DNA of 34,707 nt. Source: Nanobdellota archaeon (GTDB lineage: Archaea > Aenigmatarchaeota > Aenigmatarchaeia > QMZP01). The DNA lies in NCBI GenBank assembly GCA_043814765.1, contig JBDRJQ010000032.1, forward strand, positions 1 to 34,707, read 5' to 3'. Shown here piece after piece: positions 1 to 34,707 of the stretch. The position numbers were made by a program, and so were the translations under genes. The notes under the pieces are model-generated. The model was not told the origin of the DNA. It made no database searches and saw only the letters and a program-made list of their open reading frames with translations. Within the stretch, counting starts at the first letter, position 1. Each line of letters starts with the position of its first letter.

Positions 1-2021
1 AAATCCTGCGCTGACTCTACTACATCGCCCATTCCGCCTGGGATTGCTTTTTCAAAATCCTCTAGTGGTATGCGCTCTATATGGAACTTGTCCTCTGGTC
101 TGGATTTGATTAAAAGCTTGTTTCGAATGGTTCTCGATAAATCAATAGCTTTCTTGAAGCCTGGTCGTATTGTAACAAAATAATCACTATGTTTTCTTAC
201 AGACATAACAGGGCCTGAGATAATTTTGTATGTATTTTCTTCCTTGCTTATTTGCACTCCGATGGCTAGCTTTACCTCCAAATTCCTGAACCATTCTCTC
301 TCACCATTAACAACGAAGCTTCCTTTGGGCAGATAGGTACCTGAGGGAGGGCTCTTGCTAACCTGTGGACGCGGTACCCCGAACACATCTATCGTTCCTA
401 GGCCCCTGGCCCAAGCCTTAGAATGAGCAGCAGCGAATTCAGCTGCTTCACGCTTTGTTTCATCTGGTATCTCTTTGTTTTCAGCCTTAATAACAGTGAA
501 AGCAGCTCCTGTTATATCCGCGTGAAAGACAAAATCACCATCATCCGCACGCTTTTTAATTATGTTTTCGTTTTGTGTAGCGTTGCGTCCTGCAATAACA
601 ACAAATCCCTGAGTTGATACGAACCATCTATAAGTTTCATACCATTTTTTCTTTGCTTTCTTAACAGACTCTTCCTCTTCTATTCTTTCCTCATCAGCAG
701 GTTTTTCAGAACCAATATCTCCAAAATACCTGATTTCTTCTTCCTTCTTTTCTATGTCTTCAAGCTGCTCCTGAGTTCTCTCCTTATGCTCTTCCATTCT
801 CTCTACTTTCCTTTTGGCCCATTTGGAATCTTCATAATAATCAGCCGCGTTTTCTTCAACGCTCTTTCTGAAGTCCAGCTCTATTTCCTCTCCACCCAAT
901 TCAACCACAACAATGCTATCATGCTCCCTTATCTCTATTATAGCCTCTGCTTCAGGCGTGTTCTCTCTTTTGATGCGCTGCTTTATTTCTGCCCAGGTAA
1001 GACCTGATTCATGAGCCTGCATTATACCGCTTAAAACGCCTTCAACTGTTCCGTAATAATTATAAATTATATCTGCAGTGCTTCTGGACTCTTTTTGTAT
1101 TCTTTCTAGTCTCTCTTCAGAAGCTGCTTGTTGTTCTACAATACGCTCAACTTTTTGTTTTTCTTCTTCAATCTTCTTCTCAACTTCTTTCTTCTCTGTC
1201 TCAATTATTTCTCCTGAGAAGAATTCATCAAGCGCTTCTGAAAAACTTCCAAAGCTTCCTAATGGCCCGTCAACTGCTGTATTAAGTGTTATTGGTGATA
1301 CAGCTACTCCATAATTTGTAGCTGCCCTTGTTTTATCCAGTTCTACTATAACCTTGTGAAGTTTCAGCACATCGCTTATGTTTAAATGGGAGCAGAGCTT
1401 GTCTTTGCCTATATCAACTCTTTTTGCTATCTCGTTTGCATAAACCGGACCAAACCCCAGAACAGATGCCAGTGTTGAAACAACTGGTTTTTCAGGAAAT
1501 CTCTCGAATATGGATTTGAATTCATCAAATGTCATGGCGTAAGGATCAAAAACTCTTGGAGGGTATTTGTACGGAACCTTAGGTCTTATTTCTCTGTCTT
1601 TCCATCTCTGCATCTCTAGAGGCATTATAATATTCAATGAAGAATCGCATAGTATGATGTTGCCATGAGAAAAGAATTCAAAGATAATTATGTTCTCGTC
1701 TGTATGTATTTCAACAATTCTTTCAAAACCATGCTGCTTTATATCCTTTATTCTCTTTCCCATCAAATGCTTGCGCAAGAACATGCAAAAATTAGGCGGT
1801 TCAACAGCAGAGAATTTCTTATGAAAAGTAATGAACATCTTACTCTTGTCAGTATATAGTAAGTACTCTCCCTTCTGAGGCGCCCATAAACCGAAGAGAA
1901 ACTGCTTCTTAGACCTATCATACTGATATATCTTCCTGAATACTCCGCCTACCAGTGTTTGCCTCAATTCGCGCACCAGAAAGCGAAAATCTAGCGCAGA
2001 CATCTCTTCTTTTGTAGCCAT
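1..2021 (-). CDS. rqcH: Ribosome quality-control protein Rqc2/NEMF (NFACT/FbpA family); runs off the left window edge near its C-terminus
   Basis: Absent from the ORF track because there is no stop in the window. Manual translation from ATG 2021 gives MATKEEMSALDFRFLVRELRQTLVGGVFRKIYQ...PPNFCMFLRKHL...FERIVE. The C-terminal NFACT-R domain reads YRWF...IAGRNATQNE...FHADITGA...HSKAW...PPSGTYLPKGSF and the frame ends ...KAIPGGMGDVVESAQD at the edge. Confidence 0.92.
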   Translation of the reverse strand, partial: MATKEEMSALDFRFLVRELRQTLVGGVFRKIYQYDRSKKQFLFGLWAPQKGEYLLYTDKSKMFITFHKKFSAVEPPNFCMFLRKHLMGKRIKDIKQHGFERIVEIHTDENIIIFEFFSHGNIILCDSSLNIIMPLEMQRWKDREIRPKVPYKYPPRVFDPYAMTFDEFKSIFERFPEKPVVSTLASVLGFGPVYANEIAKRVDIGKDKLCSHLNISDVLKLHKVIVELDKTRAATNYGVAVSPITLNTAVDGPLGSFGSFSEALDEFFSGEIIETEKKEVEKKIEEEKQKVERIVEQQAASEERLERIQKESRSTADIIYNYYGTVEGVLSGIMQAHESGLTWAEIKQRIKRENTPEAEAIIEIREHDSIVVVELGGEEIELDFRKSVEENAADYYEDSKWAKRKVERMEEHKERTQEQLEDIEKKEEEIRYFGDIGSEKPADEERIEEEESVKKAKKKWYETYRWFVSTQGFVVIAGRNATQNENIIKKRADDGDFVFHADITGAAFTVIKAENKEIPDETKREAAEFAAAHSKAWARGLGTIDVFGVPRPQVSKSPPSGTYLPKGSFVVNGEREWFRNLEVKLAIGVQISKEENTYKIISGPVMSVRKHSDYFVTIRPGFKKAIDLSRTIRNKLLIKSRPEDKFHIERIPLEDFEKAIPGGMGDVVESAQD

Positions 2022-2048
2022 GTTTAGAATTAGTGAAGAAATGATATA

Positions 2049-2813
2049 TTACTTTATTTTCAGCCCGAAAACCCTCACAGCATTATTTTTAGCTGTTTTA
2101 AGAATTTCTTCTGATGAACACTTCCTCTCTTTTGCTATCTTCTCTGTGGATATCTTAATGTTCCATGGGACATTATGCTTTCTTTCCCTATCTGGATCCA
2201 AAAATGGGGAGTCTGTTTCCAGAAGCATCCTGTCAAGAGGCATTTGTTTTGCTATCTTGCGAAGCCCTTTTGAAAAAACAACGCCTGTAGAAATAGATAT
2301 ATAGAAATTATCATGTTCAAGAATCTCATTTGCCAGTTCTTTAGGACCTGAATAGCAGTGAAAAATACACGTTAAACCACTATCCTTAACCATCTCGTAG
2401 CATTCTCTTTCAGCATCCCACGAGTGAATGACTAAAGGTTTCTTCAATTCCTTTGCGAGATCAACAAACTCCTGAAAAACCACTTTCTGTTCTTCTCTTT
2501 TCTTTTCATCCTTCTCCCAATGATAGTCCAAACCAACTTCTCCTATAGCTACTATCTTGTCTACGTTTTCTCGAATGAGTTGTATAACATCGTTATAGTT
2601 TTTACCTTTATGATCCCCTTCTGTGGGATGATGGCCAAGCGTGACAAAAAGAAACCCTGGATGCTTTTTAGCAAGCTTAAGCACTTTGACTCCTTCGTCA
2701 TAGCGTGCAGAAGAAATAATAACAGCTGACATTTCCCCTTTAGCTTGCTCTATTACATGTTCTCTATCCTTATCAAAATCCGGGAAGCAGAGATGTGCAT
2801 GAATGTCTATCAT
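2049..2813 (-). CDS. tatD: TatD-family metal-dependent DNase
   Basis: MIDIHAHL, GHHP, IGEVGLDY, PLVIHS, IFHCYSG and LLETDSPF motifs. Confidence 0.95.
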   Translation of the reverse strand: MIDIHAHLCFPDFDKDREHVIEQAKGEMSAVIISSARYDEGVKVLKLAKKHPGFLFVTLGHHPTEGDHKGKNYNDVIQLIRENVDKIVAIGEVGLDYHWEKDEKKREEQKVVFQEFVDLAKELKKPLVIHSWDAERECYEMVKDSGLTCIFHCYSGPKELANEILEHDNFYISISTGVVFSKGLRKIAKQMPLDRMLLETDSPFLDPDRERKHNVPWNIKISTEKIAKERKCSSEEILKTAKNNAVRVFGLKIK

Positions 2814-2843
2814 GTCTTAGAATTGTAAACTGTTTATTAAATA

Positions 2844-3608
2844 CTATTCTTCCTCGAAGAAATATTCTATTGCATCTTCTATTGTCTGTATCTCTATTAC
2901 CTTTATATCAGCCTCTTCACTTGCTGATATTTGATGAGGTATTCTCTCTGTTGTGCATATCTGACCAACACCCAGCTGATCACAATGCTCCTTTTCTTCA
3001 TACTGAACAACACTTGATTGTCCAAGAGGAACAAGGAAGGTATCGGCTCCTATATCCTTTGCTGCTTTTGCTTTTTCTATAATACCACCAACTGGTCCAA
3101 TTGTACCATCAGGGTTAATTGTTCCTGTTATCATAACTTTGTCACTGACAACCTTATCCTGCAGTACAGCTATGGTAGCAATTGTCAGTGCAGCTCCTGC
3201 TGACGGTCCTTCTATAACAGAGGCGTTTGCATGAATGCTGTAGATTATGTCAAAATCAGACAACTTTATGCCTGTTACATCCTCTGCAACTTTCTTTGCT
3301 GTTCTTATAGAGGTTTGGGTGTCTGTCCAGAAAAGAAGTTTGTCTATATTTGTAAGGACTCTTCCTTCGCCGGGAACCAATTGAACAGTTAACACAGTGG
3401 CTACTCCCTTACCGTCTTCACCAACGCCAGGAACTTTAATGCTAGATATGGATATTTCCAGGTTTTTTTCAATAAGGTTGGCATATATGTCCTCGTTTAT
3501 AACAATAGGCCGTTCTGTTATTATGTGAACAGTCTCAGAACTGAAATAACCACCAATATATGTTCCTAATAAAATTCCTATGATAAGAATCGTTATTTTC
3601 CTTTTCAT
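2844..3608 (-). CDS. Membrane-anchored S16 (Lon proteolytic domain) serine protease without AAA+ module
   Basis: N-terminal TM segment; catalytic Ser motif EGPSAGAAL; MITGTI.PDG.IGPVGGI.EKAKAA containing the catalytic Lys. Confidence 0.88.
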   Translation of the reverse strand: MKRKITILIIGILLGTYIGGYFSSETVHIITERPIVINEDIYANLIEKNLEISISSIKVPGVGEDGKGVATVLTVQLVPGEGRVLTNIDKLLFWTDTQTSIRTAKKVAEDVTGIKLSDFDIIYSIHANASVIEGPSAGAALTIATIAVLQDKVVSDKVMITGTINPDGTIGPVGGIIEKAKAAKDIGADTFLVPLGQSSVVQYEEKEHCDQLGVGQICTTERIPHQISASEEADIKVIEIQTIEDAIEYFFEEE

Positions 3609-3741
3609 TAAGTTCCTTTAATCATTGGTGTTCATTTAATAAATTTGTGAATCTTATCAGAGATTTAAAATGAACAATATGCTCCTAAAGCCGGCTTAAA
3701 TCAGATTTTTAGTGGCAAAGCTTACTAAGAGAAAAAGATAT

Positions 3742-5868
3742 TTATCGTTTGAATATCCAGAATCCCTTTCGTCTTTTCTTGCCTGATTTTATCTTTTTCT
3801 TGCCTGCTTTAAATAAAATGCCCACTCCAAAAAAAATCACTATCAGTGCTATCATTATAATTATAGCACTGACGACAACAACATTATATGCGCCACCAAA
3901 CGGTTCTGCTGCCCAGCCGCTTGTGGGAAAGGGAAACCCGCCTGTGAAAACACACTCTTGTTTGTCATTGTCCCAATAGCCGGTCTTCTTGTTTACTACA
4001 AAGTACTCCGGATAAAAGGTCTGGCCGCTGCCAATCACTTGGAGACCTCTCGAATGGACAGCCTCAATGCAGGGGTCGTCGTCAAAAAAGTCTAGCACAC
4101 GCCACTCCGAACGTATTGTTGTGGCTCCGGCAGGCCATAAATCTGTGGGGTCTGGATCCGGATATGGAAATATCCAATCAACACATGCCGAATGCTGGTC
4201 CAATCCTCCCAGATAGTTGCATAAATTCTGGCATTTGGGGTAGTAATTTCCCTCAGGATTTGATGGCGAGACAGAAAACTCTCCGGGCGCGTTCCCATCG
4301 TAAAAATCACCAGTGAAGCCATGCCTGCTCCTGTCCCTAAATACAAGCGAATAATAAAACCACTGGGGGTAGTCCGTGTCTAAGTTTACATTTGCCTTCG
4401 CCTGATGTTGCTTGTTTGCATCTATGTCCAGTTTTATCGGCCCCTCGAAAATGGATATTATGTCTGTTCCTGACCAATCCTCATTCATAATCATCGGGTA
4501 TCCAAAGGTATTGCCGTTTGCCAGATCCATCTCAAAATTGAACCAGCCATAAAGGGGATGGTTCATCAGCTCTTTTCTTATCTTCATTATGCTGCCGCAA
4601 AAGAAGCACTGTTTGGCATCCCTTACATATATCGTAGCTGCTGGCGCATCGGATATGCTGCCTCCGTCAGAAATCACACCAAAATACACGCCAGGACCTA
4701 ACGTGGAATGCAACGTGTTTTCATAATTGGTATCATATTCCATATGGTAGTTCCCAGTAAAAATTATGTCATTCATTGGAAAATCAAGGAAATCATGAAA
4801 AACAAAATTCTGCTGCCTTATTTCAGACTGGTCTATTATATCAGGCATCTTTTCGTTCCATGTATTTTTCTCATGAGGGAAGTCTGTTGCAATGTTCATT
4901 GCGCTATATTCATAGTCAGGATTGCCAAAAGCGTAATAACCAGTCGAGAAATGATATTCATGCCTGTCCCAGTCATTGTAGTTCCTGAAGAACGTCTTGT
5001 AAGGGCCGTACCCAAGTTCTTTCCATCCCATCATCACACCAAGATCCATATTAGCATTAGTTTCATTCACTATGATGTTGAGCGCATAGCTCAGGTGCTC
5101 GAAACCATAGCTATCGACTATTTCATCAGCATTGGTTTCAAGCTCAACAAAACTAGGGTCATCAAAATCTATGACCATCATATATTCGTCGACCATGCCG
5201 GTAAGAGAAACCTTTGCCAGCCACACCATGAAATGGTTGTCCTCATGCGACAAAACAAGTGCATCCAGCTGGTAGGGTGAGTCCGTGTCTATTAAATCTT
5301 CTGTCACAGGTATCTCATAAATAGGATTGCCTAGCGAGTCGTGCTCTAGGTTGCTTAAATCATCTTCTGACAAGATGTACTTCACATTGTCATTGTCAGG
5401 AGGTGATGGCCTGTTAAACAGATTCTCCATTCTCATAAGCAGTATATCGACCTTTTTTGTTTTTTCCAGGTCCATGTTCTTGAACCGCAGCACAACCTTT
5501 TTTGTGTCCATTTTTACAGCGTCTCCGGGGGGCAATAATGAAGAGCGTGATGAAGAATCGCTGGTTGCTTGAAGTGTGTCGCCAAAATTGTATGTATTTA
5601 TTACATTCCCGTCATCATCAAATTCTAATATATTTATATTGCCTCCTGATGCAGTTGCTATGCATACCATGTCTCGTGGCACCAGGACTTCGTAGTCATT
5701 CGAATATATGATGGAATACGGCTCTGTCATGTCAGGAACCAGATCCGAGATAACAGTCCTTTCATGTGTTTCATGGAAAGGATTTTCTGACACAGTTTGA
5801 GCCTGAACCGGTACTAGAAAGAATAAAAAGATTATTGACATGATAAAAGAAAAAAATAATTTATTCAT
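3742..5868 (-). CDS. Large secreted, C-terminally anchored surface protein of unknown function (708 aa)
   Basis: Signal-peptide-like N-terminus (..LVPVQA-Q), acidic/aromatic extracellular body, C-terminal TM helix followed by a very basic tail (KAGKKKIKSGKKRRKG). Confidence 0.75.
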   Translation of the reverse strand: MNKLFFSFIMSIIFLFFLVPVQAQTVSENPFHETHERTVISDLVPDMTEPYSIIYSNDYEVLVPRDMVCIATASGGNINILEFDDDGNVINTYNFGDTLQATSDSSSRSSLLPPGDAVKMDTKKVVLRFKNMDLEKTKKVDILLMRMENLFNRPSPPDNDNVKYILSEDDLSNLEHDSLGNPIYEIPVTEDLIDTDSPYQLDALVLSHEDNHFMVWLAKVSLTGMVDEYMMVIDFDDPSFVELETNADEIVDSYGFEHLSYALNIIVNETNANMDLGVMMGWKELGYGPYKTFFRNYNDWDRHEYHFSTGYYAFGNPDYEYSAMNIATDFPHEKNTWNEKMPDIIDQSEIRQQNFVFHDFLDFPMNDIIFTGNYHMEYDTNYENTLHSTLGPGVYFGVISDGGSISDAPAATIYVRDAKQCFFCGSIMKIRKELMNHPLYGWFNFEMDLANGNTFGYPMIMNEDWSGTDIISIFEGPIKLDIDANKQHQAKANVNLDTDYPQWFYYSLVFRDRSRHGFTGDFYDGNAPGEFSVSPSNPEGNYYPKCQNLCNYLGGLDQHSACVDWIFPYPDPDPTDLWPAGATTIRSEWRVLDFFDDDPCIEAVHSRGLQVIGSGQTFYPEYFVVNKKTGYWDNDKQECVFTGGFPFPTSGWAAEPFGGAYNVVVVSAIIIMIALIVIFFGVGILFKAGKKKIKSGKKRRKGFWIFKR

Positions 5869-5911
5869 ATATTATTATTGCTTTTAACCTATATATTGTT
5901 TTTGAAAATAG

Positions 5912-6182
5912 TGGGACGCGCCGTCGGTGGATGCCTACCAATAGAAACGGTTGACCGAACTTTCGCCTCCACTCTGTGAACCCTACAAGCGCCAATGCTA
6001 CAGCTTAGAGCTGCTGCATCCCTGCCCTGACTCGGTTCACCATAACAATAACCCTATAGGACAGAGCTTCGCAGTTGAAAGTGCGGGCCGCAACTACCAG
6101 TTGACATCGCCCTCAGGCTTCGGCCGCGCCATGAAGGCGGTTTGCACTTACAGGGAACGCCTAACTCCCCAGCCTAGTCCCA
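5912..6182 (-). ncRNA. ffs: Archaeal signal recognition particle (7S) RNA, about 270 nt
   Basis: Minus strand begins GGGACUAGGCUGGGGAGUUAGGCGUUCCCUGUAAGUGCAAACCGCC (archaeal Alu domain). Ends pair (GGGAC/GUCCC). Helix 8 is GAGU-CAGG-GCA-GGGA-UGC-AGCA-GCUC at 6008-6033, with the SRP54-binding loop and a GNRA tetraloop. Confidence 0.93.
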
Positions 6183-6200
6183 TTTAAAATAAGCTTGCAG

Positions 6201-6214
6201 TATTTAAAACTTTT
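6201..6214 (-). promoter_or_regulatory. BRE/TATA promoter of the SRP RNA
   Basis: Minus strand AAAAG-TTTTAAATA about 20-30 nt upstream of the RNA 5' end. Confidence 0.65.
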
Positions 6215-7406
6215 ACAGTAACTTTCTTGCTAAAAGAATCATACTGGGTCTTTTAATCATTATATCGCTTAGCAATTTGAACTTTTTTGCCTTGGATAAA
6301 GCAATTAAATCATCACCAGAAAGATAGTCAACAAGCCAGTTGAAGTCATCATCCTTCATTGACTCAACAACTTTTCGCAGTTTTTCTATTTTTTGCAGTT
6401 TTTCTCCGCGCTCGTTCCACCATAACTCATTGTATTTTGAGAGTGCTTCTTTGGATATGTCTCCTGATTTTATGGCTTCTGATGCTACTTCACCGGCTAT
6501 GCGCCCGCCGACAAAAGATTCGGATATGCCGCCGCCATGTATTGGATTAACCTGATGAGCAGCATCACCTGCAACCATAAAGTTGTCCAAAACCATATCC
6601 TTCATTATAGCTCCCACAGGCACTCCGCCTGCATTGAACTCTATTATTGAACCTTTTTTCAGGCCTTCCCTGGAATTTATGAAATCTTTAAGATACTCTA
6701 TGGCTTTTTTACTTGCCCAAGGCTTTCTAACACCAATGCCAACATTAGCGTTTTTTCCACCTTTAGGGAATATCCAAGCATAACCAGCAGGAGCAATTTT
6801 TTCGTTTCCTAGATACAGTTCAAGCCTATACTGATCAACATCAACATTAGCCATTTCAAACTGTGCACAAGAAGCAACATCTTCGTGTTTCAGTGTTGTG
6901 TTTATACCTGCTTCTCTTGCAAGCTTTGACTCAACTCCGTCTGCGGCTATAACTATCTTTGCCTTTACATTCATCTCTTCATTCTGGTGCTGTATTTTAA
7001 CACCAACTATCTTATCTCCGTTTTTTAGTAAGGAAAGCGCTTCTGTTTTAGCCATGACAATTGCACCAGCTTCTGCAGCTTTTCTTGCAAGAAACTTGTC
7101 AAAAATCTTTCTCTCTATGACCCATCCTTCTATGTCATCAAAGTCTGCTCTAACATACCTGCCGTCAGGAGCATAAATAGTAGCTCCTTTTATTGTCTGG
7201 CATATCCATGAAGGATCTGGCTCTATACCCATTCTATCTGCAGCTGATTTAGATAATCCTTCACCACAGCGTTTTGGTGAACCAATCTCTGCACGCTTTT
7301 CAATCATTAAAACGCTTAAGCCTGTTTTAGCAATGGCCTCAGCCGCACCAGAGCCAGCTGGTCCGCCACCAACTACAACAACGTCATATTCATTCTTTAT
7401 GTTCAT
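6213..7406 (-). CDS. Digeranylgeranylglycerophospholipid reductase (geranylgeranyl reductase, GGR)
   Basis: VVVVGGGPAGS FAD motif, IGSPKRCGEG, IAADG.ES, P.GYAWIFPKG, GDAA.QVNPIHGGGI. Confidence 0.93.
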   Translation of the reverse strand: MNIKNEYDVVVVGGGPAGSGAAEAIAKTGLSVLMIEKRAEIGSPKRCGEGLSKSAADRMGIEPDPSWICQTIKGATIYAPDGRYVRADFDDIEGWVIERKIFDKFLARKAAEAGAIVMAKTEALSLLKNGDKIVGVKIQHQNEEMNVKAKIVIAADGVESKLAREAGINTTLKHEDVASCAQFEMANVDVDQYRLELYLGNEKIAPAGYAWIFPKGGKNANVGIGVRKPWASKKAIEYLKDFINSREGLKKGSIIEFNAGGVPVGAIMKDMVLDNFMVAGDAAHQVNPIHGGGISESFVGGRIAGEVASEAIKSGDISKEALSKYNELWWNERGEKLQKIEKLRKVVESMKDDDFNWLVDYLSGDDLIALSKAKKFKLLSDIMIKRPSMILLARKLL

Positions 7407-7573
7407 TTTTTCACCTTTAGCGCATCAACCGGACAGAATCTTACACAAAATTCACAGTCTATACACTTATCACTGCATGTAATGCCATGCTCTAATAACG
7501 TAAGTGCTGATGTTGGGCATACTCCGACACATCCACCACAGCGTGCACATTTGTCCTTATTAACCTCTATCAT
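7403..7573 (-). CDS. 2x[4Fe-4S] ferredoxin (56 aa), translationally coupled to GGR
   Basis: Too short for the ORF track. Manual translation MIEVNKDKCARCGGCVGVCPTSALTLLEHGITCSDKCIDCEFCVRFCPVDALKVKK has two CxxCxxCxxxCP motifs; ATGA overlap with the GGR start. Confidence 0.93.
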   Translation of the reverse strand: MIEVNKDKCARCGGCVGVCPTSALTLLEHGITCSDKCIDCEFCVRFCPVDALKVKK

Positions 7574-7658
7574 AGTACAATAGTTTGCAAATACACATAT
7601 AAACTTTATTAATGCGCCTAAACGAATTCAAAAAGAAAGAAAAAAAAGAAATTGGCTT

Positions 7659-7946
7659 CTATAAAGGCCTTGATTCAATTAATCCGAATAGTTCCAAGGC
7701 GCCAACCACTGTTACAATCAGTAACATTATCCATGCCACCAACTGCAGTATATATGACCCCCATATCATTATTTGGTTTATTCCAAGTCCTGTCCAAACC
7801 GTAAATTCGAATGTTCCTGATAAGAATAGTATCACTGTAGTAAGTACGAGTAGGTTCCATGATTTTACCATTACCTTACTGAGCTTAACGTACTCTAGGA
7901 ATACTACTGCCAATAATATAGCTACTATGTAAATTACGTCTACCAT
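7659..7946 (-). CDS. Small hypothetical membrane protein (about 3 TM)
   Basis: Hydrophobic 95-aa ORF with GGTGA Shine-Dalgarno upstream; co-directional with its neighbours. Confidence 0.7.
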   Translation of the reverse strand: MVDVIYIVAILLAVVFLEYVKLSKVMVKSWNLLVLTTVILFLSGTFEFTVWTGLGINQIMIWGSYILQLVAWIMLLIVTVVGALELFGLIESRPL

Positions 7947-7961
7947 TTAATCACCAAATGT

Positions 7962-8318
7962 TTACACTGTGGGTCTTGCTGCCAATTTGTATATAGCCTT
8001 TAGTGCCACTATCAATGCTGCAGGTGCAACGAATGCTGCTATGTTAGTTACGATGTTAGTTAGGTATACTCCTAAATTCACTATGTCCAAACCACTAAGT
8101 GCGGTTTTAACTAACATAAATGCAATTGCTGCAATCAAGAAAGGCTGTGTTTCTTTTTCATTGATGTTTATGAATCCTACAATAATACCCAAAACAATGA
8201 GTACAATCGTTATCATTCCACCAGTTGCTAGGTCAACAAATCCTGATGCCAATCCTGCTATTATTGCTATGATGACACCTAAAATAAAGGCCCAATGTCC
8301 GTACTCTGTATTAACCAT
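7962..8318 (-). CDS. Hypothetical 4-TM membrane protein
   Basis: WAFILGVIIAII...GIIVGFINI..KE...FLIAAIA...FVAPAALIVALKAI; AGGTGA Shine-Dalgarno upstream. Confidence 0.75.
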   Translation of the reverse strand: MVNTEYGHWAFILGVIIAIIAGLASGFVDLATGGMITIVLIVLGIIVGFININEKETQPFLIAAIAFMLVKTALSGLDIVNLGVYLTNIVTNIAAFVAPAALIVALKAIYKLAARPTV

Positions 8319-8409
8319 TTTTTAATCACCTTATTTTTATATATGAACAAGGCTCAATATAAAGATTTTTTCGGCAATCAACGTTTTTATTCGTGATTTA
8401 ACGGGATAT

Positions 8410-9243
8410 TTAGAAAGCTAAAAATACTTCCATACCAGTTCCAATAAGGACTAGTATTATACCTAAAATAAGGATTTTTATGCTGTCTATGAGTATTATC
8501 TTGAATACTTTAGAACCATTCTTTCTTATTATAGAAACTGAAATAAGTCCACCAGCAAGTGCTGCGCACACATAACCTCCTATTTCTGGTATTGCGTGTG
8601 GCATCATAAACAATGAAAAAGGAATTTGCCATATAGGAGCATTCCACACAACTTTAGAATACTGTCCTAGATAAACACCCAATATTGATGCATTCCATAC
8701 TATTATGAAAACCGCTCCAGCACCAAAGATTAATGAGAACAAGAAAGAAAAGAACAGCACTTGAAGATTATTGCCTGCTATCAAAGAGAAGTTGTCAACA
8801 AACATGCCCTCTGCAAAATAACCTGTTGGCAAGGCTGTGCCTCTCATCTGAGCTATCTTAATCATCTGCACTTGAAAAAAGTCCGGTGGCAAGTAATATG
8901 ACCATACAGCAAAGCTTATGGCAAGACCAAAAAAGAAAACAAGAAACAATATTATATCCTGATTGTGTTTGTCCCAAAAATTCTTTTTATAGTGTTTTAA
9001 TATTTCTTTTTCTTCTTCCATTTCTCTTCTTTTTAATAAAAGTGTAAAGAAGAAAACTGACGGTATTATTGTAAACATCACTGCAAATATGCCACTCAAG
9101 TCAATAGCTACATTGGATAAATGCAAAACATAAGATAGCTGTGCGCTAAACAAAACAGCAACACTAGATAAGACTATAGTCCAGATAAAAACCAGATAAG
9201 GTTTCTTTTGCATTTCTTTAAAGTCTATCAGAGATTCTAGCAT
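8410..9243 (-). CDS. SpoIIM/DUF95-family integral membrane protein
   Basis: Multi-TM protein with NNLQV, IVWNASILG and PHAIPEI motifs typical of SpoIIM-like proteins. Confidence 0.8.
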   Translation of the reverse strand: MLESLIDFKEMQKKPYLVFIWTIVLSSVAVLFSAQLSYVLHLSNVAIDLSGIFAVMFTIIPSVFFFTLLLKRREMEEEKEILKHYKKNFWDKHNQDIILFLVFFFGLAISFAVWSYYLPPDFFQVQMIKIAQMRGTALPTGYFAEGMFVDNFSLIAGNNLQVLFFSFLFSLIFGAGAVFIIVWNASILGVYLGQYSKVVWNAPIWQIPFSLFMMPHAIPEIGGYVCAALAGGLISVSIIRKNGSKVFKIILIDSIKILILGIILVLIGTGMEVFLAF

Positions 9244-9343
9244 ATATTATAATTGGTTGCATATGATAATAAATTAATAATGTAAACTTAAAGAGATATA
9301 AAATAAACAAAGAATAAATACTATCTCAACAATATAATATTGC

Positions 9344-11836
9344 ATGGCAAAATTAGAAAGGTTGGTTTTACAAGGTTTCAAATCCTTCAAAAGGAAAGCA
9401 TCTGTTCCTTTTCCTTCTGGATTCTCTGTTGTTACAGGACCGAACGGAAGCGGCAAGTCTAACATAGGCGATGCCATATCATTTGTTTTGGGTAAAACTT
9501 CATCCCGTGTTTTAAGGGCAAAAAAAGCTCAAGATTTGATTTTTCACGGAGGAAAGAAAAAGGGAGCCTCTGATTATGCCATCGTCACGCTTTATTTTGA
9601 TAACAAGGATAAGAGTTTACCATTGCCTGAACAAAACCCTTCTATAAGCAGAAGGATAAACCAAAAGGGCGTGAGTACATACAGGCTAAACGGAAAGGTT
9701 GTAACAAGACAGCAAATAGTTGACTTGTTTGCTCAGGCAGGCATTCATCATGACGGTCATAACATGATACAGCAGGGCGACGTAACGCAGATTGTGGAGA
9801 TGGATTCTGTTGAGAGAAGAGAGATATTGGATGAGATTTCAGGTATTGCAGAGTACGATGATAAAAAAAGAAAGGCTGAAAAGGAGCTTCTAAAGATAGA
9901 TGATAAAGTTAAGGAAGCAGATATTATTCTCAATGAAAAAACTCAGATAATAGAGAAGCTAAAAACTGACAGGGACGCTGCAATAGAATATAAAAAGGGT
10001 GTTGATGATTTAGACAACATAAGAAGTGCCATAACAATTAAGAGTTTTTCTGAAGCAGAAAGCGGCTTAAAGAGCGCAGAAGAAAAAATCAAAAGTAAAG
10101 AAAAGGGGTTTGAAGATCTTGAAAAGGAAATAAAGAAATTGGACGAAGAACTGATAAAGGAAGAGCAGGCCCTTAAAAAATTAACTGACAACGTGGTAAA
10201 AGCTTCTAACCAAATAGAAGTTACTAAAAAAATAGAGAGATTAAGGTCTGATATAGAGATAACAAAAGACAAAATAATCACAAAGCGCAATGAGATTATA
10301 AGGCTTCAAGACATGATTGATAGAATACAAATAATCAGCATGGGAAGGGGTGCAAGCCCCTTAATAAAAGATGTTTTAAAGATAAAGGGTGTTAGAGGAA
10401 CCTTTTCAAACTTAATTTCTGTACCAAACGAGTATTCAACTGCCGTTAGCATAGCCGCTGGCGGTCACATGAATGACATTGTAGTGGATACAACTGATGT
10501 TGCTGTTAAAGGTGTAAACTACTTGAAAGCAGCCAAAGCAGGCAGAGCGAGATTCATACCGCTGGATAAGATACAATCATTCAAGAAGGGCAACTTGCCT
10601 AAACCTGCTATAGGATGGCTATCAGATCTTGTGGAATACAGCCCCAGATACTCGGCCGCAGTAAAATATGTGCTCGGATCAACCGCTTGCGTAAAGGATA
10701 TTGAAACAGCCAAAAGGATATCATCAATTCAAAGGCTAAGAATGGTTAGCCTTGACGGCGATATGATGGAAGCTTCTGGAGCTATAACAGGCGGCTATTT
10801 TAAAAATAAAGTTAAGAGCACGACTGACGTTACCGGTTATGTTAATGAAAAAAACAGTCTCGAGAAAGAGATTGAAAAATACGAAGTAATTTTAAGGGAT
10901 TATAATCAACAGCTTGAAAAACTTGCTGATAAAGAAGTAGGAACATCTACTGCAAACTTTGAGCGGGAACGCATAAAAATCGATGAGAAGACAGAAAGGC
11001 TAAGAGAAAAGAGAAGTGATGCATACGAGAGAAGAGTTGAACTGCAGCAAACTATAAGCAAACTAAATATTCAAAAGGCACGATGGGAAGCAAAGCATGA
11101 TAATTTCAAGGTAAGCATTGAAGCTCATAAGAAAACAAAGAAGAAAGATATTGGAAAAGAGCTTGAAGAGTTCATGAAAAATTCTGTATTAAAATTAAAG
11201 GAAATGGAAATCAATCTCGTTGAGAAGATAGAGGTCATGGGACCAGTTAACATGAAGGCCATAGATGATTTTGAAACAATAAAAGAGGAGTTTGACGACT
11301 TCAAAGAAAAGGTTGATAAAATAGTTAAAGAGAAAACCTCCATAACTGAAACCATTGTAAAAATTGAAACAAAGAGGCTAACAACGTTCATGGCAACTTT
11401 AAATGAGGTTTCAAGCAATTTCAAGCAGGTTTACAGGGAGCTGACAGGCGGTGACGCAGATTTAGAGCTTGAGAATCAGAATGACATGAACACGGGCTTA
11501 ATGATAAAAGCTTCTCCTGGAGGCAAAAAACTGCTTAACATTGATGCTCTATCAGGAGGAGAAAAAACACTCACAGCATTTGCTTTCTTATTTGCAATAC
11601 AGAGGCACAAGCCTTCGCCATTTTATGTTCTTGATGAGGCTGACGCAGCACTAGACGAAGTAAACACAAAGAAGATTGTCGAACTAATCAAAAAGCAATC
11701 CAAGCTGGCCCAGTTCATCGTTATCTCTCATAACGACACTCTGGTTAGAGAAGGAGACCAGATATACGGAGTTACTATGGATGACGGTGAATCAAAGATA
11801 CTTACTATAGAGCTTCCTAAAACCAAAAACAACTAA
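9344..11836 (+). CDS. smc: Chromosome segregation protein SMC with short arms (830 aa)
   Basis: GFKSF, Walker A GPNGSGKSN, Q-loop IQQGDV, hinge (GVRG...GRARFIPLD...VSLDGD...GAITGG), signature LSGGEK, Walker B LDEADAALD, FIVISH. Confidence 0.95.
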   Translation: MAKLERLVLQGFKSFKRKASVPFPSGFSVVTGPNGSGKSNIGDAISFVLGKTSSRVLRAKKAQDLIFHGGKKKGASDYAIVTLYFDNKDKSLPLPEQNPSISRRINQKGVSTYRLNGKVVTRQQIVDLFAQAGIHHDGHNMIQQGDVTQIVEMDSVERREILDEISGIAEYDDKKRKAEKELLKIDDKVKEADIILNEKTQIIEKLKTDRDAAIEYKKGVDDLDNIRSAITIKSFSEAESGLKSAEEKIKSKEKGFEDLEKEIKKLDEELIKEEQALKKLTDNVVKASNQIEVTKKIERLRSDIEITKDKIITKRNEIIRLQDMIDRIQIISMGRGASPLIKDVLKIKGVRGTFSNLISVPNEYSTAVSIAAGGHMNDIVVDTTDVAVKGVNYLKAAKAGRARFIPLDKIQSFKKGNLPKPAIGWLSDLVEYSPRYSAAVKYVLGSTACVKDIETAKRISSIQRLRMVSLDGDMMEASGAITGGYFKNKVKSTTDVTGYVNEKNSLEKEIEKYEVILRDYNQQLEKLADKEVGTSTANFERERIKIDEKTERLREKRSDAYERRVELQQTISKLNIQKARWEAKHDNFKVSIEAHKKTKKKDIGKELEEFMKNSVLKLKEMEINLVEKIEVMGPVNMKAIDDFETIKEEFDDFKEKVDKIVKEKTSITETIVKIETKRLTTFMATLNEVSSNFKQVYRELTGGDADLELENQNDMNTGLMIKASPGGKKLLNIDALSGGEKTLTAFAFLFAIQRHKPSPFYVLDEADAALDEVNTKKIVELIKKQSKLAQFIVISHNDTLVREGDQIYGVTMDDGESKILTIELPKTKNN

Positions 11837-11872
11837 ATTTTGTGTTATAAATCGGTAAACATAATAATTATC

Positions 11873-12325
11873 ATGAATGTTTTGCTGCACTTTCTTTTGA
11901 ATTATTTTGTAATAAATTTGATATTTGGAAATGCGTTCAACTATATTTTCTACATACTGTTGTTCTCAATAATGCTCGATCTGGATCATATTCCATACAC
12001 AATCAGAACAAGGAAAAAATTAATCAGCAAGAAATTCGGCGCAGAATCCAGATCGCGTTTTCATGAGCTATACGGTTTGGCGCTGTTCTCTGTAGTGCTA
12101 TCTGTTCTTTACCTCTTTGTCGAATCAATGATAATATATGTTATAGGAATGTCTGTTATTCTGCATTATGCTTTTGACTTTTTACTGGGAAAGAGCAGAC
12201 CCTTCTATCCGTTCTCTAAAAAAGAGGTTTCACTGAAAATACTGAGTGAAAAACAGAGAGCTGTCTTTGAGATAGCGTTAACCATAATACTGGGAGTGAT
12301 ATTTTGGCTAAGCATGCTAAGATGA
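11873..12325 (+). CDS. Membrane-bound metal-dependent hydrolase (YdjM-like)
   Basis: N-terminal His, DLDH, RSRFHE and LHYAFD motifs in a multi-TM protein. ATG 11873 preferred over the track's TTG 11840. Confidence 0.7.
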   Translation: MNVLLHFLLNYFVINLIFGNAFNYIFYILLFSIMLDLDHIPYTIRTRKKLISKKFGAESRSRFHELYGLALFSVVLSVLYLFVESMIIYVIGMSVILHYAFDFLLGKSRPFYPFSKKEVSLKILSEKQRAVFEIALTIILGVIFWLSMLR

Positions 12326-12744
12326 AAGTTGTAGGGAAAACAAGAGAAGCTCTTGATAAGATTTTCTTAAAGCTTCCTCTGCCTAAAATAAACCCCAATA
12401 CAATATCAGCAGCATCGATAATAACCAGCCTGCTCTTTGTTTTTAGCCTCAATTATTCTGCTTTATTAGCTTTTGTTTTGATACTGATAACTCTTCTGTT
12501 TGACTGGCTAGACGGCCTCGTAGCAAAGAAGCACAGACTGGCTTCAGAAGAAGGCTATATGGTGGATGTGACAGCTGATAGGATGTCAGAAGGCATAATG
12601 TTCCTTCCGTTCTTCATGCCCTGGTTTTTGTTTTTTGCAGTTAACAACGTATTAGCACTCTGGGGGTTCAAGAAAAACAAACATATAATAATGCCGCTCA
12701 GGCATCTCTTTCTGGTGTATTTTTTACTGGTTTTTGTTTTTTAG
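12322..12744 (+). CDS. CDP-alcohol phosphatidyltransferase (archaeal phospholipid head-group synthase)
   Basis: PNTIS and the signature DxxDGxxA...GxxxDxxxDR (DWLDGLVAK...GYMVDVTADR). ATG 12322 overlaps the upstream stop (ATGA). Confidence 0.88.
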   Translation: MKVVGKTREALDKIFLKLPLPKINPNTISAASIITSLLFVFSLNYSALLAFVLILITLLFDWLDGLVAKKHRLASEEGYMVDVTADRMSEGIMFLPFFMPWFLFFAVNNVLALWGFKKNKHIIMPLRHLFLVYFLLVFVF

Positions 12745-12842
12745 AATCAAACTTCAATAATCACAAAACGTTATTTAAGGTTTTTGATTAAACCTTTAGA
12801 AAAAAGTTTATGCTATTTAAAATTTCAATACTATAATAGTCC

Positions 12843-13922
12843 ATGGAAAATTTAACTGAAATTGGTTCTGGAGAAAAAATCAGTGAAAGTATCGGAACCA
12901 ATAGAATAGCAGGTTCTAATTGGCCAGTATCAGAGGGTAGGTACGAAGTTGGTGACGAGTCGTCTCCGGTAGCTGTATGCACGATGGCTTCTGTTGACTT
13001 GAAACTTCCAATGGGAAAAATTGCTATCCTAGGAAAATGCGTAACTGAAAACATAGGCATTGAGAAGATTGTAAAAAACATCGTATCGAACCCGAAAATA
13101 AGATTCCTAATCATGTGCGGGAAGATATCAAAAGGTCATTTTGTTGAGCAGGCTATAGAGTCATTGATAGAAAATGGTGTCGATGACCAAATGAACATAA
13201 TAGGAGCAAAAGGGGCAATGCCGTCTGTAAAGAATTTAACAAAGGAGGATGTTGAAAAATTCAAAAAACAGGTTATTCTCATTAACATTGCAGGTGAAGA
13301 AGAACATGAAAAGATATTGGATGTTGTTAAGGCCTGTTATCAAAAAAATCCGGGAGTGTTTGAATACAGCAATGAAAACGAAATTATCAAGGAGGTAAAT
13401 GAAATGGAAGGAGAAGAAATTAAAGCTGCAGAGGCAGAAGTCGCTGCAATGAATATTGGAAGCATAAGAGCTGATGCTTCTTTGCTGTCTTGGAAACAAG
13501 ATGAAAAGGGATTTTTTATAATATGCCCAGATTCTCATAGAAATGAAATAATTGTTGAATATCACGCTCATGATGGTAAGATTTTAGGCACTATAATAGG
13601 AATTAACGCAGAAGAGATATTCAAAACTATTATAGCAAAGAATCTTGTATCAGAAAAGCCTCATTGCGCTTATCTCGGTGCAGAGCTAATAAAGGCTGAA
13701 ATCGCGATGAAAAACAAACTGGATTATATACAGGACAGCGAGCTCATAATACCAACAAAAGTTGAGAAAAGAAGCGAGATAAGAATACACGGGCACAATA
13801 TGGAAAAGAAAACCTACATGACAAAGAATGAAAAGAACAGTCCAGTGTTCATAGAAAAGGTGGATCATGACGAGGATTTGAAAAAAGTTCTGCAGGAAAT
13901 AGGAATGTGCAGGGTTTTTTAG
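12843..13922 (+). CDS. MtrA-like corrinoid-binding domain fused to a C-terminal DUF4346-like domain
   Basis: WPV..G.Y.VGD..SPVAVCT.AS, G.CVTENIGIEKIV.NIVSNP.IRFLI.CG...KGH and IIGAKGA.P are MtrA signatures including the His ligand. The C-terminus D.KGFFII...HCAYLG.EL.KAE.A......YIQD is DUF4346-like. No C-terminal TM anchor. Confidence 0.88.
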   Translation: MENLTEIGSGEKISESIGTNRIAGSNWPVSEGRYEVGDESSPVAVCTMASVDLKLPMGKIAILGKCVTENIGIEKIVKNIVSNPKIRFLIMCGKISKGHFVEQAIESLIENGVDDQMNIIGAKGAMPSVKNLTKEDVEKFKKQVILINIAGEEEHEKILDVVKACYQKNPGVFEYSNENEIIKEVNEMEGEEIKAAEAEVAAMNIGSIRADASLLSWKQDEKGFFIICPDSHRNEIIVEYHAHDGKILGTIIGINAEEIFKTIIAKNLVSEKPHCAYLGAELIKAEIAMKNKLDYIQDSELIIPTKVEKRSEIRIHGHNMEKKTYMTKNEKNSPVFIEKVDHDEDLKKVLQEIGMCRVF

Positions 13923-13932
13923 GAGTGATGTT

Positions 13933-14715
13933 ATGGATGAAAATATGCCACAGGTTCCTTATCAACCATTGGTTGTTGAAGGACAAAATTTAGGTGAAGC
14001 TTGGGAGAGTGCAGTAAGGACTATGATGGCTAAAGGATTTAACAGGTTTATTAAAGCTCCTGAGTATCAAACATGGACAAAAGACTCTCCAATGTTTATA
14101 ATGGTGAAGGATCCTATGGCAGCACCGAGATTTTCTGCTAAGGCTCCGATAACACAAAGCATAGCTGATCAGTATTCAGAAAAGATGTTAAACGGCATGG
14201 AAAAGGAAAAGGAGAACAGTTTCGATTACACTTACTACTCCCGATTGAGACACTATCCCGACTGCATAGTCAGGGCAGGAATGCCCAACGTCTCTGATGA
14301 GCATGAAATGAAACAATATGTTCATAAAGTCTGCGAAGGCAAATGTGTTGTTCAGAGAATTGATCAGGTGGAAAAGGTTATTGAAATACTCAAAAAGGAT
14401 CCGACACGAAGAACAGCTGTCATGCACACATGGATACCAATGCGGGATCTGGCAAAATTCACACCAGAGAGAAAAGATACTTCGTCGCCATGTTTGGTTA
14501 TATGCCATCCTCAGATAGCAGAAGACAAGCTGCATTTTAACATTGTGATGAAAACCAATGACCTGTTCAGCGCATGGCCAGGCAACGCTTACGCATTCAC
14601 AACATTGCAGAAATATATGGCTGACCAGCTAGGCATCGGCGTGGGTCACTACACGCATTTTTCCGTGTCAATGCAGGTTTATGAAGAAGTGTATGAAAGC
14701 GCGAGAAGTGTATAG
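13933..14715 (+). CDS. thyA: Archaeal-type thymidylate synthase (ThyA fold) with divergent motifs
   Basis: FDYTY..RLR, DQV...I..LK.DPTRRTA, catalytic PCL, ND...AWP.N, G.YTH....VYE; AGGAGTGA Shine-Dalgarno. Confidence 0.85.
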   Translation: MDENMPQVPYQPLVVEGQNLGEAWESAVRTMMAKGFNRFIKAPEYQTWTKDSPMFIMVKDPMAAPRFSAKAPITQSIADQYSEKMLNGMEKEKENSFDYTYYSRLRHYPDCIVRAGMPNVSDEHEMKQYVHKVCEGKCVVQRIDQVEKVIEILKKDPTRRTAVMHTWIPMRDLAKFTPERKDTSSPCLVICHPQIAEDKLHFNIVMKTNDLFSAWPGNAYAFTTLQKYMADQLGIGVGHYTHFSVSMQVYEEVYESARSV

Positions 14716-14739
14716 TTAAAATTTAGTGAGGTTAAAAAA

Positions 14740-15315
14740 ATGATACTACCAGATCATGAAATCAAAAAGCTTCTTGTTGAAGGCAGGCTAAAAATAGAGC
14801 CTTTGGATGATCCTGAAAATCAAATACAACCTGCTGGTGTTGATCTTAGACTTGGCAACACGTTTAGGATATTCAAGACATCTGCAGTGCCTTACATAGA
14901 CACAAAAAAGAAAGCAGAAGACTACACAGAATTGGTTGAGATTGAAGACGGAAATCAATTTATAATACATCCCAGTGAATTCGTTTTAGGCTCTGTTAAA
15001 GAATTCATTAAATTGCCTGATGACCTAGTCGGTTCTCTGGACGGCAGATCTGGCATAGGAAGATTGGGCGTATCAATACACACGACTTCATCTTCCATAA
15101 ACCCTGGCTGGGAAGGAATACTTGTTTTGGAGATATCAAACGTGGGAAAGATGCCTGTTGCACTTTACCCAGGAATGCGCATAGCAAAACTTGCATTGCA
15201 TAAACTGTCGTCACCATCAGAAAAACCTTACAACATAAAAAAAGGTGTTCTTTATCACGGTCAAGACAACACAAACATGCAGAGCAAGATTCATGAAGAG
15301 TTTGACGGAAACTAG
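14740..15315 (+). CDS. dcd: dCTP deaminase
   Basis: QIQPAGVDLRLG, F.IHP.EFVL, DGRS..GRLG, PGWEG.LVLE.SN, LYPGMRI, Y.GQ. Confidence 0.93.
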   Translation: MILPDHEIKKLLVEGRLKIEPLDDPENQIQPAGVDLRLGNTFRIFKTSAVPYIDTKKKAEDYTELVEIEDGNQFIIHPSEFVLGSVKEFIKLPDDLVGSLDGRSGIGRLGVSIHTTSSSINPGWEGILVLEISNVGKMPVALYPGMRIAKLALHKLSSPSEKPYNIKKGVLYHGQDNTNMQSKIHEEFDGN

Positions 15316-16868
15316 TTTTCTAATAGACGATTGTGCACGTAATAGGCGTTTTCATATGGTACTATGCCCTTATCTATAGACAGGGTATGATGCACTATTT
15401 TTCTTATTTCAATATACAGAAGATATCTAAATTCTGAATGGGATGGCAGACCCGTTACACTAAATTTAGTATAATTTTCATTATCAAACGTGTCTCTAAT
15501 CTCATAAACGTAAACAATATCCGGTTCATGTTCGTTTGCATATGCTATTGCGTCTGCCATGCCTCTATCTCCGAGTAACTTGTCCAGACCGGATTTTTCA
15601 TAAGCCGTTTCTCCCTCTTTCCAAATATAGAAATCAGTCGTCTTGCCAAATAAGAACAGAATGGATGGGTTATCTGTAAAGATTGTTTCTGGGTTATATT
15701 TTTCAAATTCCTGATAAAGATACCAGTCTGTATTGTCTACAATGCGTAATGGATATACAACACCGCCAAATACTGAAAATATAACCAGTAAGATGAACAA
15801 ATAGCCAACGATTCTTTTTTTATCAATCCCCAAATCAAAGAATATCTTCGCTGTTATCAAAACCACAGGCACCATTATCTCGTAGAGGTAGTGCCTGAAT
15901 AAAGCACCTGTAAAAATGAAAGAGATTGAATAAACTGCTAACCAAAGCAATATGAAGAGATATCCCTTATCTGAAGGGCTTTTTAGGTTCTTTAAACCAA
16001 TTCTGCCTTTAATCATGTAAAAAATCAAACCTATGCCCAATAATAGCAACAGGTAAGTATCCCATCTAAAAGAGTTTATAATTGCGTTTATTTTTGGAAG
16101 TGCCGATTCCATCCACACAGCAGGCGTTACTGGGTTGTGATATGACTGGTATGTGATTATTGAACGGAAAAAGGCTTCAAAGGAATTTGTAGCGAATAGG
16201 TAAATTAAAAATGGGGAAAACCCTATCAGCAATCCAGCTAAATATTTAGAGCATTTGTCCAAAAGGTCCTTTCTGTCATAAGCTAGAATGAACAGGAAAA
16301 GCAATGCTGCAAAGATTATAGGTGACTGTCTGAACATTCCAGCAGCACCAATCATAATTCCAGAGAAAAGGAACTTGTGTTTATGGTCTGACAGGTATAT
16401 CAAAAAGGCCAGTGACATTAGAAATGTGGTGAAAGGCTCTGTGAACAAAACACCAGCTACGCTGTTAACTAGGGATGAAATACCGAAAAACAATGCGGCT
16501 ACCAGAGCTATTTTTTCTTTCTTGTCATGATTTTTGAATAGTTTCAGTGCTATCAAATAGACTAGCCATGTTGTTAAGACGTTAATCAGGACTGAAAGCA
16601 CTCTCATGGCTAACAGGGTTGTGAAAGTGTTGCCAAAAAGGAATGTTATTGGAACAGATATCCATATTATTGCTGGTGGCTTTTGAAGGCCATTGAAATA
16701 ATCAACAAACGCATGCTTGCCATTCAACTCCAGCCAGGAATTGTAAATAGCAGCTGCTTCATCATAAGTGAATGATTGGTATATGGATATGGATAGTAAT
16801 GGTATTAGGAAAGAGGCTATCAAAATCAGATACAAGATCCTTCTTTGTGTAAGTAATTCCTTAACCAT
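15312..16868 (-). CDS. GT-C fold lipid-linked-sugar glycosyltransferase (ArnT/PMT-like, GT39/GT83 type)
   Basis: First TM followed by a DE motif (TYDEA) and KPP, roughly a dozen TM helices, RHYL, soluble C-terminal domain. Confidence 0.8.
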   Translation of the reverse strand: MVKELLTQRRILYLILIASFLIPLLSISIYQSFTYDEAAAIYNSWLELNGKHAFVDYFNGLQKPPAIIWISVPITFLFGNTFTTLLAMRVLSVLINVLTTWLVYLIALKLFKNHDKKEKIALVAALFFGISSLVNSVAGVLFTEPFTTFLMSLAFLIYLSDHKHKFLFSGIMIGAAGMFRQSPIIFAALLFLFILAYDRKDLLDKCSKYLAGLLIGFSPFLIYLFATNSFEAFFRSIITYQSYHNPVTPAVWMESALPKINAIINSFRWDTYLLLLLGIGLIFYMIKGRIGLKNLKSPSDKGYLFILLWLAVYSISFIFTGALFRHYLYEIMVPVVLITAKIFFDLGIDKKRIVGYLFILLVIFSVFGGVVYPLRIVDNTDWYLYQEFEKYNPETIFTDNPSILFLFGKTTDFYIWKEGETAYEKSGLDKLLGDRGMADAIAYANEHEPDIVYVYEIRDTFDNENYTKFSVTGLPSHSEFRYLLYIEIRKIVHHTLSIDKGIVPYENAYYVHNRLLEN

Positions 16869-16917
16869 ACTCTTTTATATTTAAGCATATTTTTAAATAC
16901 TACATTAGGAGCGATAT

Positions 16918-17667
16918 ATGCCAAAACCAGTTTTTGTGATAATTGCAGGCGGCCTTGCTACGCGAATGAAGCCCGTCACAGAAGAGATTCCAAAATGCCT
17001 TATTGACGTTAGTGGGAAGCCACTAATACAGCATCAAGTAGAATATCTAGCTAAAAGAGGCTACAATGATTTCATATTCTGCGTAGCGCATTTAGCAGAC
17101 AAGGTTAAAGAACACTTTGATGATGGCTCTGCTTTCGGTATTAATGTAAAATATTCACACGAGCCAAAGGAGCTGTTAGGAACAGCTGGTGCCGTTAAAT
17201 TCGTCGAGAATATGGTAGGTGATATATGCATAGTATATTACGGGGACAATCTCACAACAATAGATTTTGACAAGGCGCTTGAATTTCACAGGTTAAAGAA
17301 CAGCGACTTTACAGTTCTTCTGCGGCCTCTTCCAGAAGGCTACAAATCTAGTAGCATAATAACCCTTGATGAATCAGGAAAGGTTACAACCTTCTTTGAG
17401 AAGCCTCCACAAGAGGAATTTGATAAGCATGAAGAAGAGAAAATGTACATAAATGACGGCATTTACATAATGAACAGAAACGTGTTCTCACTAATACCTA
17501 AAAACACAAAGTTTGATTTTGCGAAAGATTTGATACCTTTATTGATGGAAAGGAGCATGAATTTCTACGGTTATGTTTCCAGTGAATTTTTTCGAGAGCT
17601 TGGAAGGGTTGAGAAATACGAAAAATTCAAAGAAGAATTAAAGGAAAGAGGTAAGGTATTGGAATGA
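16918..17667 (+). CDS. hddC: Sugar-1-phosphate nucleotidyltransferase, HddC-like (heptose-1-P guanylyltransferase)
   Basis: AGGLATRM.P.T..IPKCL, LLGTAGA, YGDNL, FEKP; operon context with GmhB/HddA/GmhA. Confidence 0.8.
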   Translation: MPKPVFVIIAGGLATRMKPVTEEIPKCLIDVSGKPLIQHQVEYLAKRGYNDFIFCVAHLADKVKEHFDDGSAFGINVKYSHEPKELLGTAGAVKFVENMVGDICIVYYGDNLTTIDFDKALEFHRLKNSDFTVLLRPLPEGYKSSSIITLDESGKVTTFFEKPPQEEFDKHEEEKMYINDGIYIMNRNVFSLIPKNTKFDFAKDLIPLLMERSMNFYGYVSSEFFRELGRVEKYEKFKEELKERGKVLE

Positions 17668-17674
17668 ACATCGA

Positions 17675-18265
17675 ATGGAGCACTATATGAACAAAGCAGT
17701 ATTTTTGGATAGGGACGGTGTTATAAACAGCACCGACGGTAATGCTCCGTTAAGCGCAGACAGGTTTTTTATCATGGACGGCGTATCAGAGGCTATTAAG
17801 AAATTAAATGAAAAAGGATACCTTGTAATTATCGTAACGAACCAACCTGACATAGCAAAGGGTTTATTGACTTTCAAAGGTCTAGAAGAGATGCACGAGA
17901 AGATGAAAAAAATCCTGACAAAAGCTGGCGCGCATCTTGATGCAGTCTACATATGCCCGCACCATCCCACAAAGGGATTTAAAGGAGAAATCCCTGAACT
18001 GAAAATGAAATGCGAATGCAGAAAACCCAAACCAGGACTTCTGCTTCAAGCTATGAAAGAATACAACATTGATTCAGAACAATCATGGATGATTGGTGAT
18101 TCAAAAACAGACATAGTCGCAGGCCAGGCAGCAGGCGTGAGAACGATAAGGGTGACCTGCAGCGAAGGTGCAAAGAGCAAAGAGGAACTAGCGCTTGGCG
18201 AAGTCCGCCCAGACTTAATTGTCTATAATCTGAAAGAAGCTGTTGATTTTATAATAAAATCTTAG
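17675..18265 (+). CDS. gmhB: D,D-heptose-1,7-bisphosphate phosphatase (HAD IIIA)
   Basis: AVFLDRDGVIN, VTNQP, Zn site CPH...CECRKPKPG, MIGDS.TD. Confidence 0.92.
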   Translation: MEHYMNKAVFLDRDGVINSTDGNAPLSADRFFIMDGVSEAIKKLNEKGYLVIIVTNQPDIAKGLLTFKGLEEMHEKMKKILTKAGAHLDAVYICPHHPTKGFKGEIPELKMKCECRKPKPGLLLQAMKEYNIDSEQSWMIGDSKTDIVAGQAAGVRTIRVTCSEGAKSKEELALGEVRPDLIVYNLKEAVDFIIKS

Positions 18266-18277
18266 AATTTTCTCTAC

Positions 18278-18308
18278 TATATAAAGCTTTCGGCGAAAGG
18301 TTTATATA
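18278..18308. promoter_or_regulatory. 31-bp palindrome comprising back-to-back BRE+TATA elements upstream of hddA
   Basis: TATATAAA-G-CTTTCG-G-CGAAAG-G-TTTATATA; each strand reads CGAAAG-n-TTTATATA. Confidence 0.7.
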
Positions 18309-18365
18309 ATTGCGTCATTAATTATAATATTGATTCTTAGTTATTTGCAAATTTTGGTGTAAAAA

Positions 18366-19361
18366 ATGATTGTTACGAGAACTCCTTTGAGAATATCATT
18401 GGGTGGCGGAGGAACAGATTTACCTTTCTATTGCTCAAAGCACGGAGCATCCCTAATAACTGCTGCTATTAACAAATACATTTACATAACTGTTAACAAA
18501 AGAGTTGAAAAAACCATAAAATTAAACTACTCTAAAACAGAGATTGTTGATTCTGTTGATGAAATAAAACACCCGCTAATAAGAGAAGCATTAAAGCTTA
18601 CCGGAATAAGCAAACCTCTGGAACTTCACTCTGTTGCTGAACTTCCTTCAGGAACAGGGCTGGGATCATCACAAGTCTTTCTTGTGGGATTATTGAATGC
18701 CTTGTATTATTACAAGGGGGAGATTGTCTCCAAATACAAATTGGCTGAAGATGCATCACGCATCACAATGGACATACTGAAAGAGCCTTGCGGAAAACAG
18801 GATCAGTACGCTGCATCTTTTGGCAATTTAAACCACCTGAAAATAAACACATCAGGAAAGGTAACTGTTTCACCTGTAAACATTTCACATGAGGACCTGA
18901 AGAAACTGGAAAACAACTTAATGATGTTCTACACAGGCTTTCAGAGAAGCGCTATAGAAATTCTGGAAGACCAGAAAGAAAAATCAGAAAAGCCAAGCGA
19001 AGAAGCAATCTTTGATTATTATCATGAAATAAAAAAAATAGGTGCAGAGAGCTTGAAATGCCTTGAATCTGGAAATCTAAGAAAGTTTGGACAGTGGATG
19101 AACATTCACTGGGATTTGAAAAAGGGGATTTCAACAAAAATGACTAATCCAAAGATAGATGAATGGTATAACATAGCTCTTCAAAACGGTGCGCTCGGGG
19201 GAAAGATTGTCGGCGCTGGTGGCGGAGGATTCTTGATGCTCTATACTGAAACAAGCCACAGCGATATACAGAAAGCACTTGAAAAGGAGGGCCTTGTTAG
19301 AACAGACTTCAAGTTCGACTTTGACGGCACAAGAATTGTATTCAATGGAATGCAGTTTTAG
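18366..19361 (+). CDS. hddA: GHMP-family heptose-7-phosphate 1-kinase
   Basis: RTPLRISLGGGGTD.P, P.GTGLGSS, GKQDQYA..FG, GALGGKIVGAGGGGF. Confidence 0.9.
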   Translation: MIVTRTPLRISLGGGGTDLPFYCSKHGASLITAAINKYIYITVNKRVEKTIKLNYSKTEIVDSVDEIKHPLIREALKLTGISKPLELHSVAELPSGTGLGSSQVFLVGLLNALYYYKGEIVSKYKLAEDASRITMDILKEPCGKQDQYAASFGNLNHLKINTSGKVTVSPVNISHEDLKKLENNLMMFYTGFQRSAIEILEDQKEKSEKPSEEAIFDYYHEIKKIGAESLKCLESGNLRKFGQWMNIHWDLKKGISTKMTNPKIDEWYNIALQNGALGGKIVGAGGGGFLMLYTETSHSDIQKALEKEGLVRTDFKFDFDGTRIVFNGMQF

Positions 19362-19448
19362 GAGGTTAGTATGCATCCTGATTATATTAACAAGTCAACT
19401 GCATGCAATTTTGGGAGAGACAGTATGCACAATGATTACATTAACAAG
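19350..19448 (+). repeat. Diverged tandem duplication spanning the hddA end, RBS and gmhA start
   Basis: atgcagttttaggaggttagtatgcatcctgattatattaacaag (19350-19394) versus atgcaattttgggagagacagtatgcacaatgattacattaacaag (19403-19448). Confidence 0.8.
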
Positions 19449-20036
19449 CACATGACAGAAATAGAAGATATTGTAAGAGATATTGACAGGGAACAAATAT
19501 CCAAAGCTATAGACATACTTTTTGAAGCATGGAAAAATGGAAATAATGTTTATTTTATGGGCTGTGGTGGAAGTGCTGGAACAGCTTCTCATTTCGCTGC
19601 GGATCTTGCCAAGACAACAATTGTGGGTGATAAAAAAAGATTCAGGGCGCATTCGCTTGTAGACAACCCATCATTAAAGACTGCATGGATAAATGATGAC
19701 GGATGGAACTCTGTTTTCAAAGAGCAGATAAGAAACTTCATGCAACCAGGGGATGTGGTTGTTGGCATCAGTGTTCATGGGGGAAGCGGCAAAGGAAATG
19801 CAGGAGACTGGTCACAAAATCTTACTGTTGCAATGCAATTCGTCAAAGAGAATGGTGGTAAATGCATCGGTCTGGCTGGTTTTGATGGCGGCGCTTTTAA
19901 AGAGCTGTGCGATGCCTGCATAATAGTTCCAAAAAATTCAACTCCGCTTGTAGAGGGCTTCCATAGCGACATACAGCACCTAATAATTTTCAGGCTCAAG
20001 GAACTGATAGCAAACTATGAGGATGTAAATGTTTAG
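19371..20036 (+). CDS. gmhA: Sedoheptulose-7-phosphate isomerase (SIS domain); alternative in-frame start at 19425
   Basis: G.GGSA.TASHFAADL, ND.G...VF.EQ, GDVVVGIS, GFDGG, VE..H...H. Confidence 0.88.
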   Translation: MHPDYINKSTACNFGRDSMHNDYINKHMTEIEDIVRDIDREQISKAIDILFEAWKNGNNVYFMGCGGSAGTASHFAADLAKTTIVGDKKRFRAHSLVDNPSLKTAWINDDGWNSVFKEQIRNFMQPGDVVVGISVHGGSGKGNAGDWSQNLTVAMQFVKENGGKCIGLAGFDGGAFKELCDACIIVPKNSTPLVEGFHSDIQHLIIFRLKELIANYEDVNV

Positions 20037-20478
20037 CAATAAAAACAAGGTTGTGGCTGATAACATTATCAACTACACCATATATGACGAGATTGATGTA
20101 GAAGACAGGGTCTTTGTCACATGGAACATGTTTGAAGAAGCAATGGAAACGCTTCACGGAAAACTGATAGACCACCAAAAAGAAAAACAACTGGAGTTTG
20201 ATGCCATATACGCGCCTCCAAGAGGAGGACTGTGCTTAGGAGTTAAGCTTTCATATATGACTAAGATACCACTGATAACAGATCCCAGCAAGGTAACAAG
20301 CAGCACTGTAGTTATTGACGACTGCACAAAGAGCGGCAAAACAATGATGCCGTTCAGAGACAATGTAACACTGGTGATGTTCCAGCATCCCAAATCAGTC
20401 TTCACGCCGACGATATATTATCAGGAGACTGATAAGCAGATAAACTTCTGCTGGGAATCAAAGGATGAAAGGAATTAA
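20029..20478 (+). CDS. Minimal type I phosphoribosyltransferase-fold protein
   Basis: PPRGGL loop and PRPP-binding motif VVIDDCTKSGKT; C-terminal FCWE as in purine PRTases; overlaps the gmhA stop. Confidence 0.75.
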   Translation: MFSNKNKVVADNIINYTIYDEIDVEDRVFVTWNMFEEAMETLHGKLIDHQKEKQLEFDAIYAPPRGGLCLGVKLSYMTKIPLITDPSKVTSSTVVIDDCTKSGKTMMPFRDNVTLVMFQHPKSVFTPTIYYQETDKQINFCWESKDERN

Positions 20479-20574
20479 ACAATTAACCAAAATGATATAG
20501 TTGAATGACTTATGCTGTCTGCATACAGTCGTCTTTAAAATGTTAACAGAGTATATTGGTAACAGAGATGTCTT

Positions 20575-21249
20575 ATGGCTATATTCATAGACTCAGGAAA
20601 TGTAGAAGAGGTAAAGAAGTACATGAACATGGGTATCATTAGAGGTGCAACAACAAACCCAACTATCCTGATGAAGGATGGAGTTACAGGCGGTCTGGAA
20701 GGCATCAAAAAGGTTTCAATAGAAATCGCCAACATAATTGCTCCTTATCCTCTTTCTGTTGAGGTTCTTAACAACGACCCAAAGGGCATGGCTGAACAGG
20801 CAATAGAATTCTCAAAATGGGCAGATAATATTGTTATCAAAATACCAGCTCATGGACCAAACGGCGAGCTGGACAACTTCAATATAATTCATGATCTTGA
20901 AACCAAAGCCAATGTGCGTGTTAACGTAACTGCAATGATGAGTGCACAGCAGTGTTTCCTTGCTGCGATGGCTGGTGCAAGTTATGTTTCTTTATTCTGT
21001 GGGAGAGTTAATAACATGGGACATGATGCAAAAGTAGAGATTAGAAAGCTGAGAAAGCTTTTGGATGAGCATAAACTCAAGGCAAAGATAATCGCAGCTT
21101 CAACAAGAGAAGTCATAAACGTTATAGACTGGCTTGAAGCAGGAGCCCATATAGTTACAGTATTGCCACCTTTCTTGAACGGGATGCTAGTACACCCGTA
21201 CACAAAGGAAACAGTTAAAATGTTCCTGGATGATGCAGTTAAACTGTAA
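20575..21249 (+). CDS. tal: Transaldolase (TalC/MipB class)
   Basis: IFIDS, GATTNPT, LSVEV (Glu), Schiff-base VIKIP, VNVT, YVSLFCGR (Phe, so transaldolase rather than F6P aldolase), AAS.R, HP.T. Confidence 0.9.
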   Translation: MAIFIDSGNVEEVKKYMNMGIIRGATTNPTILMKDGVTGGLEGIKKVSIEIANIIAPYPLSVEVLNNDPKGMAEQAIEFSKWADNIVIKIPAHGPNGELDNFNIIHDLETKANVRVNVTAMMSAQQCFLAAMAGASYVSLFCGRVNNMGHDAKVEIRKLRKLLDEHKLKAKIIAASTREVINVIDWLEAGAHIVTVLPPFLNGMLVHPYTKETVKMFLDDAVKL

Positions 21250-21260
21250 AGCTTTTATAT
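21248..21260 (+). promoter_or_regulatory. Putative BRE/TATA promoter for the 21.4-22.8 kb insert
   Basis: AAAG-C-TTTTATAT immediately after the tal stop codon. Confidence 0.45.
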
Positions 21261-21298
21261 CATCATAGTAACAGTTATTCTAATTAATCGCTATCATG

Positions 21299-21384
21299 CT
21301 CTACACATTTACTTCGATGAAGTCTGTTCAGTCGAAACAGGCTATTGCTATTGAATCCAAGCTCGCAACAGCATTTGCGTAGAG
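21299..21384. ncRNA. Putative structured RNA/ssDNA element (closing stem plus three hairpins)
   Basis: Minus strand CUCUACGCA/UGUGUAGAG closes GCUGUUGC/GCAAUAGC, CUGUU/AACAG and ACUUC/GAAGU hairpins; all pairs are Watson-Crick or G-U. Confidence 0.5.
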
Positions 21385-21408
21385 AAATTTCTATTTTTGG
21401 AGAAACAA

Positions 21409-21819
21409 ATGGAAATGAATGTAGACATTGAAAGAATGTCTAAAGAAACAGACATAGGCGTCTCTGCAATCAAGAATGCCCTTGGCATTCCGCTGGAGGA
21501 ATGCAAAGATTCCACCATCGAAGAAGTAAGAGCCGTTTACGATGATGCTCCAGATGGCAGCGAAGCACAAGCAGCTGCATTTAACAAGTGTATAGAATTA
21601 GCTTCCACCATCGAAGAAGTAAGAGCAGCTTACAATGATGCTTCATATGGCAGCGAAGCAGAATCAGCTGCATTGGAGAAGTGGAATAAACTTTCACTCA
21701 AGGCAGTTGAAGAAGCTTCCACCATCGAAGAAGTAAGAGCCGTTTACGATGATGCTCTAGATGGCAGCGAAGCAGAATCAGCTGCAATCCGGAAACTCTC
21801 GGAGTTCTTCCGAAAGTAA
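21409..21819 (+). CDS. Acidic helical repeat protein (3 repeats), function unknown
   Basis: Three copies of STIEEVRA.Y.DA..GSEA..AA; GGAG upstream of ATG 21409. Confidence 0.75.
   Translation: MEMNVDIERMSKETDIGVSAIKNALGIPLEECKDSTIEEVRAVYDDAPDGSEAQAAAFNKCIELASTIEEVRAAYNDASYGSEAESAALEKWNKLSLKAVEEASTIEEVRAVYDDALDGSEAESAAIRKLSEFFRK
21511..21786 (+). repeat. Three near-identical intragenic direct repeats of about 70 bp
   Basis: tccaccatcgaagaagtaagagc...atggcagcgaagca...cagctgca starting at 21511, 21604 and 21718; spacings of 93 and 114 bp are both multiples of 3. Confidence 0.92.
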
Positions 21820-21859
21820 GCCGAATCGTGCAGAACTAATTCTAGCGGAGGATTCCATA

Positions 21860-22477
21860 GTGGATACAATTTTTATAGGTTATCTCATAGGCTACATCGG
21901 AGCAACACTCACGACGTTCTCTTATGTTGCCCAATTAACAAAAAGCCTCAAGACAAAAAGCACAGGTGATCTATCGCTCATAATGTACATCATGGTCATT
22001 GAGGGTTGCACGCTCTGGCTTGTTTACGGCATTTTAGTAATGAACTGGGTCATAATTGGCGCAAACAGTGTCAGCTTGCTAATCATTTCCAGTATTTTAT
22101 ATCTCATAGTGAAGTACAACAACCAAACTGTAAAGGCTGTTGTGGTTGTAATCATTGCCATGTATTTCATGGTGGCTATGCTGTTCATCAAGTTGGGATG
22201 GATATTAGCAGTCGGCCTGATGGCGACTGCTCTGACTTCCACCTGCAATCTTCCGCAGGTGTTCAAAATTCTGAAGACCAAGAGGACAGAGGACATATCG
22301 CTTCCGTTCTATGTTGTCCTTACAATAGGCATAATCTGCTGGCTCACACACGGGATTCTTCTTAAGGACGTTCCGCTTATCACTGCTAACATAATAACAA
22401 TGTGCACAGTCGGCTCTGTTTTGACTCTGAAACTCTTGGAGAAAAGGAACCGAATTGCTAAAAGGAGACCATCATGA
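21860..22477 (+). CDS. Tandem SemiSWEET/PQ-loop (MtN3) transporter, about 7 TM
   Basis: Two units, LTT.SYVAQ..KSLKTKST.DLS...W..YG.....IIGAN and LTST..LPQ..KILKTKRT.DIS...W..HG....P.ITAN, joined by a hydrophobic helix. GTG 21860 is preceded by GGAGG. Confidence 0.85.
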   Translation: MDTIFIGYLIGYIGATLTTFSYVAQLTKSLKTKSTGDLSLIMYIMVIEGCTLWLVYGILVMNWVIIGANSVSLLIISSILYLIVKYNNQTVKAVVVVIIAMYFMVAMLFIKLGWILAVGLMATALTSTCNLPQVFKILKTKRTEDISLPFYVVLTIGIICWLTHGILLKDVPLITANIITMCTVGSVLTLKLLEKRNRIAKRRPS

Positions 22478-22758
22478 TCCACAAAGCATCAAAAATAACA
22501 GGCATAATCCTCTTCTGGATATTCGTTCCAGCATTTTGGTACATCTTAATCAGCAAGATGTTCTATTCTCTTGGTATTTGCATTTGGGATCAGGGAAACT
22601 TCAGTTACCCTATGCATACACTTGAGATGATTCTTATATGTTGCATGGGGTTGGGGGGAAGCTTCATACTGCTCAAGTTGCTTCATCCGGAGCGGAGCTT
22701 CAAGAAGATACTAAAAGATTTCCTGAATTCATCACAATATCAGTTTATGAGTGATTGA
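22474..22758 (+). CDS. Small 2-TM hypothetical membrane protein
   Basis: ATGA overlap with the upstream gene, AGGAG upstream, two hydrophobic segments. Confidence 0.65.
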   Translation: MIHKASKITGIILFWIFVPAFWYILISKMFYSLGICIWDQGNFSYPMHTLEMILICCMGLGGSFILLKLLHPERSFKKILKDFLNSSQYQFMSD

Positions 22759-22786
22759 TTTCCTGAAAATAAGTAAACTAGAATAT

Positions 22787-22808
22787 GAGCAGAACTCCTG
22801 CTCTTTTT
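22787..22808 (+). terminator. Hairpin plus U-tract intrinsic terminator
   Basis: GAGCAG-AACTC-CTGCTC followed by TTTTT. Confidence 0.65.
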
Positions 22809-22889
22809 ATTATTATTGTCAACTTAAAGGGTTACATTATATATTGCAATTTGAATTTGATAATTTGTTTTCTTTTGGGTAGGCTGTAG

Positions 22890-22913
22890 CCTTTTCTTTT
22901 TGAAAAGAAAAGG
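22890..22913. terminator. Inverted repeat/oligo-T terminator at the end of the methyltransferase gene
   Basis: CCTTTTCTTTT-TG-AAAAGAAAAGG directly after the minus-strand stop codon. Confidence 0.5.
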
Positions 22914-22914
22914 G

Positions 22915-23646
22915 TTAGTTCTTCTCACCGACAATCAGAACACTCGAACCTTGCCATTTGATAAGTGGCATTTTTTCTAAAGCTTCGCTCATTCGGATTG
23001 ATAAGTTTAGAAAAGAATCCGGTGTGAACGCGAAGGCAAACATGAATGGTTTTGTCTTTACCCACTTTAGGTATTTGCTCTCAAAGAACTTGCGATATGT
23101 GGATGGTTTGTAAGAATTTTCATTGGCTCTACGGTTCCTTGGTGTAAGTTCTAGAAGTTTACGTGGGATACTAACTGCATTGGATTCACAGAGAATGAAA
23201 TGCTTTCTTGTGACACGAAGCATTTCCTGAGCCATTCTTCTTGGATTGTCAACATGATGCATGACATTGAAGCAGCAGACCATATCGAAACTGTTGTCTT
23301 TGAATCCCTTTAGGTTTGTGGCGTCTGCCTGTTTTCCTTCTATTCCCATGCTCTGGATTTTCTTTACGCCCTCTTCTGAGAGATCTGTAGCAACATACCT
23401 TTTCGGTTTGAGAGCGTTTATTATCATTTTAGATGAAACACCGTCTCCTGCACCTATCTCTAGAATTGATAAGTTCTCCGGATTTTTGTCTTTTAGAAAG
23501 TCTATAACATAACCAACTTCCTTTGGTACGCGGTAAACCACTGCTATCTTGCCTTCCCACTGCTCTCTGAAAGTCATTTTCTCGCTAAAAAGCTCGTCAT
23601 AATAATCCTTCATTACTTTTTTCTTTTCCATCAATTTTTCTGCCAT
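22915..23646 (-). CDS. Class I SAM-dependent methyltransferase
   Basis: ILEIGAGDG motif I, ATDLS, ADA..L..F.DNSFD, VMHHV.NP.....EMLRV. ATG 23646 preferred over TTG 23667. Confidence 0.9.
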   Translation of the reverse strand: MAEKLMEKKKVMKDYYDELFSEKMTFREQWEGKIAVVYRVPKEVGYVIDFLKDKNPENLSILEIGAGDGVSSKMIINALKPKRYVATDLSEEGVKKIQSMGIEGKQADATNLKGFKDNSFDMVCCFNVMHHVDNPRRMAQEMLRVTRKHFILCESNAVSIPRKLLELTPRNRRANENSYKPSTYRKFFESKYLKWVKTKPFMFAFAFTPDSFLNLSIRMSEALEKMPLIKWQGSSVLIVGEKN

Positions 23647-23769
23647 ATCAGCACCAAGAGCACGCAATTCACGTATTTATTTGTTATATTCTACGTATAA
23701 TAGAAAGGTTTAAAAATATCACTCAATCATTAATATCTTATATAATTAATATAGTGTATCGGAGTTGTT

Positions 23770-25278
23770 ATGAAATTCATGTTCGTTTGTATGGGGTATG
23801 AAAACCTCTCTGCACAGCAGCTATCAGCAGTGCTGAAACAAAAGGGCCATGAAGTGGATCTGGCTTTTGATCCGGCGCTGTTTGATGACAAGATGTATTT
23901 CTATTATCCGGATCTTCATAAACTCCTTAGTGACAGAAATCGTGTTATAAAGAAAATAGTAGACAGTAAGCCAGATGCAATCGGATTCACTGTTTTTACA
24001 GATAATAATGAATGGGCATGCGACATTGCAAAGGAAGTGAAGAAACAGCTTCCGGACACTCCCATAATATTCGGTGGAATCTACCCTACAACATGCCCTG
24101 AAGTTGTGATAAAAAATGATTTTGTGGATATTGTTTGTGAAGGAGAGGGTGAAGAATCCCTGCCAGAGCTTCTTGACAGCATGCAGAAAGGTAAGATTGA
24201 TTACAAAATAAGAAATCTTTGGTTCAAAAAAGATGGCAAGATTATAAAAAATCCACAAAGGCCTCCTGTGGATATTGAGAAATTGCCTTATTATGATAAA
24301 GAGTTGTTTGAGGGGCACGTGCCTCTTGACAGGGTTTACCTGACTGTAATAGGAAGAGGCTGCCTGTTTGGATGCTCTTTCTGTTCGCAGAACTTCTTAA
24401 GGAAGTTCAATAAAGGATTGGACAAAAGAATCAAGTCTGTAGATAATGTGATGAGAGAACTGAAGATAATGAAGGAAAAATACAATTACAGAGAAGTGGA
24501 TTTCAAGGACAACATATTGACAATGAACAAGGAATGGGTTATTGAACTGCTAGACAGATACAAAAAAGAGATTGGTGTCCCTTTCAGGGCTCTAAGCCAT
24601 GTTTTATGCATGGATTTGGAGATAGCAAAAGCTTTAAAGGGAGCAGGATGCCACAGAGTGCAGTTTGGCATACAATCGCTTAACGAGGAAACGAGAAGAA
24701 AGCATCTGTTAAGAACTGAAACAAATGAGGAAATAGAAAAGGCTCTTAGAGCATGCGATGAAGCAGGACTGGAATACTCATGCGATCATATGTTTGGTCT
24801 TCCTGGAGAGACTGAGGAAGATCAACTGCTGGCTGCAAATTTCTATAAAACTCTTAAGAAGTGCACAAGAGTGACATGTTTCTGGACCACGTTCTTCCCA
24901 AAAACAGATCTTGTTGCTATAGCAAGGAGAAGAAACGCTATCACTGATAAGGATATAGAAGAGATAAACAGAGCCAAAGCTGGTTACTATTATCTTGAAG
25001 GGGCTGTAAAGGATAAAGAATTGAAAAAACACTTCAGAAATTATCAGATGCTTTTCAGGCTTATGCCTATACTGCCTGAGAAGGTGGTTGACTTTATACT
25101 AAGAAATAATTTTCATAAACACCTTTATCTGCTTCCACAAAGAGCAATATTGCTTCCAATAGATCTGATTGTTTCTTTTATAAAAAAGGATAATTCCGCA
25201 TTCCAGTACATGAACTACTACTCTCTGCATCTAAATAAAAAAATAAAGAGAAGGCTAGGATTTAAGGTGGATAAATGA
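23770..25278 (+). CDS. Cobalamin-binding radical SAM enzyme (class B methyltransferase-like) 1
   Basis: N-terminal B12-binding domain (LSAVLK..GHEV, IIFGG..PT, GEGE); RGCLFGCSFC; MFGLPGET. Confidence 0.88.
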   Translation: MKFMFVCMGYENLSAQQLSAVLKQKGHEVDLAFDPALFDDKMYFYYPDLHKLLSDRNRVIKKIVDSKPDAIGFTVFTDNNEWACDIAKEVKKQLPDTPIIFGGIYPTTCPEVVIKNDFVDIVCEGEGEESLPELLDSMQKGKIDYKIRNLWFKKDGKIIKNPQRPPVDIEKLPYYDKELFEGHVPLDRVYLTVIGRGCLFGCSFCSQNFLRKFNKGLDKRIKSVDNVMRELKIMKEKYNYREVDFKDNILTMNKEWVIELLDRYKKEIGVPFRALSHVLCMDLEIAKALKGAGCHRVQFGIQSLNEETRRKHLLRTETNEEIEKALRACDEAGLEYSCDHMFGLPGETEEDQLLAANFYKTLKKCTRVTCFWTTFFPKTDLVAIARRRNAITDKDIEEINRAKAGYYYLEGAVKDKELKKHFRNYQMLFRLMPILPEKVVDFILRNNFHKHLYLLPQRAILLPIDLIVSFIKKDNSAFQYMNYYSLHLNKKIKRRLGFKVDK

Positions 25279-26774
25279 AAGTGGTTCTAATCCACTTGAA
25301 AGAGAATTTTACACCAGTACCTCCTACTGGTCTGTTATACGTAGGCACAATGCTAAAAAAGGAAGGCCATGAAGTACGCGTATTTGACGCAAACCTCAAG
25401 GAGCAGAAAGAAGTCATTGAAGAAATAAAGAAGATTGATCCTGATATGATAGGTTTCAGCGCAATGACAACATCTTACTCTATAACACAAGCGTTAAACA
25501 AAATGCTAAGAAAGGAGCTTCCCAACGCTTATTATTTTTGGGGCGGTGTTCATGCCACATCACTGCCTGAAGAGACAATGAAGGACAATGAACTGGATTT
25601 CCTTATTTACGGAGAAGGAGAGCTAACAATGGTCGATGTCTGCAAAAAAATAAAGGGTAAAAAGAAAGATGGCAAGCGCGGTATAGATTTGAAGGGCATA
25701 AATGGTGTGTATTATTTTGATAAAGGTAAATTGCATAAAAATCCTCCTCCAAAATATATTGAGGACTTGGACTCAATACCTATTCCTGACAGGTCGCTTC
25801 TAGGGAATTTTAAATGGTATCTGTCGCCTCCTGGAATACTCCGTGGTAAGTTTTACTACGGAATCACTACAATGTACACAACAAGAGGCTGCCCTTACCA
25901 GTGCATATTCTGCTCCAGCAAGATTGTTCACGGTTCAAGGATAAGAAGGAGATCCGTGGAAAACGTCCTCAAGGAGATGAAGTACTTAAAAGATGAGTTT
26001 GGTGTAACAGGCATATATTTTAACGATGACACTTTCGCAACTGACATTGTATGGCTAAAGAATTTCTGCAAGAAACTGAAGGAGAGCGGTCTCAACATGG
26101 TTTGGGGTTGCCAGACAAGAGCCAATATTGCATCCAACATTGAGATTCTTGAAACAATGAAAGATGGCGGATGCGTTCAGGTTGATATAGGATGCGAGAG
26201 CGGTTCTGACAAGATATTGAAAAACTTGAAAAAGGGCATAACAGCTGACATGATAATGAAATCCTTTGAAAACTTAAGAAAGGTTAAAATGGAAACCTTT
26301 GCGACATTTATTGTCGGAAACCCGGGCGAGACAATGGAAGATATTAAGATGACAGAAGAGATTGCAAAACATGCTCCTGGCGGAGTCAGCTTCCTTATAC
26401 TCGTACCTTATCCAGGCTCGCCGTTATACAAAATGGCTCATGACAACAAGTGGTTCGTTGATGAAAACGTAATGTTTGATGAGAGATGGACTAACAAGCA
26501 GTCTGACACTCCTGTGATGGAAGCCAGTTTCAGAGCAGAAGAGCTTGTCAGAATCAGGGCAGACCTGCAGAACCAGTTCTTTGTTCAGAACAATCTGCAG
26601 ACCATACTGGCTTTTTTAAGAAGCCCGTACTTTCTTTCAAAAGCAATATACACTGTTGTAAAGCATCCTATATTCATACTAAAATCCGCAAAAAGAGCTG
26701 TAGCAAAAAGGAAAGCAATGGATTTATTGGAAGATCTTTATCAGAAATTCAATGAGGACATGAGAACGGTTTAA
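25275..26774 (+). CDS. Cobalamin-binding radical SAM enzyme (class B methyltransferase-like) 2
   Basis: PP.GLLY, GGVHAT..PE, GEGE; TRGCPYQCIFC; FNDDTF; GCESGS; FIVG.PGET; PYPGS. Confidence 0.92.
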   Translation: MKVVLIHLKENFTPVPPTGLLYVGTMLKKEGHEVRVFDANLKEQKEVIEEIKKIDPDMIGFSAMTTSYSITQALNKMLRKELPNAYYFWGGVHATSLPEETMKDNELDFLIYGEGELTMVDVCKKIKGKKKDGKRGIDLKGINGVYYFDKGKLHKNPPPKYIEDLDSIPIPDRSLLGNFKWYLSPPGILRGKFYYGITTMYTTRGCPYQCIFCSSKIVHGSRIRRRSVENVLKEMKYLKDEFGVTGIYFNDDTFATDIVWLKNFCKKLKESGLNMVWGCQTRANIASNIEILETMKDGGCVQVDIGCESGSDKILKNLKKGITADMIMKSFENLRKVKMETFATFIVGNPGETMEDIKMTEEIAKHAPGGVSFLILVPYPGSPLYKMAHDNKWFVDENVMFDERWTNKQSDTPVMEASFRAEELVRIRADLQNQFFVQNNLQTILAFLRSPYFLSKAIYTVVKHPIFILKSAKRAVAKRKAMDLLEDLYQKFNEDMRTV

Positions 26775-27829
26775 TTTTGTTCAGCAGCTTTCTTGAATCT
26801 TCTTTCTTTTATTGTGTTCTTGAAATAATTCATTATAACACTGAAGTCCCTGTCTATCATTAGGTTGTAGTCATTGAAAGCCATGAAAGCGAAACAGCTC
26901 TTGCATGTGTTGTGTTTTTGTAGGTTTTCCCAGGCCTCCTTGAAGCCGACTTCTAGGAAATTCTTAGCTGGGAATTCTGTATCAATCATCTGCGAGCATG
27001 GATAAACCTTTCCGCTAGAGTCTATGATGCACATGAATCTTCCTGCATGACATTTTATTTTATCAAGATCATTTGATAGCTCTGATTCTTGCATGGATTT
27101 CTTTTTGTAGTCAGGCCACTCCTTTGTGTGTTTGAGTGACTTGAAAGACAGCATGATTGGGTAGCCTTTTTTCTTATAATCTATAATCTTCTGAACAGCT
27201 TTTTTGTAATCCTCATTCTCTGCTATAATACCAGAACCTGTTTGGAAGAATGGAAGAAGCCATTCTGTAACAAACCCCATTTTCTTTGAGAGCTCGAAGA
27301 TTGTGTCAATGGAATGAATATTTTGTTTTGTTATAGCAGTGCTTGTATGAACATTAACGCCATTGTCCTTTGCAAACTGTATTGCGTCAAGAACCTTTTT
27401 GAAAGAGCCTTTGCCCTTTCCCAAATCATGAGACTCTTCATCTCCGTCTATGCTTATGCAGAGCGTGTTTAATTTTTTAACTGCCTCTATCTTTTCACGG
27501 ACAAGATGCCCATTAGAATTCATGTTGCAAACCATGCCTTTTTTTCTTGCATAGCCTACAAGATATTCAATATCATCTCTTGTTAGTGGTTCTCCACCAC
27601 CGAAATTGATTCTTTTTGTTCCCATTTCAGCGAGTTCATCAAAAAGTTTTGTCAAATCTTCTGTAGTGAAATTTTTAACATCCTTTCTGCCCCAGTATAT
27701 GCCATAACAATAAGGGCAGCGTAGATTGCAAGTATTAGTGGTGTTAATGTGTACAACTATAGGCTTAGGTTTGGATGATTTGGCCAATAGCAAACTCTTC
27801 ACTAAACCAGCTTTGTCAAGTAGTTCCAT
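26771..27829 (-). CDS. Radical SAM protein with twitch/SPASM-type C-terminal domain
   Basis: CNLRCPYC, GGGEPL, SIDG, C.AG...C.ID..G.VYPC...CKSC. Confidence 0.9.
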   Translation of the reverse strand: MELLDKAGLVKSLLLAKSSKPKPIVVHINTTNTCNLRCPYCYGIYWGRKDVKNFTTEDLTKLFDELAEMGTKRINFGGGEPLTRDDIEYLVGYARKKGMVCNMNSNGHLVREKIEAVKKLNTLCISIDGDEESHDLGKGKGSFKKVLDAIQFAKDNGVNVHTSTAITKQNIHSIDTIFELSKKMGFVTEWLLPFFQTGSGIIAENEDYKKAVQKIIDYKKKGYPIMLSFKSLKHTKEWPDYKKKSMQESELSNDLDKIKCHAGRFMCIIDSSGKVYPCSQMIDTEFPAKNFLEVGFKEAWENLQKHNTCKSCFAFMAFNDYNLMIDRDFSVIMNYFKNTIKERRFKKAAEQN

Positions 27830-27866
27830 ATGCTCTCCAGATTACTATACATTATGTCTAAATACT

Positions 27867-28700
27867 TTATATACATTTATTACAGTTCAAGGTGATTATC
27901 GTAGCTTCAGGTGGACAGAATAGTCTAATTGGTGTCTCTCTGCTCTGTCCCAAGCCAGCTGTAACGTTCAAATAAGAGTTTTCTAGTTTAAACATGCCTC
28001 TGTCATATCTTTTCTGAATCTTAGAAAATGCAAACAACGGACCAATGAAAGGCAGTCTTACCTGTCCTCCATGAGTATGTCCAGCCAGATAAAGATCACC
28101 GTGAATATTCTCTATTGTTTCAACCATGTCAGGTAAATGTGTTAACACTATGTTGAAATCTTCATTCTTCTTTTCAGCAAAAAAATCACTGAGTCTTCGA
28201 AGGCTCTCCTTGAAAAAAGGATCGTTTGGCCTGTGCCTGTCAATGCCAAAAGGTATTACTATTCCTGCTATGCTTACTTTAGTTTTTCCTATAACAACGT
28301 CTTCAGTTTCATTTAGTAATGGTTTTATTCCTATGTTTTTCATTGACGAAACAAACGAATCTATGTTGTTTGCCTTCAGCCTTTTTCTCATTTTATGAAA
28401 AGCAAAGAAATTTCTCAAATCCAAGTCATGCTCATCATGATTACCCAAGCACAACCATGATCCGTATTTAGGTTTAAGCTTTTTTAGGTATTTGCATGCC
28501 CAAGGCACTGCCTTATCATTGTCAATAACATCGCCTGTTATGAATAAAAAATCCACGTCTTCTTTGGAAAGCCTGCTTATGAAACTTTCAATTCTGCTGT
28601 TTTTACCGCTAAGATGAAGATCGCCTATGTGAAGAATTTTAATGTTGTTAAGATCTTTAAGGTTAGATTTGATTGGAATAGTCTTTCTTCTTATTTTCAT
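27867..28700 (-). CDS. Calcineurin-like metallophosphoesterase (YkuE/YaeI-like)
   Basis: DLH, TGD..D, GNHD, LTH.PD, GHTHGGQV..P, R..CPPE. Confidence 0.92.
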   Translation of the reverse strand: MKIRRKTIPIKSNLKDLNNIKILHIGDLHLSGKNSRIESFISRLSKEDVDFLFITGDVIDNDKAVPWACKYLKKLKPKYGSWLCLGNHDEHDLDLRNFFAFHKMRKRLKANNIDSFVSSMKNIGIKPLLNETEDVVIGKTKVSIAGIVIPFGIDRHRPNDPFFKESLRRLSDFFAEKKNEDFNIVLTHLPDMVETIENIHGDLYLAGHTHGGQVRLPFIGPLFAFSKIQKRYDRGMFKLENSYLNVTAGLGQSRETPIRLFCPPEATIITLNCNKCI

Positions 28701-28724
28701 TTCAATATCTTCGCACTATGTGTT

Positions 28725-29678
28725 TTATATCTTTACTGGTTTTTTGAACCAGAAGAACAAGCCTGGCAGAACAGCCAAATACTGGTAAATCAGTACCATT
28801 AATGAGAAAGAAACTGCTTCTGCTGCTGAGAGCCCTATTATCATAAAGAACAATATCAGTACAGCCTCTCTTGTACCTATGCCTGTGAAAGAAATAGGGA
28901 CCATTTCAAGTATCATTATCACAGGGTATATCAGAATTATAACTAAAAATGATAGCTCAATGTTCAAACCTACAGCAAGCAGCCAGAACTGGAAGAATGC
29001 TCCTATCCATATGAATACCGTTAGAAGTGCTGCAACAATCAGAGTTCCCTTTTTGTTTCGTATCATCTCTATGCCAGAATAAAACTCATCAAAATTAACT
29101 TTTATTTTTGATTTGTATTTCTCTGGGATGAATCTGTAAAAAATAGGCCTCAGTATTTTCTGTGTATATTTTTTATTAATTGCTAGAACTGCAACAGCTA
29201 CAAAAGCTATCAGCAATGATGCTATAACAATCATGTATGTTGTACCTATATTGTAAAGGAATGAAAAAACAAATATGCCTCCTAATGCCATGAGTATTAG
29301 GATAAAGATGTCTATTATTCTGTCTGCGAGAACTGTGGATATGGATTTACCTAATGTGGATTTTGATGACTCCTTGAGATAGAAACCTTTCACAAATTCT
29401 CCAATTCTTCCAGGTGTCACAAGCGCAATAAAGCCTGATATAAAATACACTAACACTGCCTCGCGCAGGCTGTAATAAATACCGCAGGATTTTATCAGCA
29501 TCTTCCATTTCCATGATTTGGGTATAGAAAAGAACAGGCTGATCACAAACGCCAAACCCAAATAGAGCACATTGAATTCAGAAAAGATTTTAATTACACT
29601 GCTAAGATTTATGTTCAGAATTATGTAAGCGAACAGAATTATGCCTATTAACGGGGATAATTTCAGGAGTTTTTTCAT
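28725..29678 (-). CDS. UPF0104/lysylphosphatidylglycerol-synthase-TM (flippase-like) membrane protein
   Basis: WK.L, TPGRIGE..K, DRIID and PIS..GIGTRE motifs in a multi-TM protein. Confidence 0.85.
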   Translation of the reverse strand: MKKLLKLSPLIGIILFAYIILNINLSSVIKIFSEFNVLYLGLAFVISLFFSIPKSWKWKMLIKSCGIYYSLREAVLVYFISGFIALVTPGRIGEFVKGFYLKESSKSTLGKSISTVLADRIIDIFILILMALGGIFVFSFLYNIGTTYMIVIASLLIAFVAVAVLAINKKYTQKILRPIFYRFIPEKYKSKIKVNFDEFYSGIEMIRNKKGTLIVAALLTVFIWIGAFFQFWLLAVGLNIELSFLVIILIYPVIMILEMVPISFTGIGTREAVLILFFMIIGLSAAEAVSFSLMVLIYQYLAVLPGLFFWFKKPVKI

Positions 29679-29702
29679 AATAAAATGATGTTTTGCTGGT
29701 TT

Positions 29703-30638
29703 TTATAGTTCCAGGAGTTCCTTTATGGATAACCTAATTGCTTCAGATGAATTGTGTTTTGACTTCCAGCCGAGATTATGAATTTTTGTGATGTCGAATC
29801 TTACTACAGGAACATCGCCTTTCCATCCTCTGTCACCACCGGTGTGCTGAAGTTCAACGCTGCTTAAACCCATTTCTTCTATGACAATGCTTGCAATGTC
29901 ATTTACTGTTATGTATTCGTCTGTTGCGACGTTAAACAAATTGACCTTGTCATTAGATTTCTCTATAGCAAACAGCATTGCATCAATAACATCATCCACA
30001 TGTATATATGACTTGCTCTGGCTTCCATCTCCTAGAATCTCAAGTCTTTTAGAATCCTTCTTCAGCTTCCTTATGAAGTCGTATCCCACGCCATGGGTTT
30101 GCTTTCTACCAACAACATTGGCAAAGCGAAAGATCCATGCCTGCATGTCAAACATGTGGCAGAATGCGCTTATCACGCCCTCTGCACCAAGCTTGCTTGC
30201 GCCGTACATTGAGATTGGCAAAAGAGGACCGAAGTTCTCTGGGGTTGGAGTTAGCCCGACATCACCGTAAACTCCGCTTCCAGAAGGATAACCTAATTTC
30301 TTTACACCATTGAGACGCATTGCCTCAACAACATTATACGTTGCAACTATTCCTAGTCTCAGGTCAATATCTGTCTCAATCATGCTCTTTGCTATATCTG
30401 GATTAGCAGCAAAATGAAAAACCATGTCATGCCCTTTCATTGACTCGATGACCTTTTCCTTGTCAAGCAGATCAGCATTTATAATTTTAAAATTTGGATT
30501 ATCATAGTGATGTTTTATGAAATCCTCTCTGCCGCTGATTAAGTTATCATAAACAGTAACACTATGACCTTCTTTTATCAGGCGATCAGTCATGTTGCTT
30601 CCTATGAATCCTGCACCACCAGTAATAAAAATCTTCAT
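29703..30638 (-). CDS. NAD-dependent NDP-sugar epimerase/dehydratase (extended SDR, GalE-like)
   Basis: TGGAGFIGS, HFAANPD, YGASK, RFANVVG, ILGDG.QSKSYI, GWKGDV; true start MKIFITGG at 30638. Confidence 0.9.
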   Translation of the reverse strand: MKIFITGGAGFIGSNMTDRLIKEGHSVTVYDNLISGREDFIKHHYDNPNFKIINADLLDKEKVIESMKGHDMVFHFAANPDIAKSMIETDIDLRLGIVATYNVVEAMRLNGVKKLGYPSGSGVYGDVGLTPTPENFGPLLPISMYGASKLGAEGVISAFCHMFDMQAWIFRFANVVGRKQTHGVGYDFIRKLKKDSKRLEILGDGSQSKSYIHVDDVIDAMLFAIEKSNDKVNLFNVATDEYITVNDIASIVIEEMGLSSVELQHTGGDRGWKGDVPVVRFDITKIHNLGWKSKHNSSEAIRLSIKELLEL

Positions 30639-30639
30639 A

Positions 30640-31935
30640 TCATTCTCCCCTAAGCTTCTTTGCGAGTTCCATTGCGTGCCTGATGCACGCATCCATGTTT
30701 ATGTATTCGAACTCGGAAAACCTTCCACAGAGGTGAATACCTCTTTCTTGAAAGTGCCTGTGTATTACTTCGACGTTTTCTTTATAATCTTTATCATAAA
30801 CAACATACGCATAAGGTATCTTCTTCACTTCTGTTTCAGTGACTTCTTCTCTCTTTATCATGTTCAGCTTTACAAGGTCTGAAACAACTCTTTCCTTTAT
30901 CTCATCTTCACTCATCTTTTCTAAATCACTTCCAGGCGGGAATGTCACTTCAGCAACCAGAGCAGAGCTGTCCTTTCCTGTGTATTCATCTCCAAAGTAA
31001 CCTGTCATAACTAGTCTGTGAAATATAACATCTTTGTCTGGAATGTATATGCCCAGCTTATCCTTTGCGTTTGAATTGTTTACACCAACAAGAACAACAT
31101 ACATGCTGTTGTAAACAAGTTTATCAGCAGCATCTTTTACTTCTTGAGGAATATCATCCATGGCTTTTATGAGATGAAATATAGGCATAGTGCTTATGAT
31201 TCTGTCTGCTTCTATTTTATCTCCTGAAACTGTTTCAACCATCCAGCCGTTGCCTTTTTTTCTAATCGAACTCACTTCACTGTTTAGTTTTAATTCCATT
31301 TTGTCTTTTGGCAACGAATCTCTGATTGACTCTATCATGGATTGAATTCCACCGCTAATTGGATAATGAAAATAAAGTTGATGGGTGTAGCCCTCTGTCT
31401 CTATTCCAACAGCAGCTTTTATAATATCCTCTGAAGGAGGTCTTGGTATTCTCTCTACCCATTCTATGTTCATATTTTCTAACGGGTGTTTCCATATCTT
31501 TTCATTATAAGGAACTAGGTAAAGCTCTGCGAACCCATCACCAAAGCGGTGATATATCCACTCCTTAAAATTAGTCGGTTCTGGGTTCTTGTTGTTTATG
31601 AAATTGTAAAGACATTTGAATATGTCTTCTTTGGGTAATTGGTGCAAACCATTCTCAAACGGGTATTTAACATAAGTGCCTTTGTAGTAGATTTTATTGT
31701 TTCTATATAGTTTTCTCTTGTTCTCTCCGACTATGTTCAGCATGAAATCCAGTGCTTCCTTGTCCTTTGAGAATATGATATGACCGCCTATGTCATACGT
31801 GAAGGGTTCTTTCTTGAAGCTTCTGCAGAGTCCTCCTGCCACAGCATCTTTCTCGAGAATAACAGCTTCTTCGCCTAGAAAATGAGCTAATGACAGACCG
31901 GTTATTCCTGCACCAATTATACAGTTCTTTACCAT
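30640..31935 (-). CDS. FAD-dependent oxidoreductase, UDP-galactopyranose mutase/HemY-like
   Basis: IIGAGITGL, GGLCRS, D.GGHI.FS, PYNEKIW, F.YP..GG, AY.VYD, GRF.EF.Y.NMD. Confidence 0.78.
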   Translation of the reverse strand: MVKNCIIGAGITGLSLAHFLGEEAVILEKDAVAGGLCRSFKKEPFTYDIGGHIIFSKDKEALDFMLNIVGENKRKLYRNNKIYYKGTYVKYPFENGLHQLPKEDIFKCLYNFINNKNPEPTNFKEWIYHRFGDGFAELYLVPYNEKIWKHPLENMNIEWVERIPRPPSEDIIKAAVGIETEGYTHQLYFHYPISGGIQSMIESIRDSLPKDKMELKLNSEVSSIRKKGNGWMVETVSGDKIEADRIISTMPIFHLIKAMDDIPQEVKDAADKLVYNSMYVVLVGVNNSNAKDKLGIYIPDKDVIFHRLVMTGYFGDEYTGKDSSALVAEVTFPPGSDLEKMSEDEIKERVVSDLVKLNMIKREEVTETEVKKIPYAYVVYDKDYKENVEVIHRHFQERGIHLCGRFSEFEYINMDACIRHAMELAKKLRGE

Positions 31936-31943
31936 AGACGCAC

Positions 31944-32645
31944 CTATAACATTTTGACCCTGAACTTAAAAAGTTCTATAAACGCTTTTGTCAAATCTAT
32001 TGGAAGCTTTTTCTTAGAGAAAACCACGCTCTCTATTGGGAAGTGTTTGACAGGCACTTGTGAATATTTGTAGCCCTTCTTTTTTGCACGAATAGGAGTC
32101 TCAGCGTTCCATGCAATTTTCATGTCACCTGTTGAGGGTATTATGTCTTTTACAACATGATTTTTTAGTATTCTGAATCCGCAGTTGGCGTCTCTCAGCC
32201 AAACACCGAACAAGAATCCTATAAGCGAATTGTTTATCTTTGATATGAACACCCTATAGAAAGGGCTTCTGAATGTTTTGTAGCCAATAACCAGATCCAG
32301 ATTTTCTTTTTGTATTTTATTCCAAAGCTTCCAGAAATCAGAAGGATCATGTTCGCCATCACCGTCTGTAAAGAACACGTAATCTCCCTGTGCCTGCATG
32401 TAGATTTCTTTAACAGCTTTTATGTAGCCTCTACGATCATCGCATAGGTTTAATGTCAAACCGTATTTTTTGCTTATTGATTTGAGGATTTTTCTAGTGT
32501 TATCTTTGCTGCCATCTTCTGCAACAATTATTTCAACATCACCACTACGGAATTGTTTCACAATTTTTTCATGTATATCCTTTATGATTGTTTCAACTTT
32601 TTCATTTTGATAAACCGGTAGTATGACAGATAGTTTCACGCTCAT
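31944..32645 (-). CDS. GT2 glycosyltransferase (polyprenol-phosphate sugar synthase/DPM1-like)
   Basis: LSVILPVY, EDGSKD.T, FTDGDG, D.NCGFR, VPV.H. Confidence 0.88.
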   Translation of the reverse strand: MSVKLSVILPVYQNEKVETIIKDIHEKIVKQFRSGDVEIIVAEDGSKDNTRKILKSISKKYGLTLNLCDDRRGYIKAVKEIYMQAQGDYVFFTDGDGEHDPSDFWKLWNKIQKENLDLVIGYKTFRSPFYRVFISKINNSLIGFLFGVWLRDANCGFRILKNHVVKDIIPSTGDMKIAWNAETPIRAKKKGYKYSQVPVKHFPIESVVFSKKKLPIDLTKAFIELFKFRVKML

Positions 32646-32727
32646 GCAGCCTCCTAGCTATTAAATTGTCACAATCTTTAAATACTATTAATAGATACAA
32701 TAGTATTATCAATTACAAGGTGCTGTT

Positions 32728-33243
32728 ATGGGAATAAGACCAGCAAGATGCTATAAAAAAATGGAAAGACCTTACACCAGACAGTCCAGGAGAAAACCAA
32801 AAAAAGGGTTTGTTAAGGGTGTTCCTGGATCTAAAATACACAGGTTTGAAGTTGGTGACAACAAGGGTAATTTTCCTGTAAAGATGTTTTTGGTAGCCAA
32901 AAAACCAGCTCAGGTTAGGCACAATGCCCTTGAAGCTGCTCGTGTAAGTGCAAACAAGCCGTTAAATGATGGTCTTGGAAAAACCGGTTATTTCTTGAAA
33001 GTTCGTGTTTTTCCTCACCACGTAATGAGAGAGAATCCTCTTGCATCAGGTGCTGGTGCAGACAGGTTCCAGACAGGAATGAGAAAGGCTTTTGGAAGAC
33101 CTATAGGAACAGCAGCACGGGTTAAGACTGGACAGAAGATTATTGAAGCCAGAGTTAATGCTGGAAAAGAAGCACTACTTAAGAAAGCATTAAAGAGAGC
33201 TTCATTAAAAATGCCTATGCCATGTGATGTAGTAAGTGGGTAA
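32728..33243 (+). CDS. rpl10e: 50S ribosomal protein uL16 (L10e)
   Basis: RPARCY, ALEAAR, RVFPHHV.REN, GAGADR.QTGMR.AFG.P.G, KMP. Confidence 0.97.
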   Translation: MGIRPARCYKKMERPYTRQSRRKPKKGFVKGVPGSKIHRFEVGDNKGNFPVKMFLVAKKPAQVRHNALEAARVSANKPLNDGLGKTGYFLKVRVFPHHVMRENPLASGAGADRFQTGMRKAFGRPIGTAARVKTGQKIIEARVNAGKEALLKKALKRASLKMPMPCDVVSG

Positions 33244-33263
33244 ATCCCGGCCAGGGCGCGTTT

Positions 33264-33692
33264 CTAGAATATAAAACTAGTTGCCATTGTGAGTAAAATC
33301 TGCACTAAAGTGAAACTCAGTATAAACATAGCAACACCCAATATTACCACTCCCTGCAAACTCAGTTCTCTGAAAAACATCTTAAGCAGGCCCATCCAGA
33401 TTAACACTGGCAATATTAATCCCATAAAAGGTATAAAGGATATAAATCCGCCTAAAATGACCCCAAACCCAAAAAGATTTATTATGTTAACTATCAGCAC
33501 AACCATGAACACATGTGCATAGTTGTTTATAGAACCAGTCCATTTGCTCAGAGCCTTTGTAAGAATTATTAGAACTACACCGCCTATTATGGTTGCTAAT
33601 ATTATGCTGACACCGATATTTATCCAAGCAGTATATCCTTGCGATGTTGCGAGCGAATATACCGCATCCAAACCAAAAGGTAAGCCAGCCAT
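33264..33692 (-). CDS. Hypothetical multi-TM membrane protein
   Basis: 142-aa almost entirely hydrophobic ORF filling the gap between rpl10e and the GlmU-like gene. Confidence 0.65.
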   Translation of the reverse strand: MAGLPFGLDAVYSLATSQGYTAWINIGVSIILATIIGGVVLIILTKALSKWTGSINNYAHVFMVVLIVNIINLFGFGVILGGFISFIPFMGLILPVLIWMGLLKMFFRELSLQGVVILGVAMFILSFTLVQILLTMATSFIF

Positions 33693-33755
33693 ATTATATT
33701 ATTGTTTACAGGACTTTAAAAACTAGATTTTTGATTAAACTTTTTTCTAAAAAGT

Positions 33756-34707
33756 TTACTTAACATCTTCCCTAACAATTTCACCAGGAAAGGTTGTTTT
33801 ATTTGGCCATATCTTGCGACCAGGATAAATTGTTGTGTTTATTCCTGTGTGAACTCCGTCCCCTATCACAGCGCCCAGCTTCCTTCTTCCGCTGTCAACA
33901 ACATCGTCTCCTATAGGTGTTTTCACTGTCTTGTTGTCGTGTCTCAGGTTTGCAGTAACATTGCCTGCACCGATGTTTACGTTGTTTCCAATAATAGAAT
34001 CTCCTATGTAAGACAGGTGATTAACATAAGATTTGTTCATTATTATGGAATTTTTTATCTCAACACCATTACCAACCCTGCAGTTGTTTCCTATGCTGGT
34101 GCTTCCTCTTATGAAACAATTGGGTCCTATAGTGCAGTTTTCGCCGATAACAACAGGGCCTTCTATGTAAGCTCCGTTTTTTACTAAGGTTCCTTTTCCT
34201 ATTTTCACTTTGCCTTTTATTGTTGCATTTGGCTCAACTTCTCCCTGTATATCATTCTCAATGCTCTTTAGAATATGGGCATTAGCGTCCAATAGGCTCC
34301 ACGGATAACCGACAGGTATCCAGTAATCTTTAACTGTTTCACAACGAACTTTTCCTGTGCCAGCTAAGCTTCTCACTATATCAACTATTTCATATTCGCC
34401 CCTTGAAGAGCGATCCATCTTAACATCAAAGGCTTTCTTGTCAAACACATAGAAGCCAGCATTGGCAAGATTTGAAACATAGTTTTTAGGCTTTTCCACA
34501 ATTTCCTTTACAAGACCGTTTTCTGTGACATAGACGCCGAACCTTTCCGGTTCATCAACAGGCTGAGCCAGAACACAAGCATCATGTTCGTCAAACTTTT
34601 TTATGCAGCCATTCATGTCATTGCAAGAATAAATATCATCCCCATTCATTACAATGAAGCGATCCTTTAGCAAATCCTTTGCCTGCATAAGAGCATGAGC
34701 TGTTCCA
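33756..34707 (-). CDS. glmU: Bifunctional sugar-1-phosphate nucleotidyltransferase/acetyltransferase (archaeal GlmU); 5' end beyond the window
   Basis: Frame is open to the edge (GTAHALMQ..); NGDD, VEKP, S.RGEYE, GYPW.LL.AN, hexapeptide repeats, HLSYIGDS, ANLRHD, GRRKLGA. Confidence 0.9.
   Translation of the reverse strand, partial: GTAHALMQAKDLLKDRFIVMNGDDIYSCNDMNGCIKKFDEHDACVLAQPVDEPERFGVYVTENGLVKEIVEKPKNYVSNLANAGFYVFDKKAFDVKMDRSSRGEYEIVDIVRSLAGTGKVRCETVKDYWIPVGYPWSLLDANAHILKSIENDIQGEVEPNATIKGKVKIGKGTLVKNGAYIEGPVVIGENCTIGPNCFIRGSTSIGNNCRVGNGVEIKNSIIMNKSYVNHLSYIGDSIIGNNVNIGAGNVTANLRHDNKTVKTPIGDDVVDSGRRKLGAVIGDGVHTGINTTIYPGRKIWPNKTTFPGEIVREDVK

Follow-up and report, generated by a model that had tools for sequence, protein, structure and literature searches.

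The three co-directional genes that occupy positions 12843 to 15315 of the forward strand encode a soluble MtrA-DUF4346 protein, a divergent enzyme of the ThyA fold and a dCTP deaminase (Dcd), and the module is probably a dTMP synthase in which the MtrA-DUF4346 protein is a functional partner. The best explanation overall, which we hold tentatively, is that the operon is the dTMP synthesis module of the cell and that the cobamide protein is an obligatory partner in it. That the corrinoid is itself the direct methyl donor is possible and is offered with more reserve. To our knowledge, two thymidylate routes are known, ThyA with DHFR and ThyX, and both depend on methylene-folate. In many CPR bacteria and DPANN archaea for which searches found no DHFR, no ThyX and mostly no SHMT, this module appears to be the only candidate for the synthase. 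No description of an MtrA-DUF4346/ThyA/Dcd module was found in the literature lying outside subscription journals and supplementary files.

The open reading frames are separated by intergenic gaps of 10 and 24 nt, in agreement with the tight spacing described in the original prediction (Table 1). The TATA-box-like element TATTTAAAA may serve as an archaeal promoter, in which case the operon transcript would be leaderless or have a short leader. The MtrA, DUF4346, ThyA and Dcd domains each score above their own Pfam cut-offs; for the gene 3 product these matches are to Pfam DCD (158.9 bits) and to the TIGR02274 equivalog of NCBIfam (200.6 bits, cut-off 92.8). A scan of the 37 open reading frames of the window (the whole stretch of 34,707 nt that was analysed) returned neither an Mtr subunit nor DHFR, as had been stated beforehand.

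Table 1. Coordinates of the genes, domains, key codons and putative expression signals of the module
Feature	Position	Strand	Basis and remarks
TATA-box-like element TATTTAAAA	12814..12822	+	read from sequence; ~25 nt 5' of first ATG
Gene 1, soluble MtrA-DUF4346 protein, 359 aa	12843..13922	+	ORF; Pfam MtrA and PF14251
MtrA domain, cobamide-binding Rossmann-like, aa 24-192	12912..13418	+	Pfam 166.1 bits (cut-off 25); Foldseek
Glu69 codon, T-E-N motif	13047..13049	+	aligned to 5laa; counterpart of MtrA Glu54
His99 codon, K-G-H-F	13137..13139	+	aligned to 5laa and 8q3v; counterpart of MtrA His84
PterinBD-DUF4346, aa 219-298, three strands and two helices	13497..13736	+	Pfam 67.8 bits (cut-off 29.6)
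C-terminal tail ending ...GMCRVF	13860..13919	+	possible docking peptide; follows low-confidence linker
Shine-Dalgarno-like GGAGTGAT	13922..13929	+	read from sequence; 4 nt 5' of ThyA start; putative role
Gene 2, divergent short ThyA-fold enzyme, 260 aa	13933..14715	+	Pfam PF00303, TIGR03283 (sub-cut-off), hhalign
Cys187 codon, S-S-P-C	14491..14493	+	aligned to P-C-H of solved and canonical ThyA; counterpart of catalytic nucleophile
Shine-Dalgarno-like GTGAGGT	14726..14732	+	read from sequence; 5' of dcd start; putative role
Gene 3, dCTP deaminase (Dcd), 191 aa	14740..15315	+	TIGR02274, Pfam DCD

The gene 1 product carries the full MtrA signatures, the absence of a membrane anchor and the DUF4346-like C terminus (PF14251) that had been read from it at the outset. 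The His of its KGH motif lines up with the GH in 5laa, an MtrA homologue solved with cobalamin bound (E 1e-43), and the Glu of T-E-N is matched likewise. In MtrA, according to the available part of Wagner 2016 (PMC4915002), His84 is the lower axial cobalt ligand and Glu54 hydrogen-bonds His84. Both counterparts, His99 and Glu69, are invariant in 20 of 20 aligned sequences. Among the 120 listed homologues, a search by motif pattern alone found E-N in 120 and G-H-F in 119, the exception (P0044) having matched neither motif pattern. These residues suggest that the protein would bind a cobamide His-on, as MtrA does. Foldseek places the MtrA model on 5laa with a target-normalised TM of 0.90, an rmsd of 1.3 A and 49% identity. 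The AF2 model of the complete product (mean pLDDT 76) is confident in both domains and falls below pLDDT 50 in the linker, and the DUF4346 domain modelled in isolation reaches 94.4. Kyte-Doolittle hydropathy, averaged across segments of 19 aa, peaks at 1.32, which indicates a protein with no transmembrane helix, and the score for the TIGR01111 equivalog (MtrA of the MtrA-H complex) is 162.2 bits, below the cut-off of 249.15. The C terminus ends in R-[VAIL]-F in 32 of the 120 homologues, and 55 of them contain [WF]-[FHY]-D.

Gene 2 matches Pfam Thymidylat_synt (PF00303) at 51.7 bits (cut-off 24.3), and hhalign relates it to canonical ThyA with a probability of 96.1% across 113 columns. Its best-scoring named family is TIGR03283, the methanogen-type short thymidylate synthase that we take to be the MJ0757 type; the score of 134.8 bits lies below the cut-off of 174.55, close relatives (P0121, P0122, P0125) score 119-135 bits, and P0130, P0133 and P0137 pass at 186-196. 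Residues C187, R159-R160 and N218 align to canonical ThyA residues and do not vary among the 22 sequences compared, and D210 (also invariant) and Y250 are kept as well. With residue roles assumed from the ThyA literature, R159-R160 would be the Arg pair for the dUMP phosphate, N218 the counterpart of the Asn that specifies uracil, and D210 that of the Asp that binds the pterin ring in E. coli ThyA structures. Lys207 takes the place of the conserved Arg of the R-S-x-D / (R/K)-(S/T)-N-D motif. The N-terminal half is not alignable to canonical ThyA, and there are inserts of ~35-45 aa after Y-P-D and of 7 aa before S-S-P-C. The protein stops at what is residue ~233 of 278 in canonical ThyA and so is without the last ~45 residues, presumably the segment that closes over folate. 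The invariant insert cysteines C111 and C138 were considered as a redox pair and rejected; they do not occur in the fusion proteins P0122, P0125 and P0126 and are therefore not essential.

The label "orphan" given to the operon in the original prediction has to be dropped, since 464 relatives of the architecture were recovered at E<=1e-3 and the linkage is conserved. The neighbourhood and fusion survey that had been proposed was run on DPANN archaea and CPR bacteria (43 related loci) and found the linkage in these two domains of life: a ThyA-like gene adjoins the MtrA-DUF4346 gene in 34 of the 43 loci and Dcd is there in 29. The gene order is dcd-mtrA-thyA in CPR versus mtrA-thyA-dcd in DPANN, with different flanks, and a thymidylate kinase gene comes next after the module in 6 CPR loci. 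The components also occur as fusions. Dcd-MtrA-DUF4346 forms one frame in three loci (L025, L034 and L036; Pfam was run on L025), and MtrA-DUF4346-ThyA is a single polypeptide in P0122, P0125 and P0126, where a short spacer alone separates DUF4346 from ThyA and where T-E-N and G-H are kept in 3/3. The commoner fusion type is the nested MtrA-like/ThyA/DUF4346 arrangement, in which the Glu is missing in 15 of 15 representatives and the His is missing at the aligned column in the same number. Since these nested fusions are without the His/Glu pair, cobamide does not extend to every member of the wider family and the ThyA/DUF4346 pair is able to work without a His-on cobamide.

The distribution of the module is complementary to that of ThyX and ThyA/DHFR. 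The source genome, searched as a whole, has one MtrA match, and neither MtrH, DHFR nor ThyX was found in it; because the genome is 88.2% complete, such absences mean "not found". MtrA and MtrH were searched genome-wide and MtrB-G within the window, so that the question raised earlier of an mtr complex or DHFR elsewhere in the genome is answered for MtrH and DHFR. Absence of DHFR refers here to DHFR of the PF00186 family (no match at E<=1 in the source genome) and not to dihydropterin reductases of the FolM/PTR1 and DmrB/DmrX types. A sample of 151 genomes of the phylum comprised 55 DUF4346-positive and 96 DUF4346-negative genomes. The unfused adjacent layout of the window was found in 14 of the 151, and ThyX, canonical ThyA and DHFR were each found in 0/14, with SHMT in 1/14. 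Among the DUF4346-negative genomes, 82/96 have ThyX or ThyA with DHFR (ThyX in 74/96); no synthase of any kind was found in 10/96, and salvage-only life therefore seems possible in the phylum. A divergent ThyA-like match is present in 51 of the 55 DUF4346-positive genomes, and ThyX is present in 12 of 34 genomes with nested fusions. Across the phylum sample, SHMT accompanies ThyX in 64 of 89 ThyX genomes, and canonical ThyA and DHFR are neighbouring genes in all 10 genomes where they co-occur. In five CPR carriers, one of them complete (689 kb), ThyX, DHFR and SHMT were each found in 0/5, which repeats the result for the 14 DPANN genomes with the layout of the window. Linkage, fusions and carriers in which ThyX, canonical ThyA, DHFR and an Mtr complex were not found together give good genomic support to the earlier proposal that the MtrA-DUF4346 protein is repurposed for dTMP synthesis on a route distinct from ThyA/DHFR and ThyX; it is as a genomic inference that the proposal stands.

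In the proposed mechanism, Dcd would supply the deoxyuridine nucleotide and the short ThyA-fold protein would be the catalytic subunit, with Cys187 adding to C6 of dUMP and thereby activating C5. The soluble MtrA-DUF4346 protein would be the obligatory partner, holding its cobamide His-on through His99 and Glu69, and DUF4346 and the C-terminal tail may dock this carrier on ThyA. The one-carbon unit would most likely be carried by the cobamide as methyl-Co(III); the dUMP enolate would take the methyl, as homocysteine does in MetH, and leave Co(I) behind. Dihydropterin would not be formed, so that DHFR would not be needed, and neither would methylene-folate, so that SHMT would be dispensable too. 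Taken to its end, this chemistry would define a third, cobamide-dependent class of thymidylate synthase in which dUMP is methylated directly from methyl-Co(III) with no folate oxidized and possibly none used, a claim that we regard as doubtful. Candidate donors for re-methylation of Co(I) are SAM and methyl-pterin; neither the archaeal nor the bacterial type of MetK was found in the source genome, and the conserved neighbourhood yielded no corrinoid-methylating enzyme. A co-fold of two copies of the ThyA-like protein with residues 25-359 of MtrA-DUF4346 gave a score of 0.00, which speaks neither for nor against the partnership.

The occurrence of DUF4346 outside this module bears on a different role for the partner protein. 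In methanogens and Asgard archaea the domain forms fusions with DHPS-like Pterin_bind domains, in Woesearchaeota with 4Fe-4S ferredoxins, and one genome (G040) has DUF4346 as a separate gene next to a ThyA-DHFR pair of the canonical kind. Such partners are compatible with docking and equally with a role in pterin binding or redox chemistry. They lend weight to an unlikely variant in which the short ThyA takes methylene from a salvaged folate or a methanopterin-like carrier and MtrA-DUF4346 aids it, presenting or retaining the pterin via DUF4346, giving two electrons via Co(I) in the manner of FADH2 in ThyX, or both. The pterin would then exit in its tetrahydro form or be re-reduced, which would make DHFR dispensable. 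The invariance of D210 and the nested fusions that work without the His agree with this variant, as does an MTHFR-like gene in the source genome, with which some pterin chemistry is possible. Against it, the MTHFR-like gene was found in just 2 of 10 carriers searched (the source genome, G000, and G131), for which reason it was rejected as a conserved component of the system; a source of methylene-pterin was not found, as seen from the SHMT counts above and from FolD and Pterin_bind (each 0/5 related carrier genomes); and the strictly kept MtrA ligand pair fits a methyl carrier best. In addition, we know of no role for corrinoids as hydride donors.

Structural comparison of the DUF4346 domain with the DUF4346 parts of other architectures gives TM values of 0.78-0.91. 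A solved analogue was not recovered: the whole-model Foldseek search returned MtrA only, and the top VIA-align hits for the domain among 48,161 chains (ribosomal proteins, EVH1/PTB-like) reached a Z of 5.9, within the chance range. The Pfam ranges of ThyA and DUF4346 overlap in the nested fusions, which raised the possibility of homology between DUF4346 and the C-terminal segment of canonical ThyA that gene 2 lacks; hhalign, at a probability of 0.15%, gave this no support.

Several observations connect the module to cobalamin. Two B12-binding radical SAM genes lie within the window. Directly upstream in CPR loci lie genes for a DUF4430 protein (8 loci) and for a membrane protein with DUF6580 (10 loci); NCBIfam gave no family for these upstream genes, phmmer against the PDB gave nothing useful, and no homologue of either was found in the source genome. 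In the available part of one source (PMC4350170), DUF4430 is the C-terminal domain of transcobalamins, and on this statement and the Pfam DUF4430 match the CPR upstream genes can be read as B12 uptake genes, with DUF6580 conjecturally a transporter component. A search upstream of the CPR modules (12 loci, 138,584 bases) found no cobalamin riboswitch at gathering score. The radical SAM genes, the ribonucleotide reductase gene 5' of the module in L038 and the MtrA-DUF4346 genes that have no ThyA neighbour (L006 and L040, the latter a Geobacteraceae record beside ArsR) would suit a view of MtrA-DUF4346 as a B12 storage or hand-over protein that serves radical SAM enzymes or ribonucleotide reductase, in an operon that is merely nucleotide or housekeeping in character and whose ThyA works alone on salvaged cofactor. 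Mere co-location is improbable, however, as MtrA-DUF4346 is covalently fused to ThyA in two domain orders and to Dcd, the linkage persists between bacteria and archaea despite changed order and flanks, and DUF4346 and the ThyA-like match coincide in nearly all DUF4346-positive genomes. Still less probable is that the ThyA-fold enzyme modifies pyrimidine C5 in another way (e.g., as a hydroxymethylase) while dTMP comes from salvage, for which speak its best solved sequence match (CMP 5-hydroxymethylase 5b6d, E 2.1e-06), the sub-cut-off TIGR03283 score and the DUF4346-negative genomes in which no synthase was found, and against which speak the alignment of Asn218 with what we take to be the uracil-specifying Asn, the neighbouring Dcd and thymidylate kinase genes and the complementary distribution.

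If the partnership of cobamide protein and ThyA fold is real, it would represent either new B12 chemistry, in which a ThyA fold brings a methyl group to a nucleotide carbon, or a new form of pterin recycling. It would tie the DNA synthesis of these ultra-small symbionts to vitamin B12 from hosts or communities, and it would offer a handle on the mode of action of the short archaeal ThyA, a question that dates from the 1990s. For the isolated methanogen enzyme, Krone in 1994 reportedly went no further than to call it a "putative" thymidylate synthase. In a wider form of the third-class reading, DUF4346 would be a general adaptor that docks a domain carrying C1 units or electrons (a corrinoid domain, a DHPS-like pterin barrel or a ferredoxin) onto short ThyA, which, if true, would also explain that "putative" status. 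According to the available part of Filee 2023 (PMC9931769), dTMP formation is known from archaeal extracts, and the enzymes responsible for it were at no time purified or identified.

Compared with canonical ThyA and DHFR (EC 2.1.1.45 / 1.5.1.3), the module shares the fold, the nucleophile Cys, the Arg-Arg pair and the Asp, Asn and Tyr, whereas DHFR was not found in module carriers, SHMT mostly was not, and gene 2 lacks the folate-lid C terminus. ThyX offers a likewise DHFR-independent route with a complementary distribution (0/14 versus 74/96 genomes), but its fold is unrelated, it depends on FAD/NADPH together with methylene-folate, and SHMT usually accompanies it in the phylum. The TIGR03283 family has the same short ThyA core that ends soon after the conserved Tyr without the canonical C-terminal ~45 residues; gene 2 differs from it in its sub-cut-off score, its two inserts, its Lys for Arg and its constant pairing with MtrA-DUF4346. 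The gene 1 product resembles MtrA of MtrA-H and the cytoplasmic MtrA homologues (5laa, 5l8x, 8q3v) in sequence (49% identity) and in the His/Glu pair, and it is soluble like the cytoplasmic methanogen homologues; unlike MtrA of MtrA-H it is without a transmembrane helix, scores below TIGR01111, adds DUF4346 and the tail, and comes from a genome in which MtrH was not found. MtrA homologues in bacteria and non-methanogens are mentioned, with no function assigned, in the available part of Wagner 2016 (PMC4915002). The DHPS-like protein with DUF4346 (TIGR00284; methanogens, Asgard) shares the DUF4346 domain (44.4 bits at the C-terminal end of the family model; structural TM 0.84-0.91), but its N terminus is a pterin-binding TIM barrel and not a corrinoid domain; a literature search on MJ0107, slr0651 and TIGR00284 found no papers. 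MetH is a mechanistic analogue and not a relative. The proposed His-on cobamide methyl shuttle with its Co(I)/CH3-Co(III) cycle would be common to both, whereas PF02310, Pterin_bind and SAM-reactivation domains were not found in the three proteins (E<=0.01) or in related carriers, and the proposed acceptor here would be a carbon enolate rather than a thiolate.

The module's three genes encode an MtrA-DUF4346 protein, a ThyA-like protein and the dCTP deaminase Dcd. The original prediction had described three tightly spaced co-directional genes, the first encoding a protein that has the cobalt-ligating His of MtrA (KGH) and no membrane anchor. All of this was borne out: the ORFs all lie on the + strand, 10 nt and then 24 nt apart, His99 (K-G-H-F) aligns to His84 of MtrA, and no membrane helix was detected in the MtrA-DUF4346 protein, whose hydropathy maximum is 1.32. 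As read from the sequence, TATTTAAAA lies about 25 nt upstream of the first ATG, GGAGTGAT precedes the second start and GTGAGGT the third, signals that would fit a single operon with a leaderless first gene. The gene downstream is convergent. In related archaeal loci L10e/GlmU-like genes directly follow the module; in the window an insertion resembling a nucleotide-activated heptose pathway lies between them.

Coordinates and profile matches of the module and of loci mentioned in the text
Feature	Location	Strand	Detail
Module, three ORFs	window 12843-15315	+	359, 260, 191 aa
Gene 1 protein, MtrA	aa 24-192		Pfam 166.1 bits, cut-off 25
Gene 1 protein, PterinBD-DUF4346	aa 219-298		67.8 bits, cut-off 29.6
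Gene 2 protein, thymidylate synthase fold			PF00303 51.7 bits, cut-off 24.3
Gene 2 protein, nearest NCBIfam (methanogen-type synthase)			TIGR03283 134.8 bits, under cut-off 174.55
Gene 3 protein, dCTP deaminase			PF22769 158.9 bits; TIGR02274 200.6, cut-off 92.8
Heptose-pathway-like insertion	window 16918-21246		run of NTP-transferase, HAD phosphatase, GHMP kinase, SIS-domain and transaldolase genes
Tandem B12-binding radical SAM genes	window 23770-25275, 25275-26771		502, 499 aa
Same pair with adjoining convergent SPASM-type radical SAM gene	window 23770-27829
MTHFR-like gene, G000 contig C8	L045:8114-8986	+	divergent, 52.5 bits
Genes upstream of MTHFR-like gene	L045:5342-6307, 7195-8085
Geobacteraceae record, MtrA-DUF4346 locus	L040:5244-7784		394 aa; NF002128 335.8 bits, under cut-off 568
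Nested fusion, ThyX and SHMT genes	G057:C4:11254-16091		ThyX frame 536 aa
ThyA-DHFR pair and stand-alone DUF4346 gene (L050 = G040:C1:57900-60100)	97-567, 564-1496, 1478-1837	-, -, +	DUF4346 protein 119 aa

The operon had been called an orphan, but this did not hold: 464 relatives of the MtrA-DUF4346 protein were found at E<=1e-3, and all of the best 120, from Nanoarchaeota, Aenigmarchaeota and Patescibacteria/Parcubacteria records, contain both domains. When one genome per species was taken (43 loci), the MtrA gene had a close ThyA-like neighbour (E 1e-18 to 1e-149) in 34 loci and Dcd was found in 29, so that the linkage is conserved in archaea and bacteria, and fusions exist. The nine loci without ThyA comprise three from Methanotrichaceae with MtrA and MtrH, two cut by contig ends (L015, L041), one on a contig of 2.7 kb (L003), L006, one whose MtrA has no DUF4346 (L037), and L040. 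In the last, Proteobacteria-like bacteria put this two-domain protein to a different use; an ArsR-type regulator precedes the gene, whose product has an N-terminal extension of about 110 aa, and two unnamed small genes follow, with no ThyA nearby. The order is dcd-mtrA-thyA within pheT-gyrB-nusG-rplK ... gatB in CPR bacteria and mtrA-thyA-dcd behind smc in DPANN archaea. Since both order and flanks differ, the trio persists through rearrangement. Thymidylate kinase lies downstream in six CPR loci and a DeoC-like aldolase in nine.

DUF4346, ThyA, ThyX, DHFR and SHMT were each searched for in one set of 151 genomes from the window's phylum, with co-occurrence compiled from hand-entered genome lists and layouts assigned by match coordinates and open-frame lengths. 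DUF4346 occurs in 55 of the genomes. The independence from DHFR and ThyX that had been proposed agrees with the counts, as neither was found in the 14 genomes that share the window's layout and span six families, or in five CPR carriers (one a complete 689-kb chromosome), where SHMT was also not found (0/5). The sole SHMT of the 14 is in G068, 2.3 kb from the module.

Thymidylate enzymes by DUF4346 layout; as the sampled genomes are related to one another and most are 85-98% complete, counts mean "not found" and are not independent trials
Layout	n	ThyX	Canonical ThyA	DHFR	SHMT
Window's layout (separate, adjacent genes)	14	0	0	0	1
Nested fusion (ThyA core between MtrA-like domain and DUF4346)	34	12	1	1 strong + 3 weak	13
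DUF4346-negative	96	74	8	8 strong + 4 weak	59

The 55 also take in five genomes with unfused, non-adjacent genes or no ThyA-like match (ThyX in two), together with G040 and G084. SHMT accompanies ThyX in 11 of the 12 nested-fusion genomes that have the latter. A known route was found in 82 of the 96 DUF4346-negative genomes, a divergent ThyA-like match in 7 and nothing in 10. Canonical ThyA goes together with a strong DHFR match, the two as neighbouring genes, in 10/10 genomes. Many ThyX matches in the phylum have two Thy1 domains within a single frame of 410-590 aa; in G057 such a tandem frame lies with a nested-fusion gene and an adjoining SHMT.

The MtrA part aligns with 5laa, the cobalamin-bound cytoplasmic MtrA homologue of Methanothermus fervidus (E 1e-43), and its AF2 model superimposes on that structure with a target-normalised TM of 0.90 and an rmsd of 1.3 A at 49% identity. 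According to the available text of Wagner et al. 2016 (PMC4915002), His84 is the lower cobalt ligand of MtrA and Glu54 its hydrogen-bond partner. By alignment, the counterparts are His99 and Glu69 (T-E-N), both invariant across 20 archaeal and bacterial homologues. Among the best 120 homologues, E-N is present in all and G-H-F in 119, the exception (P0044) matching neither motif pattern. Judged from sequence and model, the MtrA part appears to be a functional cobamide binder. The window's genome (G000; 859,335 bases, 39 contigs, 88.2% complete) yielded a single MtrA match and no MtrH; together with the lack of a membrane helix, this indicates that the protein does not belong to the Mtr pump of methanogens.

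Across archaea and bacteria the ThyA-like protein shows 57-75% identity (mean column identity 70%), and it matches a profile of eight canonical ThyA of the same phylum over 113 columns at 96.1% probability. It retains Cys187, R159-R160, D210, N218 and Y250, of which we take Cys187 to be the nucleophile, R159-R160 to bind the dUMP phosphate and N218 to confer uracil specificity. Lys207 stands in for the Arg of R-S-x-D, and the chain ends about 45 residues short of the canonical C-terminus. Two Cys of an insert are invariant, but a catalytic role for them was dropped because fused relatives lack both.

Modelled alone, DUF4346 is predicted with confidence (pLDDT 94.4) as a unit of three strands and two helices, for which no convincing solved analogue was found (best Z 5.9). 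Five contexts are seen in the Atlas: the domain stands alone or follows MtrA, a DHPS-like pterin-binding barrel (in methanogens and Asgard archaea), ThyA (MtrA being present or not) or a 4Fe-4S ferredoxin (192-aa proteins of Woesearchaeota). The ferredoxin fusion is a hint that electrons may be needed by whatever DUF4346 serves. G040 has a stand-alone DUF4346 gene divergent to a canonical ThyA-DHFR pair, which ties the domain to thymidylate genes in a setting that has no MtrA. What these contexts share is thymidylate or pterin chemistry, and DUF4346 is a putative adaptor or cofactor-pocket piece for ThyA-type enzymes. In unfused MtrA-DUF4346 proteins a disordered linker leads to a conserved tail of one of two kinds (R-[VAIL]-F in 32 and [WF]-[FHY]-D in 55 of the best 120 homologues). 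Because MtrA-DUF4346-ThyA fusions have only a short spacer between DUF4346 and ThyA, the tail suggests a putative docking peptide.

An exhaustive search with the ThyA-like protein gave 3487 relatives at E<=1e-3 and only 7 at E<=1e-30, three of which (P0122, P0125, P0126; 501-540 aa) are single-chain MtrA-DUF4346-ThyA proteins, all retaining T-E-N and G-H. Dcd-MtrA-DUF4346 is a single open frame in L025, L034 and L036, and Pfam confirmed all three domains in the first (534 aa). The nested architecture is commoner and more distant. Its 15 representatives have all lost the Glu and have no His at the aligned column (in P0247 a His sits one column later), a loss that does not extend to the window's subfamily. 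In precomputed Pfam matches, P0145 (733 aa) adds a dCMP/cytidine deaminase domain to a nested fusion and P0078 (398 aa) joins MtrA-DUF4346 to NUDIX; both add nucleotide-precursor enzymes to the module. Short ThyA-like proteins with inteins were also seen (P0148, P0198, P0240; Intein_splicing, one with LAGLIDADG).

The B12-binding radical SAM genes of the window indicate, from sequence, that the organism uses cobalamin elsewhere. Directly upstream of dcd, eight CPR loci have a DUF4430 gene and ten a DUF6580 membrane gene, neither of them with an NCBIfam name. The transcobalamin C-terminal domain is DUF4430 in the available text of PMC4350170, and the two genes may import B12. No counterparts were found in the window's genome, nor a cobalamin riboswitch in 12 CPR loci. 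Pterin_bind, FolD and archaeal MetK were each found in 0/5 DPANN carriers; Formyl_trans_N was found in one of five genomes (four CPR carriers and G000) and bacterial MetK in two of five. SHMT, FolD and Pterin_bind were not found in G000 (88.2% complete). An MTHFR-like gene was present in one of five DPANN carriers, the window's genome, and in 2/10 after a second set. The genes upstream of it encode a RimK-family ATP-grasp ligase with weak MptN/CofF-like scores, an MscS-like channel and a 297-aa protein without a name.

In the mechanism favoured here, Dcd would provide a deoxyuridine nucleotide, the ThyA-like enzyme would activate dUMP via Cys187 and the MtrA-DUF4346 protein would deliver the C1 unit as methyl-Co(III); the methyl group would pass to the enolate, and a separate donor would re-methylate Co(I). 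Such a route would explain why the ligand pair of a methyl carrier is so strictly conserved, why fusions occur, and why DHFR and SHMT are missing. Four points weaken it: neither a loading enzyme nor a methyl source was found, nested fusions lack the His, the counterpart of the pterin-binding Asp is invariant in the ThyA-like protein, and DUF4346 also occurs joined to pterin and ferredoxin domains. Each of these leaves room for a pterin-dependent mechanism with external reduction.

No description of a ThyA fold paired with a corrinoid protein was found in the searchable literature outside subscription journals and supplements. The parts belong to the known superfamilies MtrA, ThyA and Dcd, and the module is classed as a ThyA-type synthase with a new cofactor subunit; that it is a truly new, cobamide-dependent class seems rather unlikely. 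The MtrA-DUF4346 protein fails the equivalog test of the Mtr-complex MtrA family, and the ThyA-like protein fails that of methanogen ThyA (TIGR03283; 134.8 against 174.55), from whose members it differs by extra inserts of 35-45 aa and 7 aa.

Follow-up and report, generated by a model that had tools for sequence, protein, structure and literature searches.

Organization of the gene cluster

The window, which was the whole 34,707-nucleotide stretch of archaeal DNA analysed, contained a cluster of six genes on the + strand. These encoded a sugar-1-phosphate nucleotidyltransferase (16918..17667; 249 aa), a GmhB-like HAD-IIIA phosphatase (17675..18265; 196 aa), an HddA/WcbL-type GHMP sugar kinase (18366..19361; 331 aa), a divergent GmhA-like SIS ketose-phosphate isomerase of an archaeal subtype (19371..20036; 221 aa), a small 6-oxopurine (guanine/xanthine) phosphoribosyltransferase-like protein (20029..20478; 149 aa), and a short transaldolase of the TalC type that belongs to a separate, conserved subfamily (20575..21249; 224 aa). 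The initial annotation had listed a co-directional run of five higher-sugar enzyme homologs. These open reading frames were recovered at exactly the same bounds and all on the + strand, but the count of five was incomplete, since the sixth frame, between the isomerase and the transaldolase, had been overlooked. Three features of the window supported the archaeal host: a uL16 protein of the archaeal/eukaryotic type that scored 214 bits with NF003239 (cut-off 91), a homolog of digeranylgeranylglycerophospholipid reductase, and an MtrA-like gene.

The gene order of the cluster was found again in related loci of many phyla and goes far beyond what chance would give. The best explanation is that the six genes make up a single module that synthesises a higher-carbon aldose, in nucleotide-activated form, for a surface glycan.

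Transaldolase and its subfamily

The transaldolase belonged to TAL_FSA (Pfam, E = 8e-39) and scored 156 bits with TIGR00875, whose cut-off is 246. Its closest solved relative was the Thermoplasma acidophilum transaldolase (PDB code 3s0c, E = 1e-32), which has an equal length. Residues D6, N28, E63, K89, N117, T119, S139, F141, R144, S176, and R178 aligned with the active-site residues of 3s0c, whose functional roles we take to be those given in the general literature on that enzyme. The catalytic and phosphate-binding residues were all retained, including Phe at the Tal/FSA switch position instead of the Tyr of fructose-6-phosphate aldolases. In contrast, the NVTAMMS and YVSLFCGR segments aligned with NCTLVFN and YVSPFVGR of 3s0c, which placed TAMMS opposite TLVFN and Leu opposite Pro of the SPF motif, and a five-residue insertion, HGPNG, followed the Schiff-base lysine.

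These motif deviations, pointed out earlier for this gene, were real in the 3s0c alignment but were no peculiarity of it, being invariant marks of a large subfamily. The insertion directly after the lysine was found throughout the subfamily; its HGPxGE mark occurred in 79 of the 80 loci, and TAMMS in 75. Sequence identity was 64–85% within the subfamily across two domains and ~36–38% to ordinary TalC/FSA proteins, and the best 120 database relatives were at least 69% identical. Members of it, including some in Planctomycetota and Acidobacteriota, were confirmed at 209 places across GTDB species-representative genomes of bacteria and archaea. Because it is sharply conserved, far from TalC/FSA, and carries an invariant insertion next to the lysine, its sequences suggest a specialised job and not spare housekeeping capacity.

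GmhA-like isomerase

The isomerase contained a SIS_2 domain (Pfam, E = 2e-11), and its translation may start at the second Met, near position 19425. Every top PDB match was a GmhA, and these were the sole strong matches. The ISVHGGSGKGNAGDWSQN segment aligned with ISTSGKSPN of Campylobacter GmhA (PDB code 1tk9), which revealed a 9-residue insertion that was also seen against E. coli GmhA. The deviation of this motif, with its insertion, had been noticed earlier and was confirmed by both alignments. Residues H61, S119, G122, S124, N126, and H180 of E. coli GmhA were kept, whereas E65 was replaced by Asp, T120 and S121 were substituted, and the phosphate loop was rebuilt and longer.

Kinase, phosphatase, and nucleotidyltransferase

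The kinase was composed of GHMP_kinases_N and GHMP_kinases_C domains and was matched best in the PDB by WcbL (4usk, E = 1e-42) and the putative HddA of C. jejuni (4n3o, E = 3e-42). A role in phosphorylation at the anomeric position is predicted. The phosphatase scored 172 bits with NF006506 (cut-off 178) and exceeded the cut-offs of TIGR01656 and TIGR01662. Its best PDB match was E. coli GmhB (3l8e, E = 1e-30), its translation showed the DRDGV and CPHH...CECRKP motifs, and it probably strips the distal phosphate off a sugar 1,omega-bisphosphate.

The nucleotidyltransferase, an NTP_transferase protein (Pfam, E = 2e-36) that would form the NDP-sugar in the final step, matched best in NCBIfam to mannose-1-phosphate guanylyltransferase, at 132 bits (cut-off 440), followed by HddC. 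The closest solved relative was a UTP-glucose-1-phosphate uridylyltransferase (PDB code 8x7s, E = 8e-36), ahead of the HddC-type enzyme of Yersinia (PDB code 5xhw, E = 5e-18). The earlier choice of GDP as the activating nucleotide was not supported. Homologs were present in 30 of the 59 loci in which the upstream flank of the transaldolase exceeded 6 kb.

Equivalogs were judged by NCBIfam profile bits against the curated cut-offs, and domains by Pfam. None of the five proteins reached the NCBIfam cut-off of a heptose equivalog: scores were 85 bits for GmhA (TIGR00441, cut-off 209), 171 for HddA (NF049969, the best NCBIfam match of the kinase, cut-off 600), 101 for HddC (cut-off 300), and 103 for alpha-type GmhB (cut-off 250). 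HddC, HddA, and GmhA are therefore family-level names only. Of the complete GDP-heptose or similar pathway claimed at first, the five activities in one conserved module were upheld, but the equivalog assignments and GDP were not.

Phosphoribosyltransferase-like protein

The 149-aa protein had no Pfam match. Among its 27 homologs, six were named hypoxanthine phosphoribosyltransferase by JGI, and several lay on contigs whose lengths equalled those of contigs with transaldolase matches. Its profile matched the purine phosphoribosyltransferase of P. horikoshii in the PDB (1vdm, E = 8e-10). A Foldseek search with its AlphaFold model (pLDDT 79.8) also gave 1vdm (E = 2e-9), together with Sulfolobus HGXPRT and E. 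coli XGPRT. Such a gene lay between the SIS and transaldolase genes in three of the 80 loci, all archaeal; it would be an accessory to the archaeal form of the module.

Recurrence and variants of the module

The divergent GmhA-like gene adjoined the transaldolase gene or was one gene off in 72 of the 77 assessable loci, from many phyla of two domains; it lay directly upstream, within 300 nt, in 63 and one gene off in 9. SIS, GHMP, GmhB, and nucleotidyltransferase genes occurred together in 19 of the 59 loci with an upstream flank above 6 kb, and fused relatives of the types Tal+GHMP, Tal+HAD, and HAD+Tal were found. Because of this synteny and these fusions to kinase and HAD domains, the transaldolase, already counted in the module by the initial annotation, is a pathway member. 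It very probably feeds the isomerase within one pathway to an activated higher sugar. A full-text literature search found no published description of this module, and the transaldolase–isomerase pair recurs, uncharacterised, across many uncultured bacteria and archaea.

The other genes varied among the loci. In L052, a SIS-Tal-GmhB trio lay near a fusion of PfkB and cytidylyltransferase-like domains (HldE type, ADP-heptose route), and in L041 a gene of the heptosyltransferase family GT9 was near the module. A phosphofructokinase-family gene occupied the GmhB position in 10 loci; this class is known to accept sedoheptulose 7-phosphate. Bacterial versions added an epimerase, a Gfo/Idh/MocA oxidoreductase, and an SDR; some of these loci also had a DegT aminotransferase. 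About 19 loci, with the HpcH family in 19, had a different set instead of the kinase, phosphatase, and nucleotidyltransferase: a pyruvate aldolase of the HpcH type, a phosphatase of the HAD family, and a cytidylyltransferase of the CMP-sugar-acid type. A second GmhA-like gene followed the transaldolase in eight loci (L003, L007, L008, L010, L016, L017, L019, and L023).

Neighbouring genes in the window

On the - strand and divergent from the cluster, a GT-C fold glycosyltransferase gene (15312..16868; PMT_2, E = 7e-12) encoded a protein that may carry out the last step, moving the sugar off a lipid carrier onto a surface acceptor. No ortholog of it was found in the 80 loci; a different PMT_2 gene follows the transaldolase in the archaeal locus L040. 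The remaining genes of interest were also on the - strand. A SAM methyltransferase (22915..23667; Methyltransf_11, E = 8e-17) had homologs beside the module in the related archaeal loci L001 (50% identical) and L009 (69%), and a calcineurin-like metallophosphoesterase (27867..28700; Metallophos, E = 3e-19) had a 58% identical homolog in L001, a locus with which it has its gene neighbourhood in common.

An NAD-dependent sugar epimerase/dehydratase (29703..30692; Epimerase, E = 9e-46) is likely a tailoring enzyme, with homologs in 33 of the 59 loci whose upstream flank exceeded 6 kb; the identity was 71% for L009 and 53% for L001. A putative tailoring oxidoreductase, FAD-dependent and of the amine-oxidase fold (30640..31935; Amino_oxidase, E = 3e-22), scored 222 bits with NF005548, below the cut-off of 389, and its homologs adjoined the module in L001, L009, L014, and L073. 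The last gene (31944..32645; Glycos_transf_2, E = 7e-22) encoded a family-2 glycosyltransferase of the polyprenyl-phosphate-sugar synthase type (ArnC/AglJ-like), with weak NCBIfam matches to ArnC, PgfS, and AglJ and a 60% identical homolog in L009.

Comparison with known pathways

The pathway to GDP-D-glycero-alpha-D-manno-heptose, known from the Aneurinibacillus S-layer glycan and from Campylobacter and Burkholderia capsules, likewise has the GmhA, HddA, GmhB, and HddC families in one cluster and a surface-glycan context with glycosyltransferases, and the isomerase, kinase, and phosphatase of the window have their nearest solved relatives in it. The module of the window differs by its dedicated transaldolase and inserted purine phosphoribosyltransferase-like gene, by scores below the equivalog cut-offs, by Asp for Glu65 and the enlarged phosphate loop of the isomerase, and by a nucleotidyltransferase that resembles a UGPase-like enzyme of archaeal type more than it does HddC.

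That five such activities yield GDP-octose in lincomycin biosynthesis, as noted at the outset, was borne out by the available portions of PMC4351081, PMC12945683, and PMC5854111. The set comprises the transaldolase LmbR, isomerase LmbN, kinase LmbP, phosphatase LmbK, and guanylyltransferase LmbO (PMC4351081 and PMC12945683, in excerpt). In terms of activities, a dedicated transaldolase there supplies a GmhA-like isomerase, as proposed here. However, it is an actinobacterial antibiotic cluster and not a surface-glycan locus, and LmbN, as far as the excerpts describe it, is fused to a carrier protein, unlike the isomerase of the window. AprG, an atypical transaldolase by which the octose of apramycin is assembled, is also dedicated to a higher-carbon sugar, but it moves a two-carbon unit from GlcNAc or GalNAc to an aminoglycoside aldehyde, outside a sugar-phosphate and nucleotide-activation route (available part of PMC13707489); the PDB matches of the window transaldolase did not include AprG under that name.

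Proposed pathway and nature of the product

The observed gene families, catalytic residues, synteny, and fusions are consistent with the following route, in which substrates, order of steps, nucleotide, and carbon number are predicted. The transaldolase would shift a three-carbon dihydroxyacetone unit from fructose 6-phosphate to an aldose phosphate, and the ketose phosphate made on site would be converted to an aldose phosphate by the isomerase. The GHMP kinase would then phosphorylate C1, the phosphatase take off the distal phosphate, and the nucleotidyltransferase form the NDP-sugar, which the nearby GT2, tailoring enzymes, and GT-C transferase would hand to the surface.

With about an even chance, the acceptor is erythrose 4-phosphate, which would give sedoheptulose 7-phosphate as intermediate and a C7 product of the NDP-glycero-manno-heptose type. 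All five families occur, and heptose enzymes are their closest characterised relatives (GmhA, WcbL and C. jejuni HddA, and E. coli GmhB); the HldE-type fusion, GT9 gene, and phosphofructokinase-family genes point the same way. Heptoses are common in bacterial glycans and one is known from the N-glycan of T. acidophilum, which also counts for a C7 product. With an ADP-heptose cluster predicted besides in an acid-mine archaeon, a heptose pathway among archaea would in itself be no novelty. The missed cut-offs, the altered isomerase, and the divergence of the transaldolase subfamily with its invariant insertion argue against C7. Phyla that carry the module, such as Planctomycetota and Acidobacteriota, are expected to obtain sedoheptulose 7-phosphate from their own pentose phosphate pathway, and a dedicated transaldolase would be redundant in them. 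Erythrose 4-phosphate would be missing if the archaeon lacked transketolase, and the sole characterised pathway clustering these five activities, as far as PMC12945683 and PMC5854111 describe it in the available parts, leads to an octose. A tentative and less probable alternative, the bolder idea of the initial annotation and drawn by analogy with LmbR, is ribose 5-phosphate as acceptor, with octulose 8-phosphate as intermediate and an NDP-octose as product. Ribose 5-phosphate is available in archaea without a full pentose phosphate pathway. The sharply distinct and strongly conserved subfamily, the departure of the isomerase phosphate loop from GmhA, and retention of the module by bacteria expected to supply their own sedoheptulose 7-phosphate would fit this acceptor, and TAxMS and SLFxGR occur in a short Streptomyces transaldolase-family protein, P0205, which is not known to be LmbR. 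Yet free aldo-octoses are not known from bacterial or archaeal surface glycans, although the module lies at 209 places, and the HldE-type and GT9 genes indicate heptose chemistry. In the available text, the Lmb route is the single known pathway with exactly this enzyme set (PMC4351081, PMC12945683), and LmbR accepts ribose 5-phosphate with fructose 6-phosphate or sedoheptulose 7-phosphate as donor (PMC5854111); the likeness to the Lmb proteins is one of described activities. The bacterial tailoring classes match the epimerase LmbM, dehydrogenase LmbL, oxidoreductase LmbZ, and aminotransferase LmbS (PMC12945683 and PMC4351081, in part), but such classes are widespread among sugar-nucleotide loci of all kinds.

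It is unlikely that the pair builds another sugar phosphate, starting for instance with a hexose phosphate or with an aldose that is modified or deoxy, towards a C9 or unusual sugar. Only the pair is constant, and the kinase route of the window would then be one among several ways of activation; the HpcH/HAD/cytidylyltransferase set is reminiscent of how Kdo or KDN is made, a second GmhA-like gene is present in eight loci, and the HGPxGE insertion beside the catalytic lysine might alter the shape of the acceptor site. No particular acceptor is favoured by positive evidence, and heptose phosphates are the substrates of the closest homologs of all the downstream enzymes. Finally, the normal catalytic residues of the transaldolase, the 96-nt gap to the upstream gene, and a second, solitary copy away from sugar genes in one Blastocatellia genome (L048) might suggest an ordinary central-metabolism gene that just happens to neighbour a heptose cluster. 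This is highly improbable: apart from a few solitary cases, subfamily members were not found outside glycan-type loci, relatives are fused to kinase and phosphatase domains, and the conserved adjacency of the isomerase gene contradicts such a reading.

Gene content of the module

The module was composed of six ORFs on the forward strand, with gaps of 7, 100, 9, −8, and 96 nt between successive ORFs, a spacing that suggests transcription as up to three units. The first ORF encoded a sugar-1-phosphate nucleotidyltransferase (16918–17667, + strand; 249 aa), assigned by Pfam and NCBIfam family matches, and was followed by a HAD-IIIA phosphatase of the GmhB type (17675–18265, +; 196 aa), a GHMP kinase (18366–19361, +; 331 aa), a SIS-domain protein (19371–20036, +; 221 aa), a phosphoribosyltransferase (PRT)-like ORF with no Pfam hit (20029–20478, +; 149 aa), and a short transaldolase of the TalC/FSA type (20575–21249, +; 224 aa). 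The initial annotation had described five co-directional pathway genes here; all five families were present, but the interval holds six ORFs, and the one at 20029–20478 had been overlooked. Five activities were thus clustered in the window, a dedicated transaldolase among them (Pfam, NCBIfam).

The four enzyme families of the GDP-glycero-manno-heptose pathway (GmhA, HddA, GmhB, and HddC types) were encoded together at the Pfam and NCBIfam family level, and the heptose-enzyme names first given to these genes hold at that level for all four, but not at the level of NCBIfam equivalogs. The best models of the kinase and the isomerase were HddA and GmhA, with 171 bits against a cut-off of 600 and 85 against 209, respectively. 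The phosphatase (NF006506, 172 bits against 178) missed the alpha-GmhB (103 against 250) and beta-GmhB (172 against 178) levels. The nucleotidyltransferase gave 101 bits against 300 for HddC, and its closest solved relative in a PDB comparison was a UGPase; the activating nucleotide may be GDP or another. The transaldolase stayed below the named TalC/FSA cut-off (TIGR00875, 156 against 246 bits), and each of its seven NCBIfam matches fell short of its own cut-off.

Active-site residues of the transaldolase and isomerase

Short TalC/FSA class I aldolases share a catalytic set of a Schiff-base Lys, a Glu, an Asp, an Asn/Thr pair, and a phosphate-binding Arg/Ser/Arg group. The transaldolase was matched by the Thermoplasma acidophilum enzyme (PDB code 3s0c) at E 1e-32, with residues D6, N28, E63, K89, N117, T119, S139, F141, R144, S176, and R178 retained. 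Residues K89, E63, D6, N117, T119, R144, S176, and R178 were invariant in the subfamily alignment. K89 corresponds to the Schiff-base lysine, and the aligned residues are assigned the roles that they have in the T. acidophilum enzyme. The Phe or Tyr of the S-P-F/Y motif is the switch between transaldolase and fructose-6-phosphate aldolase. This position was Phe in 66 of the 80 loci collected around subfamily genes (numbered with the prefix L), Leu in nine, and Tyr in none, with five unmatched. The window enzyme, with F141, is therefore of the transaldolase type, and its identity as a fructose-6-phosphate aldolase was rejected.

Compared with 3s0c, the window enzyme had TAMMS in place of TLVFN, Leu in place of Pro in SLFCGR, and a five-residue insertion, HGPNG, directly after K89-I-P. 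The TAMMS and SLFCGR deviations flagged initially are real with respect to 3s0c, although they mark the whole subfamily rather than this protein: TAMMS occurred in 75 of the 80 loci and HGPxGE in 79.

In the GmhA-like isomerase, residues H61, S119, G122, S124, N126, and H180 of Escherichia coli GmhA were kept, whereas Glu65 was replaced by Asp and T120/S121 by Val and His. The catalytic and phosphate-binding residues of E. coli GmhA are Glu65, His180, Ser119-Thr120-Ser121, and Ser124. In the alignment, the phosphate loop was longer by an insertion of nine residues, which bears out the loop change and insertion reported at the outset. Two isomerase subtypes were found among the loci, an archaeal one that includes the window protein and a bacterial one. 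Both carried Asp for Glu65 and an SV(H/G)GG loop where GmhA has STSG.

Distribution of the transaldolase subfamily

The best 120 database relatives of the transaldolase were all at least 69% identical, and those with a named source belonged to Aenigmarchaeota, Omnitrophota, Neomarinimicrobiota, and Spirochaetota. In an alignment of 17 of these, TAMMS and GRVNNMG were invariant, as were three residues (His, Gly, and Pro) of the HGPxGEL insert. Scanning a single genome for each species gave 224 pattern matches, 209 of which encoded a relative; the best 80 of the 209 formed the set of loci and were 64% to 74% identical to the window protein. They came from many bacterial phyla and from Nanoarchaeia, Aenigmatarchaeota, Altiarchaeia, and Methanoperedens.

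Graded relatives at 42–61% identity were found among 1.84 billion cluster representatives, and the full-length ones that were aligned had in common an insertion following the lysine and an S-x-F-x-GR motif that lacks Pro. An ESM Atlas search gave generic transaldolase clusters only. The plasmid collection gave 138 matching records, all ordinary TalC/FSA genes below 60% identity (best 38%), so that no cultured host there provided an annotated member of the subfamily. When the high-GC relative P0159 was used as the query for homologs, none of the proteins found was labelled LmbR, and the search gave only a Streptomyces sp. 'transaldolase family protein'. In a quick transaldolase tree of 81 rows the deep nodes were unresolved, and the archaeal rows required five changes, with which a single archaeal origin is still compatible; no donor or direction of transfer is therefore claimed.

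Conserved pairing with the isomerase

In 63 of the 77 loci that extended beyond 700 nt upstream, a GmhA-like gene ended no more than 300 nt before the transaldolase began; in nine others it lay one gene away. Five of the 77 (L014, L041, L045, L048, and L076) had no GmhA-like gene close upstream. Among the 59 loci whose upstream flank exceeded 6 kb, partners were SIS (55), GHMP kinase (36), epimerase (33), nucleotidyltransferase (30), and GmhB (28) genes; SIS, GHMP kinase, GmhB, and nucleotidyltransferase occurred together in 19. In addition, cluster representatives included fusions of the transaldolase to a GHMP kinase (P0203, 562 aa) and to a HAD domain at either end (transaldolase–HAD in P0239, HAD–transaldolase in P0259). 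From this synteny and these domain fusions, the transaldolase is a member of the pathway. That it is an unrelated neighbour by chance is very improbable, and this reading was rejected on its synteny with the isomerase.

Archaeal heptose clusters had already been predicted, so that such a cluster is not in itself new. The new part is the transaldolase–isomerase pair as a conserved cross-domain module; full-text searches for transaldolases in clusters for heptose or polysaccharide synthesis, subscription journals and supplements aside, turned up no published account of it. Whatever the product, the pair is a marker of glycan loci in many uncultured phyla, and the five small soluble enzymes are a compact set for in vitro reconstitution.

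Variant architectures

In eight loci (L003, L007, L008, L010, L016, L017, L019, and L023), two different isomerase paralogs flanked the transaldolase; the second, as at L003:8699–9253, lay immediately 3′ and had a short loop of the canonical type. One Blastocatellia assembly carried two subfamily transaldolases (L048:7953–8696 and L065:8001–8702), one in a full module and the other on its own, with genes for an ABC transporter and an acyl-CoA-type protein as neighbours.

A second architecture, as in L011:5315–12779, was composed, in this order, of a Gfo/Idh/MocA oxidoreductase, a methyltransferase, the SIS and transaldolase genes, and an HpcH/HpaI pyruvate aldolase, followed by a HAD phosphatase, two SDRs, a cytidylyltransferase of the CMP-sugar-acid type, and a 2-hydroxyacid dehydrogenase. 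It recurred in L006, L015, L020, L035, L038, L055, L061, L066, L072, L074, L079, and others, mostly from Omnitrophota and Planctomycetota, and the HpcH family was found in 19 loci. This arrangement resembles a pathway in the style of Kdo/KDN synthesis that would lead to a ulosonic acid of unusual length.

In ten loci (L002, L014, L018, L025, L027, L032, L042, L056, L060, and L077), a phosphofructokinase-family gene lay directly 5′ of the pair, the place of GmhB elsewhere; in L014 it stood in for the isomerase as well. In Methanoperedens (L052:2683–4215), an HldE-like fusion of a cytidylyltransferase-like domain and a PfkB kinase lay alongside a SIS–transaldolase–GmhB trio, with a domain order opposite to that of the E. 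coli enzyme.

The PRT-like gene

The ORF at 20029–20478 had 27 relatives in a database search, several of them on contigs whose length equalled that of contigs with transaldolase hits. Such a gene sat between the isomerase and the transaldolase in three of the archaeal loci (L021, L040, and L054). Its family profile matched a Pyrococcus purine phosphoribosyltransferase (PDB code 1vdm) at E 8e-10. An AlphaFold model (pLDDT 79.8) gave Foldseek matches to 1vdm (E 2e-9), Sulfolobus HGXPRT, and E. coli XGPRT, and the acidic PRPP-binding motif VVIDDCTKSGKT was conserved in the family. The protein is thus predicted from profile and model to have a 6-oxopurine PRT fold with a PRPP motif. The loop between RGG and the PRPP motif had about 8 residues, compared with about 30 in 1vdm in the profile alignment, and because most of it is missing, PRT activity is uncertain. 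The protein may supply guanine nucleotide, which would weakly favour a GDP-sugar, or may serve another role.

Heptose or octose

The sugar made by the module could be a heptose, formed via erythrose 4-phosphate, or an octose, formed via ribose 5-phosphate. We give the heptose about an even chance. Heptoses are common in glycans, and an archaeal N-glycan is known to contain one. Heptose enzymes are the closest characterised relatives of the isomerase, kinase, and phosphatase, and a fusion of the HldE type in one locus and a GT9 gene in another lay near the module. An octose is a less probable product, though a real possibility, and a sugar of some other length is improbable. Both draw on the finding that none of the module proteins reached a heptose-equivalog cut-off and that the isomerase and transaldolase both form distinct, tightly conserved subfamilies. 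Phyla expected to have sedoheptulose 7-phosphate already are among those that keep the module. The lincosamide GDP-octose route (LmbR/N/P/K/O) is the only characterised pathway that shares this gene set; its lmb and ccb gene tables likewise list five clustered activities with a dedicated transaldolase (PMC4351081, PMC12945683). LmbR, the lincomycin transaldolase, adds a C3 unit to ribose 5-phosphate (PMC5854111).

If the product is a heptose, the module would be a self-sufficient route in which the dedicated transaldolase supplies sedoheptulose 7-phosphate, of relevance to reduced central metabolism such as that of DPANN-type archaea. An octose or longer sugar would be a new class of monosaccharide for prokaryotic surface glycans and an evolutionary source for lincosamide sugar biosynthesis. 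More speculatively, and with the balance against it, the isomerase–transaldolase pair might be a hitherto overlooked and widely transferred 'sugar-lengthening' cassette that makes aldose phosphates of eight or more carbons from central metabolites. It would yield an NDP-octose destined for the surface of the window archaeon and, in Omnitrophota and Planctomycetota, would feed a pyruvate aldolase and a CMP-transferase to give ulosonic acids longer than any known, with the lincosamide octose route as one specialised offshoot of a far wider glycan pathway.

Host and genomic surroundings

The host is archaeal, as indicated by an MtrA-like gene, a homolog of digeranylgeranylglycerophospholipid reductase, and an archaeal/eukaryotic uL16 that scored above its cut-off. 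The window also carried a divergently oriented GT-C gene (PMT_2), three radical-SAM genes, and genes for a PQ-loop membrane protein and an LPG-synthase-TM protein. It further encoded a methyltransferase, a metallophosphoesterase, an epimerase, an FAD oxidoreductase, and a GT2, which had counterparts beside the module in the archaeal loci L001 and L009; a different PMT_2 gene followed the transaldolase in L040. The bacterial loci had the usual make-up of surface-polysaccharide loci, including genes for Wzy, Wzz, a flippase, and an initiating transferase. Plausibly, the NDP-sugar would be converted to a polyprenyl-phosphate-sugar by the GT2, tailored, and transferred by the GT-C protein. Among the 66 neighbour families, of 117 unlabelled ones, that were scanned for pentose-phosphate genes, no ribose-phosphate isomerase or PRPP synthase was found, and the sole match was one split transketolase-like gene in L059.

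A 140-aa ORF (21397–21819) contained a 93-nt tandem repeat (21510–21683; 1.9 copies, 87% matches) encoding STIEEVRA.Y.DA..GSEA..AA units, and its family matches amounted to one below threshold. The 238-aa PQ-loop protein (21761–22477), directly 3′ of the sugar module, had two PQ-loop/MtN3 repeats and a full SWEET-like topology. Two B12-binding radical-SAM genes in tandem, together with a radical-SAM/SPASM gene convergent to them (23770–27829), lay within the glycan-type island and had weak homologs in a few related loci. Upstream, an SMC protein of only 830 aa (9344–11836) aligned in three separate parts to an archaeal SMC model of 1165 positions, a pattern that implies a much shortened coiled coil. 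At 12843–13922, an MtrA-like domain was fused to a pterin-binding DUF4346 domain in a gene that adjoined thymidylate-synthase-like and dCTP-deaminase genes.
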